NCBI RefSeq assembly: GCF_038025025.1
Contig: NW_027117339.1
Span: 682,001 to 746,000, forward strand
DNA length: 64,000 bases
Direction of reading: 5' to 3'
DNA from: Phyllosticta citribraziliensis
Lineage: Eukaryota
A program made the position numbers and the translations under genes. The notes beneath the pieces are model-generated. The model did not search any database and was not told where the DNA came from. It was given only the letters and a program-made list of their open reading frames with translations. Below are positions 1-64,000 of the stretch, piece after piece; position 1 is the stretch's first letter; each line of letters starts with the position of its first letter.

Positions 1-1281
1 AAACACCAAGTCTCCCGCCCCGCCGAGCACCAGCTTGTCGACGAAACCACGCTCCAGCGCGTGGATCTGCACGTCGGCGTAGATGCGCCCAAAGGCATCG
101 CGCCAGTCGGCGCATTCGGCTGGCAGCCGTCCGTTGGGATAGTAATGCGCGACCAGCGCATCCACGGCCGGTGCTGGGTAGTCTGCACGCAGCCGCTGCA
201 CGACTGATGCGAGCGAGTCTTCGGGCGGATGCCACGTTCCGTACAAAAAGTGCTCGTCGCGGCACTCGCCCATTAGCAGGGCCACGTTGCGCGATCGCAT
301 GCGCGCGCCAAACGCTCCGCTGTCAATCTCTGCGTACAGGTCGAACGGGACGAAGACGTCATCCAGGGTCGCGCGGAATTGGTGGCGCTTCATGGTGGAA
401 GCGGCTGCGAGCAGTTGGCGCGCCGGGATGGATTTGAGCTTGCCGATCTTGTCGACTGTGGGCAAAGACGAAGGGATATTGAGGTGCTCGAGGAGCTCGT
501 CGAATTGGGCTTGGGCCGACGAAAGCGTTTTGGGCTCCATTCCGGGTCCGTTGCTCCACATGACGCACCGCCGGATGACGGCCTTGGAGTCGGGCTGGTA
601 CAGGTCGTAGGCCAACTGCTTGAAGGCGCTGTGCGAGCCTGCTGAATACCCGCCAACCGTGATGTTTGAAGCATCTCCGGAAAAGTAGCTTATGTTCTTG
701 TAGGTCCATTCGAGTGCGAGTCGCTGGTCCCAGAATCCAAAGTTGCCGGTGGGCTCATCTTCTGCGGCAGACTGGAGTTCTCTGGAGCCGAGGAAACCAA
801 ACAGGTTGAGACGGTATGCTGGCGCGACGACAATGGCTCTAAACGGCGACTCTGAAAGCAATCCTACGGGGTTGATGTCATTGGGGCTTCCAACTTGCAG
901 GAAGCCGCCGTGAATGTAGAAGAAGACGGGCCATCCGTTGGCTGGAGGCTCGCCAGCAGGAATCCAAATATTGAGCTGGAGACAATCTTCATCCCACAGA
1001 GTTGAAGGTCCGTCACCAGTAGTTCCCATCAAGGTAGCCGACTGCGGACACACGCCAGTGCCGCCTGTGAATCTCCCGGGATTGCCTCTTGTCCCGTAGC
1101 GGTAGCAAGTAGGTAGCGGTCGCGGTAGTCGCCATCTGAATGGACCGAGAGGTGGCAGAGCGTACGGTATGCCCCCAAAGTAGTGGCACAAGTCTTCTCT
1201 GGAGCTCTTTTTAATCGTGGCGCCTTGGATGAAACCCCGCTGATCCAGGTCCCGCAGGCATGGCTCTCGAAACGTGGCCAT
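1..1281 (-). CDS. Carboxylesterase type B (para-nitrobenzyl esterase/cholinesterase-like); 3' end lies beyond the window
   Basis: Manual translation from ATG at 1281: MATFREPCL...FGGIPYALPPLGPFRWRLP...EDCLQLNIW...VFFYIHGGFLQVG...YRLNLFGFL...GNFGFWDQRLALEW...ITVGGYSAG. These are the COesterase motifs, including the GxSAG nucleophile elbow. Absent from the ORF track, presumably because it has no stop inside the window. Confidence 0.93.
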   Translation of the reverse strand, partial: MATFREPCLRDLDQRGFIQGATIKKSSREDLCHYFGGIPYALPPLGPFRWRLPRPLPTCYRYGTRGNPGRFTGGTGVCPQSATLMGTTGDGPSTLWDEDCLQLNIWIPAGEPPANGWPVFFYIHGGFLQVGSPNDINPVGLLSESPFRAIVVAPAYRLNLFGFLGSRELQSAAEDEPTGNFGFWDQRLALEWTYKNISYFSGDASNITVGGYSAGSHSAFKQLAYDLYQPDSKAVIRRCVMWSNGPGMEPKTLSSAQAQFDELLEHLNIPSSLPTVDKIGKLKSIPARQLLAAASTMKRHQFRATLDDVFVPFDLYAEIDSGAFGARMRSRNVALLMGECRDEHFLYGTWHPPEDSLASVVQRLRADYPAPAVDALVAHYYPNGRLPAECADWRDAFGRIYADVQIHALERGFVDKLVLGGAGDLVF

Positions 1282-2954
1282 GAACGGCGATAGTCGAGGA
1301 TGCAAGGTGCTGTGTAAAGTCCTGCAGGTTACACAACCTGAGCCCAATTCAGAACGTACAGCTGGGTTTGGACCTAGCCGGAAGCTAGTTTTGATGCCGC
1401 GTAGGAAACGCGCGGAAGATCGGAGGCGTGGAGGCGTAATGAAAGACGGAGGAGGATCAAAAGATGTCAATTGCGAAGAAGGTGGAGTTCTAAAGGCGCA
1501 TGCGGGTGATGACGAAGATTGTTGGATGGATCTCGAAAGACGAAGGTGGGAGGATAAGACGTCAACACCCAGGCCAGGACCTGGAAGTGGTGGCCGCTAA
1601 AAATGGCGGGGTAGGGGTCGGGGCCAGAGTTTGGCGGAGCAGCTCCCGGCGTCGCTATTTGAACCAGAATCACCTCACATCCCATGTCCATCCTCTGCTT
1701 CTTCATGCGCCAGCTCAACATCTCTCGGATGGAGAGCAAACACGTCGGAGCAATATCGAGAGCTGCAACGACGCACGAAAACGACGTGTACCGCGCTTTG
1801 CAACCCTCGCCTGAAGACACGACCACCAGACGCTCCCATGATCTTGCAATTTGATATCGGCCAGATGCACCTACCCGCCCCGCTGGTCATGGGTGCGGTT
1901 TACCTTTGCGCTTCCTCATGGATTTATCCGCGTGGAGGAAGAATCCTTCCTCCGGGCTTTCGGCGCCCATAGCTTTACGGATTTGCCTTCAGCTCGCATG
2001 TTGATGCATTCGCCGCCAGTGGGAGTGAGCCTCATGCTTTCGGGGCCCGCAGAGCTCATGTTCATCTCAGCTCGAGGCCAAACGTGAGCCTTCCACATCC
2101 TCCGACTGCCAGTCTCAAACGCGTGTTTGATCATCACGGCCGACCTCCAAAATTCGCCTGCACAGATATCTCCAGAGTGGGCGCAGTGATAGACTGGCCA
2201 GCAGAAAGATAAAGGGCCTGGGAGTGAGGAACCACCAATGAAAAGAGACGGAACCAGGAAAGGCAGGTGAAGCGCGCGGCAAAGACGACGCAACCAATGA
2301 CATGTCGACCTACGCAACATCGAACGTAGCAAGCGTGATCCGTGGAGTTTGCCAACATCGGGATCTCGAGAGTTTGATTCTGATTCGGGGGAAGAGGGGC
2401 CAGGGAGAAAGAGGCTTAGGCTCGCGACTGGGCTCCTTATTCATGTCGCAAGTCGCGCCCAGCAATTGCTGTCCTTGATGCCTCAGCTCACTTGCCTTTA
2501 GCAGCACGAAGCGTTTGTAGGATGAGGCTTGCCTTTCCACTACCACCTCCGGTTTCCTGATCTATTACGCGATGTCTTCTCTATCAACACATGCCCGCCC
2601 TTCCCTTGCGTACTCACAACCCTCGAACTGGCTCAATCGACAAGAAGAGGAAAATAAATATCATGCCCGGTCATCGTGGTGGTGGCGCGCGCGAGAACGC
2701 AGAGACCGATCAAGAATGGCATGGTCATCGTCAAAGCGAGCAAGAGCGAGGACTAGTCGGCACAAGGTCATTAGACAGCATTCCTCCTATCCGATTCGAC
2801 TCTACTCATTTATCTGCCTTGCCAATATTCTCAGCTGGTCGAGCCACTCTAAAGTGCTGTCCTGCTTTGGTCTCTTCTACCGCGACACCTCCTTTCTCAT
2901 GCCATTTATAAATCTGCGAAACCCTTACCACCACATACAGCGGTCCCCGAAAAC

Positions 2955-3036
2955 GTGTTGGTGGTGTAGTGGTAACGCATGTCGTGGCAACAGTCGCATC
3001 CACGGCAAGTCCCAGGTTCAAGTCCTGGCCAACATA
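2955..3036 (+). tRNA. Atypical intron-containing tRNA-like gene, copy 1 (Gly-like body, GCA at the anticodon position)
   Basis: Cloverleaf: acceptor GTGTTGG/CCAACAT, D arm GTGT-AGTGGTA-ACGC, anticodon stem TGTCG/CGGCA enclosing 18 nt (7-nt loop plus 11-nt intron), T arm CCAGG-TTCAAGT-CCTGG. A box and B box present; T-runs at 3044-3054. Confidence 0.72.
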
Positions 3037-3193
3037 CGGATCCTTTTACCTTTTGCTCCCCCATCCCTCTCTTTTGTAGAGTGGTAGCGAGGTGAGATGA
3101 TCCATGCGATATTTTGCCGGCGCGATAAGTCTTTCCTCGTTCTGTTTATAAGTTTTCGCACCTCTTACCCCCCATACAACGTTCCCCGAAAAC

Positions 3194-3275
3194 GTGTTGG
3201 TGGTGTAGTGGTAACGCATGCTGTGGCAACAGTCGCATCCACGGCAAGTCCTAGGTTCGATTCCTAGCCAACATA
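3194..3275 (+). tRNA. Atypical intron-containing tRNA-like gene, copy 2
   Basis: Same cloverleaf with T arm CTAGG-TTCGATT-CCTAG and anticodon stem TGCTG/CGGCA; TTTTT terminator near 3290. Confidence 0.75.
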
Positions 3276-5020
3276 AGGGTTCTCTTTACTTTTTGCCCTC
3301 CTTTCCCCCTCTTTTGGAGAGTGGTAGCGAGCTGAAGTGATCCATGGGACGAGTCTGCGCGAGGACCCTGCGTGGGCCAGTGCCGTGTCCCTGCCTGGAC
3401 AAAGGGACTGTCATCGTACGGTCCGGTCGCCCTAGGGCATTCTCCAGTGCGAGCAAAAGGTGTCAGAGAAATGGCTCTTGTGGTTAGTGTCCGCAAGAGC
3501 ATGGTCCAAAGAAGGAAGGAAAGAATCCGCTGCGCCGACGCATCAATGGGTTGACATTGGCACTGTTGTCGCTGTGCGTCGGACCACAGGCACGGTGGCG
3601 ATAAGTGAGGCGAGATGGGGCAGTTGCTGTTACCTAACCACGCTCCTGAGCCATACCTCAATGGAGTCAGGTTGAGGACATGTGTGCTTAGAGCGGAGGG
3701 CCAGTACAAGGTCAGTGAGCGATTTTGGAGTTTTCTTTTTCTCTCAAGTTGACTTCCGTCTGTCCACGTGTGTGAGAAGGGATCGAGTGAAAGGTAAACT
3801 CAGTGATATGCTGCAGCAAGCAGCTTAGTGTCTCTCCCCTCGGTGGATCAATGAAACCCATGCCCCTCAACGCTGACGCCATCCGAGCCTATAGCTGCAG
3901 CTTACGAATGCTTGGTGATGGAACCCTGGACGCGAATCACGATGCTATAACAAGCTTTGAGTAGTAAGGGGTATGCAGGCATACTTGCCGCCCTTCGCGT
4001 CTCGATTGTCACAGAAGTTGCATAGGCACTCCTGTGCCTTGGTTCCTGGAAAGAGGGCAAAGCCCGGGGCACAGGAGTCCTCCGAGTGAGGTCGTAGGGG
4101 GCCTTGAGAGAGTGCCCGACTGGCCGTTGGAGCGAGGCTCAAAAAGCCGGTGCTCCCCTTCGTCCGAGCAATCCGCCTTGAAGTTCTTCGTGACCAACGA
4201 CGCGTGGACAAAGGCGTTTGCAGAGTCTGGATGACGGGCTGGGGTTTGTGCCAGTCAGCGCCGAGCATCAATATGCGCTTACCGCAGACAGCATCCCCTC
4301 CAGAAAATTGACCGCAATCGCGAGGCCGCCGTTTGAACAGACTTTGACGAGCGAGCTCTGGTTGACGTTTGCCCGCCTTCCCCGCATTTCTTGGAAGGTT
4401 GATCGACGCCAAGGTATAGAGGGAGCCTGATAGGCTGGCGGCCACGATGCTCCTGCCCCCGACGACCGCGTCTCCGCAGACCCGGACCGGAGACTGGATG
4501 CCACGGGGCAGCGCTGGTTTCGTGAGCAGCTCAGCCTCTCTGCTTCGGCGCTCGCAAGCAAGCATGCTGCTCGTCGCCAGGATGCTCAAAGCGCCCGCGC
4601 GTGAGCGGGTCTCCCCGGATAGAACCTTGCACAAGCGTTTGGCGTTGTGGGGAAGCTTGTTTACCGTGTCATGGGCGGGCAGCGGATTGGACGGACCAAC
4701 CTTCCCGTGGCCGCGCTGGGCTGGCTGGGTCCCTCTTCGGACTCAGTGACCCAAGGTAATGCGTGCTCAGCGCTGGCGCTTTAGCTCTGACCCTGGGCGG
4801 GCATCTCCCCTCTTTTCTGACTTGTTTGGAATGAGGAGAACGTGGAGAAGACCCGTGTAGGGCCGGCCTTGGGGCGAGGTCCGTATTAGAAGAGACGGTG
4901 TCTGCGCCCCTTGCTGTCGGTTATGCCGGGAGTGCGCTTCTAGCGATTGAGAAGAAGAAGAACGCACCAGTCTCGAGTGTTTGCGGAAAGCGGATACAGA
5001 CATTTTCACAACGGCTTGAA

Positions 5021-6122
5021 ATGGCGGAAAACAACCAGAATCATGTTGTGGAGGAGCATCTGGAAAAGGACTTTAGCAGGAACGACTACCCTGACGAGCA
5101 TCTCGGCGCGCATGTCGATGCTGACCACGCCCTGAACAAGATCCGTACCGCCGGCAGTATTTCCATCTCGCCAGAACTGTTTGAGAAGATTTACCTCTCG
5201 CCTCAGAACCGGGTTAAGGGGGAGCTGCGCAGAACGTTTGGCAACCCAACTCCAGTGCAAGTTCCTCGCTCGGACCTACACGTTCCAACAGACTGACGCT
5301 TTCGAAGTTGTCTCATCGGCTTCCTCCTGGCCCTGACGCCGCTGAGTTGGCAAGTCTCTTCCTCTACTGCACCGTCCCAATTGACTGACGTATTCGAAGC
5401 ATCTTGATGGGCTGGCGGGGAGCTAGCGGCGCCTCTGCAAACGTCGGCGCATACTACTTTTGCGGAGGCGTCCTAATGCTGCTCGGTGCCATTGGCGAAT
5501 GGATCCTGGGCAACAGCTTCCCTTGCGTCGTCTTTGCGTCCTTTGGCGGCTTCTGGACCAGCTTTGGGGCCACGCTCACGCCTGATTTCAACGCGTACGG
5601 CGCGTTTGCTACAGATCCGAGCAATCCGGCGAGCGGGCTGCAGACGGTTGGTTTCAATTCCGGGTTTGGTGCGTCTTACCTTTTGCGATAATATGCAAAA
5701 TGGTTGTGGACCCAGACTGACCTGTGTCTAGGCTTCTTGATGCTCTCCATGGCCTTCATGTGCTTCCTGTTCACCATCCTGGCCTTGCGCACCAACCTTT
5801 GCTTCGTCACCATTCTCGGCACCCTCTGCCTCCTCTTCTGCATGCTGGCCGGCGCATACTGGCAGACGTCCAACGGGAACCTCGACACGGCCCGACACCT
5901 CCAAAAAGCTGGCGGCGCCTTCTCTTTCATCACCATTTGCGCTGGCTGGTGGGTCATGTTTGCCATTCTCCTGGTTGCCATCGACTTTCCGTTTCAGCTC
6001 CCTGGTAGGTGCCGTTCCACGCTGCTTGAAACACTGCTGACGATGTGCCTATAGTTGGTGACTTGTCCCACATTATCAAGGGAAAGAGTGAGAAGCGAAA
6101 AGCCGCTGGCAACGTCGTATAG
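5021..6122 (+). CDS. GPR1/FUN34/YaaH (AceTr) family transporter, AlcS-like; 5 exons
   Basis: [60 protein letters not shown]...GEWILGNSFPCVVFASFGGFW...LPVGDLSHIIKG. Introns at 5257-5307 and 5350-5399 (both GC-AG), about 5669-5731 and about 6005-6054. Confidence 0.9.
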
Positions 6123-7092
6123 GCGTCTCGCTTGATCCGAGAGTCTGTGGAACCAGAACTCTACTGTGATGGCGTCTGTCTGCCGGCTTTTGGAGTGCAT
6201 GATGAGGGATTCTTCTTTCAACGGGCGAATGGGTAATGTGTCTAATGTAAGGTCAATTCTGTTGCGCTGCCACGAGGGAAAATTTGCATACCAGGTGGTG
6301 GTTGAGAGTACCAAAACATTACCTCCCACGTGTTCGGGGAACCGGCTTGCTCTCTCTTCAGTGCGTACCTGTTGGAGCAAAGGCCGTGAAATATATTTGC
6401 GCGGGACCGCCGGAGTTGATGAGTGATCATCAATTTGGCGGGTAGCAGCGACAATTGTGATGATAAATCTTGCAAGAACCGCAGCAAACCGGAGTGGAAA
6501 TGCTGGCACTTGATCGAGGACTTCACTGCTGTTGTGACTTTTGGGCAGTAATGCGCATTGCTGGTAGTGTGGTTCGAGTCAGCTTTGATGCCTCAGGATG
6601 GTATTCGGAGCTTAGGAGCTTCGGAGCATAATAGGAAAGTGCGCGACTGACGACCTCCACGTCGAACACAGCAACAAAAAACTTCAAATTAGAAAGGAGA
6701 AGTGATGAAATGAGAGCAGAAGGCGAAGACTGTTTAGCGTCGTAACTCATTCTATTCGTATCGTCTTTCGCAATGCTATTATAGAACAGACCAGATGCGC
6801 AGACCGACCGCGACAACGTCCCCGGCATTTCAGGCTCATGCAACCAATCGAGGCTTGGTGATCGAAGTTGTGACACAGACGAGACCAGGAGGGAAGCGGA
6901 AGTGGAGCCCACGGGTGATTGACAGGAAGCATTCGAGCATCCATAAAGACACTAATAGGAGCACATGAATTCCAGTCCGCGGATCCTATGATCATTTGTG
7001 CCACGATTATTGGCACCAAGTCTCGAATGCCAATGGCACCGTTGTCATAGATCCCCGTATTATTCCCGCTCACCGAGGCCGACAGGCACATC

Positions 7093-8458
7093 CTAGAGGC
7101 CAGACATGATGACAGCAGCCAAGCCCGAGGTCGAGGAAGCAATGGATCCAGTCGTCGGCGTAGCCGGCGCATCAGTGACGGTGGGGTTGGAAGCAGGCGT
7201 GGCAGTAAGCGTTTGGAAGCCCGCCGGGGTGAGCGGGATTGCCATCGGCTTCTGGTCACGACGCAGCAGACCGTCGGCAGTCTTGAAAGGCGCGGGCGGG
7301 TCCTGGACGGCGACACGCCAAGAGAGGATGGAGCAGTTGGCGAAGCCCGAGTAGAGGTCGGTGTAGAGGATTGGGTTGGTGGGCAGGGCCAATTGCGGGT
7401 TGTAGTCGTCGTCGAAGACGGTGGTGCAGTCGTCGACACGCTCGCTGTAGTCGCAGGATGTTTGCTTCCTGTAGACGCTGGCGGGTACCTGAGGCATGTT
7501 AGGCCTTGTTCATTGTGTGTTTGTTCGGGGGTTGTTCAGCTTACAGGGTGGTCGAAGTTGATCCAGTCGATGGATTTGGTGTGCCTGAGGCGATTGTGTC
7601 AGCGGAAGAAGGCAGCATAAGGAGACAGCAATGGCCGTTCTACCTGTAAGGCGTGGTCATATCGTATTCGACGCTCGAGACTGATTCCGCCGGTACTCCA
7701 AGAATGACGTTTTCCCAGCCGGTACCAGCGCAAGGCAACGCAGTCAGGGAAGCAAAAGACAGGTAGATGGTGGGAGAAGTGAAGGTGTAGTTGCCAGACG
7801 TCGCAGTGACGACAGAAGTGATGGTGGGCGTTGCAGTCGTCGAAGCTGGAGTGCAAACCTCGGAATCAGCCTTTGACTGCGGCCAGTACATCAGCTTGAC
7901 GTCTGCTGCGTCCAGCCGACAGTTTGTTTCTCCTTCGATGATTCCAACGCATGTGTCCCCGCCAAAACCACAGTCTGGGAACTGTGTAGCTGACGCATCG
8001 CGAAATGACTGAACTAGCCTTGAGCAACCGGTATAGTCGTAGGTGCAAGTGGGCGTGGGCTCCGAGTAAGAGTATTGTGCCCACGAGTACAATGAAGGAC
8101 TCACGGTGCTGGCAGCACCCGAGGCTCGGGGAACACCATCACAAAGCGTTGAGACTACCCCAGTGTAGTTGCCGACAGTCTCCCAGATGTAATCCGTGTT
8201 GGTGGAGTAGCCGGTCGGGTCTCCTTTCTCTGAGCTGAGATCCCACGAGTTGTATCTGCTGGCCCACAAGGCCGATGCACTTTGACAGGACAGGACCTCT
8301 GAAACCGCCAGGCTATCGGATCCGGCCCAGGTATACTCGGAAGGGTCCACGGTGATCGAATCGGACGTCGTAGTGGTTGGCGCAGATGTAATGGTCTGTC
8401 CGAGGACGGCTGGGAGGGCAATCAGGCCCCTGAGGGCGTTTTTCTGCATTCTCGCCAT
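7093..8458 (-). CDS. Secreted or surface Ser/Thr- and Cys-rich protein of unknown function; 3 exons
   Basis: Signal-peptide-like MARMQKNALRGLIALPAVLG, then TLCDGVPRA, C..VKLMYWP, FTSPTIYLSF and a later DPP motif, ending in a hydrophobic C-terminus. Two canonical introns between about 7489 and 7643 join the ORFs 7640-8503 and 7093-7497. Confidence 0.75.
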
Positions 8459-10491
8459 GGATACTGTCGTTAAATCGTCGGTCTGCGTGACAAAGCCTTC
8501 CAATGCTCACGAGGCTACGGACAAGACTTAAATGAGATAGATACCCCCACAGTGGGTCGCGAAGAAGTGTCAAGTCCGCGATTCAGCCGCGGTGGTAGGT
8601 GTATGAACCGAGTTGACAACCCACTGACAATGGGCTGATCCAGTTCATATCTATTCCTGATGGGACATTCGATGGCAGGTACCATCATTTGGGGTCGAGA
8701 AGAGTGCACCTCCATTGGTGGACGAAGACCTGAGAAGGAGAAGAGATCCGGTACAGCTGAAAGGCAGGCCGCACTGCGTACCTGCCAAAAATCTTCCCGG
8801 GAACACAGCCAGGCTGCGGTAGTGCGCCATCCTCGCCCCAGATCTGCAGCTGCCTGTGTGTGACCCATGACTTTCTGGCCGCTGCTGGCCATTGAGAGAG
8901 AAACGAGGGATGGGGTTGTCAGCCGGGAGGCGTGGCGCTCTCATGCCGCAACAATATCTTGGACATCCGCCCCCAAGAGAGGGATTTGTGGCCGGAGCAG
9001 AACAAGTCTTGCTGAGAACCTGCAGGTGACATGGCGGTGAAGGTAGACTGTTGCAAGCCTAGATTCCCGGAGGGCCGCTCAGCTGTCAATGGTGCTGTCA
9101 AAGGTCCGAAAGAAACGGTGCTTGAAGGACCTGTCGATGTGCGACTCCAACGCTGCTGTTATGTATCAGCAAGGCATGAGCAAGAACAGTTGCACTCATG
9201 AAGGCCGTTGACACTGCAGTCGGCGTGAAAGCCTGGCAGTTGGCCTGGAATCCGTGCACAGCAAATCGGACGCACTTGGCGGCCGAGGTCGCACCAACGA
9301 GGCCGCTCGAATCTGCTTGAACGGGTGAATTTAGGTGGATTCGCAAGAACATGTTGGTGGCATCACGTCTGACGTTGGGCGCTACGCGTGAACCAGCTTT
9401 TTGGGTCGAGCGGCGCCATCAATAGCTTGTTTCGAAGTTTGGACCGAGGCTCGACTCTTCAAAGCTGTAGCATGCGCAGCCTCAGTCAATTGGATTGCTC
9501 CCAACCTTCGCCTTTGTCACTGCAACGGCCATCTGCTTCTGCGTCCGTCTCTCCGTTTTCAATACTTGGAACGCTCACTGCGCGCCCTAATTCAGGGGTA
9601 TGAGCTCTCCAATCCACCGACAATCATTCACGACCCGACAGCCTTTGTCAGCAGACATTGCAATGGCAAGACGAAAATCAGTAACAGAAAGAGAATTACG
9701 ACCTATACAAGTGAGTACCGGAAATAAAACACACTTCGGGCGAGAAGTCTTCCGTGACCCGTCAAAAGTCGTGGCCGTAGCACACACAATCAAGGGTAAA
9801 GCTCTTAATTAGCTTGCCCCTCTTACCCATCACCTTCAATCCAGTCAATGAGACGAAAGATACTACCGTATAATGCTGTGAAAGTTACGCAAGTAATTTA
9901 TCGTCTTCTGGCTGCCTCTCAAGATCGAAATGGAGATTACTATTACCCGACTTTATCGTCTTGATTTAGGTTAAGCCCTAAACGAGGGCCAGGTAAAGCG
10001 GATGCGGACGTTGGGCTTGGCCCGAATGACGCACATCCATTGGGAGGAAAGGTATACAGTGCCGAGATTCGGTAGTTGAGTTGGAGTGGTAAGTGGTAGG
10101 GGCGAGTCAAGACTAAATCACCAGAAGGGTAACCTTTAGGCGAGTGCCGCGGACAAAATTACCACCAACGAGTCCCTTGGCTAACGGTGGGGGTAGTGCG
10201 GAAAGGAGCCACAAGGTGGTTACTGTGGACGGAAATTTACGTCAGTAGTATTTACTCGTCTTTGCCTTGTTATGCAGAGCTCAGTAACTTCTGTGTTGAC
10301 CCGTCTGTTCCACTCGCGTCTCATCCGGCACAACCCAGTCAACACTGCACGCTGTTGATGTGGAGCCGCACCCCGTTGACCAAGACCTTTCTCACACACA
10401 ACTTTGCGGAACTCTCCTGAACGCGTCGTTCCAGCACACAGCTCATTTTACACGGGCTATTGAACACCCTGGCTACCAGTTGACCAAGTCC

Positions 10492-11634
10492 TTACAGTCT
10501 CACGCCCAACTTCTCGCGAGCCTTCTCCAATGCCTTTTCATCAACAGCACCCACGCTGTCCGGTATCGCATAGCCCTTCCATGGCTCGCCCGCCTCATGA
10601 ACCAGCGCCTCGATCCCATCGCCGCTCGTAAAACTCCACACGCGAACAAACTTGCTTGCAAACTTCAATGCAAACGGCGTCCCGGCGGCAACGAAGATGG
10701 TCTCTCCTTCTCTCAGCACGCAGGGCGCCAGGTCCTCCACCGTCACCTCGAGCGCGCCCTCAACAACGGACAAGCAGTGGTGGACTGACGGAAACGTCAT
10801 CTTCTTCTCGAAGACGGACGCGCCGTAGCGCGAAGAGGACTCGATGCTCGAGATGGCAAACTTGCCGGCGCTCTGCTTGGTCGTGATGAACGGCCGCGAC
10901 AGCACGCCGCCCAGCAGCCACCTGGGGCCAGTGTTTGCCCTCAGGTAGTAGGGCAGGTTGCCGTCAGGCAGCTTCTCGTCGTCGGCGTCCCACTCGGAGA
11001 CGGCACACCCTTCATGGTGCGGGTGGAAGTGGACGTCGAACTGGCCCTTTGCCGCCATGACCTTGGGGATCAGGATCTCCTTGAGGTTGCGGTCGTCGAA
11101 CTCAGGATACAAGATGCCATCATACTTTTCAGCGACGTAGCGGAAGAATTCAAGCCATGATGCGGGCGTAATCAGACCGAAGGTCTCGGTTGTCGGGCCC
11201 AGCAGTTGCGGGTTGTGGATGGTGTGCTGCACTCTCTGATCAGCATTCGACTCTTCTGGTGTTGGCTGCCTCAACGGGTCACTTACCGGTGGCACGTAGC
11301 CGAAGTCTCCTGGACCCATGATCTTGCACTTGTCGCCATTCCACAGCTTGACCTGGCCCTTGGTCACAAGAAACACATCGTGCGCCTCTTCGTGGTGGTG
11401 GAAACCAGGGGCGTCCGCAAGGGCTCCGCCAGAAGTGAAGACGGCAATGGTGTCGTCGCTTTGAAGCGCCGATGTCATGATCCGAAACACACTCTTACTG
11501 CCCGGAATAGATATGACCTCGCCCTCATACTGTGGAATGACGTAGCTCTGCTTGTCATTGGGTGGTTGCTCCAGTCTCCGCAGCTCTTTTTGGTGCTCTT
11601 GCTTTTTTGGCAGCATGTTGACAATGTGATCCAT
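10492..11634 (-). CDS. Quercetin 2,3-dioxygenase-like bicupin
   Basis: FHHHEEAHDVFLVTKG (HxHxxxxD/E cupin metal motif), PGDFGYVPP..HNPQ, PYYLRANTGPRWLLGG and a second cupin domain. In-frame intron at 11227-11286. Confidence 0.85.
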   Translation of the reverse strand: MDHIVNMLPKKQEHQKELRRLEQPPNDKQSYVIPQYEGEVISIPGSKSVFRIMTSALQSDDTIAVFTSGGALADAPGFHHHEEAHDVFLVTKGQVKLWNGDKCKIMGPGDFGYVPPVSDPLRQPTPEESNADQRVQHTIHNPQLLGPTTETFGLITPASWLEFFRYVAEKYDGILYPEFDDRNLKEILIPKVMAAKGQFDVHFHPHHEGCAVSEWDADDEKLPDGNLPYYLRANTGPRWLLGGVLSRPFITTKQSAGKFAISSIESSSRYGASVFEKKMTFPSVHHCLSVVEGALEVTVEDLAPCVLREGETIFVAAGTPFALKFASKFVRVWSFTSGDGIEALVHEAGEPWKGYAIPDSVGAVDEKALEKAREKLGVRL

Positions 11635-11889
11635 GATATATAACGATCTCGACAAGTTTAATCGGTATCCTTTGCTTCTGATATGGCGGTTATAAGTAGA
11701 AAATCAAACCACAGCCAGAGACCAATTAGTAAAAAACACGGCATTCGGCACATTTCCAATAAACTTTCCCATGCATTCCCGTCGTAGGGCTGTCCGACAG
11801 TCCGTCCGTCGTCCGTCCCATCTGGGCTGCCTAGTCAAACCATCCCAAGAGCTCCCCACAACCCGGGCCGGCGCGCTGGCAACTCTGTT

Positions 11890-11900
11890 CGGCTTTTCCG
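11890..11900. promoter_or_regulatory. Putative Zn2Cys6 site CGG-CTTTT-CCG in the dioxygenase/esterase divergent promoter
   Basis: CGG-N5-CCG with an AT-rich spacer; a similar site lies at 16842. Confidence 0.4.
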
Positions 11901-12744
11901 AGCACGACTCCAAACCACCGATATGCCCAAACGGCTCCCTTCAGTTCCAAATCATGAGAAGACGCGCCCCGCCACCAGTTGCCTCATCGCAGGTTTTCAA
12001 CATGTAGCTGCGGACCTCCAAATACCGAGCTCCGAAAAGGCGCTCCTTTTTCCTGCTGCGGTCGCGGCAGACGCCCCCTTTCCATCGAGTGCTGCCGTGA
12101 TGCGATGCCGACGCGGCAGTCGTGATATCAGAAATGTGCGGCCTGCGGTGGCCGTGGCGCATGGAGTCCATCTGCCTACAATTTCAAAGCCCTCGGTTCC
12201 AATAGGCGACGTGGTTGCTTTTTTCCGAATTCTGAGAAGGGTAAATTGCCGCCTGCTTCGCTTTAGCCAGCTAGGTTTACAATGGCACTGGTTTATTCCT
12301 GGACACTCTTGGGATAGAGTTGCTAGATGTACGTCCTATCGCAGTGAATGGACGCAGGGTCTATCTGGTCAAGACGTCAGACATGTCAGAGCGCGGGGAC
12401 CAGCGGCGACATGGCCCACTTTTCTGCCACTTTCGTCCAAGGCAACTCAGATCCTCCGTCTGGCTTGGGATAAATATGGAACGCTTGCTTGCGTGCAAGT
12501 GGTGGTGGCAGTCTGCTATTCCACGTCGCTGACTGCCTTTGCCTACGTTTGATTTGAGAATATTTGTTTGTATATTTTGTGTATATTTTTTGTCGACTAA
12601 GATATATAGTCGCATACGACACGCTCTTTGACGGGCTTTGCAGAGAAAAGAGGCGAGTCTGATTCAAATCGACTTTGTTTAAACGCCTGTCTATCAAGTC
12701 CTACTCGGCTTCCAACACTTTCTACCGGTATCTTGCTCGCCAAC

Positions 12745-13824
12745 ATGCAGACCCCCTTCCGCTGCGTATACGCAGTTGTCGACGGCAGCATCATCCAAGC
12801 AGACGTCTACGTGCCATCGCCCGCGCCCAGCGCAAAGACAGCGCTGCCAGTAGGTCTGTCATCTTCCTGCCTCCCCTTTCCAAAAACCCTACCCCATAAA
12901 CAAGAACCCCAGCTAACACATCTCTTAGCCATCGGCATCCACGGCGGCGCTTTCATGCTTGGCCACAGCGGCATGGTCTCCCTTGACCAAATCGACGACT
13001 GCCTCTCACGTGGCTGGATCGTCGTATCCATCGACCATCGGCTCTGCCCGCAAGTATCGATCGTCGACGGGCCCATTACCGATGCGCGGACCGCGCTGGC
13101 GTGGGTGCACTCGACTTCCTCAACTTCGTCGCTGGAAGCAGAGCTGGCAGCCCACGGGCATGATACCGTCGCCGTCGACCGAGATGCTGTCGTCGCGTTT
13201 GGCACGTCGTCGGGCGGCACGCTGGCACTGGCGCTGGGTTGGGGCGTCCCTGAGAACGCTGGCGTCAAGGCGATTTTGGATTTGTACGGCGCGACGGCTT
13301 TTGCGGATCCATTTTGGACGCAACCGCTGCCGCACATTTCTCTCCCGCCACACGAGGAGAGCGAGAAGCGTATCAACCGCGTCTATGATGAAGTGCCCGT
13401 GCCGACGCAGGGCGGCGTGTCGTTGGAAGGACAGAGCCAGGAGCAAGGCGTAGTTGCTGTGGACGAAGAGCAGAGACAGCGCGACCTGATTCGCCGCGAG
13501 TTTACGTTCACCAACATTGGCCGCGGCACGCTGTTGGACGTGGCGTTCCCGTCGAAGCTGTGGGAGCAAATCGATGCGTCGTTGAATGTGTCGCCGTCCT
13601 TCCCGCCCACGTGCATTGTGCACGGCACCGAGGACGAGATGGTGCCAGATTATTTGAGCAAGAAGCTGTACGCCGAGTTGCAGCGGCACGGCGTGCGAAG
13701 CGAATTCATCGAGGTGCCGGGTGAGCGCCACACGTTTGTCGGCAAGATGGTTAAGGGGTCGCGAACGTGGGAGTTGCAGCGCAAGGGGTTCGACTTTTTG
13801 GAGGAAGTCATCAATCGCAGGTAA
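12745..13824 (+). CDS. Alpha/beta hydrolase (HSL-like esterase)
   Basis: IHGGAF oxyanion motif, SIDHRLCPQ, GTSSGG nucleophile elbow, HGTEDEMVP and a C-terminal His (GERHTF). In-frame intron at 12854-12928. Confidence 0.9.
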   Translation: MQTPFRCVYAVVDGSIIQADVYVPSPAPSAKTALPVGLSSSCLPFPKTLPHKQEPQLTHLLAIGIHGGAFMLGHSGMVSLDQIDDCLSRGWIVVSIDHRLCPQVSIVDGPITDARTALAWVHSTSSTSSLEAELAAHGHDTVAVDRDAVVAFGTSSGGTLALALGWGVPENAGVKAILDLYGATAFADPFWTQPLPHISLPPHEESEKRINRVYDEVPVPTQGGVSLEGQSQEQGVVAVDEEQRQRDLIRREFTFTNIGRGTLLDVAFPSKLWEQIDASLNVSPSFPPTCIVHGTEDEMVPDYLSKKLYAELQRHGVRSEFIEVPGERHTFVGKMVKGSRTWELQRKGFDFLEEVINRR

Positions 13825-13885
13825 AGACAGGCATGTCGATGAATACAAGAAAGCAAATCTGAACACAGCCAAGACCAGCTCAAGC

Positions 13886-16356
13886 TCAGCTGAAGCCGTT
13901 GAAACCGTTGCCGTTGTTGTCCCACATGTCTCGGAAGTCGAAGCTCCAGTCCCAGAGGCTGGCGTCGAGCGATTCCAGGCCCATGTGCGTCATCTCAAGG
14001 TCGCCGCCAGTCACCGCGGCATAAGGAACGTCCGTCGTATACGAAGTTGCCTTCGTGTTGGATCGCGGCGCTCCAACCCCGTTGCCACCAGGTGCAAATA
14101 AATGGGATATCTCGCTTCTGGACGTTCCATCAGGGTTCGGCGCTGTGGTATCGCTGCCGTTGTTGCGCTGGCGGATGGCGCCAAGCATTTGGCGGATGAT
14201 TTTGGCCGTCTTGCATGCGACGACCGATTCGGACATGATGTCGAGCATGGTCAGTGTTTGCTCGATGAGAGAAATGTAGTCGTGTTGCTGGTCTTGGGCT
14301 GGGCTGCTGTTAGTGTCCGTCATAGAACTTATGTCGTCGCCGTCACGGCCGCGGCCAGCGCGGAAGAGGATGATGGAGACGGCGAATGTAAGATATGTAA
14401 TGTTATACCACCTGGGAGGTGTTAGTGTATCCCTTAGAGGCCAGAGAAATGAAGCGATACCATGTCCTGAACCAGAACTGCCGACGGTAGGTCTCATAGA
14501 GGAGCTCAATGGTGCTAGCTGCAGCATCTGTGCACTTTTTGACCGCGTCAAGTAGACTTGGCTCTCGTTCGCTGTGTCTGGTCGCATACACAATGAAGGG
14601 TCTAAGGAGGAGCATCTTGACGTTATAGTAGCCTGTTTGTTGGATCAGCAATATAGAATGGACCATTATAACGCGGAAATTTACGTATTTGTAGGACAAG
14701 TCTTTGGTAGAAAGCCCACGGAGGATCTCCAAGTTGGCAATGTCGGTCCACGTCAGAGGTGAATTGAGGCCGTATAGCGTCAGGCAAGCGGGCGCACCAA
14801 GCGTCCATTTCGAGCTCTATGTTCAGCCTTCGGTGTGTTAGTACTAGATTTGTAGAAAAGGGATCACCATCAACTTACGCGCTCTGGAGCTTCTGACCCA
14901 GCGATAGGCGATGCAGGTAGACTTTGACAGAAATCGCGCGCATAATACGCGACAACCCAATCATTCCAGGGATTATGTCAATCTCTGAGCCATCAATGGA
15001 CGGAGGTTGGCGATTGTGGTAGTCTTCCATGCCCAAGCTGTCGGGACGGCCAAGCGAAAAGCTTAGTTCGATCTCGAGCGTATAGAAGCCCCACCATGTT
15101 TTCGACGCTTCAATGGCCTGTGGTTGTGACTCGGCAGGCCTCCTGTTGGCACCGATAGACAGCAGTATTCGAGAAGCCATTCCAAGATAGGTGTATGCAA
15201 GATTGGGGTTGATTTCGTTCTGACAGACTTTGGCCATGAACATGTATGCCTGGGCGGCTTCGAGGTCATTTGCGGATCCGGGGAAACCTAAAGCGTGCTG
15301 CGCCTTTTCGAACAACATGCGGCTCCACTCGAACCTGCCCATGCCATTAATCTTTTCCTCGGTCCATGTCCGGATGAGGGCGCCGAGAGAAACGAGACTA
15401 AAGTACAAGGCAATGAAGCTCCGCGGCTGGTTCTGAAAGCGGCCTTGCCAAAGGTCATCACATCGGCCATAGAAGCTTTCCTTGTCGAGGATTGGATGTA
15501 TGTAGTGGAGCTTGTTGAAGTACGTCTCGAGAAATACGTAGGATTGAGGGAAGAAAAATTGGCAGTCGATGCCGTCTTCAAACCCCTGGGCGTCCTTGAA
15601 CTGTGTTCTAAAGACATCGTTGTGGAATGTGCTGACCAATGACTGCTTCTGTGAGCTGGCTTGAGGTCTATCTTGACTTTCGGCGTCGCTGCAGCCGTAC
15701 TCTTCGCGAAGACGTCCGATGAAAGCCACCGAAGACGTGTGGCCGTGGAATTCGACATTGCGAGTATGCGGATTCACTTCGACGATTTCAGTCCCGTCCT
15801 CAGGCGTGGCGTCATCGGTTCCGTTTTGGCTCTCTGTAACCGCAGTCCCGTGGTGACCAGGGCCAGGGGAAGATGTGTCCTGAATACTTCGGGCAACCGA
15901 AGACCTGGAAGCTTCGATATCCTGAGGCGTAGTCTCTGCGGGAACTACTGTTCCCTGAGACGAGGAAGCTTTTGGTACGGCTCGGAGCCTGGCATTCTCA
16001 GCCTGCAGCCTTATGACCTTTTGCTCCAGCTCTTGCAAGGCGCTGCATCAACAAATTCAGTAAGCAGCGGCAACCGAAGCTTGATCCGCGGGATTCCCGA
16101 CCTTGCTGGACTTCCTCTCTCCACTGCGGAAGAAACTCGGTAGACGCAACTCAGACCTCTCCCTGGTCAAATATCAACACCTATTTCGCGTCCGTTTGAA
16201 TGAGGAGAGGGCAATACGTTTACAGTTGCTACAAGGGGAGACTCCATCGCATTTATATTTTTTCGATCGACAGAGGCCGCAAGCTTGAATAGCCCGAGGC
16301 CGCCGTGGCGGTCTTGGACTGCTGGCTGCAGCAGTTTCTTGAGGTGAAGGAAGCAT
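13886..16356 (-). CDS. Zn(II)2Cys6 transcription factor with a fungal-specific TF (MHR) domain
   Basis: ACGLCRSKKYKCDGVSPCSNCK, a coiled coil, EFHGHTSS, YFNKLHYIHPILDK and WWGFYTLEIELSFSLGRP; multi-exon. Confidence 0.92.
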
Positions 16357-16841
16357 TGCTGAAGAAGTTTTCGTCCTCAATTGACGGGAAAAGGCAGGTT
16401 GCACAATGGCGAGTCGGACGTAGTACTCGAGAAAACGATCGCGCCGTCTTCAAGTCGTCCAGTAGGATCAAAGAGCCGTTAGCCCCGTGGGTTGCGCAAG
16501 GAGTTGGTAGCATGGGGTCCAGATTTCCCCGCAACGCAACGGAGGTTGGCGGCGCACAGACCGAGGCTTGGTAGCAAAAGTCATGGCTCACACAAGCTCC
16601 CAATCACCACACTCGACGCTCGAATGCTCCCTGTCAGTCGTCAGTACAGGGTGTGAACGCTTCCCAATAATCACCGATTACAGTGTATGAGCAGGAATGC
16701 CCCGAATGCTCCGTGACGCGCGAGATTGATTCTCAATTCTGGTTGTGTGCGCCACGACTTTTGTGACCGGGCCTGGGACGCTGGCGGAGTGCGGGGGACC
16801 GACCAAGCAATGCATCAGCCGGACCTCAGGGATTCGACCGC

Positions 16842-16852
16842 CGGATATTCCG
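16842..16852. promoter_or_regulatory. Putative Zn2Cys6 site CGG-ATATT-CCG in the TF/monooxygenase divergent promoter
   Basis: CGG-N5-CCG followed by A, as at 11890. Confidence 0.4.
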
Positions 16853-17167
16853 AATTGTGGCTGACGATTTTCTGGGGAAACGGTCATGTTTGGTAGCGCG
16901 TGCTCGTCTGCTGTCAGGCTTGAGGACCATAATTCTGACCCCGAAGTTTGCATTACCGCGATGTGGGCAGCCGATCACCCCCGAAGAGACGATTCTTAAC
17001 GCCGACACAGTCGGCTTTGCCGGCGAACACGAACCATCCAAATGTGTCTCCTATTCCGCAGATGGCCAAGAAGCTTTTGAACTTGCACACCGTTTGTTCT
17101 CTCGCGTCATCTTGGAAAGCGTTGCATACTCGCATTGATTTTAGAGCAACAGACTAGAGCCGTAGCC

Positions 17168-18676
17168 ATGGGACCCGCAAGCGAGAACCTCGAAATCATC
17201 GTCGTCGGCGCAGGCTTGGGGGGATTAGCTGCATCGATTGAATGCGCGCTATCCGGACATCATGTGACGGTGTTGGAGACAGCGCCAGAGCTGGCAGAGG
17301 TGCAGTTGCCTGCATCCAGAAACGCAAGATTGCTGACGAGTTCATAGATCGGAGCCGGGCTCCAAATAACGCCAAATTCATCCAGACTGCTAAAGTCATG
17401 GGGCGTGTACGACAAGCTGGCTGACATGGCAGTTGAGCCCAAGAAGCTGTTTGTACACCGGTACTCCGGCGAGGTACTTTCAAAAGAGGATGACTTTGAT
17501 CTGCAAATGAACCGCAAATACGGGGCACCTTTCGTTGACATGCACCGCGGAGACGTGCAGAAAGCCCTAGCTGCACGAGCTAAAGAGCTTGGGGTTGTGC
17601 TGAAGTTGGGACAGCGAGTTGACGCACTCGACTTGGACTCTACTCGAGCCAACATCACTACTCAAGACGGCAAGGAGCATCACTGTGACCTCGTGGTGGC
17701 GGCCGACGGGCTTTGGTCAAAGTGCCGAGAATGCTTCCTGGGACGAAAAGATCCCCCATTGGCGACAGGCGATCTGGCTTACCGAATCGTCCTGAGACTG
17801 GACCAGATTGAAGATCAGGACCTGCGCGATTGGATAACCAACCCGACGGTACACTTCTGGATCGGGGAAAACTCCCACGTAGTGTCGTATAGCATGAAAG
17901 GCGGGCAAATGTACAACATCGTGTTGCTCGTACCAGACGACCTGCCGGAGTCGGTTGCAAAACAAGCTGGCTCAACCGAAGAGATGAAGAAGGTGTTCAA
18001 GGGCTGGGATCCGATGTGGGTCAAACCCTTGATTGAAATTTCTCTGCTCACAGTTTCCAGATTGACGCGGTTCCTTGATTGCGTGGACAAGGTGGACAAA
18101 TGGAAGCTGATGCACAGGGAAGAAATGGAATCGTGGATCAGCCCAAAGGGAAACCTGGTCTTCATTGGAGACGCATGCCATCCAATGCTGCCATATCTTG
18201 CCCAGGGCGCCAATTCGGCACTAGAGGATGGAGCTGTCCTCGGGAAGGTCCTGAAGGGCGTTGAATCCAGGAGCTCGGTATATCAAGCACTCGTGGTCTT
18301 CGAACAGCTGCGCAAGTCGCGTGGAGAGGCCATTGTGCGAGAGACGTTTAAACAGGCAAGTCGGATTCCGCTCGCATCTTGGACAAAGCTGACGGGATTG
18401 CAGCGAAGAGACTTCCACATGCCGGATGGCCCCGAACAGCAAGCCCGGGACGAGCTTTTCCTCTCAAAGCTGGGCAAGCAGATTGATTGCGCGTTTCCAA
18501 GTCGATGGTTTGTAAGCTCCTATGCCCCTTGTCAATCGTGTACTGATGCGAGAAGGCAATGTCCTCAAGTGCAACCATGGCTGTATGGCTACGATGCGGG
18601 AAAAGAAGTGGAGTCCGTGATGCAAACGTATGCGGTGGTGCAGGAGACGCTCCAGAATGGCGGTCTCAAGATCTAG
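17168..18676 (+). CDS. FAD-dependent monooxygenase (group A, salicylate hydroxylase-like); 5 exons
   Basis: IVVGAGLGGL, EIGAGLQITPN, DLVVAADGLWS and IGDACHPMLPYLAQGANSALEDG. Introns at 17300-17347, 18016-18060, 18356-18403 (GC-AG) and 18508-18555. Confidence 0.93.
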
Positions 18677-19034
18677 GACGCGGGCTTTGGACTGTCAGCT
18701 TAAAGGGTTGCTGTGTAGCGTTCAGCGAGAGGTGTTGGACAGATGAGTTTCATAGAAATGAAGGCGTAGCCGAACAAGTGACAAACATAGCCTGAACAGT
18801 AGTCTGGGTTTGTTGGTGTTGAGATCAAACGGCGCGTGCCAGCCACCGACCCAAACGGGGGCTTGTGCCATGCGCACGGACCATAGCGTCATCCGTCACC
18901 ACGGCGGCGGCAGGTCCCAAGGTCCCGTTCGCCGCTCCACTGCTGCCGCCCAGTCCACCTACCTACTCCGCTATCGTCAACCCTACCATCGCCTCCTCCC
19001 AACCGCCTCCCTCTCGCAATTCACCTCGACCGCC

Positions 19035-19699
19035 ATGAAGGCCTCTACTCTCCTCCTCGCCGTTGCCAGCCCGCTGCTGGTCAGCGCCATCGACCGCTCC
19101 AACTTCCTGGGCGGCCTGATGAGCCAGAACCAAGTTACCTTGCAAGCCGATAACAAGGTGCCCGGCGAGAACCCGCTCTACTTTTGCTCGACACCCGACC
19201 CGTACATCTTGACCATTGACGATGTCGACCTCGCGCCCAACCCGCCTGAAGCGTGAGTGCTCACCGGCCTTATCACATCCGGAGTGGGAGCCAAGCGGCG
19301 CAGAAGTACAAGACCCAGATCTGAGCTAACGTGCGGCATTCCAGTGGCAAGACGCTCGCCATCAGCGCAAAGGGTACTCTGGCCCAAAAGGTTGAAGAGG
19401 GCGCCAAGGTCAACCTCCAGGTCAAGTACGGCCTCATTACCTTGATCAGGCAAACCGCCGACCTGTGCGAGTATGTCAAGGAAGTGGACTTGGAGTGTCC
19501 TCTCGACAAGGGAGCTCTCAAGCTCTACAAAGAAGTCGACCTGCCCAAGGAGATTCCTCCGGTAAGCGCACAATCCAAACCACCAAGATGACGCCATGCT
19601 GACACGGCGCAGGGCAAGTACAGCGTCATTGCCGACGTCGTCACCAAGGACGAGGAGCCCATCACCTGTCTTACGGCGACCGTCGTCTTTTCTAGATAG
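19035..19699 (+). CDS. npc2: ML-domain phosphatidylglycerol/phosphatidylinositol transfer protein (NPC2 homolog)
   Basis: Signal peptide, KVPGENPLYFC, VDLAPNPP, VKYGLITLI..DLC, LPKEIPPGKY and ITCLTATV; 2 introns. Confidence 0.93.
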
Positions 19700-20161
19700 T
19701 CCCGTTGAGCATCACGAGCAAAAGCGCTGTCTAAAGGCGCAGCGGAGTTGCTGGCCGCAGCAGAGCTTAAGCACAAGCTGTAGCTGACCAAGACATTGGT
19801 CGGAGGCATTTCATCTTCATTGTATTGTATGGACACGAGATAATCACAAGAAACAAAAGATCGATATCCGAAGGGAGCGGTTGGCCGAACGCTTGGGCTG
19901 TAATAATGGCATCGAACATTGGGTGTTTTGCGTTTCTCGATCCAGTTGACCGTCAAGTGGCTTTCCATATTCCCAATGTTCAAGTTTGCGAGGCTACTCT
20001 AGCCTAAATCCAACGTCATTCTGGAGCGACCTCAAACTACATGCGGTTCCTAGTTGACGATGTCCGCAACTTGCAACTGTGAATGGGTATATATGTCTCC
20101 GCGTATGTACAGTACGAGCAAGTCTGAGCGCCCCGTTTCGGCTGCACGTATATGTTTTCTT

Positions 20162-20747
20162 TTACTCGCCAAAAAGTCTCCTGACCCTCTTGAGAACACT
20201 GTCCTTCTCCGGGTCGTACGGGTGGTCCTTGGAGGGTATCTCGAGCAACGAAGGGAAAGCAGCGGTGTATGTGTCGACCCTGTGGCGTATCCGTTCGGCG
20301 ATCTGGCCAAGTCAGCGTCTAGTTTCCTTCCTGTGACAATTGAGGGAACGCTCTCGGTGACGCACATGCTGATTGATGAGGACGATGGCAATATCTTTTC
20401 TCTCTTGGGTGAAGGAGTCAAAGGCGGCCTCGATGGCAGCGTTGTCGGTCTTGGCGTCTACGACGAGGAAGTTCTTTTGATTGTCGGGTGGCGGTGTGAC
20501 GTGCTGGCGAGGGACGACGTTAGGTCGAGACTTTCTTGAGGCAAGCAGGAAGATGGACATTTCCGGGCTGAGGGAATGGGTTTCAGGGTTTGCTTACGCC
20601 AACACCAGCGAGGAGAAGGCCAGTGACCGAGTCCTGGTCGTCTGTCGTTAGCAAAGCACAAATAGGCGGTCGAGAGCAGAGCCGTACCTCATCGCCAATT
20701 ACGGCGAGGAACTGGCGGTCCTTATAGGCGGAAACTGGAGCGGCCAT
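20162..20747 (-). CDS. vma7: V-type ATPase subunit F
   Basis: Spliced: [35 protein letters not shown]...[56 protein letters not shown]. Confidence 0.97.
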
Positions 20748-21107
20748 GACGAGCAAGTCTGGCTGTAAGAGGAGGGACGATGATGGAGAGCGAGGTGATG
20801 TCGTTGGCTAGCTTGGGCCGGGACCAGGAGCTCGAGTAGTGATGCGGCGGGGGAGCTCGGCGGTCGAGGTGATGTGCGACAGGGAATGTCGGCAAAATAT
20901 TTGACCGACAAGCTGTTTACCTGCGAGTCGGGTCGCCGTCTTTCTGCATCGCATTCACTGTCCACGATAAACCACAATGGCCCCGGTCCACGCCTCGACA
21001 TAGCATGATAGCCCTTGTGATTCGCTTTGCAAGATCTCGCCCGGCTCTGCTACAGCTCTAGCTCCCGCAAAAGCAAGCCTCACCTCTTTCCGCCCTCTTC
21101 TTCCGCC

Positions 21108-22552
21108 ATGCCGCCCCTCATCCGACGCCGACCGCTCTCGGAGCGCATAATAGCCTACCTCAACCCCTACGACTGGCTCCTTTGGCTGGCTGAAGAGATA
21201 AATGGAAATGACTGGGATGAGGAGCTCAAGGACTATGCCTGGGTCATGGGCATTGGAATCAACGTCCTCTTCATGGTCGCAAGGGCAAACAGCGGCTCTG
21301 GAAGCTCTTCGCACAGCGATGATGTGTTTGGAGACTCTACGGGACCAGGATGGCTGAGCTGGATTGTGAGTGACGATACAAAGTCTTTCTGGGCTCTGCT
21401 GACTCACTTTAGTGCTCCTTCATTGTCCACCTACTGTCTCTTGTCTCTGGGTTGAACGCCTGGTACACTTTTTGGAGAAAACGCCACTACCGCCTCTTTG
21501 AATCCCCTGTCGAAACGGCTCCCACTACACCATCTGCGCGCAGAGTACGAGTCGACTCGTCACCTCTGTCCTCCTCGCCCTTGCGATTCATCTCCAACCT
21601 CGTTTCTTCCAGCGCGCAGTCCCGAGCACACCCCGACGAGACAAAGGATGTTTGGGAAATTTCTGTCTGGGATCCCACGCCGACCTGCTTGCGCCTATTT
21701 TGTCTGTTCAGTCCGGGGCATGTGATGGTATACTGGCTTTTTCTCCCGCTGGCGCCCTTGGACCCTCGGCCTAGCGTCACCGTGGTCACCACCATGGTGG
21801 TCGGAGCTCTTATTACTGCGCAGCTCACGTTTCTTCAATCATCGTTTTCGCAGCAGACCAAGGATGCGGCGCTCATCCACCGGGAAGTGCTTCACGAGTA
21901 TGACACCAAATTCGTACATCCAAATTTGAACAAGCCCGTTCGCAATGTGGGCACCCAGACACTCAGCGACTCTGGAGTTGGCACGAGGGAGGTTGACACT
22001 TATACACCAACAACAATCATCAACAGGGGTTTCCGCACAAACCCCAACCCGGCATATGCCGCAGAATACGACCCCGACAACATCCTCCGCTCCGAGCAAC
22101 GCCAGAGTCGTACTTCGATGCCGAATCCCTTCGTCACGCCCAAACCCGCAAGCCCCTACAAACCAAGCGCGACAAAGATTACAACCAACATGTCGACCAA
22201 TATGGGAACAAGCATGGGAACCTCTATGGGAAATTCCATGGCTACGTCCGCACAAAGACGCGGCCTCAGCGGTATGCGCCAACCACAGTTTCGGACCTCC
22301 GCCGACGGCGGATCCGGAGATGGGGGCAGCCTGGGCATCTATTCCCACGCCGCCTCTCCCCTCCGCAAATCTCAATCCGTAAACTTTCCGCGTCCTGACG
22401 AGCAAGAACGACGACCCACGAGTCCGGAGAAGAGAGGCGGCAGCCCGCTCAAGCGGATGAGCACGCCGGGCGACTGGAGCGGGGTTAGTATTCCCGAGAT
22501 GGGCCGACAGAGACGCCCATACCAGTCGTTTTATCAGGAGTCAAAGAGGTAG
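21108..22552 (+). CDS. nur1: Nuclear rim protein Nur1/Mug154-like (DUF2418)
   Basis: MPPLIRRRPLSERIIAYLNPYDWLLWL, RKRHYRLFE, VWDPTPTCLRLFCLFSPGHV and EVLHEYDTKFVHP; one intron at about 21366-21411. Confidence 0.88.
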
Positions 22553-22947
22553 ACGGTTTTTCGTGGGGTGGTTCTATTTCAGTCAATTAGCGTATGCATG
22601 GCTCGGATTGCTGGAAAGGCGTTTAAGAGGCTCTGTGAGGTGTTACGGAGGTGTTTGACAGCTAGATCTTCGTGTGGGCCTGGATAAGAATGCCAGTTTT
22701 GCTCCTCAGTCTTGCTGCTTACATTCTTGACTCGATGTTGCCGTTTCGCCAGAGGACTCAAATGCCCTCGGTCACTATCCTTTTCGGTCTCTTGGAAGCA
22801 CTTTTCGATGTATGCAAAATCGCCTTGAATGCTTCTCATCTACATTCTACACGGACCTTCGAAAAATTCGCAAGACTAATGGGGGAATCACAGAAACAAA
22901 TCGTCAAACATCCACATCACCCACCGCTCCACACACCCACCCCCTTC

Positions 22948-25449
22948 TCAAACGCTAATATGCTCCGAGTAAACCGGACCCCCCTTGTCATCCTCCACAT
23001 GCTTCCTCGGCGTCGCGGTCCCATTCAACTCCTCCACAAACTGCACCAACCCAACATCCTCCTGGGCCCTGGCCAGCATCTCAGTATCCTCGACGCTAGT
23101 ATTGCTGCCAAAGACCTGATCCATCTCCTCGAGGGTCTTGCCCTTGGTCTCGGGCATGAAGAAGTAGATGAAGACGCCGCCGAGGGCGGCCCAGCAGGCG
23201 AAGAAGATGTACATGCCCCAGCCGATGCTGTCGAGCATGCGCGGCGCGATGAGCGCGATGACGAAGTTGTTCATCCAGTTGGAGCTCACGCCGATGCTGC
23301 TACCCTTCGCGCGGATGCTGAGCGGGAAGATTTCCGCGATTAGGATCCAGCTGCCGGGGCCCCAGGATGCCGCGTAGTTGACCACGTAGATCCAGACGAA
23401 GACTGCGTTTGTGGGTTAGTGAGAGGATGGAGGATAGGGAGGGAGAGGCGCACCGACGGCTGCCCAGCCTGCTGCTTTGTGTGCGAGCCAGTCTTGCCCG
23501 CATGTTGCGATGATTACGCCAACGATGACCTGGCATATGGTCATGCCAACGGAACCGGTTATCATCATGGGCTTCCGGCCCAGCTTGTCAATGTAGAGAA
23601 TGGCCGGGACGGTAGTTACGGTGTTGAGTATGCCGATGACGCCCGTTGCAAGCATCGAAGAGCTGCTGCTGGTCAACCCCAGCGATTGGAAGATGGTTGA
23701 GGCACTATAAATATTTATTAGCAACGCATCGACTCAATCCAAAACCCCCGAACTCACTAGAAGAGGATCGAATCAATTCATGAGAGGTAGTCAGTAACGT
23801 GTATGATCATCTAGAGGTTCAAAAACTAACCTGTCCACTGCTGAAAAAACTTTGTGGAGGTTAGCAGAAGAACTGACCAGGAAGAGAGAGAAAGGGGGAC
23901 ACGGTGGGAGCCAAAAGAGATATCACTCCTGAGACTGCGACTGAAACCAAGGAGCATTCGCTCACTACTGCAGACGAAGCCTGGGAGCTGTCGGTGCTGC
24001 CATGGTTGCGCGTAGGGAGCATTTTTTCTTCGCCACCGAATTGGCGCACGGTGGATCAATTTTGACACCCACTGTGCGAGGAAGGAGCAAGGAGCGTCAT
24101 CGCACTTACCATGACCATGCCCGCCAACGTCACTCTCTTGAACGCATCCCGGCTCTTGAACAGACTCGCATACTGAACAATCTCGCGGCCCCACTCGCTG
24201 TCCGCCTTCATGTTTGGGAAGCGCTGCTTGTATATCCGATCCTCGAATTCGGCATCGGCCTTGATCTCAAGGAACTCGGCACGCACAAGTGGATGGTCCT
24301 CCGAAAGGTTGCGCAGGTAGGAGATCGACTTGATGGCTTGGGCGTCTTTGCCCTTTGACACCAAGAAACGAGGCGAGAAAGGCATGAACCACACGCCCAA
24401 AGCAAGGCAGACGGCCGGCACACCCTGCACGATCATGGGAGTGCGCCAGGACATTGAACTTTGGCCTGCACCAGTGCCGCCAATGTAGTTTGTGCCATAC
24501 TGGAGGGACGCCGAAGGTCAGTGTTCGGCCTCGCCCCTGAACCACACTCCCCTGTATTCTTGGACTTACAGAGATCCAGTAAGCGCACATCAAGCCAATG
24601 TTGGTGTTCAAATGTTGCATCGAAATGATGAAGCCGCGAAGTTCGGGGGGCGCCAACTCGGCGTTGTACAGGGGGCTGTGGTTCGTGTCAGCCGTCAAAC
24701 CCACACATGCCTTTTCGTTCAACAGTAACGCAACGCCCGAGGACCAAACACTTACCCTACGGCAGAGAGAGTTCCAACACCGATACCAGTGAAGAATCTA
24801 CCAGCGTACAGATATCCAGGGGCACTTGCTCCAGCGCACAGGTAAGATCCCAGGATCACCCACAGAGCACCCCAGAACATGGTGTACTTGCGCGAGAAGA
24901 CTTGAGCGAAGACTCCGCTCGTCAGAGCGCCAGCCCAGCCGCCCAGTTGGAGGATTGAGGTCAACCATCCCAGGTTCGTCGAGTTGTTGGCAACGTTGGG
25001 GAACTGATATTTGGCTTTGTTAGCTCGGGGCCTCGACGCAGAAATTGAGGCCGTACCTGTTCGATGAAGGAGTGCATCACGGCTGCTTGGCCGATCACAC
25101 CTTGTTGGTAACCATAGAGGAGACCACCAAATCTGTGAAATGTGAGCATGTGATTCGAATAGAGGCGGCTCGATGCTGATTTTCGTTTCTCCCAGCATAG
25201 CAGGCGCAGGAAGAAACGAAACCTCCTGGCAATGTATCCACGCCGGGAGCATTCGTTCGCTGCTATGGTTACGCCATTGGAGCTTTCCCATTGAGCCTCA
25301 GGGGAGCTGGAATCGACTCACGATGCAAAAGCAGAGATCAGCAAAAGCTTCTTGTTTTGCCAAATGGCCTTGTAGATGTTGTCTGGGGTCTCCGACGTCT
25401 CGCTCCGCAATTTGGCAGTGATGCCCTGCAGGGTCTGCGTTGGCGCCAT
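22948..25449 (-). CDS. MFS sugar porter (many exons, including 19- and 22-nt microexons); one acceptor is non-canonical, so the gene may be disabled
   Basis: FGGLLYGYQQG, GRFFTGIGVG, LYNAELAPPELRG, FFQQWTG|IDSILFY|AS, SWGPGSWILIAEIFPLSIRAKG and PETKGKTLEEMD. Confidence 0.9.
23930..24027 (-). repeat. ~33-bp minisatellite, 3 degenerate units, inside a sugar-transporter intron
   Basis: Minus strand: aaaaatGCTCCctacgcgcaaccatggcagc / acaGCTCCcaggcttcgtctgcagtagtg / cgaatGCTCCttgg; 32-33 nt period. Confidence 0.7.
25238..25307 (-). repeat. ~33-bp minisatellite, 2 or more units, inside intron 1 of the sugar transporter
   Basis: Minus strand: aaaGCTCCaatggcgtaaccatagcagcgaacgaatGCTCCcggcg; 33-nt period. 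Confidence 0.7.
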
Positions 25450-26315
25450 TTTACAGCGCGTGGGAAGTGTTGAAAGAAAGTGGACCTCGAAACTGATTGT
25501 TGGGTCAAGCTGGTCGGTTGAGCTCCTGAAGGCCTGGAGACGAGGACACAGCAGCGAGAACTCGCGAAAGACTTAAAGCCCTTGCACTTCCCCCAGATGC
25601 GGGGCCCCACGCCCAGCTTGGTGGCCTCAGTGGAGCAGTATGATACTCTCCGCGTTTGCTTGTCCCACTGTAGTTGCGGAGCAGGTTTCTCGCAATGGTT
25701 GTCTCCGCGCATCATAGCGTGACATTTTTCTTTCTCCATTCTGGCCAGCCTTGCGGTAACCCCCGTAACGAGGTCCCCGGGCCCTGGATTGCAGCGGGTG
25801 CATGGGTCCCCTGCTGGGAGAGGCCAGCGAAAGGGTCCTCCATGGTTGGCTTTATTGCCTTGACACCTGCGCCGAAATGGACGCGGCAACTCAAGCGCGA
25901 TTTTGTTATGAATCAGAAAATGAGATTCTTCAGGCCATTGACGATTGGACTCGATGACGCAGAGAAGGACGAAGTAGAAACAGAATGGGAAACCCATTGA
26001 AGTTCGGACACGCTCATAACAGGAAACCCGAGACCTCGACCGGATCTAGGGCGGCAATGAGTTTGCAGATCCAGGGCCATGTGCCGCATGAGATCGGGAC
26101 AATGTCCTGCTCTTCAATGTTTGACAATCTGTCGAATTTCTGCTGGTGTTTTAATTGCACATGACGGAGTAGGAGACACTTTCTGGACGGGCACGTGGGT
26201 CGTGGTCGTTGATGTTCCAGCTTCGGGCGTGGCACAGAGGGTGTCGAAAGGAATGAGGCCTCGCGGGTCTAGCCAGCAACAGACCACGGCTAACTGCTCG
26301 CATCTGTAATCGCGG

Positions 26316-26422
26316 ACGTTTGCTCCTTAGGTGTCGCTGTAACAGTAGATGAGTGCTCCCTAGGCGTCGCTGTGAAAGCAGATGAACGCTCCCTGGGCGC
26401 AACAATGGCAGGGCAGATGAAT
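26316..26422 (+). repeat. ~33-bp minisatellite, 3 units, upstream of the Zn2Cys6 TF
   Basis: acgtttgctccttaggtgtcgctgtaacagtag / atgagtgctccctaggcgtcgctgtgaaagcag / atgaacgctccctgggcgcaacaatggcagggcag / atgaat. Confidence 0.85.
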
Positions 26423-26571
26423 TTGTGGTTGCCGGTCAAGTGACTCGGCTAAATTGATGGATGGATGCGTCGCCCTCACTCGCCGTACGTCGTCCCCGCA
26501 TCAGCGCCGTCTCCCCAAGCCTGGGGAAGCACAAGCATGTTCGATCTCCCCCTCATTGTCGACATTCGACG

Positions 26572-28535
26572 ATGACAACAACAGAAACCCGGGCGGAGCG
26601 CCGGCGGCGCGTTCGAAAACCCCGGGGCCGAGGCTTGAGAACACGTACCGGTTGGTGAGCCTCCACCAACCAGCCTTGTGGAATGCCGGCACCTGCTAAC
26701 GGTTGCCGGAAGCACCACTTGCCGCCGTAGACACCTGAAATGCGACGAGGTGACGCCCCTGTGCGGGCCATGTGCAAAAAGCAACCATGAGTGCGTGTAC
26801 GCCAATGCCAGTCGAGATGAGGTACGAGCAAGCCAGGTAGCACAGGAATCTGGGGCCCCTCCGAGGCCTTCAGACTTTTCAGAGCAGAGCTTCTCGCTCG
26901 CTGACAGTTTGGAACTCAATTCGGCAATCTCACCTGAGGGCGTCTTTCACGCACAATATGACGATGCCGACGCGGCGACATCCACTTTACCGGTCACCAC
27001 TACTGCCGCCGACGATTCGACTGCCAGTCCCGGTGACTCTTCCTATACCGGAGTCAGTGGCGCCACTGCACGGTGGTTTGGCTTGTTGCTCGATGATGCG
27101 GCTCTGGGCCTTGAGATCGACGCTGGAAATGCCTTTCAACTGGCTGCTGGGGCTGGCGACGCGCTGTTCCGACCAACAAACCCCCTAGATCCTGACAGTG
27201 CTCCTCACTTCAGCCCAGTACAGAGTAGCCATGTAAACGAGCATGCTCTGTGGCAGTGTCCCGAAAGACTACAGCTGCTGCCAAACCAATGCTTAGTGTT
27301 TGAAAACTTTGTGCGCAGAGTGGCGTCCTTCATGGACTTGTTCGATGCGGAGCGCCACTTTTCTGTCCTGGTCCCTCGTCTCGCAGTAGGTTCTGCCCAA
27401 TACATGATCAGAATTCCGAAAAGATGCACATGAAACTGACACGTGTAGATGTACAATGCGGGACTCATGAATGCTCTTCTGGCGCTTTCTGCTCGCCACC
27501 TATCACTAAATCCGTCCGTGGCCCTGAACGCTCCTCATGATCGGAACGGAGCACTCAAGTATTACTATGAGACTTTGCATTATGTGCAAAAGGCGATGCA
27601 GTTTGACTCTTACAAGACATCCCTGGAGCTTTTGGCGACAGCGTTGATCGTTTCAACGTATGAGATGTTTGATGGCTCCCGCAAAGATTGGGAGAGGCAC
27701 CTCAAGGGAGTCTTCTGGATCCAACGCTCCCAAGAAATCAACGGCGAAAGCGGAGGGCTTAGAGCCGCTATCTGGATGGCGTGGCTGACGCAGGATACCT
27801 GGGCCGCGTTTCGAGAGAACCGAAGAGCGTTCACGATTTTCCGTCCAACCAGAGCACTCAAAGACTTGAACGAGTACGAGCTGGCATGTCGCTCAGTTTT
27901 TCTCTTTACCAAGGCGGTCAACTACTGCTCGAAAGAGGAGGTGGAGCTGGAACCTAGCAGCATAGCCGCCAGAGCCGCCAAGGCGGATGGTTTGCTGGCC
28001 TTGCTGCAAGAGTGGCAGTCCTTTCTGACGCTCAAGTTTGCCCCCTTGCCGATAAACGACAGCGTCGATTCCGACATTTTCCAGCCAATCTGGATACACC
28101 CGCCAGCATTCGGTAAGAATCGGACCCAGAAATGAGCTTCGATACGGAGTACTGACTGCGCGAAGCGGTGGCCATCCAACTCCATCACGCCGCCCGGATA
28201 CTGATCCACTTGAATCGCCCCTCGGTCGGTGGCTTGGGTGGGTACATGCGGACGCAGAAGGAGGTTGCTGCCTCTGCTGATACCATAGCCGGGATCGCGA
28301 TGCCCCTAAATGATGACGGCGCTTCGCTCATCTCTTCGCAATGTCTGTTCATAGGTAAATCCACCTCTGCTAGGACGATTTGGGGCAAGCTGACACACCC
28401 GCAGCTGGAATGTGCACGACAGATGCGAGAAAGCGGGATGCCATTCTAGTTCTCATCGATGCGTGCCGGCAGCGGACGGGCTGGCCAATCAAACCTTTGG
28501 GAGAAGAGTTGCAGGAGCTCTGGAGTAGATGTTGA
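26572..28535 (+). CDS. Zn(II)2Cys6 transcription factor with a Fungal_trans_2-type domain
   Basis: GLRTRTGC|TTCRRRHLKCDEVTPLCGPCAKSNHEC, LMNALLALSARHL, YEMFDGSRKDWERHLKG and RQRTGWP. An alternative in-frame ATG lies at 26461. Confidence 0.92.
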
Positions 28536-28785
28536 AAAAAAAAGCCCGGGAAGCCTCGAGGCTTGGTGAAGAGGATCGCCGCAGAAGCATCAAATATCTA
28601 CGATCTCCCCGTAGATTCATCCCTGCCATTCGACGCCTGTCTTACGGGTCGTGGCAATGAGTTTGCTTGATAGACGTCATAGCATATAGACACTGGAAGA
28701 TACGGAGAGGACTCTTACGCATTAGAAGGTAGATAGAAGCATTTGATCAAATACCTATGGGTTTCGGTTCTTTCATACACAGCCT

Positions 28786-29705
28786 CTATGCCTTTCCAGC
28801 TGAGCCACAATATTCCATCCATTTCGCCGTCAGCCCAATTACTTGCTCGACGCCCTGCTCCATCAATGTCGTCAGAGAAATCTTTCCAGCATTTGCAGCG
28901 AAGTGATCCAAGTAGTCATCGAGGACCAGCTTGTTGACGTTGATTTTGGAAACTCCGGCTGCAATGCACTGCTTCATTAGCTCCGGAGCAAAGCTGTTGG
29001 TGCCGTGTAGTGCTATCCGCACGCGACCGTTTGTGGTTTTGGTGAGGTCGCTGAGTCTGGATATGACATCAGCAATGCCAGATTCGAGAGAGAACGAGCA
29101 ATCTACCTTGGAAAATCCAGTTGTGGTCCCTCTGGCCCATACTCGCCGTGGACGTTGCCAATTGCCGGCGCCAGGATGTCGACACCTGTGTTCAGAAACG
29201 CCGTCGCCTGCTCCGACGTAGTCTTGCTCCCTTCCAAGCCTTCGGTGTCCATGATTCCATCCTCTCCTCCTTCGATGCGCCCCGGCTCGGCCTCCGTCGC
29301 GATTTCTCTCGCGTGACAGTATTCGACCAGCTCGGTGGTGCGGGCGAGGTTCTCGGCTTCTTCGTAGTGCGACATGTCGACCATTATGCTGTCAAAGGGC
29401 AGCGTGTCCGCCGCGAGCCGGATGAGCTTCTCGTCTTGCGCATGGTCAAGGTGTATCGAAATGGGTACGGTGGCGGTCTTGATGGCTTCGGCGGCAGTGC
29501 GAATGAGCAGACCATCAGAGAAAGTTATCGCCCAGGGAAAGAACTGCAGGATGAGGGGCGAGCGCGTCTTTTCTGCGGCGCGCACTAGGCCAAGAATCTG
29601 CTCAATGTTGTACGCAATGGCGGCGAGGACGCCATATTTGCCCTCCTCGGCCGCCCTGAGAATTTGCAGCGTCTTGTTGCTCTGTTTCCAGTTCGTGGCA
29701 CCCAT
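28786..29705 (-). CDS. Class II (Zn) ketose-bisphosphate aldolase, non-glycolytic paralog
   Basis: IHLDH, SIMVDMS, EAEPGRIEG, APAIGNVHG, ALHG and KINVN; one intron at about 29055-29106. Confidence 0.92.
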
Positions 29706-30214
29706 CGCGATTGTAATTGATGTGTTGGTGATTGGGAGCCACCTGCTATTTCATGGGTCGACAATCTTGCCTCTGTAAACCGTAACGGACGTCATGGTGG
29801 AGAGCTGCGACAGGAGCCACTTGCCGAGCAAGGGCCTCCAGCTTTCTGGTCCTGAACTCTGAAGAAGCTGGAGAAAGCGGGGACGAACGGATACCCAGGC
29901 GCCCATGCGGATGCGATTCAGCGGCGCGGAGGAGGGAAACCTTGACGCGTGTGGTGCCACAATGCCGCATGCCCTCGTGTCGATGGTGTTGCGGGACCGA
30001 GGGCCACCGAGCCGAGCCGTGCTGCTGATTTCCACCAGCGCTGCGAGGTCCCCCGAAACGAGTCCACCACACTTCCACGCGCGCGTCCGGATGCCCAACC
30101 TTGATGATGAAGATTACCCAGCCTGCGTAATACGCTGGCCTGAGAATGGGCTCTCCTCTCTCGCGTGGAACTTTCCTCACCACCAGAACTCCTGACTGAA
30201 ACCAATTGCCCACC

Positions 30215-31252
30215 ATGGCTTCCTCAACTCCAGCTCAAGCTCCCGCCGCGGCGTCGTCGTCTTCGGCTGTTCACATCGAGATGAAGATAACTCTTGCGGG
30301 CAAAGTAATCGCAAGTAATTGCCTCTCCACCCGCTCGAAAGCTTCTCCGCTCACGGGTTTCCAACATAGTTACCGGCGCAAACCGTGGAATCGGGCTCGG
30401 AATTGCTGAGTGCTGTTTGACCAACGGAGCGACCCGCGTTTATTCGATAGACATCTCTGCCCCAGGCGATGACTTTGGTGCCGTAGCCGAGCGATTCCCA
30501 GGCCAGCTGCTGGCCGTGCAGGCCGATGTCACACAAGAGGAGTCCGTCGAGCAGGCCGTGAGCAAGATTGTAGAGGAGGCGGGAGCTTTGCACGGCATGG
30601 TCGTGAATGCTGGACGTACCAAACATAAGCCGGCGCTCGAGTTCACCAAGGAGGAGATTGAGAGCCTTTTCTCCGTGAATCTCTTTGGCGCTTTCTTCTG
30701 TGCGAGGGTAGCGGCCAGGACGTTCATCAAGCTTGGAATCAAAGGATCCATCGTGTTCACGGCGTCCATGGCCTCTTACCGGCCGAACAAGGTAAGTCGT
30801 CTTCTTGGAGTTTTCCTGGACGAAGTAGGCGTGGGAGCAGTCGAGGCAGCTTGCAGTCGGTAGCAGCTGAGGTAATCGCTGATGTCTTTCAGCGCGTGCC
30901 ATCGGCTCCGTATGGTGCGAGCAAGGCAGGAATTCGTAATATGACGCATACGCTGGCCATGGAGTGGGCTCAGTACGGGATTCGAGTGAACAGCATCAGT
31001 CCAGGTCTTGTGAACACTGCCATGACGTACTGGGTCCCCCAGCAGCCCGATTGGGAGCAGCAGTTGAAGTACTACGGTGGCATTCCGAGGCTGGCAGAAG
31101 TGCAAGAGCTGGGAGGAGCCTACGTCTACCTTTTGAGCGATGCTGCCTCGTACACCACCAGCATCGACATACCTGTGAATGGTGTCATCGGGAGTAAGTG
31201 ACTCTGAAATATCGCTTAGCAGGATGAAAGCTGACTCCATCAAGTTTGCTAA
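30215..31252 (+). CDS. Short-chain dehydrogenase/reductase (polyol/ketose reductase-like)
   Basis: ITGANRGIG, VVNAG, TASMAS, YGASK and IRVNSISPG; 3 introns. Confidence 0.92.
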
Positions 31253-31720
31253 ATGGTGATAGAGTGCCATGTAGTCATCTGCATAGCCAGAGAAGAAAAA
31301 TCAGCGATGTAGACCGGAGCTTCATGGCTTCCTTGGCTTGTGTTCTGCTAGTTCTCGCCTCACTTGCATGATCCACGATTCAAGTGAAGTTCAAGCAAAA
31401 TTGAGCCTCACCGAAAAAGCGTTTCCACGCGTACTGGCATTGAAGATGTTGATGCGCTGACAAGCAGCTCTAAACAGCAAATTGATCGAGGTTCGTAGTC
31501 TCAAGCGTGTTGTAGGAAGTGTTTGGGCATCAAGCTGTGCCTTCCTCGTTGTCAAGCCCTACTACCGTCCAGACTCCCAGATCAGGAAGGAACTCTGGGT
31601 GCACCTGCCTCTGACTGGCATCCCAGCCAAAAGAGGCTTCCTACTTACCAGCACCCCTCCTCAACCCTCCATCCTTCTACACCACCACCCTCAACTCTGC
31701 ATCCTTCTGCACCTCCCTCC

Positions 31721-31770
31721 TCCACCACACTCCACCACACTCCACCACACTCCACCACACTCCACCACAC
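31721..31770 (+). repeat. (TCCACCACAC)x5 perfect tandem repeat, preceded by a ~30-bp C/A-rich duplication
   Basis: Read directly at 31721-31770; cctcaac..catccttct.cacc occurs twice at about 31659-31720. Confidence 0.95.
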
Positions 31771-32357
31771 TCCCTCCACTACATATCCATCCTTTCACCT
31801 CTTCTATCCTCAACACTCTGCCCATTGACTCTTGGAGTATCGCTGTGGACTGCATAACATCCAGTCAGACAGCACTTGGTAAGTCAACCCTGCTCTCACT
31901 CTTCGAACGTGGCACTGACTGCCCAGCCAAGCTCAGATCACACCTCAAAAATAAACTGCTACATCACGACTTCTCCAGACACACAACCTTGCATTCTTAC
32001 CACATCGCGGCCTTCAGAGCATCGGCGTTGGGGCGAGAGTACCCCACGGTGCTCAAGCCTCATTCTCACCTAGGATTGTGCTTTTTACGGCAAGATTCTC
32101 TGATTCAAGTCCGGAAATCTGCTCTCACCCGAGTTCCAAAGCATTGGCCTCGGGCCGGTGCTATCAGAGCCACTACCCAAGCACAGTACTTCTGTGCATG
32201 TTCACCTACATTAATTCAAGGGCGACCATCCACAGAAGCGTACTCCAAGTAGCATCCTTCGTGCGGTCCATCAAAAAGCCCTCTCACTTCTCTCAGTTCT
32301 GGCATCAGTCCAGCTCAAGTCCTCCACCAGCAAACTCAGCCATCGTCTCAGCCCGTC

Positions 32358-35300
32358 ATGGAAAATGCATTGGTTGGGAATCCAGATCAACTCAAAGATG
32401 GCTTACGCAAGGATTCCATTGACTTCCTCGTCAATCACGTAATCTTGCCTCCGAAGCTCCCTCAACAAAGAGAAAGCGAGGATGAAGAGACCAGGGGCGA
32501 ACAAAAGCTTCTTCAATTCGTGGAGACGACTATAACGAACTTCTCTCGCAATTTTCAGGATCAGGCCAAAAAGAAAGCCTGGCACGCTGCCAGATCAGCC
32601 GTGCAGAACTGGTCCAAATCATTGCAGGACGGTGTGCTCCGCGAAGAAAGCCTCGCTGAAAGAATCTCTGGCCTGAAAGAGTCTGGTAAGGCGATCTCTC
32701 TCATGTCCATTTGATTTTGCATGTGCTGATAGAATCATAGAGCCTTTCATGATCCACGTAAAGGCTGCCAATTCCGGCCTGCTCATTCGAAGGACTGGGG
32801 ATGATCAGGTTGTCTTTGACGCATTCGAGGCGTCTCCGAAGGCAGGCGATGTCATCCACACAGAAGGAAGACTCATTCACGCGTTCCCTGGTCGCAGTGT
32901 GTCTGTCCCCTGGAGCACTTTCGCCGACAAACGGCTGTGTCAAGAGCTTGCTTCGATGATCCATCGCTTGCACAAGGAACGCGTCCCGCTTATGACAGCG
33001 TGCGGTCGAAATGATGGCGATACTTCTGATGACGAACGTGAATGCCACCCGGGATTAGTGACTGAGCTCTTGCTCAGTATTGTTGCCGTGTTTGGTGACA
33101 ACTTCGACAGCCCCAAGATTCAGAAGCATCTCAGAGACGAGGTCAACTGGGACGGCAGCAAGCTACCTTGGAGGAGATCACCGCTTTGGCTGGTGACCCG
33201 TGTCTCCTTGAACCTAGTGCTTCAAGCGACTTTGGGACATTCCTTAGCACGAATTAACTACAAATCCTTTATGGTCTTCCTCATCGCCAGGATAAGCGAC
33301 GCCGCCAAAGACTCGGTCGACTCTGATATCAAGGCCATAATCAACACGAAGTTGTCTCGGAGATTGATGAAGTTGGGCGGTGACAGTTTCAGGTCTGCCA
33401 TCGCCAGAGCGGAAGATGCGGTATCCCATAACCGTAATTTTTTGGAATCTCGCTGGTTGGAGTTCCAGCACAAAGAGAAGAAGAAGGGACTCATCAAAAA
33501 AGCACCCCACGTTGCCACCGAAGATGATACAAACCTGCTCTTGTCAAAAAGTCAAGTTTACCTGGCTGAAGCAATCAAGAACAACTCTTTCCAGGCTCGG
33601 ACAACGGAGGCCCCTATCAGCGAACCTGTTTCATTGGGATTTACTCAGGACGGACTCCCTTTCTTAAACGAAGTGCTAGATCCACAACAGCAAGCCATCG
33701 TGCTTGAGGATTTTGAAGAATGGGTGTTCGAAAAGCTGTTCTCATGGAAGCAGGGCCAGAAAAGCTGCGAGAGAGGGTGCGAGTCAGTCGGAGCTATCTT
33801 GAGAAGCTACGTGGCACTCTCTCGTCCGTTGTACAGCGACAATCCCCGAGCAAACTCAATTATGGTCCTCACCATCCTGGAGATTTGGAGAGTTCTCGAC
33901 ACCATGTGTCTAGAAGTCTACCCGATGCTAAAGGAATACAGCCCGGAAATAGATCCTCATGCTCTCGAACCTCTTTTACTCCCACGACTATCTCACATGA
34001 AAATTCTGCAGAAAATTGAGCAGTACCTTGAGGAGAGGCACAAAGGAATCTCTACCCATAGTCGCATTCTGCAGGAGTCCAAGGACGACAGCTTTTCTGT
34101 GAGATTCTACGACGCTTCGCCGCAACACCAGAAGCTGAAGGCCAAGATCGAGCGACTGGCAAGATCACGAAGGAATGAGAAGACCCGAGAGTGGAAGAAC
34201 AAGAAAAAGCAGCACGAGCAGCTCTGCACCGATGCTCGGAAACTGATTCATGAACACGTAAAGTGGAATAAGACAGCGTGTCGAGGTTGCGAACCGTGCA
34301 CTCTGGAGCGGCAAGCCAAAGAGATCACAATCAGCGTAGACGAATGGCCTCTTCCGAAGGCCTTGTCTCAGCTCAAAGCCGCCGTGTTTGAACTGGATTG
34401 TCCTCGTGGGTTCTCAGCTTGGCGCGATGCTACCTGGCTGATCTTGCAGGACCTTGGCAGAGGCGATCTCGTTTCCTGCAAACCGGTCCGAGCGGAGCTA
34501 TTCAACTACGAAAACCTGAAGGAGCATGCGGTAAGCAAAGGCCAGAGGATCGTTTTCGGTTCAACAGCCAGGTCATGTCTTTCTTCACAGCCACACGGTT
34601 TCCCTATCGATCTTGCAGAGGTCTTGCACGACAATGAGCTCGACTATCGCTTAATGGATAGCTTGAAAAAGGGTTGGGTGGCAGACCAAGCTCGAGCCCC
34701 AGGCTTCCAGCCTCTTTGCGTGTCCACTTTGCCTGCAGGCCCTTACCAGGATTCTGGATTGCAGCACTTTGTTGACAAGAGCTCCTTCGCGCCAAACGAC
34801 GTGATCGCACGACAAACCAAGTGCGTCAGTGGAATAAGCCACCACGAATTCCTTGCATTTGCAAGCTTGCGTGCCGGGGAGCGAACACAATGGCTCAATA
34901 TCTTGAGAGAACTGGGATCGGCAGACATGACTTTCGGAGCGGAATCTGTGCATATCTTAATTCGACAGACTGCGTTACAAGCTGGATCTAGCAACAGGAC
35001 AACACTCAGAGCGGCCCATCGTTTCTTCGCGGACGATGCATTCTGTGGTCAGCTCCTTAGCATATTAGACGGTCACGCAAAGGCAATACAGGCAAACTGG
35101 AAGGAACACCATCGCCTGTCGACGTTGATTATCCTGGTGCTCCGGACTTTGTCCCTCACAGAAGACTCTGCCATTGAAGACCGAGCCATTGAGCTTTTGC
35201 GAAGGCTCCGCGGAGTCGGTCTGTCATGGTGTCGCCAAATGGCGATTCAGCTGCCGTCATGTTCGACGGAGGGATCGGCCAAGCAGCTCAGGGAAGCGAT

Positions 35301-38300
35301 TCTTAGGTCAGCATTGGCCTGCCACACAACGTTTGATGCCGACTCGGACAAGATTTCCAAAGCTTTAGAAACGAAGGAGGATGTGTCCAACATCGTTGAG
35401 GCTTCAATACACATGCACAGTAACCGTCCGACCAACATGGAAGATCTCCCATCAGAAGTTCAACATAGTTTCCTGTTGAGTCAAAAGCTGTCACGGAAGC
35501 TATTCGGACATCTCAGAGTACTGCTTGCCAAGCACTCTGCAGGTATTAATCAAGCAGTCGGCGAGATTTCTGACCTGAAGAATCTTGATGGGAAGTGGGC
35601 CGTCGACTTCAGCTCCGAAAGCCCTTGGATCAGCAGTGGGACTTTTGACCGCACAGAAGGACCAGGTCAAAAACTCAAATTCAATTTGTTGACTGGGGAA
35701 TTGTTGGTTGACGGCCAACCCATGGGACGTTTGCCATCGGAGATCACAGAAAGACCGCTCTACCAGAGAGTGTTTTCTTCCGTAAGCATTGTTCCGCGAC
35801 TGACTGGCTCTTGACTGACATTTTGTTAGCGAATTCTTCGTGTTATAGCCTCAGACTTGCCTCAGATGCAGTATCGGTCTCTAGAACCGATTGAAGGTCA
35901 TGAGGTAAGGACTCCCAATCAATCATCAACAGCGCGTTCTAACCGGGATACAGATCCACTTAGGCCTGCATGACGGCGAGTTGCTGATCAAAGCAAAGAT
36001 CGGAACGCAGATCTTGCGTATCATACCGCATGAACACTTTGATGGGGACCTCCCCCGTCATTTCCAGCATGATTTTGTCCACTGGATGGACATGGAGAGT
36101 CACATCATTGAATTTCGACCCGTTCAAAGGCCTTGGGCGAAGCCCTCAAAGACCTTGGAATTGAAATTCAATCCTGATGGACGGTCATCGATGCAGGTGG
36201 GAAACAATGATCTCATTGAACTGCAGACCTCGCCGGGAAAATCTTCCAAACTGGCAAAATCTTTGAACGCGGCCTTCAATGCTCTGGAGAAGCCCATGCA
36301 CTTGGTGGCAACATCTTCTCGATCTTCAGGGAGGGTTGAAATTGAACTTCCTCGATTTGGGCTGAAGTTCTTTGTCAACGAACAAGGGCTGCTGGAATCC
36401 CAACAGCTTTCTTCTACGGTGGCTGAAGAGCAGGACATAGGATGCCTCTACGGACTTCGGAACAAGCTTGTCCTGCAGGGCAGTACCAGAAAGAGTGTGC
36501 TGATTCCTCTTGGATCAGTGACCGTCAGCAAATTCGACGAGCACAAGCGGGTGCGCATCAACTGTGGAGACGGGGAAAAGATTCGGTTCGTCCACTTCTA
36601 CCAGAACGAAATCCTTGGAACCCTACAAGGCGCGTCAAGCGTCACGGAACTTCTCTACCAGGCATACCTCCATGCAGTGACGAGCTTCCCTCAGCCTGAT
36701 CCCTTGACAGGCCACAATGGAACTTCCGAGGCCTTAACTATTCTGGAAGATAAAAGGCTCAAAACCCCATTCACATTGACCAAGGACGACATCAGACTGC
36801 TTGCACAAATAGCAGAACTCACCCCTCGACGTGAACTACATTCGACGCGTCTGAGGCACGCGCAAAGAGTCCTTTGGCGGCTTGATGTGGATCAACTGAC
36901 TCAACACGAGGCATTTTACACTCTTGCGCGGGACATAATGTCCCACAACTCGCAATTTGCAATGCTATCAAACGATGAATTTCTCAGTGAGGAAGTCAGC
37001 AGAGGAGACCAACGCCTGCTGCACCGAGCGCATCTGCGGAATTCAAGCGCTCGAGTCCCCTGTCTGACCAGAAGGCTTGTGGAATCTGGCTCTGATAAGC
37101 CTTCAGACTCCAGGGACGGAAAAATGGAAAGCCCCCGATCCATTCGCGCATTCAAAATAGCTGCCTTGATCCACGACTGGAAATCACGCATCAAGGTAAT
37201 GCGGGACCTTCCAGAGAAGGCTCAGTCTTGGAAGTTTGTGAAAGGATATGGCCAAAACCTCGAGCAAGAAATGGAGATGACCATTGACAGCCTTCTCGAT
37301 TTCCAAATCGAGAGGCATTGGGGGTATCTCTACAGTCTCTGCCGTGACTCTGGCAAGGAAACACACCGTTACAAACTCCTCTTTCTTTTCACCACAATGG
37401 CTTTCGGAAACCCTGCTTCTAAGCCGTACCTTCGAACACTTCTTGCCATTGCTGTCTCCGGTCAGTTCAAGGACGTTTTACCAGACCACTCTTTCTATGA
37501 ACTCGACTTCGGGCACAGTCCCGTCTCCAAAAAGCTAGAGGCCGACATCAGGACCGGCTACAAGGCGTTTGATGAGCGGCCAGACGAATCCCCTTTTGAG
37601 CGGGAAGTACGCCACAGTGCATACCTCAAACACAGAAAACAGCAGTGTGGAGAAGTAGCGCGACATCTCGAACAACAGTGGCCCTGCGAAATTGTTTCGC
37701 TTCCTGATGCTGCTGAAGCGCCATTGATCGACCTTGAAAAAGTAGGACCAAAATGCAAGTTGCTGTTCAGCAGATGGTTTCAAAATCACCACTTTTTCAA
37801 TCACTTGCGCACGGTTGGACAGCTGCTGCTCCAATTCAAAGGCACGAAGTCAGCTTGTCGTGGTCCCCGAAAGCTTCCTGCATACAAAGCACCTGCCGAA
37901 AAGCAACCCCAGGAGATCTATCCATCGATATTGAGCCTTTTAGGATCCAGGAATCCACCGGCCTTGAGAAAAGCTCCAGAGCCCTTCATGGCAAGCCGCA
38001 GCACGCGTCACATGGAAGTTTCGTCCAACCATGACGAGCTCCGCAGAGTTCTTGAGAACTTGCAGATAGGAGGCAGTCATACTCGAGTGACTTACATCAA
38101 TGACCTTCTTTCTAGCTTGGACGCTTTAGAGAAAGCCGGCTCCAGAACCCTTCCCCAGGAAATATCCGACAGTCTCGATGTACTCATTAGCCATCGGGAG
38201 ATGCTCTTGGAGTTTTTCCGACAAAGCCTCGCTGAAGTCAGTCAGACGCTCCAACCCGAGCCAGCGATTGTTGGTGCGAAGCTCGCTTCGATGACTGGAC

Positions 38301-41300
38301 TTTGGCCCCGAACGACACCTTACTCTTTGCTCGCATGTCTTTCGGTAAAGAACCTCGATTCTCTTTCTGAAAGCTGGAAAGCAGCGTTGACTGCTCTTGG
38401 AGAAGCCATATGCCTACTCCAGAGGTCAGAGCGTCTCATCGAATTGAAAACAAAGAATAACGCCCTTGCCTTCTACAACGAGGCCGAAGAGGCTGGACGT
38501 CAAGGCTGGTCGTCCTTAGAGAATCCGTCTTGGCTTCTTATGGAAATCCAAGGCAATTTTCAGATAAGGCGTATACAGGCCACTGTCGCCAAGAAGGTGA
38601 TTGATCCGGATGGCAAAGAAAATGCCATGGTACAGCTGAATATGGGAGAGGGAAAGTCTTCTGTCATCACGCCAATGGTCCTTGTAGCCCTTGCGGACAG
38701 GAAGCAAATCGCTCGCTTGCTCGTACTGAAGCCCTTGCTCAAGCAAACGAACTCTCTGCTCAGTCAACGACTAGGTGGTCTGGTCAATCGCTCAGTCTAT
38801 CATTTGCCCTTTACGAGGGATACCAGGATCGACGAGTGTCGCCTTCCCAACCTGAGGAAAATTTACGACGAGGTTTTGGAACAGCAAGGAGTTATTCTCG
38901 CCTTGCCAGAACATATCCTCTCTTTTCGCCTGCTGGGGCGGGAAATGTTCATGAAGCAACCGAAACTTGCACGATCAGTGATGGGTCTCGATCTCTGGCT
39001 TCAACAGACTTGCCGGGACGTCCTCGATGAGAGCGATGAGCTCCTGGATTCAAGGTCCATGTTGGTCTACTCAATTGGAAATCAACAGCATCTCGACGAT
39101 CAGTCGCAAAGGTGGAACACGATACTAGAGGTCTTCACCGTGCTAGCAGGTCATGTCAAAGAAAATTCTGCGAGAATTCCAACTCTTGAAGTGGACTACC
39201 GGGGCCGCTCCTTTCCTTTTCTGACGTTTCTGGATGACCAGACCTGCGCCAGGGTTCTAGAGACGCTCGTGACGGACATCCTGCGACGCAATCTCTGTGG
39301 CATTTGCTCTGATCGCTGGAGTTCGGCAACTTTCTCGGGAGTACAGAACTTTATCTCCCGACGAAGACTCGCACCCTTCGATTTCAACAACATGGAGGAA
39401 GAGTTTGGAAGCAAGCCAGTGTGGAACAAGCTCCACCTACTGCGTGGGCTTTTTGCGCATGGGATCCTGGACTTTGCCCTCCGAGATAAACTCTGGTTGG
39501 TCAATTACGGGCTCGCACCAGACCGTTGCCAGATTGCAGTGCCATACCGGGCGAAGGGGTTACCGTCGGCCAACGCAAATTTCTCTCATCCTGACGTGGC
39601 AATCGTGCTCACCTGTCTCAGTTATTACTGGGGCGGGCTGACGCAGAATCAGCTCAAGCACGCCTTTGAGATTCTGATGGCGGAGACAGATCCATACTGC
39701 GAGTATGAAAGATGGACCATGGACGCCCCTGAATTGCCACCCGAGCTAGAAACACTTGATGGTGTCAATCTGGACGACGTAGAAATCTGGGAATGCAAAA
39801 TCTATCCCAGTCTGCGTTTCTCAAAGGCTGTCATCGACTTTTACATGTCCCGGGTTGTTTTCCCGCACGAAGCCAAGGAATTCCCCCGCAAGCTGTCTCT
39901 CTCAGCCTGGGATCTTGCTTCTACTAACAGGTCAATGCCCACAACTGGATTCAGTGGCACTGTTGATACCATGATTCCATCTTTGGTCAAGCAACGAGAC
40001 TTGCCCGAGCTTCAGGATACCAACGCCATGGTCATGGAGCTTCTTCTTAAGGAAGAGAATCGCGGCTACATTGAAGCCAAAAATGCCCAAGGTCGTCGGC
40101 TGGGATTAGAAGAGCTTCTTCAAAAAATTTCGAATCACTCAAATCAAGAAAAGAAAATCCAGGTCTTGATTGACGTCGGCGCTCAGGTTCTGGAAGCCGA
40201 AAATGAAGATGTGGCAAAGTTGTGGTTGACATTTTCTCCCGACTACGAGGCCGCGGTATTCTTCAATGAAAATGATGAGATCATGGTGGTGGATCGTGAT
40301 TCGCACATCGAACCTCTCTCAATATCACCCTTCAACAAGAAGCTTGACTCAGCCTTGATCTACCTTGACGAGGTTCATACCAGAGGTATCGATCTGGACC
40401 TGCCCTTAGAAAGCTGTGCCGTCGTCACGCTTGGACCGAAGACCACCAAAGACCGCCTCGTGCAAGGTAAAGATTCTCCAGTTTTAAATCAAAGCCAAAA
40501 TTACTGACCGATCTTCCTAACTAGCATGTATGCGCATGAGAAAACTTGGTTGCAACCAGTCACTTGTGTTCTTGGCACAACCGGAAGTCCACCGAGCAAT
40601 ATTCGCAGTCTCTGAGAAAACCGACGAGGCCGAGCTAGACTCGACCGATGTCTTGAAGTGGGCTCTTTCCCAAACTTGCTCTACAAAAGATGGAATCAGA
40701 CCTCTTTACGTTGCTCAGGGCCTGGAATATTGCCACAGAAGCCGTATATGCTCCAAATTCCTCCACGACATGGGCGCCATGCCATCAGATGACGACATGC
40801 CATCGGAAGAAGCCATTCTGTGCTTCAATAAAGAGATTTCAGAGCCCGATGCACGGCAACTGAAAGAGATGTACGGTGCTGAGGCTAACAAGAATACTGT
40901 GCGTCCCTGCCTCCTTGATGAGTCCGCCCAAAAGGACCCACTGGCACAACCGCTGGTCCGCGAGTGGAGAGCTTTACAAAACCAAGCTCGAAAGGACCCA
41001 ACATTCGAAGATGAGCAGGAAAGAGAAATATCTCATGAGGTCGAGCAGCTTCGAGATATTCAAAAGGCACCAGCTGCTGCAGCCCATATTCACGAGCTAC
41101 ACGACGATGTCATCAACTTCGTCAAGACGGGAACGTGGGACAGACTTGAAGGCTGCCCTTTCTACCCCGCGTTTGAAGCATTGAGAAACACCACTGCGCA
41201 TAAGAAGCTTCCAAAGAACAGCAACTGCTGCGGAGTCTTTGTTACGCGGGACTTCATCAAGACCGTTCATCAAGGCGAGGAGCCAGACCAAGACCAGTTC

Positions 41301-41933
41301 ATCCGCCCAGTCAAGTGGGTGGTTTCAAGCACAAAGACGAGTGACCTCGTAGTCATCAGTCCTTTCGAAGCAAATGAGATGCTACTTGAGTTCCAGAAGT
41401 CGACGGCGGTAAGACTGCACACATACTCAGCCATGACATCAAGAAGCATGAAGTCATTCAGCGACCTGTCTTCCTTCACAATCACTGGCATCAAACCTGG
41501 CGCACTTACAGCTGGCGAGCAGGCTTCGCGCCAGATGGCGATTGCCCAGCTCGACATTTTCGCTGGTTGTCTCTTCCTGAAGGACTTCGACTCCTACCTG
41601 GTGGCTTGCGATTTTCTTGGTCTCAATATACGCAAGAATCGCCACCCCACAAACAGTCGCAAGAGGCAGAAAATCAGCAAAACTAAGGCCGTTCGAATTG
41701 ACGGCATCGGCCAAGATGGCTTCACCGAGCCTAACGTCAGGAAGGAGATGGACCCAAATTGGGAATCCCCATTTGAGAGCTCCCCGTTACCTTTTCTCAG
41801 GGCGCTTATTGGCATCAGGCGCAAGGGCCAGGCCTATGCGCAGACACATATGGGAAGTGTGCTCAATGCGCGCCCATTGACAAAAGAGAGTTTCCAGGAG
41901 GACTTGGATGATACGGACGACTCAGACGCTTGA
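32358..41933 (+). CDS. Giant DUF6606/DUF3638/DUF3645-type protein (~3,121 aa) with an SF2-helicase-like P-loop module
   Basis: Exons 32358-32685, 32741-35781, 35830-35904, 35954-40466 and 40525-41933 splice in frame (9366 nt). Motifs: NHVILPPKLPQ, PWRRSPLWL, QLNMGEGKSSVI, RDVLDESDE, AVPYRAKGLPS..FSHPDVAIVLTCLSYY, TTGFSGT, YLDEVHTRGIDL, VQACMRMRKLG and EQERE. Confidence 0.9.
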
Positions 41934-42551
41934 AAAGGCGCGGATGAAAATAATGGGGGTCATGGTTAATCCCTTGATTTACTTGGTTTGCTACATCTTC
42001 TTTTGGCTGATCTACTTTTGGTTTATTTGCTTTGCCCGGTTAAGCTGGAAGGTGATGGGTGGAAAAGTTTCTGCGAGAAAATCTGCTAGTTGGGCTCGGA
42101 AACCTTCTCTTCTAGGGTCGACGAGCGTGGATGATGAGTGGAATATCAAGGAGAGGCAGGCATGGATGCAAGGTCTTCGAAGTCAGGTAGCCAGGAGGCC
42201 GGGGGAAAAAGTTTGCATGCGAGTCAGGTAAATAACAAAAAGTGCTTTTGGAAAATCGTCGTCATTTCACTCACTTGCGATGTTTGCGCACGATGTAAAG
42301 ATGGTTGGTCATCTGTGAAGTATTAGCATGGCCACTCTCCGCGACCTTTCAGCTGTGTATCCGCATCGAAAAACGACTGGCAGTCCATTCAACCACTATT
42401 CGAATTCAACTGGCGAATGCTGATGACACAATGCTACCGAATCGGACGCATACTGAAGACCGACCATCATAGGCTACTTTTCGACAGCCATAATCCGCTA
42501 CAAATCTCGAAGTGTGTTACCGCATCATTCAACACCAACATGTCTCTTTTG

Positions 42552-44233
42552 CTACAGCTCCAACGGTACCACGACACCCGTACACTCCCCAAACCCAAGC
42601 AACTTCTCTCCTGTTTCCGCATCATGCACCCAGCCCGTCAAGCCCACCTCATCGCCATCCTCCAACCACGCCAACGGGCGCCTACCACCACCCAGCTCAA
42701 CGGGCCGCGTGCCCATATAGCTGCGCTCGGCAAGGCAACAGCGGCCAGAATCGTCGCCCTGTTGCAAGAAGCATCATCAGTACCAAATACACACAGCAAA
42801 AGGAAACGACTGAGCATAGGACGCGAATTTACTTACTTCGAACAACGACATGGTCCCTGTGCCCAGCAAGTCGCCAGGCCCGATGGCGCTCCCGTTGCGC
42901 GTCTGGTGCGCGACTAGCTGCCGGTACGTCCAATATGTCTGCTTGTACTCTGCGTGGCCCACTTGCACTTCCTCATCACCGCCGGCACCGCCAGCATTGC
43001 TCCGGCGCAAAGTGACCGCGCAGCGAATGTCCAAGCACGGAGGTAGCTGCGGCGTGTCGTCTTTCTCAGACAGATAGTCGACAAAGGGCACGTGTGGCTG
43101 CAATTGACGCGGCAGCCGGGCGTGCGCGTCCAGTGCGTCCAAAGTCACGATCCAGGGGGAGATCGTGACGGCACCGGATTTGCCGAGGAAGGGACCCGTT
43201 GGTCCAGCAGATTCGGACGATTGGATGTCGCGGGCTGGTGTGAGGGATTCAGTGGGGATGGACGTGTGCGGAGTGACAACATGGTTGGCAAGAAGGGGAA
43301 AGGGGTAGGGTGCCGACACCACAACCCCTGATTCCACCCCTGCCACCTTTTGACCGCACAAATGAACGAAACGCGCAAGAACTTACCACTCCAATCATTC
43401 AACAACACAAAGCCAAATACCACGTCGTCCACCTCGTCCAATTTCACAGTCTGTCCCCCGGCCGTCTCGCCGCACAAATACACGCCTAGCTCGAGCTCGA
43501 AATCGAACTTTTTGGATGACCCTGAAGTAGCGACCGCATCCAGTTGAAATTGCCCGTCGATGATTCCGGAGAAGCGTCGAACCGGAGAACCCGATATAAG
43601 AATGTTGCGCGAGTTTCCGTAGTAGCCCAATGGCGAGTGATAGAAGGGGGCGCGGGCGGGGACAGGGTGGTTGAGGAGGTCAGCCATCTGTGAAAGTGAG
43701 TCCCGATTCTTCTTCTCCCCATGCATTTCCAGTTTTTCCAACACCCCCTTTCCCTCTGATTCCCTCTCCGCATCTCTTTAATTCATCATTTCTGCCACCG
43801 GCCGCCTCCCACTTGAATCCGGGGAAAAGAAAACACATACATTAACCGCATGCCCCAAACTGCTCACATAATCCGCATAGTTCAACGTCTGCATCGGCAC
43901 ATGGTTCCTCGTCCGCCGCTCCTCCAACAACGCCTCCCCCCAACTCCCCTCCCCTCGCTCTTGCACCTCCCTCCACACTTCTTGCACACGCTCGCGAACA
44001 GCCCGCCGCACAGCCCGGGGCTGCGCCGCAAATGCATTCAGCGTCTTCGCATCGCGCAGCGTTGCGGCGTCAAATTCGGGAATTGAATCGAAGACCCCGA
44101 GCCGCGTGAGCGCAGAAAGATCGATAACGGTGGAGTCGATGCGCGTCGCTGGGCGCGGTAAGGCGGAGGTGTCGGTTGAGATGACGCCAAAGGGGATGTT
44201 GGTAATGGGGAATTGGTCGGAGGTGCTGCTCAT
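42552..44233 (-). CDS. Divergent fumarylacetoacetase (FAH)-family hydrolase; 4 exons
   Basis: FPITNIPFGVIS, TLNAFAA, FDFELELG, FGFVLLNDWS|ARDIQ, GPFLGKS..TISPWIVTLDAL, GDLLGTGT, LEDGDEV and GFGECTG. Confidence 0.9.
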
Positions 44234-45123
44234 GGTGGCGTCGGTGGAGTTCGTCTCTGTCTTTTCTTTCGTCTCCTCTATTGTTACGGTTTGTTTGAAT
44301 GCGCTTTGAAATTGCCTGGCTCTTTCTTAATGGACTGGTAGGTTGAAGTTTGCGGCGCTTGTTTGTGCGGCAACAACTGGTCAAGAAAGTCAGTCCGTGA
44401 GAACTTTCGAACGGAATCGAGAGAAATCCATAGCGAGGCAGTTTTCCTTCAGGTTTTGCCGACACGAAACGCCTCTGTAGCAGAAGCAAGTCACTCGACC
44501 CCTGCGGGCGCGCACTGCCTCAAAATTCTCCTGTCCTTTCAAACAATCAAACAGACAGAATGAAAAAGAGACACACTTACATTCTTCTCAAACTTCCGGT
44601 GTCCGATTTCAAACGCCCCGGATATGCCGTTCCAGGGAATTCGTTTTATTCGATGGCCTTCCAGCTCCCCGCGCCTCTCTCGGCTCCGCTCGCGGGAGCC
44701 GTCCGGGATGTGGACCACCGCACACGCGAACGCGCCGGACCCCGTGCCGCCTCCGCAATTCCGCACGCGGAACTGATCAGCTGGAAGTGAAGGAGAATCA
44801 TTTAAGCGGCTCGATGCAAAAGGACCATGATTTCAGTTTCAGTGACTGCTTCGGCAATCCCTGGATTAGATACTGCGTCAGTCCAATTGGGAATCGATCA
44901 CAGCGATCTGGTCACAATGTCCACCTTCCGCTGCTGCATGTTGAATCTGTGGTTGCAAATGCTTCCACGACGTCTCGAGAGTTGGAGTAGACAAGGAAAA
45001 GAGAGGGTGAATGTGGGGAAGAGACGCTCAATGCTTTACTGTATATGTAAGTACAACGATCGACTTTTCTTCGTCCATCCACCAAATGCGAGCCACCAAA
45101 TCCCGATTAATGCATCCTCATGC

Positions 45124-46717
45124 TCAACCAGAAGGAGCAGCAACAACGACGGGCTTCTCTGTCGGGAACTTGTTGATGTCTTCTTCCGAAATATTCAGGG
45201 TGTCCTTGACGATTTGGTGCGGCGTCAACGCAAGCCACTGTCCAAGAGAAATGTCTGTCAAGCAACAACAGTTAGCAAAACATCACACTGTCAAAGAAGA
45301 GGCGGAACGTACCAGCAAAATGGTCCGCCTGCAAGACCTCGAGCAGAATGACGTCGTCCTCGCCGACATTCTGGATGTAGTGCGACTCAGATTGGGGAAA
45401 GTATCCCACATCTCCGGCATGGTAGTCAAACGTCGTAGCCGTGTTTGGCGGCTTAAACAGCGTTGCGCGCGCAGTTCCTGCGATGAAGAAACTCCATTCG
45501 GGGCTGCTGGGGTGCCAGTGGATCTCACGCATGGCGCCGGGCTTGATCGTCACCAGAGCGGCTGAAAATTTAGATGCAATGGGGAATGTGAGCGGGTCGA
45601 GAATTTTGACGCTACCGCCAGCAACCTCGCGCGGCTCTTGTTCCGAGAAATGGTATGTGTAACTGTCCTTGCCTTGGAGCGTGCCGGCCGAGCTGGTCAC
45701 GTTTTGCTTTTGAATATCGGTTGGAGCCGCTGTGCCGGGGAAGATGAAAAGTTCGCCGTCGGGAATGTCGTCAAAGGCGGATACATTGACGTTGAGGTTC
45801 TGGGCCAAAACGGATTTCTGGAGCAGTCAGACACGTATTCGGCAAAATATCAGTCATGGGAAGACTCGTACCGGATTGTGGGCAATGATTTCAGAAGCGA
45901 GGAATGTGTTGTCTTCTGAAAAGCTGCCATCATCGAATACCAGCATAAACTCACAACCTCCTTCTAGTGCCTGGATGGAGTGCGGGACGCCTCTGCGAGC
46001 AATTAGCCATATTACTCGGTACCAAGGGCCGAACACTTACGCGGGAAAGAACCAAACGTCTCCCGCGGATACATCGTCTACGAAAGTCTTCCCGTCCTCT
46101 TGTACGGCCTGTTTCGATTAGCCATGAGCATACACAGACACCGGCACACGTACCTGGACTCGCGCACTACCATTCAACATCAATGCCCATTCGCTCGCCA
46201 CATGCCAATGTAGTTCGCGGTAGCCATTTGGCTCAAGTCTCATGTCAACACCAGCCATGGCGGTGGCATCAGGCAGGACATCCACGTTCTGCTGTCTCGA
46301 CCAGCCAGCATTTTTCTTGCCTTGCTTGACTTTGCTCAAAGCCAGGCTCCATTGCGCATTGCCCACGTCGCCGTGATCTGTTCCTGGCGGCGCCAATCTG
46401 TCGCTAAAGAGTTTGTCCAACGCGGGAGTGCGAGGGCCGGGGTCTGTCCCGCCTTTGGAACCTCTGATTGGCTGTGGGTTGTCCACATTAGAGAAGTCCA
46501 GGTACTCGCCAATGTTGGCATCCTCTTTCTGGCCTGGGAGTAGTTCGTAGTCGCCGACGTCGTTGGTGTTTTCTTGGCTCAGAACGTTGGTGGGATTATA
46601 TCCCAAAAGTTCCTCTGAGCCACGCAGGCCTGGATTGCTTGCAGGCGCACAGCTGACGCTCCCGATGGCGACTAGCGACAGGAGAGCCAGGCGCGGGACC
46701 GAAGTGTGTCTAGCCAT
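45124..46717 (-). CDS. oxdC: Secreted oxalate decarboxylase (Mn bicupin)
   Basis: Signal peptide, [41 protein letters not shown] and AMREIHWHP; 4 introns. Confidence 0.94.
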
Positions 46718-48199
46718 TTTGGAACGCACTGGGAGTGGAAGGAGGAATTCGAAGGAACGAGGTGGGTTACACTGCCGGTCTATTCATGAACTCTGTGCAG
46801 AACTCTAGGCTTTATACGTCACCTTTAGAGCCAAGGGTGACTCTCTCATGAGCCCACAAACTACTGCATCCCCCGCAGCTGCACCTCCCATCTCGCTGCA
46901 GGGTCGTTCCCCTCACCAACTCGTTCTTGGCAAACGCCGCATCCCGCGATCAGTTAGAAGCCCCGCGCCGCAAGTGTTTGTTCGTCTTGGCAAAGTTCAT
47001 GGCGTCGGCATTCCTCTCGCTTGGATGTCGATGGAACTTGCATATATCTGCAAAAGTGAGCAAAGACCGAGACACGATATTGAAAAAGTGGAGGTAAGTA
47101 CCAGCAGATGGGATTCAGGCGTCTGGCCAATGTCGAATGCTGGTTGATGCAAGGATATCGCTGGGCCAACCTGCTGGCCCTTTGCATTGCGCGTTAAATC
47201 CGAGCCATGTCATGGCCCTTCGATTGAAGATGTCTTGTGCTGTGGCAGAGGGGCAGTGTCCAGATGCGCTCTCTGGGAGGCTTCGGCACAACTCTCCCGC
47301 GACTATTGATGGCGCAGCCATTCCAGCGTCCACGTCGACCGTCAGGGCGGGACAGAGGTTTGGGTTGAAATTAGTACGTCATAGGTTCCTCGGTGCTAGC
47401 GGGCTTTTTTGGGTTGCGCTAGCAGTGACGGCCGGTGCAGAGAACCAATCGAGGCAGTGGAGGGAGGCATTTTTACCCATCTGCAGTGTCCATATGCCGT
47501 AAGTGTCACCAATGGGCTTTCTCGTTTTTGCAAATTGACCGCGGAGCGCGTGCAGAGGCCGAGTGCGAGGTCAGCTTCCGGTAGTGAGCCAAACTGGCGC
47601 CGGAACGTGAACCCCACGCTCGAAGTCACGTAAAGGGTCGATGAATTTCGCACCAACCATTGACCACAGCATTTCCCTCAATCCAGAAAGTACTGCGTGA
47701 ATCTGACGCCAGCGTCGACTGGTTTGCTGTGGCCTGGTGGACTGGGATTAGCTAGCTTTCTGGGCGGGTGTTTGGTTGAGCCGTTAACCATCCTTGAAGC
47801 GTGGCGTTATGACGGTGCTCTAAGTCGGAACTTCGGCATCGACCAAAACCAGACGGGCGTCATATACGGTGGAGACGTTCATATTCTGTCAGCCTGAACT
47901 CGCCGTCGCCTGCTAAGAAGTAGAGTAGAGGTGAGGATTCAGATGCATCCAACGTTTCGACAACCGATCTGCGCCAAGAAGTCTTGTTGACGACAAGTGG
48001 ACCCTCCAAGCTTTGAAGCGATGCGCTTGAAAAAGCTTGGTAGCGTAGCTCACTGGCAAGCTAGAGCGAGATTCGAACTGCTTCGGACGTAGAAATCCCA
48101 GAACAGGTCAGGCCCCGGTCAAGGCCGTTCTCGACAGCGGGGCGAGCTGCATGCGCGTCCCGCATGGATCCGTACCGAGCCGCAGGGTGCGTGATCTTC

Positions 48200-49890
48200 G
48201 ACTGACCAATACCATTGAAGTTAGCGACCTTGAAGTTAGTGCATGACGACATTTGACTATGGGCCTCAGGGCCTTGTGAGTAATTCTGGATTCAATCTCT
48301 TGAAGTTCCTTTTTAATGCGCCCAAACCCGCTGGAAACCCAAAGCAGTACTCAATGAAAACCAATTGCTATCCATATCTCTTGTTGCCTGCCTTTCCCAT
48401 GGAACAAAGCAAGCGTCTGGTCTCGGTCCTTTGCGGCGGAGTCCCTCTGTGCCTGTGCATGGACGTCAGCACCGGTATTGGTGGACCCACTGGCCTCCTT
48501 GACGTCCTCTTACTGTCGACGGAAGTCCCCGTCTTCCTCAAGCTCGACGAGGTTGGACAGCTGGATGGGTACTCCTATAAATTCGAGAGGGAACTCTCCT
48601 TCATCGAGCGGCTGCACGTTGAACATAATCGTTGCTTCCATAGGCCGGTCCTGGTCCAGGCTTTTCTTGAAACCGTCCCAATCCACGAACAGGCCTGGGC
48701 CGTACAAAGCATACTCATCAGGCTCTGTAGTCTCGGGAGTCCGAAGCCTGAGTCAAAACGAGGTCCACGGTAAAGAATTGAAGACGTTTGCGCACGAAGT
48801 CCAGGTCCATGCGGAGAGCATCCAACCATTCTTCCTTGGTGGGATAGACCCGAGGGTCCCGCTGGCATGGCACCCCGTCTTTTGAAATGTGCAATTTGAA
48901 GCCGTTTGGCTCCAGAAAGTCTTCAAAATGGTCGTTGAGCTCATCCGATTTGATCGTCTACGTGGTCTTCTCGACCAGTCGGAACTTCAGAGGCGATAGC
49001 ACTGGTCGGGGTCCCACGAAGCCGTTTGCGGGGCCATTGAAGATTTCATCCTCCCCTTCCCGGAGCAGCATCCACGTGGGCACGGTATCCGCCGGCACGC
49101 GCGTCGCAACAAACGGGTCTTTCTTTTTTGGGAAGTACGCTGACTCCCACCGAGCTTTGACGGTCACCTGCTTCAGCCTCTGCAGGACTGCGTACGCGCG
49201 GTTGTAGGCCTCAGCCTCGTGCTCGTCGAGCCTCGTACTCGGGCCCCAAAACGGTCCGTCAACCACTTCGAGGATATCGTGGGAGGAAGGAATACGTCGT
49301 CCAGTCAACGATTCGAATTTTACCGTTGCTGAGTTCTGTGCCTCTGTCTTCGCCTCATCCTCTTGTTGGAGAAGACCCTCTGATGAATGGACCAGGAAGC
49401 GCAAAAGGCAGGCGAGCAGGCATTGTTGCCTCGAATCTTCAAGTCGTTTGAGTGACTCTGCAGTCCCTTCGATGTCTTGAGTGCCGTACTTGACCAATGC
49501 CTTGTCAAGGTCCGCAGGGTACATCGAGTCCCTCGAATCGGCATGCTCCAAGATGATCAGAATGATCGCGTGCTTCAACTCACTGCACGCGTTCGCCTTG
49601 TCTTTCCACATGACAAACGCCTCCAAGACGGGGAAGCTCAGTAAATAGCGACGGAATTCTCCGACGTCAGTGTAGAGTAGGTACGCGGGAACGGCCGGCT
49701 CCCGGACGTAGTCTTTGTAACGGTCCGCCAGCTCCAAGCTTTTGATCTTCCTCGCGCGGCCGGGGGGAGGGGGGGAGGGGGGCGTTCTTCTTGGTGGAGC
49801 GGCGAGCCTGTAGATTCAGTCGTGTCAGCATTCCAAATCTTCGAACAGTCTGGAGCTCGGGACCTTTACGGTCTTGTGTGCTTGGGCGAC
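48200..49890 (-). pseudogene. Decaying orphan gene (premature stops and frameshifts)
   Basis: The 259-aa ORF 48958-49737 continues in frame past TAG (KTT*TIKSDELNDHFEDFLEPNG...EEWLDALRMDL), shifts frame near 48730 into the 48510-48707 frame, then meets further stops. Another frameshift lies at the poly-G run near 49762-49782, just after a canonical intron. Confidence 0.6.
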
Positions 49891-50270
49891 TTGGGAAGTC
49901 GTCCGGTGGTCGCAGAGCTTGAGTGGATGTCCAGGTGAAGTCGCGATCTGATAACGACGCCGGCGACGAAGGTGAGGTGTTGAGACGATCTGGATGGCGA
50001 CAGCGGCAATCCCACTTCACTCTGCTGGGCGGCAGCGTGAGTGTGACTCGAGACAGTGGGAGGGGAGAGGGGTGAAGGGTGTGGGGTGAAGGTTGTAGGG
50101 TGGACGTTGTAGAGTGGACGCTGGAGTTGAGTGGAAGGTAGTCTTTTATACCACCTGCTCGCGCCAGGTCAGGCTATAACCCTTTGGGTAATCAGAGTCA
50201 ACCGTCGAACGTATGGAAGTTCTTTTGTTGGGTGATGGGCGTGAATTTGACTTTGGGTCAGTGTCAGTAA

Positions 50271-50396
50271 ATGAATGCGCCTTGGGTATAGCTGTAGCAG
50301 TGCATGAATGCTTCTCAAGCACAACTGTGCCAGCGAATGAATGAATGCTCCATAGGCGCAGCCGTGGTAGCGAATGAATGCTCCCTAGGTGCAGCC
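50271..50396 (+). repeat. ~33-bp minisatellite, 4 units (best-conserved copy)
   Basis: atgaatgcgccttgggtatagctgtagcagtgc / atgaatgcttctcaagcacaactgtgccagcga / (atga) / atgaatgctccataggcgcagccgtggtagcga / atgaatgctccctaggtgcagcc. Confidence 0.9.
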
Positions 50397-51634
50397 TATT
50401 ACCAGGAGGTCTCATTTCTTTCGACACCCACTATATATGTCAGCTTGTCTCTGTTACTACAACTCTGAATTGAATCGAGTGAATATTGAGCGTGTGCTTG
50501 GAAATACGATGCGGCATGAACGTGAGCCACCAGAAGAAATGTCTGGTAAAGAAACAACAGAAGAAGAGGCGGAAATCACATCCTCTGGATGTGCACACTA
50601 CGGAAAATCTGGCTCATCGTAGAGTAGGGCTTTGGAGTTTGGTGGCCAGGTTTCGAGTGCTGTCGGAGCTGTAAAATACAGCGAAGAGCATCCACACAGA
50701 GGAAGGAAGCCCACGGCCATTTGTGACAATCTTGCCATTCCGGCAGAGCTCTAAGCCTTCGAAAGTGGCTGCAGGCCGCTCACACAGCTGAAAAGTGCAG
50801 GCGATGCGCCGCCACAATGGAATCCGCGGAGAAGATCATCATACAGCGAGCGGAGAAAGGGTGCCCTGGCTGCCCACAATGCAGAAATCGCTGCGATGTG
50901 TTCTGCAAGCCGTATGGCACAATCAGCTTGGAGCCTGATGTCGTGCCGGCGTCGTTGATGATGCTGTTTCTTCGCATCCAGGATTCCTGGGTACAGACTC
51001 GACTGGGTCGTAGGAGAGACATGTGTGGACGAGCGAAGGCGAAATGAATCGCTTCATTGTCGCGACCGATGAAGATGGACTGCGATGCACCGGACTGGTT
51101 GCGCCACAATCGGCCCTTGTCGGGCAGTTCCCGTGGCAACCGCGTCAACAGTCTGCCGCATCGGGAGGCACCCTGCCACTTTTCTTCCACATGCTACTTA
51201 CGGCGCCGCCGCCCTTTCTTCCGACTCGACATTCACCTTTGCACATAACTAAGGATAGATTCCCTGTAGGTGAGTTTGACCATCCTTCGCTTCCTGTGCC
51301 GTATATCTTCATCGGCTTCGACTCTGTCGTCATTCCCCTTTGAATTCTATCTCGGTCTTCTTCATGCCAACTGTCGACTGACGTTCAGCTTAGCATTCAC
51401 CACCCACAACCTCACCTTTCTTACTTGATCAAAAGACAAAGAAGCTTCGATTATCTCCGAGACTTTTATCTGCCTCATCAAACAAACCTCAAATCGCAAA
51501 GGTTGTGCATTACAACACGTAACAAACGCCAAGGAGTCGCGCATAGCTACCCCCACGCTCCGGACTGGCCTCAACGCGCCCCCGACAGAAGCACCCTCAC
51601 CCGCTGGGTGCGTTCGATGGAGTCGACAGCCGCT

Positions 51635-52807
51635 ATGTTCAGATTCTTTACTTCGCCCGCCCAGCCCACCTCGCCGGAGCGCGACACCAACGCCCCGGCA
51701 CAGCAAACCGATCTGATCGAGCGCCCATCGTCACCTCGCCTCCAGCTCACATACGCGCAAAAGCTGGAGGAAACGGTCGCTGTACTACGCGCCGATTTGT
51801 CTTCTCAAAAAACTCATTACGAAAACCTCCTCTCGTCTACGACGGCATCGTCGCAGACTAAACTTACGGAAACGCGCGCGGCGTACGATGCGCGAATCGA
51901 ACGACTGAATTCGAGGGTGACGTATCTTGAAGATGAGGTGGCGGAAATGCGAGAGTCGAATCGGCGACTGTCGCGGCGGAAGGAGGAGTTGGAGGCAGCG
52001 GCGAGGGAGCGCGACGAGGCGATGACGTCGCTGGAAGGAGAGCGCTTCGAGTTGCAGCGGGACAACGGGGGGCTGCGAGAAGAGAGGGCGCGGCTGGTAT
52101 CGCGGTTGCAAGGGGAGCGCACGCGGCGAGAGAAGGCGACACGACTGTTCGCCGAGGCACAGGAGGCGCTGCGGGTCGATGATGAGGACGACAACGACGA
52201 CGAGCAGGATGTCGACGAGCGCTTCGAGGAAACCAGCGAGGAGCCCAGCGCCCCGAAGCTTCTGCGGCAGAGCACCAGCCGCTCGTCATTGAACCGCCAC
52301 GGCGCGGAGCGCGAGAATAGCAGCCGAACAAGCAAACCACAGCAGTCTCGTCGGGATAAGAGTACCAATACCACGTCCACGCCGCGCGCCCAGACCTCCA
52401 CCACCTCTCCTGCCGAAGACGGGGATCCATATACTGGCGAAACCCTCCGCGGCGTGCCCTCGCACGAGAGCAGAGAGCCGCCCCCTCAACACCAACATCC
52501 ACAAGACCAAGAACATCAAGCAACCTCAACAACACCGGGCCCGCGTCTCTCCAACGTCGACCCCCGCAGCGTCGACGCGCTGCGCACGCTCGGCGCGTCG
52601 CGCAACGCCTCGCCAACGCCACAGCCACCATCCCAACGCAAGAAGACGGGCGCGAGCGCACGAGGGAGCGGCGGCGCAGACAAGGAATCATCTCTCTTGC
52701 CGATGATCAATTTCAACGCCCGCGCTGTGAATATGACGCCGCGGCATGGGAGGAAGAGGGCGAGAGTCGACTCGGATGGCGATGGGGATTCGGCGGCGAC
52801 GGGGTAG
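51635..52807 (+). CDS. Hypothetical coiled-coil protein with an acidic tract, a disordered C-terminus and an NLS-like RHGRKRAR
   Basis: Long single ORF with an E/R/L-rich heptad pattern; the start may instead be at 51617. Confidence 0.75.
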   Translation: MFRFFTSPAQPTSPERDTNAPAQQTDLIERPSSPRLQLTYAQKLEETVAVLRADLSSQKTHYENLLSSTTASSQTKLTETRAAYDARIERLNSRVTYLEDEVAEMRESNRRLSRRKEELEAAARERDEAMTSLEGERFELQRDNGGLREERARLVSRLQGERTRREKATRLFAEAQEALRVDDEDDNDDEQDVDERFEETSEEPSAPKLLRQSTSRSSLNRHGAERENSSRTSKPQQSRRDKSTNTTSTPRAQTSTTSPAEDGDPYTGETLRGVPSHESREPPPQHQHPQDQEHQATSTTPGPRLSNVDPRSVDALRTLGASRNASPTPQPPSQRKKTGASARGSGGADKESSLLPMINFNARAVNMTPRHGRKRARVDSDGDGDSAATG

Positions 52808-53776
52808 AGGGTAGAGCGTCATAGGCTGCTCAAACGGTTGATTGAGTGTGCCTTTTTGGTGCAAGAAGAGGGCTTTGGGTTGTTGATACGGGTTTTGGGG
52901 TCTGAGGACGGTCATGGGTGTGCATATTGACGGTTTCATGCTGTCGGTCTGCTCTTTGCCTTTGTGCTCGGTAGCATGGGCCTGGTTGGATAGGCGCGCA
53001 GGGACATGTAGATCTGGGCGAGTACATAGTCAGAAAGGAAGGAGAGCACGACGCGCACTACACCACCGCGTACGGCCTCCTATCTACTTTATGCATACGC
53101 TTGCTCCTCGACGAGCGAGCCGCCACAGACCACACTCTGCAGCACCCAAGCTTCCTATACCACGCGTTGTGAAGGTGGTTGTTGGGTGCTTAATGACATA
53201 CACACACGATCAATATACAACAGAGGGACACATATATACACGTAAATTCCCCCCCGTCTGCTTCAATGGATCCACGCCTCGCTGTCTGTCGTCCATCTAG
53301 GTAAGAAACTTTCCGCTGTGCGGACATGCTGGCAGATCACGCCCCACCACACCACAGGATGGCTGGGACGTCGTGTTCTGTCTTGTATGGCTGTGCTCTT
53401 CAACCGCCACGGTCAGCCAGTCCAAGCTCTGCCGCTCGGCCGGCCGGCGGTGGTGGCGGTGGTTGTTGCGCTAGGCAAGCAAGGTCTACCAGGTGACGAA
53501 TGTGAACTGGAGATCCGACGGCCAACGACAAGGAAGGCAAACGGGCGGGTTGCGGTGGTAGAGCCGGATTGGAATTCGTCCCAGCCATCGCCACCAGGGT
53601 TCTTCACTGCGCACCCAATGCATGCACGCGCCGTCTAAACGCATCCCAAAAGACCTCGCTCCCTCTTCCATTTTTTTTTTTTTGAAAAGATCACCAACAG
53701 CGCCAGCCCCCCACCATTCTAAAGAATTTCCCTCCTTTAGCGTTTGCCTTTTGGTTTTTGTTATTCTGTCCTTCGT

Positions 53777-56340
53777 TCAACACGTCTTAACCCCGCCTTC
53801 ATTTTTGCCCAGCTTGGCGACAGCAAGGACCAAGCTGACGGCGAGGACGGCGCAGCCAAAGCCGACGCACACGTACGCAGCGACGCGCTCGAGGCGGGCG
53901 CGGCCCGTCTTCTTGGGCGACGAGAGCTTGAGGTAGCAGAGGGGCGGGAGGATGTAAGCGAGGGCGGTGGCGGACGTGGCCTGCAAGCTTTGCGTCAGAC
54001 TCTTCCACAGCTCTACAGCGTAAGAAGAGGGGAGGGGAAAAGACTCACGCCAATCAACTCAAACACAGCGCCCAAATCGCACGTGAGCAGACTGAGCCCC
54101 ATGGCACTAACAACCAGGGTCGTCGTAAACACCATGTGGCGATTGCCGTCCCACGCCTCGCCGGGGAAGTAGTAGGTCTCCATGACCTCGCGGCAGACAA
54201 AGGCCTCGAGGGGCAGCGTGGTCAGCATGTTGAGGCCGAAGCACAGGCGCGCGACGTTGACGAGGATGTTGTTGGTCGGGAAGTTGTTGAGCACGTTGCC
54301 CTGCGTCTTGTCGCCGAACGTCAGGTAGCCGCCCAGCGCCATGATGAGGCACGCGATCATCGAGACGGTCGTGGAGTAGTGCGTGACGCGGGCGAAGCGG
54401 TCGAGCGTCGGCTTTTTGAGCGAGCCGTAGATGAGGAGCGAGTTGTGGTCTGTGTACTGTCTTTAGTTTCTTCCAATTCAAACACTTGAGATTAATGGCT
54501 TGGTTGCTTACGGCACACGAATGCTGGAAATTCGGTGTTAGCAGCGGAAGCTTTACGGTGGGAGTTTAGATCACGACGAACCGAACGAGATGACTCCGAT
54601 GGCTTGAAAAACGCCATCATTAATGATGAGGCTGCCGGTGATTTGCCCCTTCATCTCTTTGGGGACGGTAAAGCCCTGGGTAAGTACAGTGACAATAATC
54701 ACTATCATGCTAATTAATGCAAAGGTACTCGCTTTGGCGAGCTACACGATCGTGTCAGCAGCAATTCCTAGACCAACACTACGGATCGAATGCGCAAGGG
54801 GCCCACCTACCTTGGCGATGTCTCTATACAAAGAAAGCGGATAAGAAATGCCTAGAATAAACAGAACGATAATAGCACGTCTATCTGTCAGCAGCCATAG
54901 GAATGGCGTGTCTGGCAGCGAAGGGAACAGGGCCTCCATAACATGAGGTATCGTGTCACCGATGATGACACAAAAGGCGACCATGCCGCCAAATGCACTG
55001 TGCAAACATCGGTCAGTCTCATTTGTTTCTCAAGGCTAAGCAAAGCGGAGAGGAGTTGAGAGAGAATGGCGGATGGCCACTTACAAAACCCACTGCGCCA
55101 CGCTGATAGCAATCAACCCGCTGCTGCCAAAGCAATGCTGTACCGTCGCCTGAAAGGAGTTGGCGCCGCTCAGCTTAGAGTTGATGACAATGAGGCGGAT
55201 GGTCCAGTCGACAGTGATGGTCAGAGCGACGAGGAGGAAAATGCCCGTCAGGAGACCGGCTTGTTTGAATGCGTATGGTTGACCAATGATCCCGGCGCCT
55301 CTACAACACATACTATCAGCTTCTTGGCCAAAAGATACCTGTGGTCCTTGTGAAGGCTTATGCACGGTTGAGACAACCTCCTGTTTTTTCATCCCTGCCG
55401 AAATAAGGGGGCAACTCAGGGGAGGGGCAACCCACATGATACTATTCGCCATATTCATAAACGCACTCTTCATCCCGCTCTTTGCCCGCGTTGCGCCATC
55501 CAACGCCTCTTCAACTTCGCCGTCGTCCCCTGCCACCGTCACGCTTGGCGCCTCAATGTCTGTGAGCAAGGGCAAGCGCTGTTCTCCGCTGCCGCTTCGT
55601 GTCCTGCCAGATCCGCGACCCCTGCCCAAGCCCAGTCCGAAGCTTCGCCCGCCCCCTGAGCGGTTCCCTGACCCCATGAAATCTTGGCCCTCGACCCACG
55701 CAGCGTCGCCGTCGCCGTCGCCCAGGACCAACTCCTCGTCCTCGTCTTCGCCGTATGCGAGCGGTATCGTGCGCGGGGCGTATGGATGCTGCTGCGGACC
55801 GGTTCTGGCGGCACCCGGACCTACATGCCCGTTGGCGCCGCTCTGCCCGCCGCTATTGTTGGACGTCATGCTCGTCCGCGTGCTGAGCGGGATCAGCTCG
55901 GCCTCCTCGTCAAAGCGCACGCGGTTTATGGTGCGCGGCGTGCCGTCTGGCCGCGGCTGTGCAAACGACGACTGGCGCGCCGGCACCGGCCTGCCGTTGG
56001 CGGCCGCGGCGGAGGTGCTGCTGCTTCTGCTGTGCGACTCTGCAGCGCCGCGCTTTGCGGAGACGGGAACGGCTGCGACGGCGGGCGAGTACGGGGGCGA
56101 GGCGGTTGGAATTGGCGGAGGAGGCACGGGAGCAGCGGCGCCGGAGAGGGGAGAGGGCGTGGAAGCGGTCGTCAAGGTCGTCAAAGGGGCGTCGTCGGTC
56201 GTGGTGGTAGTGGAGGCGGAGCTGCTGTAGTCCATGTCTAGCTGATGGCTGGCGCCATGCGGATCGGCCGCGGCGGCGTGGGCATGGCCATCGAGCAGGC
56301 CGAGGGCTTCTTCTGGGTCGCGGGCGTCGGAGGAAGACAT
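53777..56340 (-). CDS. Vacuolar amino acid transporter, AVT2-like (Aa_trans family)
   Basis: AFMNMANSI|IGAGIIGQPYA, AFGGMVAFCVIIGDTIPHV, PLSLYRDIAK, TQGNVLNNFP and LTTLPLEAFVCREV. Confidence 0.93.
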
Positions 56341-56586
56341 GATTGCATTTTTGAGAGGTGTGCAAGGTCCAAGTTCAGCGGAGCATGATGGCTGTGGCGG
56401 TGGGTTTTGGTGGTGAAGGTGACGATGGTGAAGCGGAGGAGGAAAAGCAAAAATGTTTCAGACAGGTGGTGTTAACGGGAGGAGTTGTCGTGGTATGCCT
56501 GTTACGTGGTAGCTAGGTGGCCTGGCTGAGGGTCAGACGGGACGTGCTGATGTGGGTGTGGGTTGCGGTGTAGTAGAGCTCCTGGG

Positions 56587-56621
56587 GCCTGAGCCTGAGC
56601 CTGAGCCTGCGCCTGAGCCTG
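56587..56621 (+). repeat. (GCCTGA)n microsatellite upstream of the AVT2-like gene
   Basis: gcctgagcctgagcctgagcctgcgcctgagcctg. Confidence 0.85.
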
Positions 56622-57388
56622 GACGGCTTCCGACCGAATCCATGTCGGGGGATCGGCGCAACGGTCGCCGTCTAACTCGTTCCGGCCCCAACACCTATTC
56701 TCACCTACAACCTATTCACTCTCCAAACCGGAACCCTGTGAGCCCTCACTCCACCGCGGCATGCGTCAACCAAAGCCTCGACCCGCCCTCTCCAATCCAC
56801 AACAAAACCGAATTCCGCGTCCCAAGAACCAGGCTGAAGAGAGGCTGAAACCTTGCATCCAAGCACGCGTCGCGTGTCACACTGCCCATCTTCCATTCCA
56901 GGTCCCGGATAGATTGTCCCCGCGCCAAGTTCCGCTCCGCCTCTGCCATGGACTTGACGGCATTGGCTTTGGAGAGACGTCAATCTACCTTTTTCGTCCG
57001 CTTTGTGTGGTTACAAACGAAAATCTTTCCCGTTGCCTGCGCAATTCCACAAATGTTCCAGGTATTCATTTGCGAAAGATATCTTTCAACAATCAATCGT
57101 CGCCATTAAGTCCCGCGCTGCGCTCGCTCCGTCCAGCCACGCCTCGAACACAAGGCGGAAGCCATCCTCCTTCCAAGGCATGCCTCGCTCTCTCACTTCG
57201 CCCAAGATTCGAGCATGCTGGGTTTCCAGGTTGTGCCGATCCGAATGCTCCTTGGTCGTCGTCCCGTCCCGTTGCACGCCATATCCCGTCCGCGCCAACA
57301 CCAAAAACCGAGTGCCAAAAACGCCGTGAAGACAACAACCCGCTTTGCTTGCTTTGATTCGCTCTCCTGTCTTTTGCGCCCTTCAACT

Positions 57389-59878
57389 TCAATCGCCCTC
57401 TCTGAATCGCCCCCTCACCGGCGTCGGGCTCTTGACCCCCTTTTCCACGCTCCCACTAATTTTGCCCACCAGCGGCGTCTGCGATCCCTGACCCCTTTCC
57501 ATGACACCGCTTCCCGACCCTTCACCTGCGTCGCTCACCCCCGACAGGTACGTCGTTGCCGTGCTGGGCTGTCTCGCCGCAACCGCCGACGTGACCTGCA
57601 GCGGCTGGGGGTAAAAGTGCGCCGGCGTGTTGCTCGTCGTCGGGGGCTGCACCTCGTACTCGTCGGGCGAGTTGGAGCTTGACGTGCCGTAGTCGGACGG
57701 CGTGCCGCTTGGTCCAAACCGGTGCTGCTGCTGAAAGTGCGAAAAGCTCATGGGCTGCGTCGGACTCGGCGGCTTGGGAAAGTGTTGGTTGTGCAGCGCG
57801 TCTTGCGACGGGTCGTATGGCTGCGCGTTGGGCGGGGGGTGCGGCGCATACGGAGTTCCCGACGGCGGGTTGTACATGGCCGTGGGAAGGGCCCCCGGTG
57901 GACCGGCCGGGTAGAAGTATTGCTGTTGGTTGTTGGGTGACAGGGGCGTGACGGGGACCATGTATTGGGGAGGGTAGCCTTGAGGGCCGCCGGGAGTGTA
58001 GGGCGTTTGCGGCGAAACGGCAGCAACAGGCGAATGTCCGCTGTCGAAAATGGGCGAGTATTCCTCTGATCTTGGTGATGCCGGCTTACCACCTGCTGCG
58101 GGGTAGTCATGATATCGTTCGTTTGTTGCGAGCTCCGACGCTTGTTCATTGGTAGGCAATTCAATGGGGGCTTTTTCTGGTGCTTTGGCCCCCTTTTGCT
58201 TTCTACGACGAAAGAGGCAGAAAGCGATGAGACCGACGATGGCGATCAGGGCGACAACGCCGCCAACCACACCACCTACAATGGCGCCTGTATTGCTGCT
58301 GGACTTTTCCGAAGGTTTGGACGTCGACGTAGAGGTGTAGCTAGCAGGGATTGAGCGCGTTGCGGTCCGTTCAGGGTAGCTCGGTGTACGGGTGAAGTAG
58401 ACGGGTAAATCCCTGTTATCCCAGCTGTTCGGCTTGACGACTGTTGCGCCACCACCAGTTCTGCATTCAGCTCTGTCAGCTCATGGACATGGGCTTGGGC
58501 ACATGGCACTTACCCGCCACCAACAGCTGCAATAATGTCTTGCGGAACATCATAGGAAGTGAGGTTTGGGTAGAAAAGATCCCACTTGGCCTTTTGAGGT
58601 CCATCTTCTCCCAGGTTCAAGTTGTGCGTACCCCAAATGGTTGGAGCATCGCAATTCTCATTGAGCGTCGCCCATCCACCAATGATGATCATTTGTGAAT
58701 TGTCAATCACATTGCAGGATGACCATCCGTGCGGGTTGCCAACTCCTGGCTCGGTGGGAAACCACTTCATCCACTGAAAGGACGGGAGAGTCAAGATGTA
58801 GACGTCGTCGTAGCCGGTAATATTGTCGATTCCTTGACCGCCGTAGATGTATATGTTGTACGAGGAGTGGTCGTCTGCCCACGTTGCGCCTCCACAAAAC
58901 TTGCGCCTCATGCCGGGTATGTCTCCGCTGGCTGTTTGGGTATACCACTTGGTCGAAGCTATGTCGTAAATGTAGATAGTCTAGACTTTGTCAGAGGGCT
59001 CTGTAAGAGGAACAGATGTTGGTGCTTACGCTCATGTTTTCCTGTAACACTATTAGCAAGGTTTTGTGTATTTTGCGCAGAATCACTTACACCGACGACA
59101 GTCCCATTTTGGTATGGATCGCTCACACCACCAAAATAAATCAGGAGACCCTGGTCCGAGGCTGGCAGGTACGTCATAACTCCCTCTGCTCTTCCTGTAT
59201 TGTCGGGTCCCGTCATATTCGACCATTCGTCGGCGACCATATCGTACGAAATGATGTTGGCTGTCGCAATTGGGTTTCCTGACCATCCTGGGACCGACCT
59301 GTTGTTGAACCAGCCGCCATAGTAGTAAGAGATGCCCGTAGCATTAACGGATAGACCAGCTCCATAGGCCGCGCGCTGAATTTGACTGGCGGCATCTATG
59401 CTAGTCTTGTTCCATTGATCGAGTAATATGTCGTATGCCCACGGAGTAAAACTTTCCGGGGAACCGCTTTCGAATTCACCGCCGTAGAGATAGAGTACTT
59501 TGTTCACGTCGTCAGACCACAGGACGCCCCCGCTCACGTCCGGTATTTGGCTGGTCTTGTTCAGGCTGTTGTGTATTTGTGGCATGCCCTGGCTGGTGTG
59601 GTCCAAGTCTTGCCATAGAAGCCATGTATCTATCAAAAAACATTAGATGGGATGCGCTGGACGTGTTGGATCAGCGCGGCCGTACTTGTGTAGTTTAGTG
59701 GGTTCTCGGACATTGGGTTATAGGTGATTTGGCCGCCGTCGATGTATAGCCGGCGGTCGACGACAGCTGTCTGGTGGCCCCATCGTCGACAAAAGTCATT
59801 GATGGGGTCCTTTGCGTCGGAAACGGACCGTGTTGCAATGGCGAGTAAGGCCAGGGACCTCAGGAGTATTCTTGCCAT
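57389..59878 (-). CDS. Kelch/galactose-oxidase-like beta-propeller single-pass membrane protein
   Basis: Signal peptide, DFCRRWGHQTAVVDRRLYIDGG, LYLYGG, YYYGG, LIYFGG, RRKFC..IYIYGG, DDVYILTLPSFQW; transmembrane segment GGVVALIAIVGLIAFCLF-RRRK; Pro/Gln-rich tail. Confidence 0.88.
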
Positions 59879-61899
59879 GCTGTATCGCAGCACGCGCCGC
59901 CAGAGGCATAGAGGTGGAACCACAGGCAAGGCAGAGAGAAGGGAGAGAGTAAGGGAGATGTTGGATGGATGAAACCTTGCGGAGGAGGGCCCAAGCCAGC
60001 AGATCCAACGGTGGGGAAAGCAGAGCAGCAGCGGTGCAGGTGGAGGGAACAGTGGAGCGCAGGGCTGTCATCAGGGCCCCAGGGTATGCCTTGGTATACA
60101 TGGCGGGCTAGGTCGACAGACGAAAATGGGCGGGCGCAGGTCGTGGAGGGCTGCGTGTCGGCCATGGCGGGCGTTGTGATTCGCAAGAGTCGTGGTACAG
60201 GGTGCCGATGGGGGCATAGGAGGCCTGCACGCCGTCAGCCCAGCGCCCTGGACCATTCCCGTCATTCCACCATGGTTGGCTTCTTCTTTTTCCCGGCTGA
60301 TGTTGTGGCGCCCTGGATCGCCTTCAGCGGCTTACCTCACCGGTGGTGCCGCATGTCAGAGAGGAGAGAGGGCCAGAGGAACATGTCGTGTTGGGGGTGC
60401 AGATGCAGCGGGCATGACGGACCAGCAGCCATCCGACCTGAGTCATACGAGACCAGCGGTATCATTATTGTCGCAGCAATGAATTTCCCTATGCAGCGAG
60501 AACCGACGACCTGAGTTCTGAGAGGAGAGCGACTATCCGCCGGGCACCAAGCTAAGTCCACGTCCAGTCCAGGTCCAGCTGCACAAGCCACGGCCCAAGC
60601 ACGGCCATGCTCGCGTGGCGCAGCATTCCTTTCCCTTTGCCCTGGCTCCCTCAAGCCCTCCATCCATCCATCCATCACGGCCCCTTACATCCTAGGCCAG
60701 CCGTCCAACACCCTTCCCCATCCCGTCTCTTTCCAGGGTGCCGGCTCCTGTCGCGTGGTCCACGACACAAAAACAAATCACTCTGAGGTCCTGTACGAGG
60801 GGACCACAGCGGCCGGATCGCTCCGCCGCCTTTGCATTCGCCATGATGCCGACAAGACGCCCAATTTGTAGACACGAGGCTCGGCCCCTCTTCATGTCGT
60901 GCCTTTTCCTGTCCGCACCACCAGGGCTGCCAAGGCCCGCCACGCACTGAAAGCTTAACTCGCCGTGTATCTGGGGCCATGGGGCGCAAGTGCTGCGAAA
61001 TAACACGTCCTCTGATATCCCACACTAGCGACAACGCAGCCACGGTACGCGACTCGACATTGTCGTTATACAGGCGCAGGCACCGACGCCATCATGTCCA
61101 GGATTCACGGCCACGCGTGCGCAACCATGACCCTATTCGAGCCTGTCGTTCACCATTCTTTTGGACTTTGCCGTCGCCTTGGGCCGACAAGCCTCGCGCG
61201 CTTCCTGCGCTTTCAGAAACAAGCTCCTTTGCGTTGCCGTACCATGGCGCCACCTACAGGAGACTAGTCTGGACCCTTGGACGTTATCGCTGGCAAGTTC
61301 CGTTCGTTTTTGCCATTCCGGCTGCCACAATCTGGCTGAGATTGCAGCTGGTTTCGGGCCCAGCGAAAACATTCCGCCTTGTTGACATTTTGAATTGACG
61401 GAGAGCAGATGTCGTAGACCAAGAATCCGGTAATGCGCACCAGGTACGTCGACGCCTATGTGATGGGCAAACGTAGGCCAAAGGAAGCTAGAGTGCCGCT
61501 GTGTCGCCAGGAAACGTGTCAAAGCTGGGTAAACTTGCCTTGATCTCCATCCAAAAAGACGCTTCAACAGGTTGATGCCTATTCGGGATAATGGTCTCGG
61601 CCCACGTGCGACAACGAGCCCGCGGCATGGAATCGCTAGTCCAGTGCTTTTTGGGCTTCTGCACTTGGGCACAAGTTGTGAGACAGATGTAAGCCTTTGA
61701 ATAGCTGTCCTCTCTGATAGGAGCATAAGCGAAGAGCTGCATCGTCGCATGACGGATTCTCCCCTCCACAAGCATTTGCCCATGCCTCCTTCAACCCGAG
61801 CGGATTCGTCTCCCCAGCGCATCATGGGTGCGGAGCGGCTGAAGTCTGACAAAACAACATGACCAACAGCGGTGAAGGAGCTGCTTGGACGTCACAAAA

Positions 61900-63090
61900 G
61901 ACCGCCCCCAGGACGCCTGAGCACGAGGGGGATGCTCCCGTTTCGAAGACAAGCCGTACAACAAAGTGGCGTTCCGTCTCGTCTCACTCCTGAACCACGG
62001 CCCGTGGCGTTCGGCTGGCGACCCCGTTCTTGGACATCTTGCTGCCTTGTCGAGCTCCACCAGTGATTGCATTTCATCTGGTCCGGGGAGCATTGTAGGA
62101 TATGGCTTACATATCCTACGCTTGATGAATACCGGAGACGAAACGCAGACCGCACGCGAAGTGTGTTCTTCCCCGAGATGGCGCAGGATCCTTGTCGACT
62201 GCTTTCAAGATCGTTGCCATGCTTCGACGAAGACATTGGTTGTTTCTCGGAGCACAGGCGAAACCCTTGAAGACGATGAGGCCATAAGGGGATATAACCT
62301 CTTGTTGACTGAAAACCCAGGCTATAATCACCTCTCTGCTCTAATTTCTTTGTTGCAGTCTTGATTTGGACCATTTCCCGCATGTAGGCTGTCGTGGCGT
62401 TGTTGACAGCAGAGCCGAGGTACCAGGTATGTAAGGGTTCTCCCCAGCCTTTAAGTCGTCGTAAACAACTGATTTGAGGTGGTAGTAGAAGAACCACAGG
62501 TATAGGTATGCTCTAGTTTGCGCAAGTGGCGAAGAAATGATGCCCTCATCTCTGCTCTGCTCCCATATGCCATGATGCAATGGAAGCTGCTTCGTATGGT
62601 CGCGAGTCGACATCTCCAAAATCGTTTGTAAGAGCTCCAGATATCCGAATTGGAGTTGCGAGTACCATTCCAGATTGAGGTTCGTGGCATAGGAGGCCTT
62701 TGGCGAGGGTTCGTCTTGATTCTCGAGTACCTCTGGGAGCAAGATTGCTGCCCTCCGGTGCTGCCATATTCGGCGCCAATCGACTTCAGGCTCTCTGGGA
62801 GCTTTCCTGTGCAAGTCCTTTGCACCTGCCCTTCGCCAAAGTCAGCGAGATCCAATCTCTTGTCCATGTTCTTGGGTCGATCGATCTTCCATACCTGTCT
62901 CCGTTGTACTCGAAGCAATCATGCCATGGGTTTGTTGTTTTTGGAAGCAATCATTGGCCTCGCAGACACATCCTGCTTTGTAAGTTGTAAAGCCCCAAGC
63001 TCTTCTTTGTTTCAGGGCTAATCGATGGTTGCAGTGTTGGGGTTGGATGCGCACTTCGGAGGACCTGGAGCTTGTGGTGAGTGTAACCAT
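61900..63090 (-). pseudogene. Possible degenerate gene remnant
   Basis: Overlapping ORFs in different frames each contain protein-like stretches (KIDRPKNMDKRLDLADFGEG; WYSQLQFGYLELLQTILEM; AYMREMVQIKTATKKLEQ). No family recognised. Confidence 0.3.
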
Positions 63091-63559
63091 GGCACCAGCC
63101 TACGCAGACGATGTTGTGTCAAGCCGTGCCTCCATGTTCACTCACCCCTCAAGCAATGGATTCCTCTAGGAGCTGAGGCGTGAGAGCTCTGCTGGGAAAA
63201 AATGCCAGAAAAGCTTGAAGCATTGGAGAGAGCGCAGTCCTTTGTGTCACTCGGTTGCTCAACCTCGAGAGGTTTCTTGTCTTTCCCTATGTCGCCGGGC
63301 AATAACGGCGACTTACTCGCATCACAGCCGCACTGCGGCTCAAGAACATCGAGGGGTCGTGGCTGGTACTGATGCTTCGGGCAGGAGCAAGCCCACACCG
63401 TCCCTAAACAAATCTCGAGCACCCCTCTTCCCAAGTCCTCTTCCTCACTCGACTACCACCGCGCCAGATCACTTCAGCGCAGTCTGGACGATCTTGCGCT
63501 TCGCACTTGGCTTCCTCAACCTCCTCTTTCCGACATTCTCGAGGAGGAAGAGACCGAAA

Positions 63560-64000
63560 ATGGCTGACGACAGGCTCAAGGCGGCCTTCCTTGCCGACCT
63601 TGGTGTCGCCAATCGTGAGAAACTGCTTGCGGCACCCGACACTCGCGATGTTGCTCTTCGTGGACGCTTCAGGTCCAATGGCAGTGGCAACGCTACCGCT
63701 CAGCATCCCAATGGCTCTGGCGACGCCTCTGTCTCGAATTGGAATCGTAAGTCATTCCACACGCTGTCCATCTTCAGTCTCATCATTGCTAACTTGTTGA
63801 TCAACAGAATTTGCCAAGCACAACAAGGAGAACGTCGGAGACGGCGATTTAGCCGATCTTCACGGTGGCCAGTTGCACCGTCAGAACCGAGAGGCCATGG
63901 GCTACGGCAACCCGCGTCCTGCGCCAACGTTCAACCGTCCTACGCCAACGTTCAACCCCCGTCCCACGCCAGCGTCCAACACACGCCCTACTCCAGAGTC
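63560..64000 (+). CDS. 5' part of a hypothetical protein with Pro/Thr repeats; continues beyond the window
   Basis: AAAATG start, MADDRLKAAFLADLG...; canonical intron 63747-63807 (GTAAGT..GCTAAC..CAG) splices into QFAKHNKENV...NPRPAPTFNRPTPTFNPRPTPASNTRPTP. Confidence 0.65.
   Translation, partial: MADDRLKAAFLADLGVANREKLLAAPDTRDVALRGRFRSNGSGNATAQHPNGSGDASVSNWNRKSFHTLSIFSLIIANLLINRICQAQQGERRRRRFSRSSRWPVAPSEPRGHGLRQPASCANVQPSYANVQPPSHASVQHTPYSRV

Follow-up and report, generated by a model that had tools for sequence, protein, structure and literature searches.

An intracellular quercetinase is already known in fungi, namely VdQase of Verticillium dahliae (VDAG_02532), which two reports describe as cytoplasmic (PMC4462102, PMC8120277). 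According to the first, the protein carries no signal peptide and is ~23% identical to the Aspergillus japonicus quercetinase; its activity is detected in mycelial extract, both rutin and quercetin induce it, and rutin consumption drops in the knock-out. There, the activity stems from extracts rather than from pure enzyme, and VdQase is described without an esterase, a monooxygenase or a promoter motif. The published gene model (1047 residues) includes transcription-factor domains, suggesting that an adjacent regulator gene was fused in (PMC4462102). By this description, VdQase resembles the bicupin encoded in the 64-kb stretch of Phyllosticta citribraziliensis DNA analysed here (the window), both being cupin proteins without a signal peptide; the window bicupin shares 54% identity with P0110, a protein from Verticillium.

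The secreted copper quercetin 2,3-dioxygenase of A. japonicus (1JUH, 1GQG), known also from A. flavus and Penicillium olsonii, shares with the window protein the bicupin fold and a metal site confined to the N-terminal cupin (full-length alignment, E = 6e-17; TM 0.78-0.81). However, the A. japonicus enzyme is glycosylated and secreted, and its ligands are His66, His68, Glu73 and His112, whereas the window bicupin lacks a signal peptide, has Asp in place of the Glu and is only ~21% identical. The best match in both sequence and fold is Bacillus subtilis YxaG/QdoI (1Y3T, 2H0V; E = 1.6e-25, TM 0.87), a bacterial enzyme that differs in having metal sites in both cupins.

At the level of gene content, a comparable described locus is ATEG_08219a to ATEG_08222 of A. 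terreus, which represents one type among the three ‘gallate-related’ clusters known for the 1,2,3,5-tetrahydroxybenzene pathway (Martins et al. 2023, PMC10832562), the order being quercetinase-like gene, Zn2Cys6 regulator, monooxygenase ATEG_08220 (orthologous to that of the window), MFS transporter and DUF3500 gene (Tables S4/S5). The main text of that paper mentions neither quercetin nor cupins, the annotation appearing solely in supplementary Table S5. The A. terreus locus contains MFS and DUF3500 genes but no adjacent esterase, whereas the window contains the esterase but no DUF3500 gene. ATEG_08220 spans 1311 bp (436 codons), and P0349, encoded in a different A. terreus strain, is 436 aa long. 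It contains LTRFLSY, which is how we read the forward primer published for qPCR; the search itself located TRFL plus flanking residues. By annotation, A. flavus ‘cluster 32’ likewise combines a quercetin dioxygenase (AFLA_096260) with a salicylate hydroxylase and a Zn2Cys6 gene (AFLA_096370); this cluster is expressed during maize infection but was predicted as a wide secondary-metabolite region, in which aflatrem and NPP1 genes are found too (PMC7663156). Finally, the hydroxybenzoate 1-hydroxylases of the MNX1/PhyA type (GsMNX1, 8R2T; PcMNX1, 8X38; 8GSM; A. niger PhyA) are, like the window monooxygenase, group A flavoproteins, with full-length similarity (E values of 1e-76 to 1e-119).

Against this background, the window locus is a credible and largely undescribed flavonol catabolic cluster. 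P. citribraziliensis is citrus-associated, and the four genes look like an intracellular breakdown route for plant flavonols such as quercetin; their conservation in many fungi yields testable candidates for flavonol-pathway enzymes that still lack known genes.

Gene structures and layout of the locus

Positions 10492-18676 of the window encompass four transcribed genes arranged as two divergent pairs (Table 1), one consisting of a quercetinase-family bicupin and an alpha/beta-hydrolase esterase, and the other of a Zn2Cys6 regulator and an MNX1/PhyA-type flavoprotein monooxygenase; the esterase and regulator genes are convergent, with ~60 nt between their stop codons. Open reading frames and Pfam domains confirm the four genes delimited in the first-pass annotation, and exon structures were taken from transcript contigs. 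All spliced frames are open, and spliced contigs cover all four genes in each of the four RNA runs, one of which is a plant-sample RNA-seq library.

Table 1. Features of the locus in window coordinates
Feature	Position	Strand	Details
Bicupin dioxygenase gene	10492..11616	-	Cupin_2 twice (Pfam); exons 11287-11616, 10495-11226; stop 10492-10494
Bicupin intron	11227..11286	-	60 nt, in-frame; GT..AG prediction; joint 11226>11287 in RNA run X13
Divergent promoter, bicupin/esterase	11617..12744	.	partly transcribed as bicupin leader; contigs reach 11968-12301
CGG-N5-CCG site CGGCTTTTCCG	11890..11900	.	~275 nt upstream of bicupin ATG
Serine esterase gene, alpha/beta-hydrolase, HSL/BD-FAE type	12745..13824	+	BD-FAE and Abhydrolase_3 (Pfam); one intron, 12854-12928
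Zn2Cys6 transcription factor gene	13886..16356	-	Zn_clus and Fungal_trans (Pfam)
Regulator exons	16217-16356, 16102-16161, 14878-16042, 14684-14826, 14459-14631, 13889-14409	-	transcript contigs
Divergent promoter and leader region, regulator/monooxygenase	16357..17167	.	transcripts of both genes overlap here
Regulator 5' leader intron	16630-16680	-	beyond the five coding introns
CGG-N5-CCG site CGGATATTCCG	16842..16852	.	326 nt upstream of monooxygenase ATG
CGG-N5-CCG site CGGCTTTGCCG	17012..17022	.	156 nt upstream of monooxygenase ATG, within transcribed leader
Group A flavoprotein monooxygenase gene, MNX1/PhyA type	17168..18676	+	FAD_binding_3 (Pfam); best PDB matches 8GSM, 8X38, 8R2T
Monooxygenase exons	17168-17297, 17346-18015, 18061-18352, 18401-18506, 18555-18676	+	transcript contigs

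The spliced bicupin product (354 aa) is letter-for-letter equal to the annotated P. citribraziliensis protein P0397; an additional in-frame ATG is located at 11634. All six PDB sequences matched at E <= 0.001 are quercetinases, QueD (E = 2e-8) among them, and the AlphaFold2 model (pLDDT 94) reaches TM 0.78-0.87 to quercetinases (0.87 to YxaG, 0.81 to the A. japonicus enzyme), the next class scoring ~0.5. Quercetinases alone among solved structures thus match by sequence and fold, which bears out the earlier assignment as a quercetinase-type dioxygenase. The three His ligands are invariant among 40 homologues, and the C-terminal cupin is devoid of metal ligands, as in the A. japonicus enzyme. 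Several features nevertheless speak against the flavonol pathway. Identity to proven quercetinases is only ~20-23%, and in the family motif, HxHx3HD...H, an invariant Asp replaces the quercetinase Glu. This Glu (Glu73 in A. japonicus) is the carboxylate metal ligand and catalytic base. Furthermore, the intron, which sits three codons ahead of the last metal-binding His, is unspliced in same-species contigs of runs X1 and X2, as is probably the esterase intron.

The esterase (334 aa after splicing) is letter-for-letter equal to P. citribraziliensis P0121. Its HGG oxyanion motif and catalytic triad, comprising GTSSGG (Ser130), Asp272 and His304, are invariant among 40 homologues. The model (pLDDT 93) matches generic carboxylesterases only (TM <= 0.65), and the sequence and fold comparisons returned no characterised close relative, so that it is the gene neighbourhood alone that marks this protein as a candidate depside esterase. 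Inspection of the bicupin and esterase sequences revealed no hydrophobic N-terminal stretch, in agreement with the earlier statement that neither has a signal peptide.

All four introns of the monooxygenase gene are spliced in all four RNA runs, and the open frame encodes 439 aa, 93% identical to P0241, which matches 8GSM (5.6e-119), 8X38 (PcMNX1; 1.1e-79) and 8R2T (GsMNX1; 3.3e-76) over its full length. Substrates that these enzymes decarboxylate include 4-hydroxybenzoate, protocatechuate, vanillate and gallate (PMC13559804). The closest solved relatives are decarboxylating 4-hydroxybenzoate, vanillate and protocatechuate 1-hydroxylases, in favour of the first-pass interpretation, and by sequence the window protein is predicted to be a decarboxylating hydroxybenzoate 1-hydroxylase of the MNX1/PhyA type. 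For the regulator, transcript contigs show each of the five coding introns as a CT..AC joint.

Conservation of the neighbourhood and of the CGG-N5-CCG motif

Synteny, named earlier as a point on which the cluster might be refuted, came out in its favour, the genes being co-conserved across three Pezizomycotina classes. Of 22 metagenome loci whose upstream flank measures at least 1.7 kb, 18 have a divergent esterase at 440-890 bp upstream of the bicupin (14 of 18 without duplicates); the four loci without it count against a flavonol pathway. Consecutive locus tags were found in Sarocladium, Pestalotiopsis, Verruconis, Lomentospora and Sporothrix, and the monooxygenase is two to five genes away from the bicupin in A. 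terreus, A. melleus, Penicillium angulare and Phyllosticta. Of the cluster members, the bicupin is the most constant; homologues of the Zn2Cys6 gene occur in 12 of 43 loci. Linkage is not universal, which again weakens the case for a flavonol pathway: in Verruconis, Saccharata and Thelonectria the monooxygenase gene stands apart from the cluster, as does the esterase homologue in A. terreus, P. angulare and A. nanangensis. The monooxygenase tree tracks taxonomy as one widespread orthogroup, with the label ‘linked’ changing 12 times versus 14.0 in shuffles (44 of 500 shuffles as low). In bacteria, none of 24 loci with bicupin relatives contains the esterase, the monooxygenase or DUF3500 within 6 kb.

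A DUF3500 gene adjoins the cluster in all three loci that hold the monooxygenase (L011, L013 and L036). Decarboxylative hydroxylation of 2,4,6-trihydroxybenzoate would be expected to give 1,2,3,5-tetrahydroxybenzene, a conversion shown to depend on a monooxygenase distinct from AN4576, the gallate enzyme (PMC10832562). The DUF3500 neighbours fit this reaction, which had been suggested for the locus; the papers on this pathway that were consulted assign no gene to activity on 2,4,6-trihydroxybenzoate.

The CGG-N5-CCG sites reported earlier in each shared promoter are indeed there, one in the bicupin/esterase region and two in the regulator/monooxygenase region. CGGCTTTTCCG recurs as an identical word upstream of the monooxygenase in L036 and equals CGGCTTTGCCG in 10 of 11 letters, and CGGATATTCCG, read on the opposite strand, resembles the cross-species consensus CGG-(G/A)AA(A/T)T(T/C)-CCG. 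Two of the three sites fall within transcribed leaders, a point against the flavonol pathway as proposed here. Across the window, the motif alone is not above chance, since 17 sites were found against 20.6 +/- 4.5 expected and 80 of 100 shuffles reach at least 17; there is a mild local excess in the promoters (3 sites in 1.94 kb versus 14 in the other 62 kb; Poisson p ~0.01, uncorrected). By contrast, of 15 non-redundant bicupin-esterase intergenic regions from other fungi, 12 carry the motif versus 2.8 +/- 1.5 expected (300 dinucleotide shuffles, none reaching 12), at a density of 1.89 per kb compared to 0.39 per kb elsewhere in the same loci. It is found upstream of the monooxygenase as well, in the window, L013 and L036. 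This conservation in orthologous promoters supports its interpretation as a cluster site, and the sites in the regulator's own promoter suggest self-regulation.

A putative flavonol route and its alternatives

All computationally testable parts of the initial interpretation thus turned out favourable, and we consider it somewhat probable that the genes form a co-regulated intracellular cluster for catabolism of flavonol aglycones (quercetin, kaempferol), conserved in variable form in filamentous ascomycetes. We infer its substrates, products, inducer and motif-binding protein as follows. The cytoplasmic VdQase-type bicupin would use O2 to open the flavonol C-ring, releasing CO and a depside, which the divergent serine esterase would cut into the B-ring acid (protocatechuate from quercetin) and 2,4,6-trihydroxybenzoate. 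The monooxygenase would then oxidatively decarboxylate the latter to 1,2,3,5-tetrahydroxybenzene and may also turn B-ring 4-hydroxybenzoates into hydroquinones or hydroxyquinol. The tetrahydroxybenzene would enter the DUF3500 central pathway, whose genes would lie elsewhere in this genome; in other fungi they adjoin the cluster. The Zn2Cys6 factor would activate all four genes, including its own, via the CGG-N5-CCG sites. The pathway in the window is incomplete, with no ring-cleavage gene within the 64 kb.

The DUF3500-monooxygenase linkage in relatives would also suit degradation of another aromatic ester, such as digallate or gallotannin fragments or lichen or plant depsides, with the bicupin cleaving a non-flavonol substrate, the esterase freeing gallate or another hydroxybenzoate and the monooxygenase producing 1,2,3,5-tetrahydroxybenzene for DUF3500. 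PhyA-type enzymes accept gallate (PMC12388069, PMC13559804), the Asp at the quercetinase Glu position and the generic fold of the esterase leave room for other substrates, and gallate modestly raises expression of the bicupin, regulator and monooxygenase genes of A. terreus (2-4 log2 units), which may therefore indicate a gallate or tannin link. However, this trio reaches just TPM 7-15 on gallate, compared to 1706 for DUF3500 and 224 for ATEG_08831, a different monooxygenase; moreover, such a pathway leaves the most constant cluster member, the bicupin, without a role, and the solved relatives of the bicupin are quercetinases only. We regard degradation of another ester as unlikely.

Less probable still is that flavonols are the substrates but are detoxified rather than assimilated, the bicupin and esterase disarming antifungal flavonols in the cell and the monooxygenase being a loosely coupled hydroxybenzoate scavenger. 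VdQase and SsQDO have been described as acting in counter-defence (PMC4462102, PMC8120277), the plant-sample library shows expression of the genes in a relative, and the unlinked monooxygenases and their taxonomy-following orthogroup are consistent with loose coupling. Nevertheless, in several fungi the genes are physically linked to the DUF3500 central pathway and to MFS transporters, which points towards use as a carbon source, and the two functions do not exclude each other. Tailoring of a secondary metabolite, or chance neighbours without a common function, can be largely set aside despite automatic names such as ‘polyketide synthase’ on some esterase homologues and the chance-level motif count in the window, given that the 129 long ORFs of the 64 kb include no synthase domain and that both the neighbourhood and the promoter motif are kept across fungal classes.

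Gene layout and transcription of the cluster

Stop-to-stop open reading frames combined with Pfam searches identified four genes between positions 10492 and 18676 (see table), confirming the two divergent pairs described in the first-pass annotation; the esterase and regulator genes are convergent. After removal of the predicted introns by coordinate, the bicupin product is identical to P0397, a 354-aa 'cupin domain protein' annotated in P. citribraziliensis, and the esterase product is identical to P0121, a 334-aa 'Alpha/Beta hydrolase protein' from the same species.

Features of the cluster and of the surrounding window
Feature	Coordinates	Strand	Remarks
Type-B carboxylesterase	1-1596	-	COesterase, E 6e-52; runs past window start
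Two-cupin protein (bicupin)	10492-11616	-	cluster; ORF and Pfam
Bicupin intron	11227-11286	-	60 nt
Shared upstream region, bicupin and esterase genes	11617-12744		divergent
CGG-N5-CCG site	11890-11900		
Alpha/beta-hydrolase (esterase)	12745-13824	+	cluster; BD-FAE, Abhydrolase_3; ORF and Pfam
Esterase intron	12854-12928	+	75 nt
Zn2Cys6 factor with fungal-specific TF domain (regulator)	13886-16356	-	cluster; ORF and Pfam
Short piece of high contig depth	14346-14385		about 40 nt
Shared upstream region, regulator and monooxygenase genes	16357-17167		divergent
Short piece of high contig depth	16562-16595		about 34 nt
CGG-N5-CCG site	16842-16852		
CGG-N5-CCG site	17012-17022		
FAD_binding_3 monooxygenase	17168-18676	+	cluster; ORF and Pfam
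Possible second metabolic cluster	22951-31198		small
MFS sugar-type transporter	22951-25297	-	possible second cluster
Zn2Cys6 factor with Fungal_trans_2	26639-28132	+	possible second cluster
Class II aldolase	28789-29750	-	possible second cluster
Short-chain dehydrogenase	30309-31198	+	possible second cluster
Very large gene or gene pair	32253-41930	+	DUF6606, DUF3638, DUF3645
Fumarylacetoacetase	42780-44326	-	N- and C-terminal FAA hydrolase domains
CGG-N5-CCG site	44619		spacer CGGATATGCCG
Cupin_1 bicupin	45275-46783	-	

Twenty sequencing runs contain part of the stretch, and four of these were aligned: X1 and X2 from the same species (no mismatches), X4 from a related species and X13, an RNA-seq library that bears the label plant metagenome and has contigs of roughly 90-96% similarity. 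All four are contig sets, the depth of which cannot rank genes by expression, and no significance attaches to uncovered stretches (e.g. 12339-12615 in X1 and 14832-16493 in X2). Clean GT..AG joints in the contigs define five coding introns and one leader intron in the regulator gene, and the four introns of the monooxygenase gene, which are spliced in all four runs; both frames are open after splicing. The 60-nt bicupin intron is spliced in X13, and a 51-nt alternative was discarded because the longer version is the one seen in RNA. The same intron is left unspliced in the X1 and X2 contigs, and the canonical 75-nt esterase intron is read through by the contigs over that gene, the strand of which is unclear because they are merged with the convergent regulator transcript. 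Each of the two introns is the only one in its gene, is in-frame and stop-free, and directly adjoins a catalytic motif, preceding the last metal-binding His of the bicupin and the HGG oxyanion motif of the esterase, respectively. In X1 and X2 they are unspliced, yet both runs contain the regulator and monooxygenase transcripts in spliced form; this could reflect regulated intron retention or, alternatively, antisense or unprocessed RNA.

In each of the four runs aligned, contig depth is raised several-fold over two short pieces of the cluster, where loose ends are also numerous. These pieces appear to be common to other transcripts; neither recurs within the window in a 16-mer check or matches Rfam, and an Rfam search of positions 10000-19000 yielded nothing at E ≤ 0.1.

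Predicted enzymes

All six PDB sequence matches of the bicupin at E ≤ 0.001 are quercetinases, albeit at only about 20-23% identity, including Bacillus subtilis YxaG (1.6e-25), the Aspergillus japonicus enzyme (6e-17, full length) and Streptomyces QueD (2e-8). The AlphaFold (AF2) model, built on 40 homologues (pLDDT 94.2), has 2h0v, 1y3t and 1gqh/1juh as its top Foldseek matches (TM 0.78-0.87; 0.87 on YxaG and 0.78-0.81 on the A. japonicus enzyme), the next fold class being oxalate decarboxylases with TM ≤ 0.51. Thus, the bicupin is predicted to adopt the two-cupin fold of quercetinases. Residues H73, H75 and H114, which align to A. japonicus His66, His68 and His112, are invariant in the 40 homologues, and the C-terminal cupin is devoid of ligands, as in the fungal enzyme. 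However, the Glu ligand/base of quercetinases (Glu73 in A. japonicus; Glu69 and Glu241 in YxaG) is absent from the bicupin. Aligned instead is Asp80, directly preceded by the invariant His79 and itself invariant in all 40 homologues, which keeps the carboxylate one carbon shorter than Glu, so that the metal-site motif reads HxHx3HD...H. The proposal of a flavonol dioxygenase is therefore in keeping with the fold, sequence similarity and three His, but not with the residue at the Glu ligand/base position, and we consider the bicupin a member of the quercetinase family with one defining residue changed. As originally suggested, no signal peptide is evident at its N-terminus, which is hydrophilic by inspection; by contrast, secreted Aspergillus-type quercetinases carry one.

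A 2021 review lists secreted Cu-quercetinases (A. japonicus, P. olsonii and Sclerotinia SsQDO) and one cytoplasmic enzyme, VdQase (PMC8120277). VdQase has no signal peptide, is 23% identical to the A. japonicus enzyme, shows rutin- and quercetin-induced activity in extracts, and its knock-out reduces pathogenicity and lowers rutin use (PMC4462102). A protein from Verticillium is 54% identical to the window bicupin. The published VdQase gene model includes transcription factor (TF) domains (PMC4462102), a hint at a neighbouring regulator. Two public bicupin gene models, P0375 (A. pseudonomiae, 922 aa) and VDAG_02532 (1047 residues; PMC4462102), are far too long and appear to be fused to the neighbouring transcription-factor gene; such fusions may have hidden the cluster from earlier analyses.

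The esterase belongs to PF07859/PF20434 (HSL-like/BD-FAE; E 1e-17 and 6e-14), and all of 40 homologues retain the oxyanion motif H41-G42-G43, the GTSSGG nucleophile elbow (G128-T-S130-S-G), and D272 and H304 of the triad. Its model (pLDDT 93) has a predicted carboxylesterase fold and matches only generic HSL-like carboxylesterases (TM ≤ 0.65, 15-20% identity). We found no characterized close relative, and the protein atlas gives only generic names. Hence, it is from the conserved position beside the bicupin that the protein emerges as a candidate depside esterase, and the chances that it acts on the flavonol depside are about even. For the rutin pathway of Aspergillus flavus, a depside esterase acting on 2-protocatechuoylphloroglucinol carboxylate goes back to Child et al. 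1963 (cited in PMC4462102), and no sequence for it was found in the literature covered.

The Phyllosticta capitalensis homologue of the monooxygenase, P0241 (93% identity), matches over its full length 8GSM ('4-hydroxybenzoate decarboxylase'; 5.6e-119), PcMNX1 (8X38; 1.1e-79) and GsMNX1 (8R2T; 3.3e-76), with 3-hydroxybenzoate 6-hydroxylase (about 1e-52) well behind these MNX1-type matches. The FAD_binding_3 domain with GxGxxG and this full-length similarity place the window protein in the MNX1/PhyA branch (decarboxylating hydroxybenzoate 1-hydroxylases) of the group A flavoprotein monooxygenases, the class invoked in the first-pass annotation. MNX1 enzymes catalyse oxidative decarboxylation of 4-hydroxybenzoate, protocatechuate, vanillate and gallate (PMC13559804). 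We rejected the idea that bicupin-linked monooxygenases form a clade of their own: the tree follows taxonomy, and the 'linked' label requires 12 changes versus 14.0 in shuffles, with 44 of 500 shuffles being as low (73 rows; of the 120 matches listed, 48 were dropped, 10 outside 400-500 aa and 38 as near-duplicates).

Conserved neighbourhood and promoter motif

Homologues of the bicupin, esterase and monooxygenase come mostly from Pezizomycotina, with 45-68% identity outside the genus among the matches listed. In Phyllosticta records, the three accessions are sequential (e.g. KAK7542167/68 and KAK8198145..148), implying that the four-gene block is conserved in the genus. Beyond it, the bicupin and esterase genes carry consecutive tags in Sarocladium strictum (NLU13_8931/8932), Pestalotiopsis fici (PFICI_03915/03914), Verruconis gallopava (PV09_08765/08766), Lomentospora prolificans (jhhlp_007848/007849) and Sporothrix bragantina (…007268/007267), and share one small contig in Bipolaris oryzae (25 kb) and Saccharata proteae (61 kb). 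In A. terreus (HFD88_007210/007212), A. melleus (N8T08_005366/005368) and Penicillium angulare (N7456_010235/010240), the monooxygenase gene is found two to five genes away from that of the bicupin. Neither linkage is universal: that of the monooxygenase to the bicupin is missing in Verruconis, Saccharata and Thelonectria, and in A. terreus, P. angulare and A. nanangensis the best-matching esterase gene is not linked to it.

At the DNA level, we searched 43 metagenome contigs encoding a bicupin relative with the window proteins. In 22 loci the sequence extends at least 1.7 kb beyond the bicupin on its upstream side; 18 of these have a divergent esterase gene 440-890 bp away (14 of 18 once four duplicate pairs are removed), and the other four, L011, L013, L024 and L032, lack one. 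Twelve of the 43 loci encode a regulator homologue (26-54% identity, mostly full length) and three, L011, L013 and L036, the monooxygenase. L029 has the same layout as the window, convergent regulator included, and the order in L036 is esterase, bicupin, regulator, monooxygenase and DUF3500. The view of a dedicated gene set is thus supported by co-conservation across Pezizomycotina, the exceptions notwithstanding. Independent support from bacteria is absent, given that none of 24 bacterial and archaeal loci with distant bicupin relatives (21-29% identity over long matches) encodes the esterase, monooxygenase or DUF3500 protein within 6 kb at E ≤ 1e-5.

Other genes occur in some of the fungal loci. 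A D-2-hydroxyacid dehydrogenase gene adjoins the regulator in L002/L031, L021 and L043 (also L010), and an MFS sugar-type transporter (71-83% alike between loci) is encoded between the regulator and esterase or beside the esterase in L021, L043 and L010; both may be further cluster members in some lineages. A glutathione S-transferase gene is found between the regulator and monooxygenase in L013 (14362-15114).

The regulator contains Zn_clus (1.3e-6) and Fungal_trans (1.9e-14) domains, and the six Cys of the CX2CX6CX5CX2CX6C cluster are present in the spliced product. Of the proposed CGG-N5-CCG promoter sites, enrichment does not hold within the window (17 sites versus 20.6 expected), but cross-species conservation does. 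Of 15 non-redundant bicupin-esterase intergenic regions (those of the window and 14 loci), 12 have the motif, the exceptions being L007, L010 and L037. This count, somewhat inflated by kinship among loci, compares with 2.8 ± 1.5 in 300 dinucleotide-preserving shuffles, none of which reached 12. N5, named beforehand, shows the largest excess of the 39 CGG/CCG spacings tested, several others being mildly raised, and 17 sites fall in 8,991 bp inside the intergenic regions versus 49 in 124,097 bp outside. Few 12-mers are common to these regions, listed duplicates aside, so that the motif is conspicuous amid diverged sequence. Its A/T-rich spacers resemble one another (CGGGAATTCCG, CGGAAATTCCG and CGGAATTTCCG; CGGAAAAGCCG in the window), and sites often come in pairs at a distance of 33-50 bp, roughly 170-450 nt from the start of the bicupin. 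L011 and L013 also have sites before the bicupin and between the bicupin and regulator, and sites 257 and 278 nt ahead of the monooxygenase are found in L036 and L013, respectively, the one in L036 being identical to the window word at 11890. Transcripts place the 11890 site within the long bicupin leader and the 17012 site within that of the monooxygenase. We infer that CGG-N5-CCG is bound by the cluster's Zn2Cys6 protein.

Link to DUF3500 and proposed role in flavonol catabolism

A DUF3500 gene sits beside the cluster in L011, L013 and L036 (Pfam on six large loci, tblastn on all 43), exactly the three loci with the monooxygenase. Martins et al. (PMC10832562) demonstrate conversion of 2,4,6-trihydroxybenzoate to 1,2,3,5-tetrahydroxybenzene and propose DUF3500 as the ring-cleavage enzyme of a new pathway for the latter. 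Growth on 2,4,6-trihydroxybenzoate persists in their mutant of the gallate monooxygenase (AN4576; PMC10832562), so that another monooxygenase must act on this compound. In supplementary Table S5 of that paper, four further genes follow the quercetinase-like ATEG_08219a_new (1041 bp, the length of the A. terreus bicupin P0013/P0014): ATEG_08219b_new (Zn2Cys6), ATEG_08220 (monooxygenase, 1311 bp), ATEG_08221_new (MFS) and ATEG_08221-22_new (DUF3500). ATEG_08220 agrees in length with P0349, an A. terreus orthologue of the window monooxygenase, and its qPCR forward primer encodes LTRFLSY by inspection; TRFL with matching flanks is located in P0349. The A. terreus bicupin, regulator and monooxygenase genes reach TPM of 15, 8.7 and 6.7 on gallate versus 1706 for DUF3500 (PMC10832562), indicating that gallate is not the main inducer of the three. 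Neither quercetin nor cupin is mentioned in the main text of PMC10832562. Unlike the ATEG_08220-type cluster, which includes DUF3500, the window cluster is without it, and no such ring-cleavage gene is present in the 64-kb window.

Because the A-ring of the flavonol depside ends up as 2,4,6-trihydroxybenzoate, the DUF3500 neighbourhood fits the proposed third step, and suggests that the monooxygenase would oxidatively decarboxylate a 4-hydroxybenzoate-type substrate. The downstream hydroxylase step envisaged originally agrees with this neighbourhood in the three metagenome loci and A. terreus, although activity on 2,4,6-trihydroxybenzoate itself is given slightly less than an even chance.

Few plant defence and signalling compounds are as abundant as flavonols, with which plant-dwelling fungi must contend. 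The chemistry of fungal quercetin breakdown, through quercetinase, esterase and phenolic acids, has been known for sixty years, the biochemistry dating from the 1960s, whereas the known quercetinase genes are limited to those for secreted enzymes and a single cytoplasmic one. In the literature covered, outside which most subscription journals lie, no fungal flavonol cluster that includes an esterase was found to be described; quercetin is unmentioned both in a 2025 review on aromatic metabolism in A. niger and in the FAMeDB paper of 2026, and a 2026 preprint calls depside esterases 'not well characterized'. A. flavus cluster 32 was set aside, as no tie to the window genes could be established.

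As far as sequence analysis reaches, the original interpretation is supported, and the cluster is best read as a putative intracellular flavonol catabolic unit of variable arrangement: many Sordariomycetes and Dothideomycetes have bicupin plus esterase, and Aspergillus-like loci combine bicupin, regulator, monooxygenase and DUF3500. That it is a co-regulated catabolic unit we hold with high confidence; that its substrates are flavonols is moderately probable. The changed metal ligand, the predicted nature of the activities and partial precedents (VdQase and the A. terreus supplementary table) temper both certainty and novelty. More tentatively, and with the odds somewhat against all parts holding jointly, the cluster would supply missing rutin/quercetin pathway genes: the first gene for a 2-protocatechuoylphloroglucinol carboxylate (depside) esterase; a 2,4,6-trihydroxybenzoate 1-monooxygenase tying flavonol A-rings to the DUF3500 1,2,3,5-tetrahydroxybenzene pathway; and, in addition, a Zn2Cys6 regulator that responds to flavonols and has a defined operator, CGG-N5-CCG, conserved across Pezizomycotina. 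The quercetinase would use a 3-His-1-Asp site, not seen in characterized quercetinases. The retained in-frame introns by the dioxygenase and esterase catalytic motifs could then be an extra off-switch. The four-gene unit and its conserved operator offer direct candidates for the quercetinase, depside esterase and 2,4,6-trihydroxybenzoate enzyme, would aid annotation of hundreds of fungal genomes in which the proteins are named just 'cupin domain protein' or 'alpha/beta hydrolase', and represent a source of enzymes for flavonoid bioconversion.

Elsewhere in the window, the type-B carboxylesterase gene lies 9 kb from the cluster, and no linkage of the two was seen in other loci. Genes for a true fumarylacetoacetase and a Cupin_1 bicupin are located 25 kb from the cluster, and the former has a CGG-N5-CCG site with an A/T-rich spacer about 300 nt upstream. 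Between these two genes and the four-gene cluster are a possible second small metabolic cluster and a very large gene or gene pair with open reading frames of 1045, 1532 and 470 aa.
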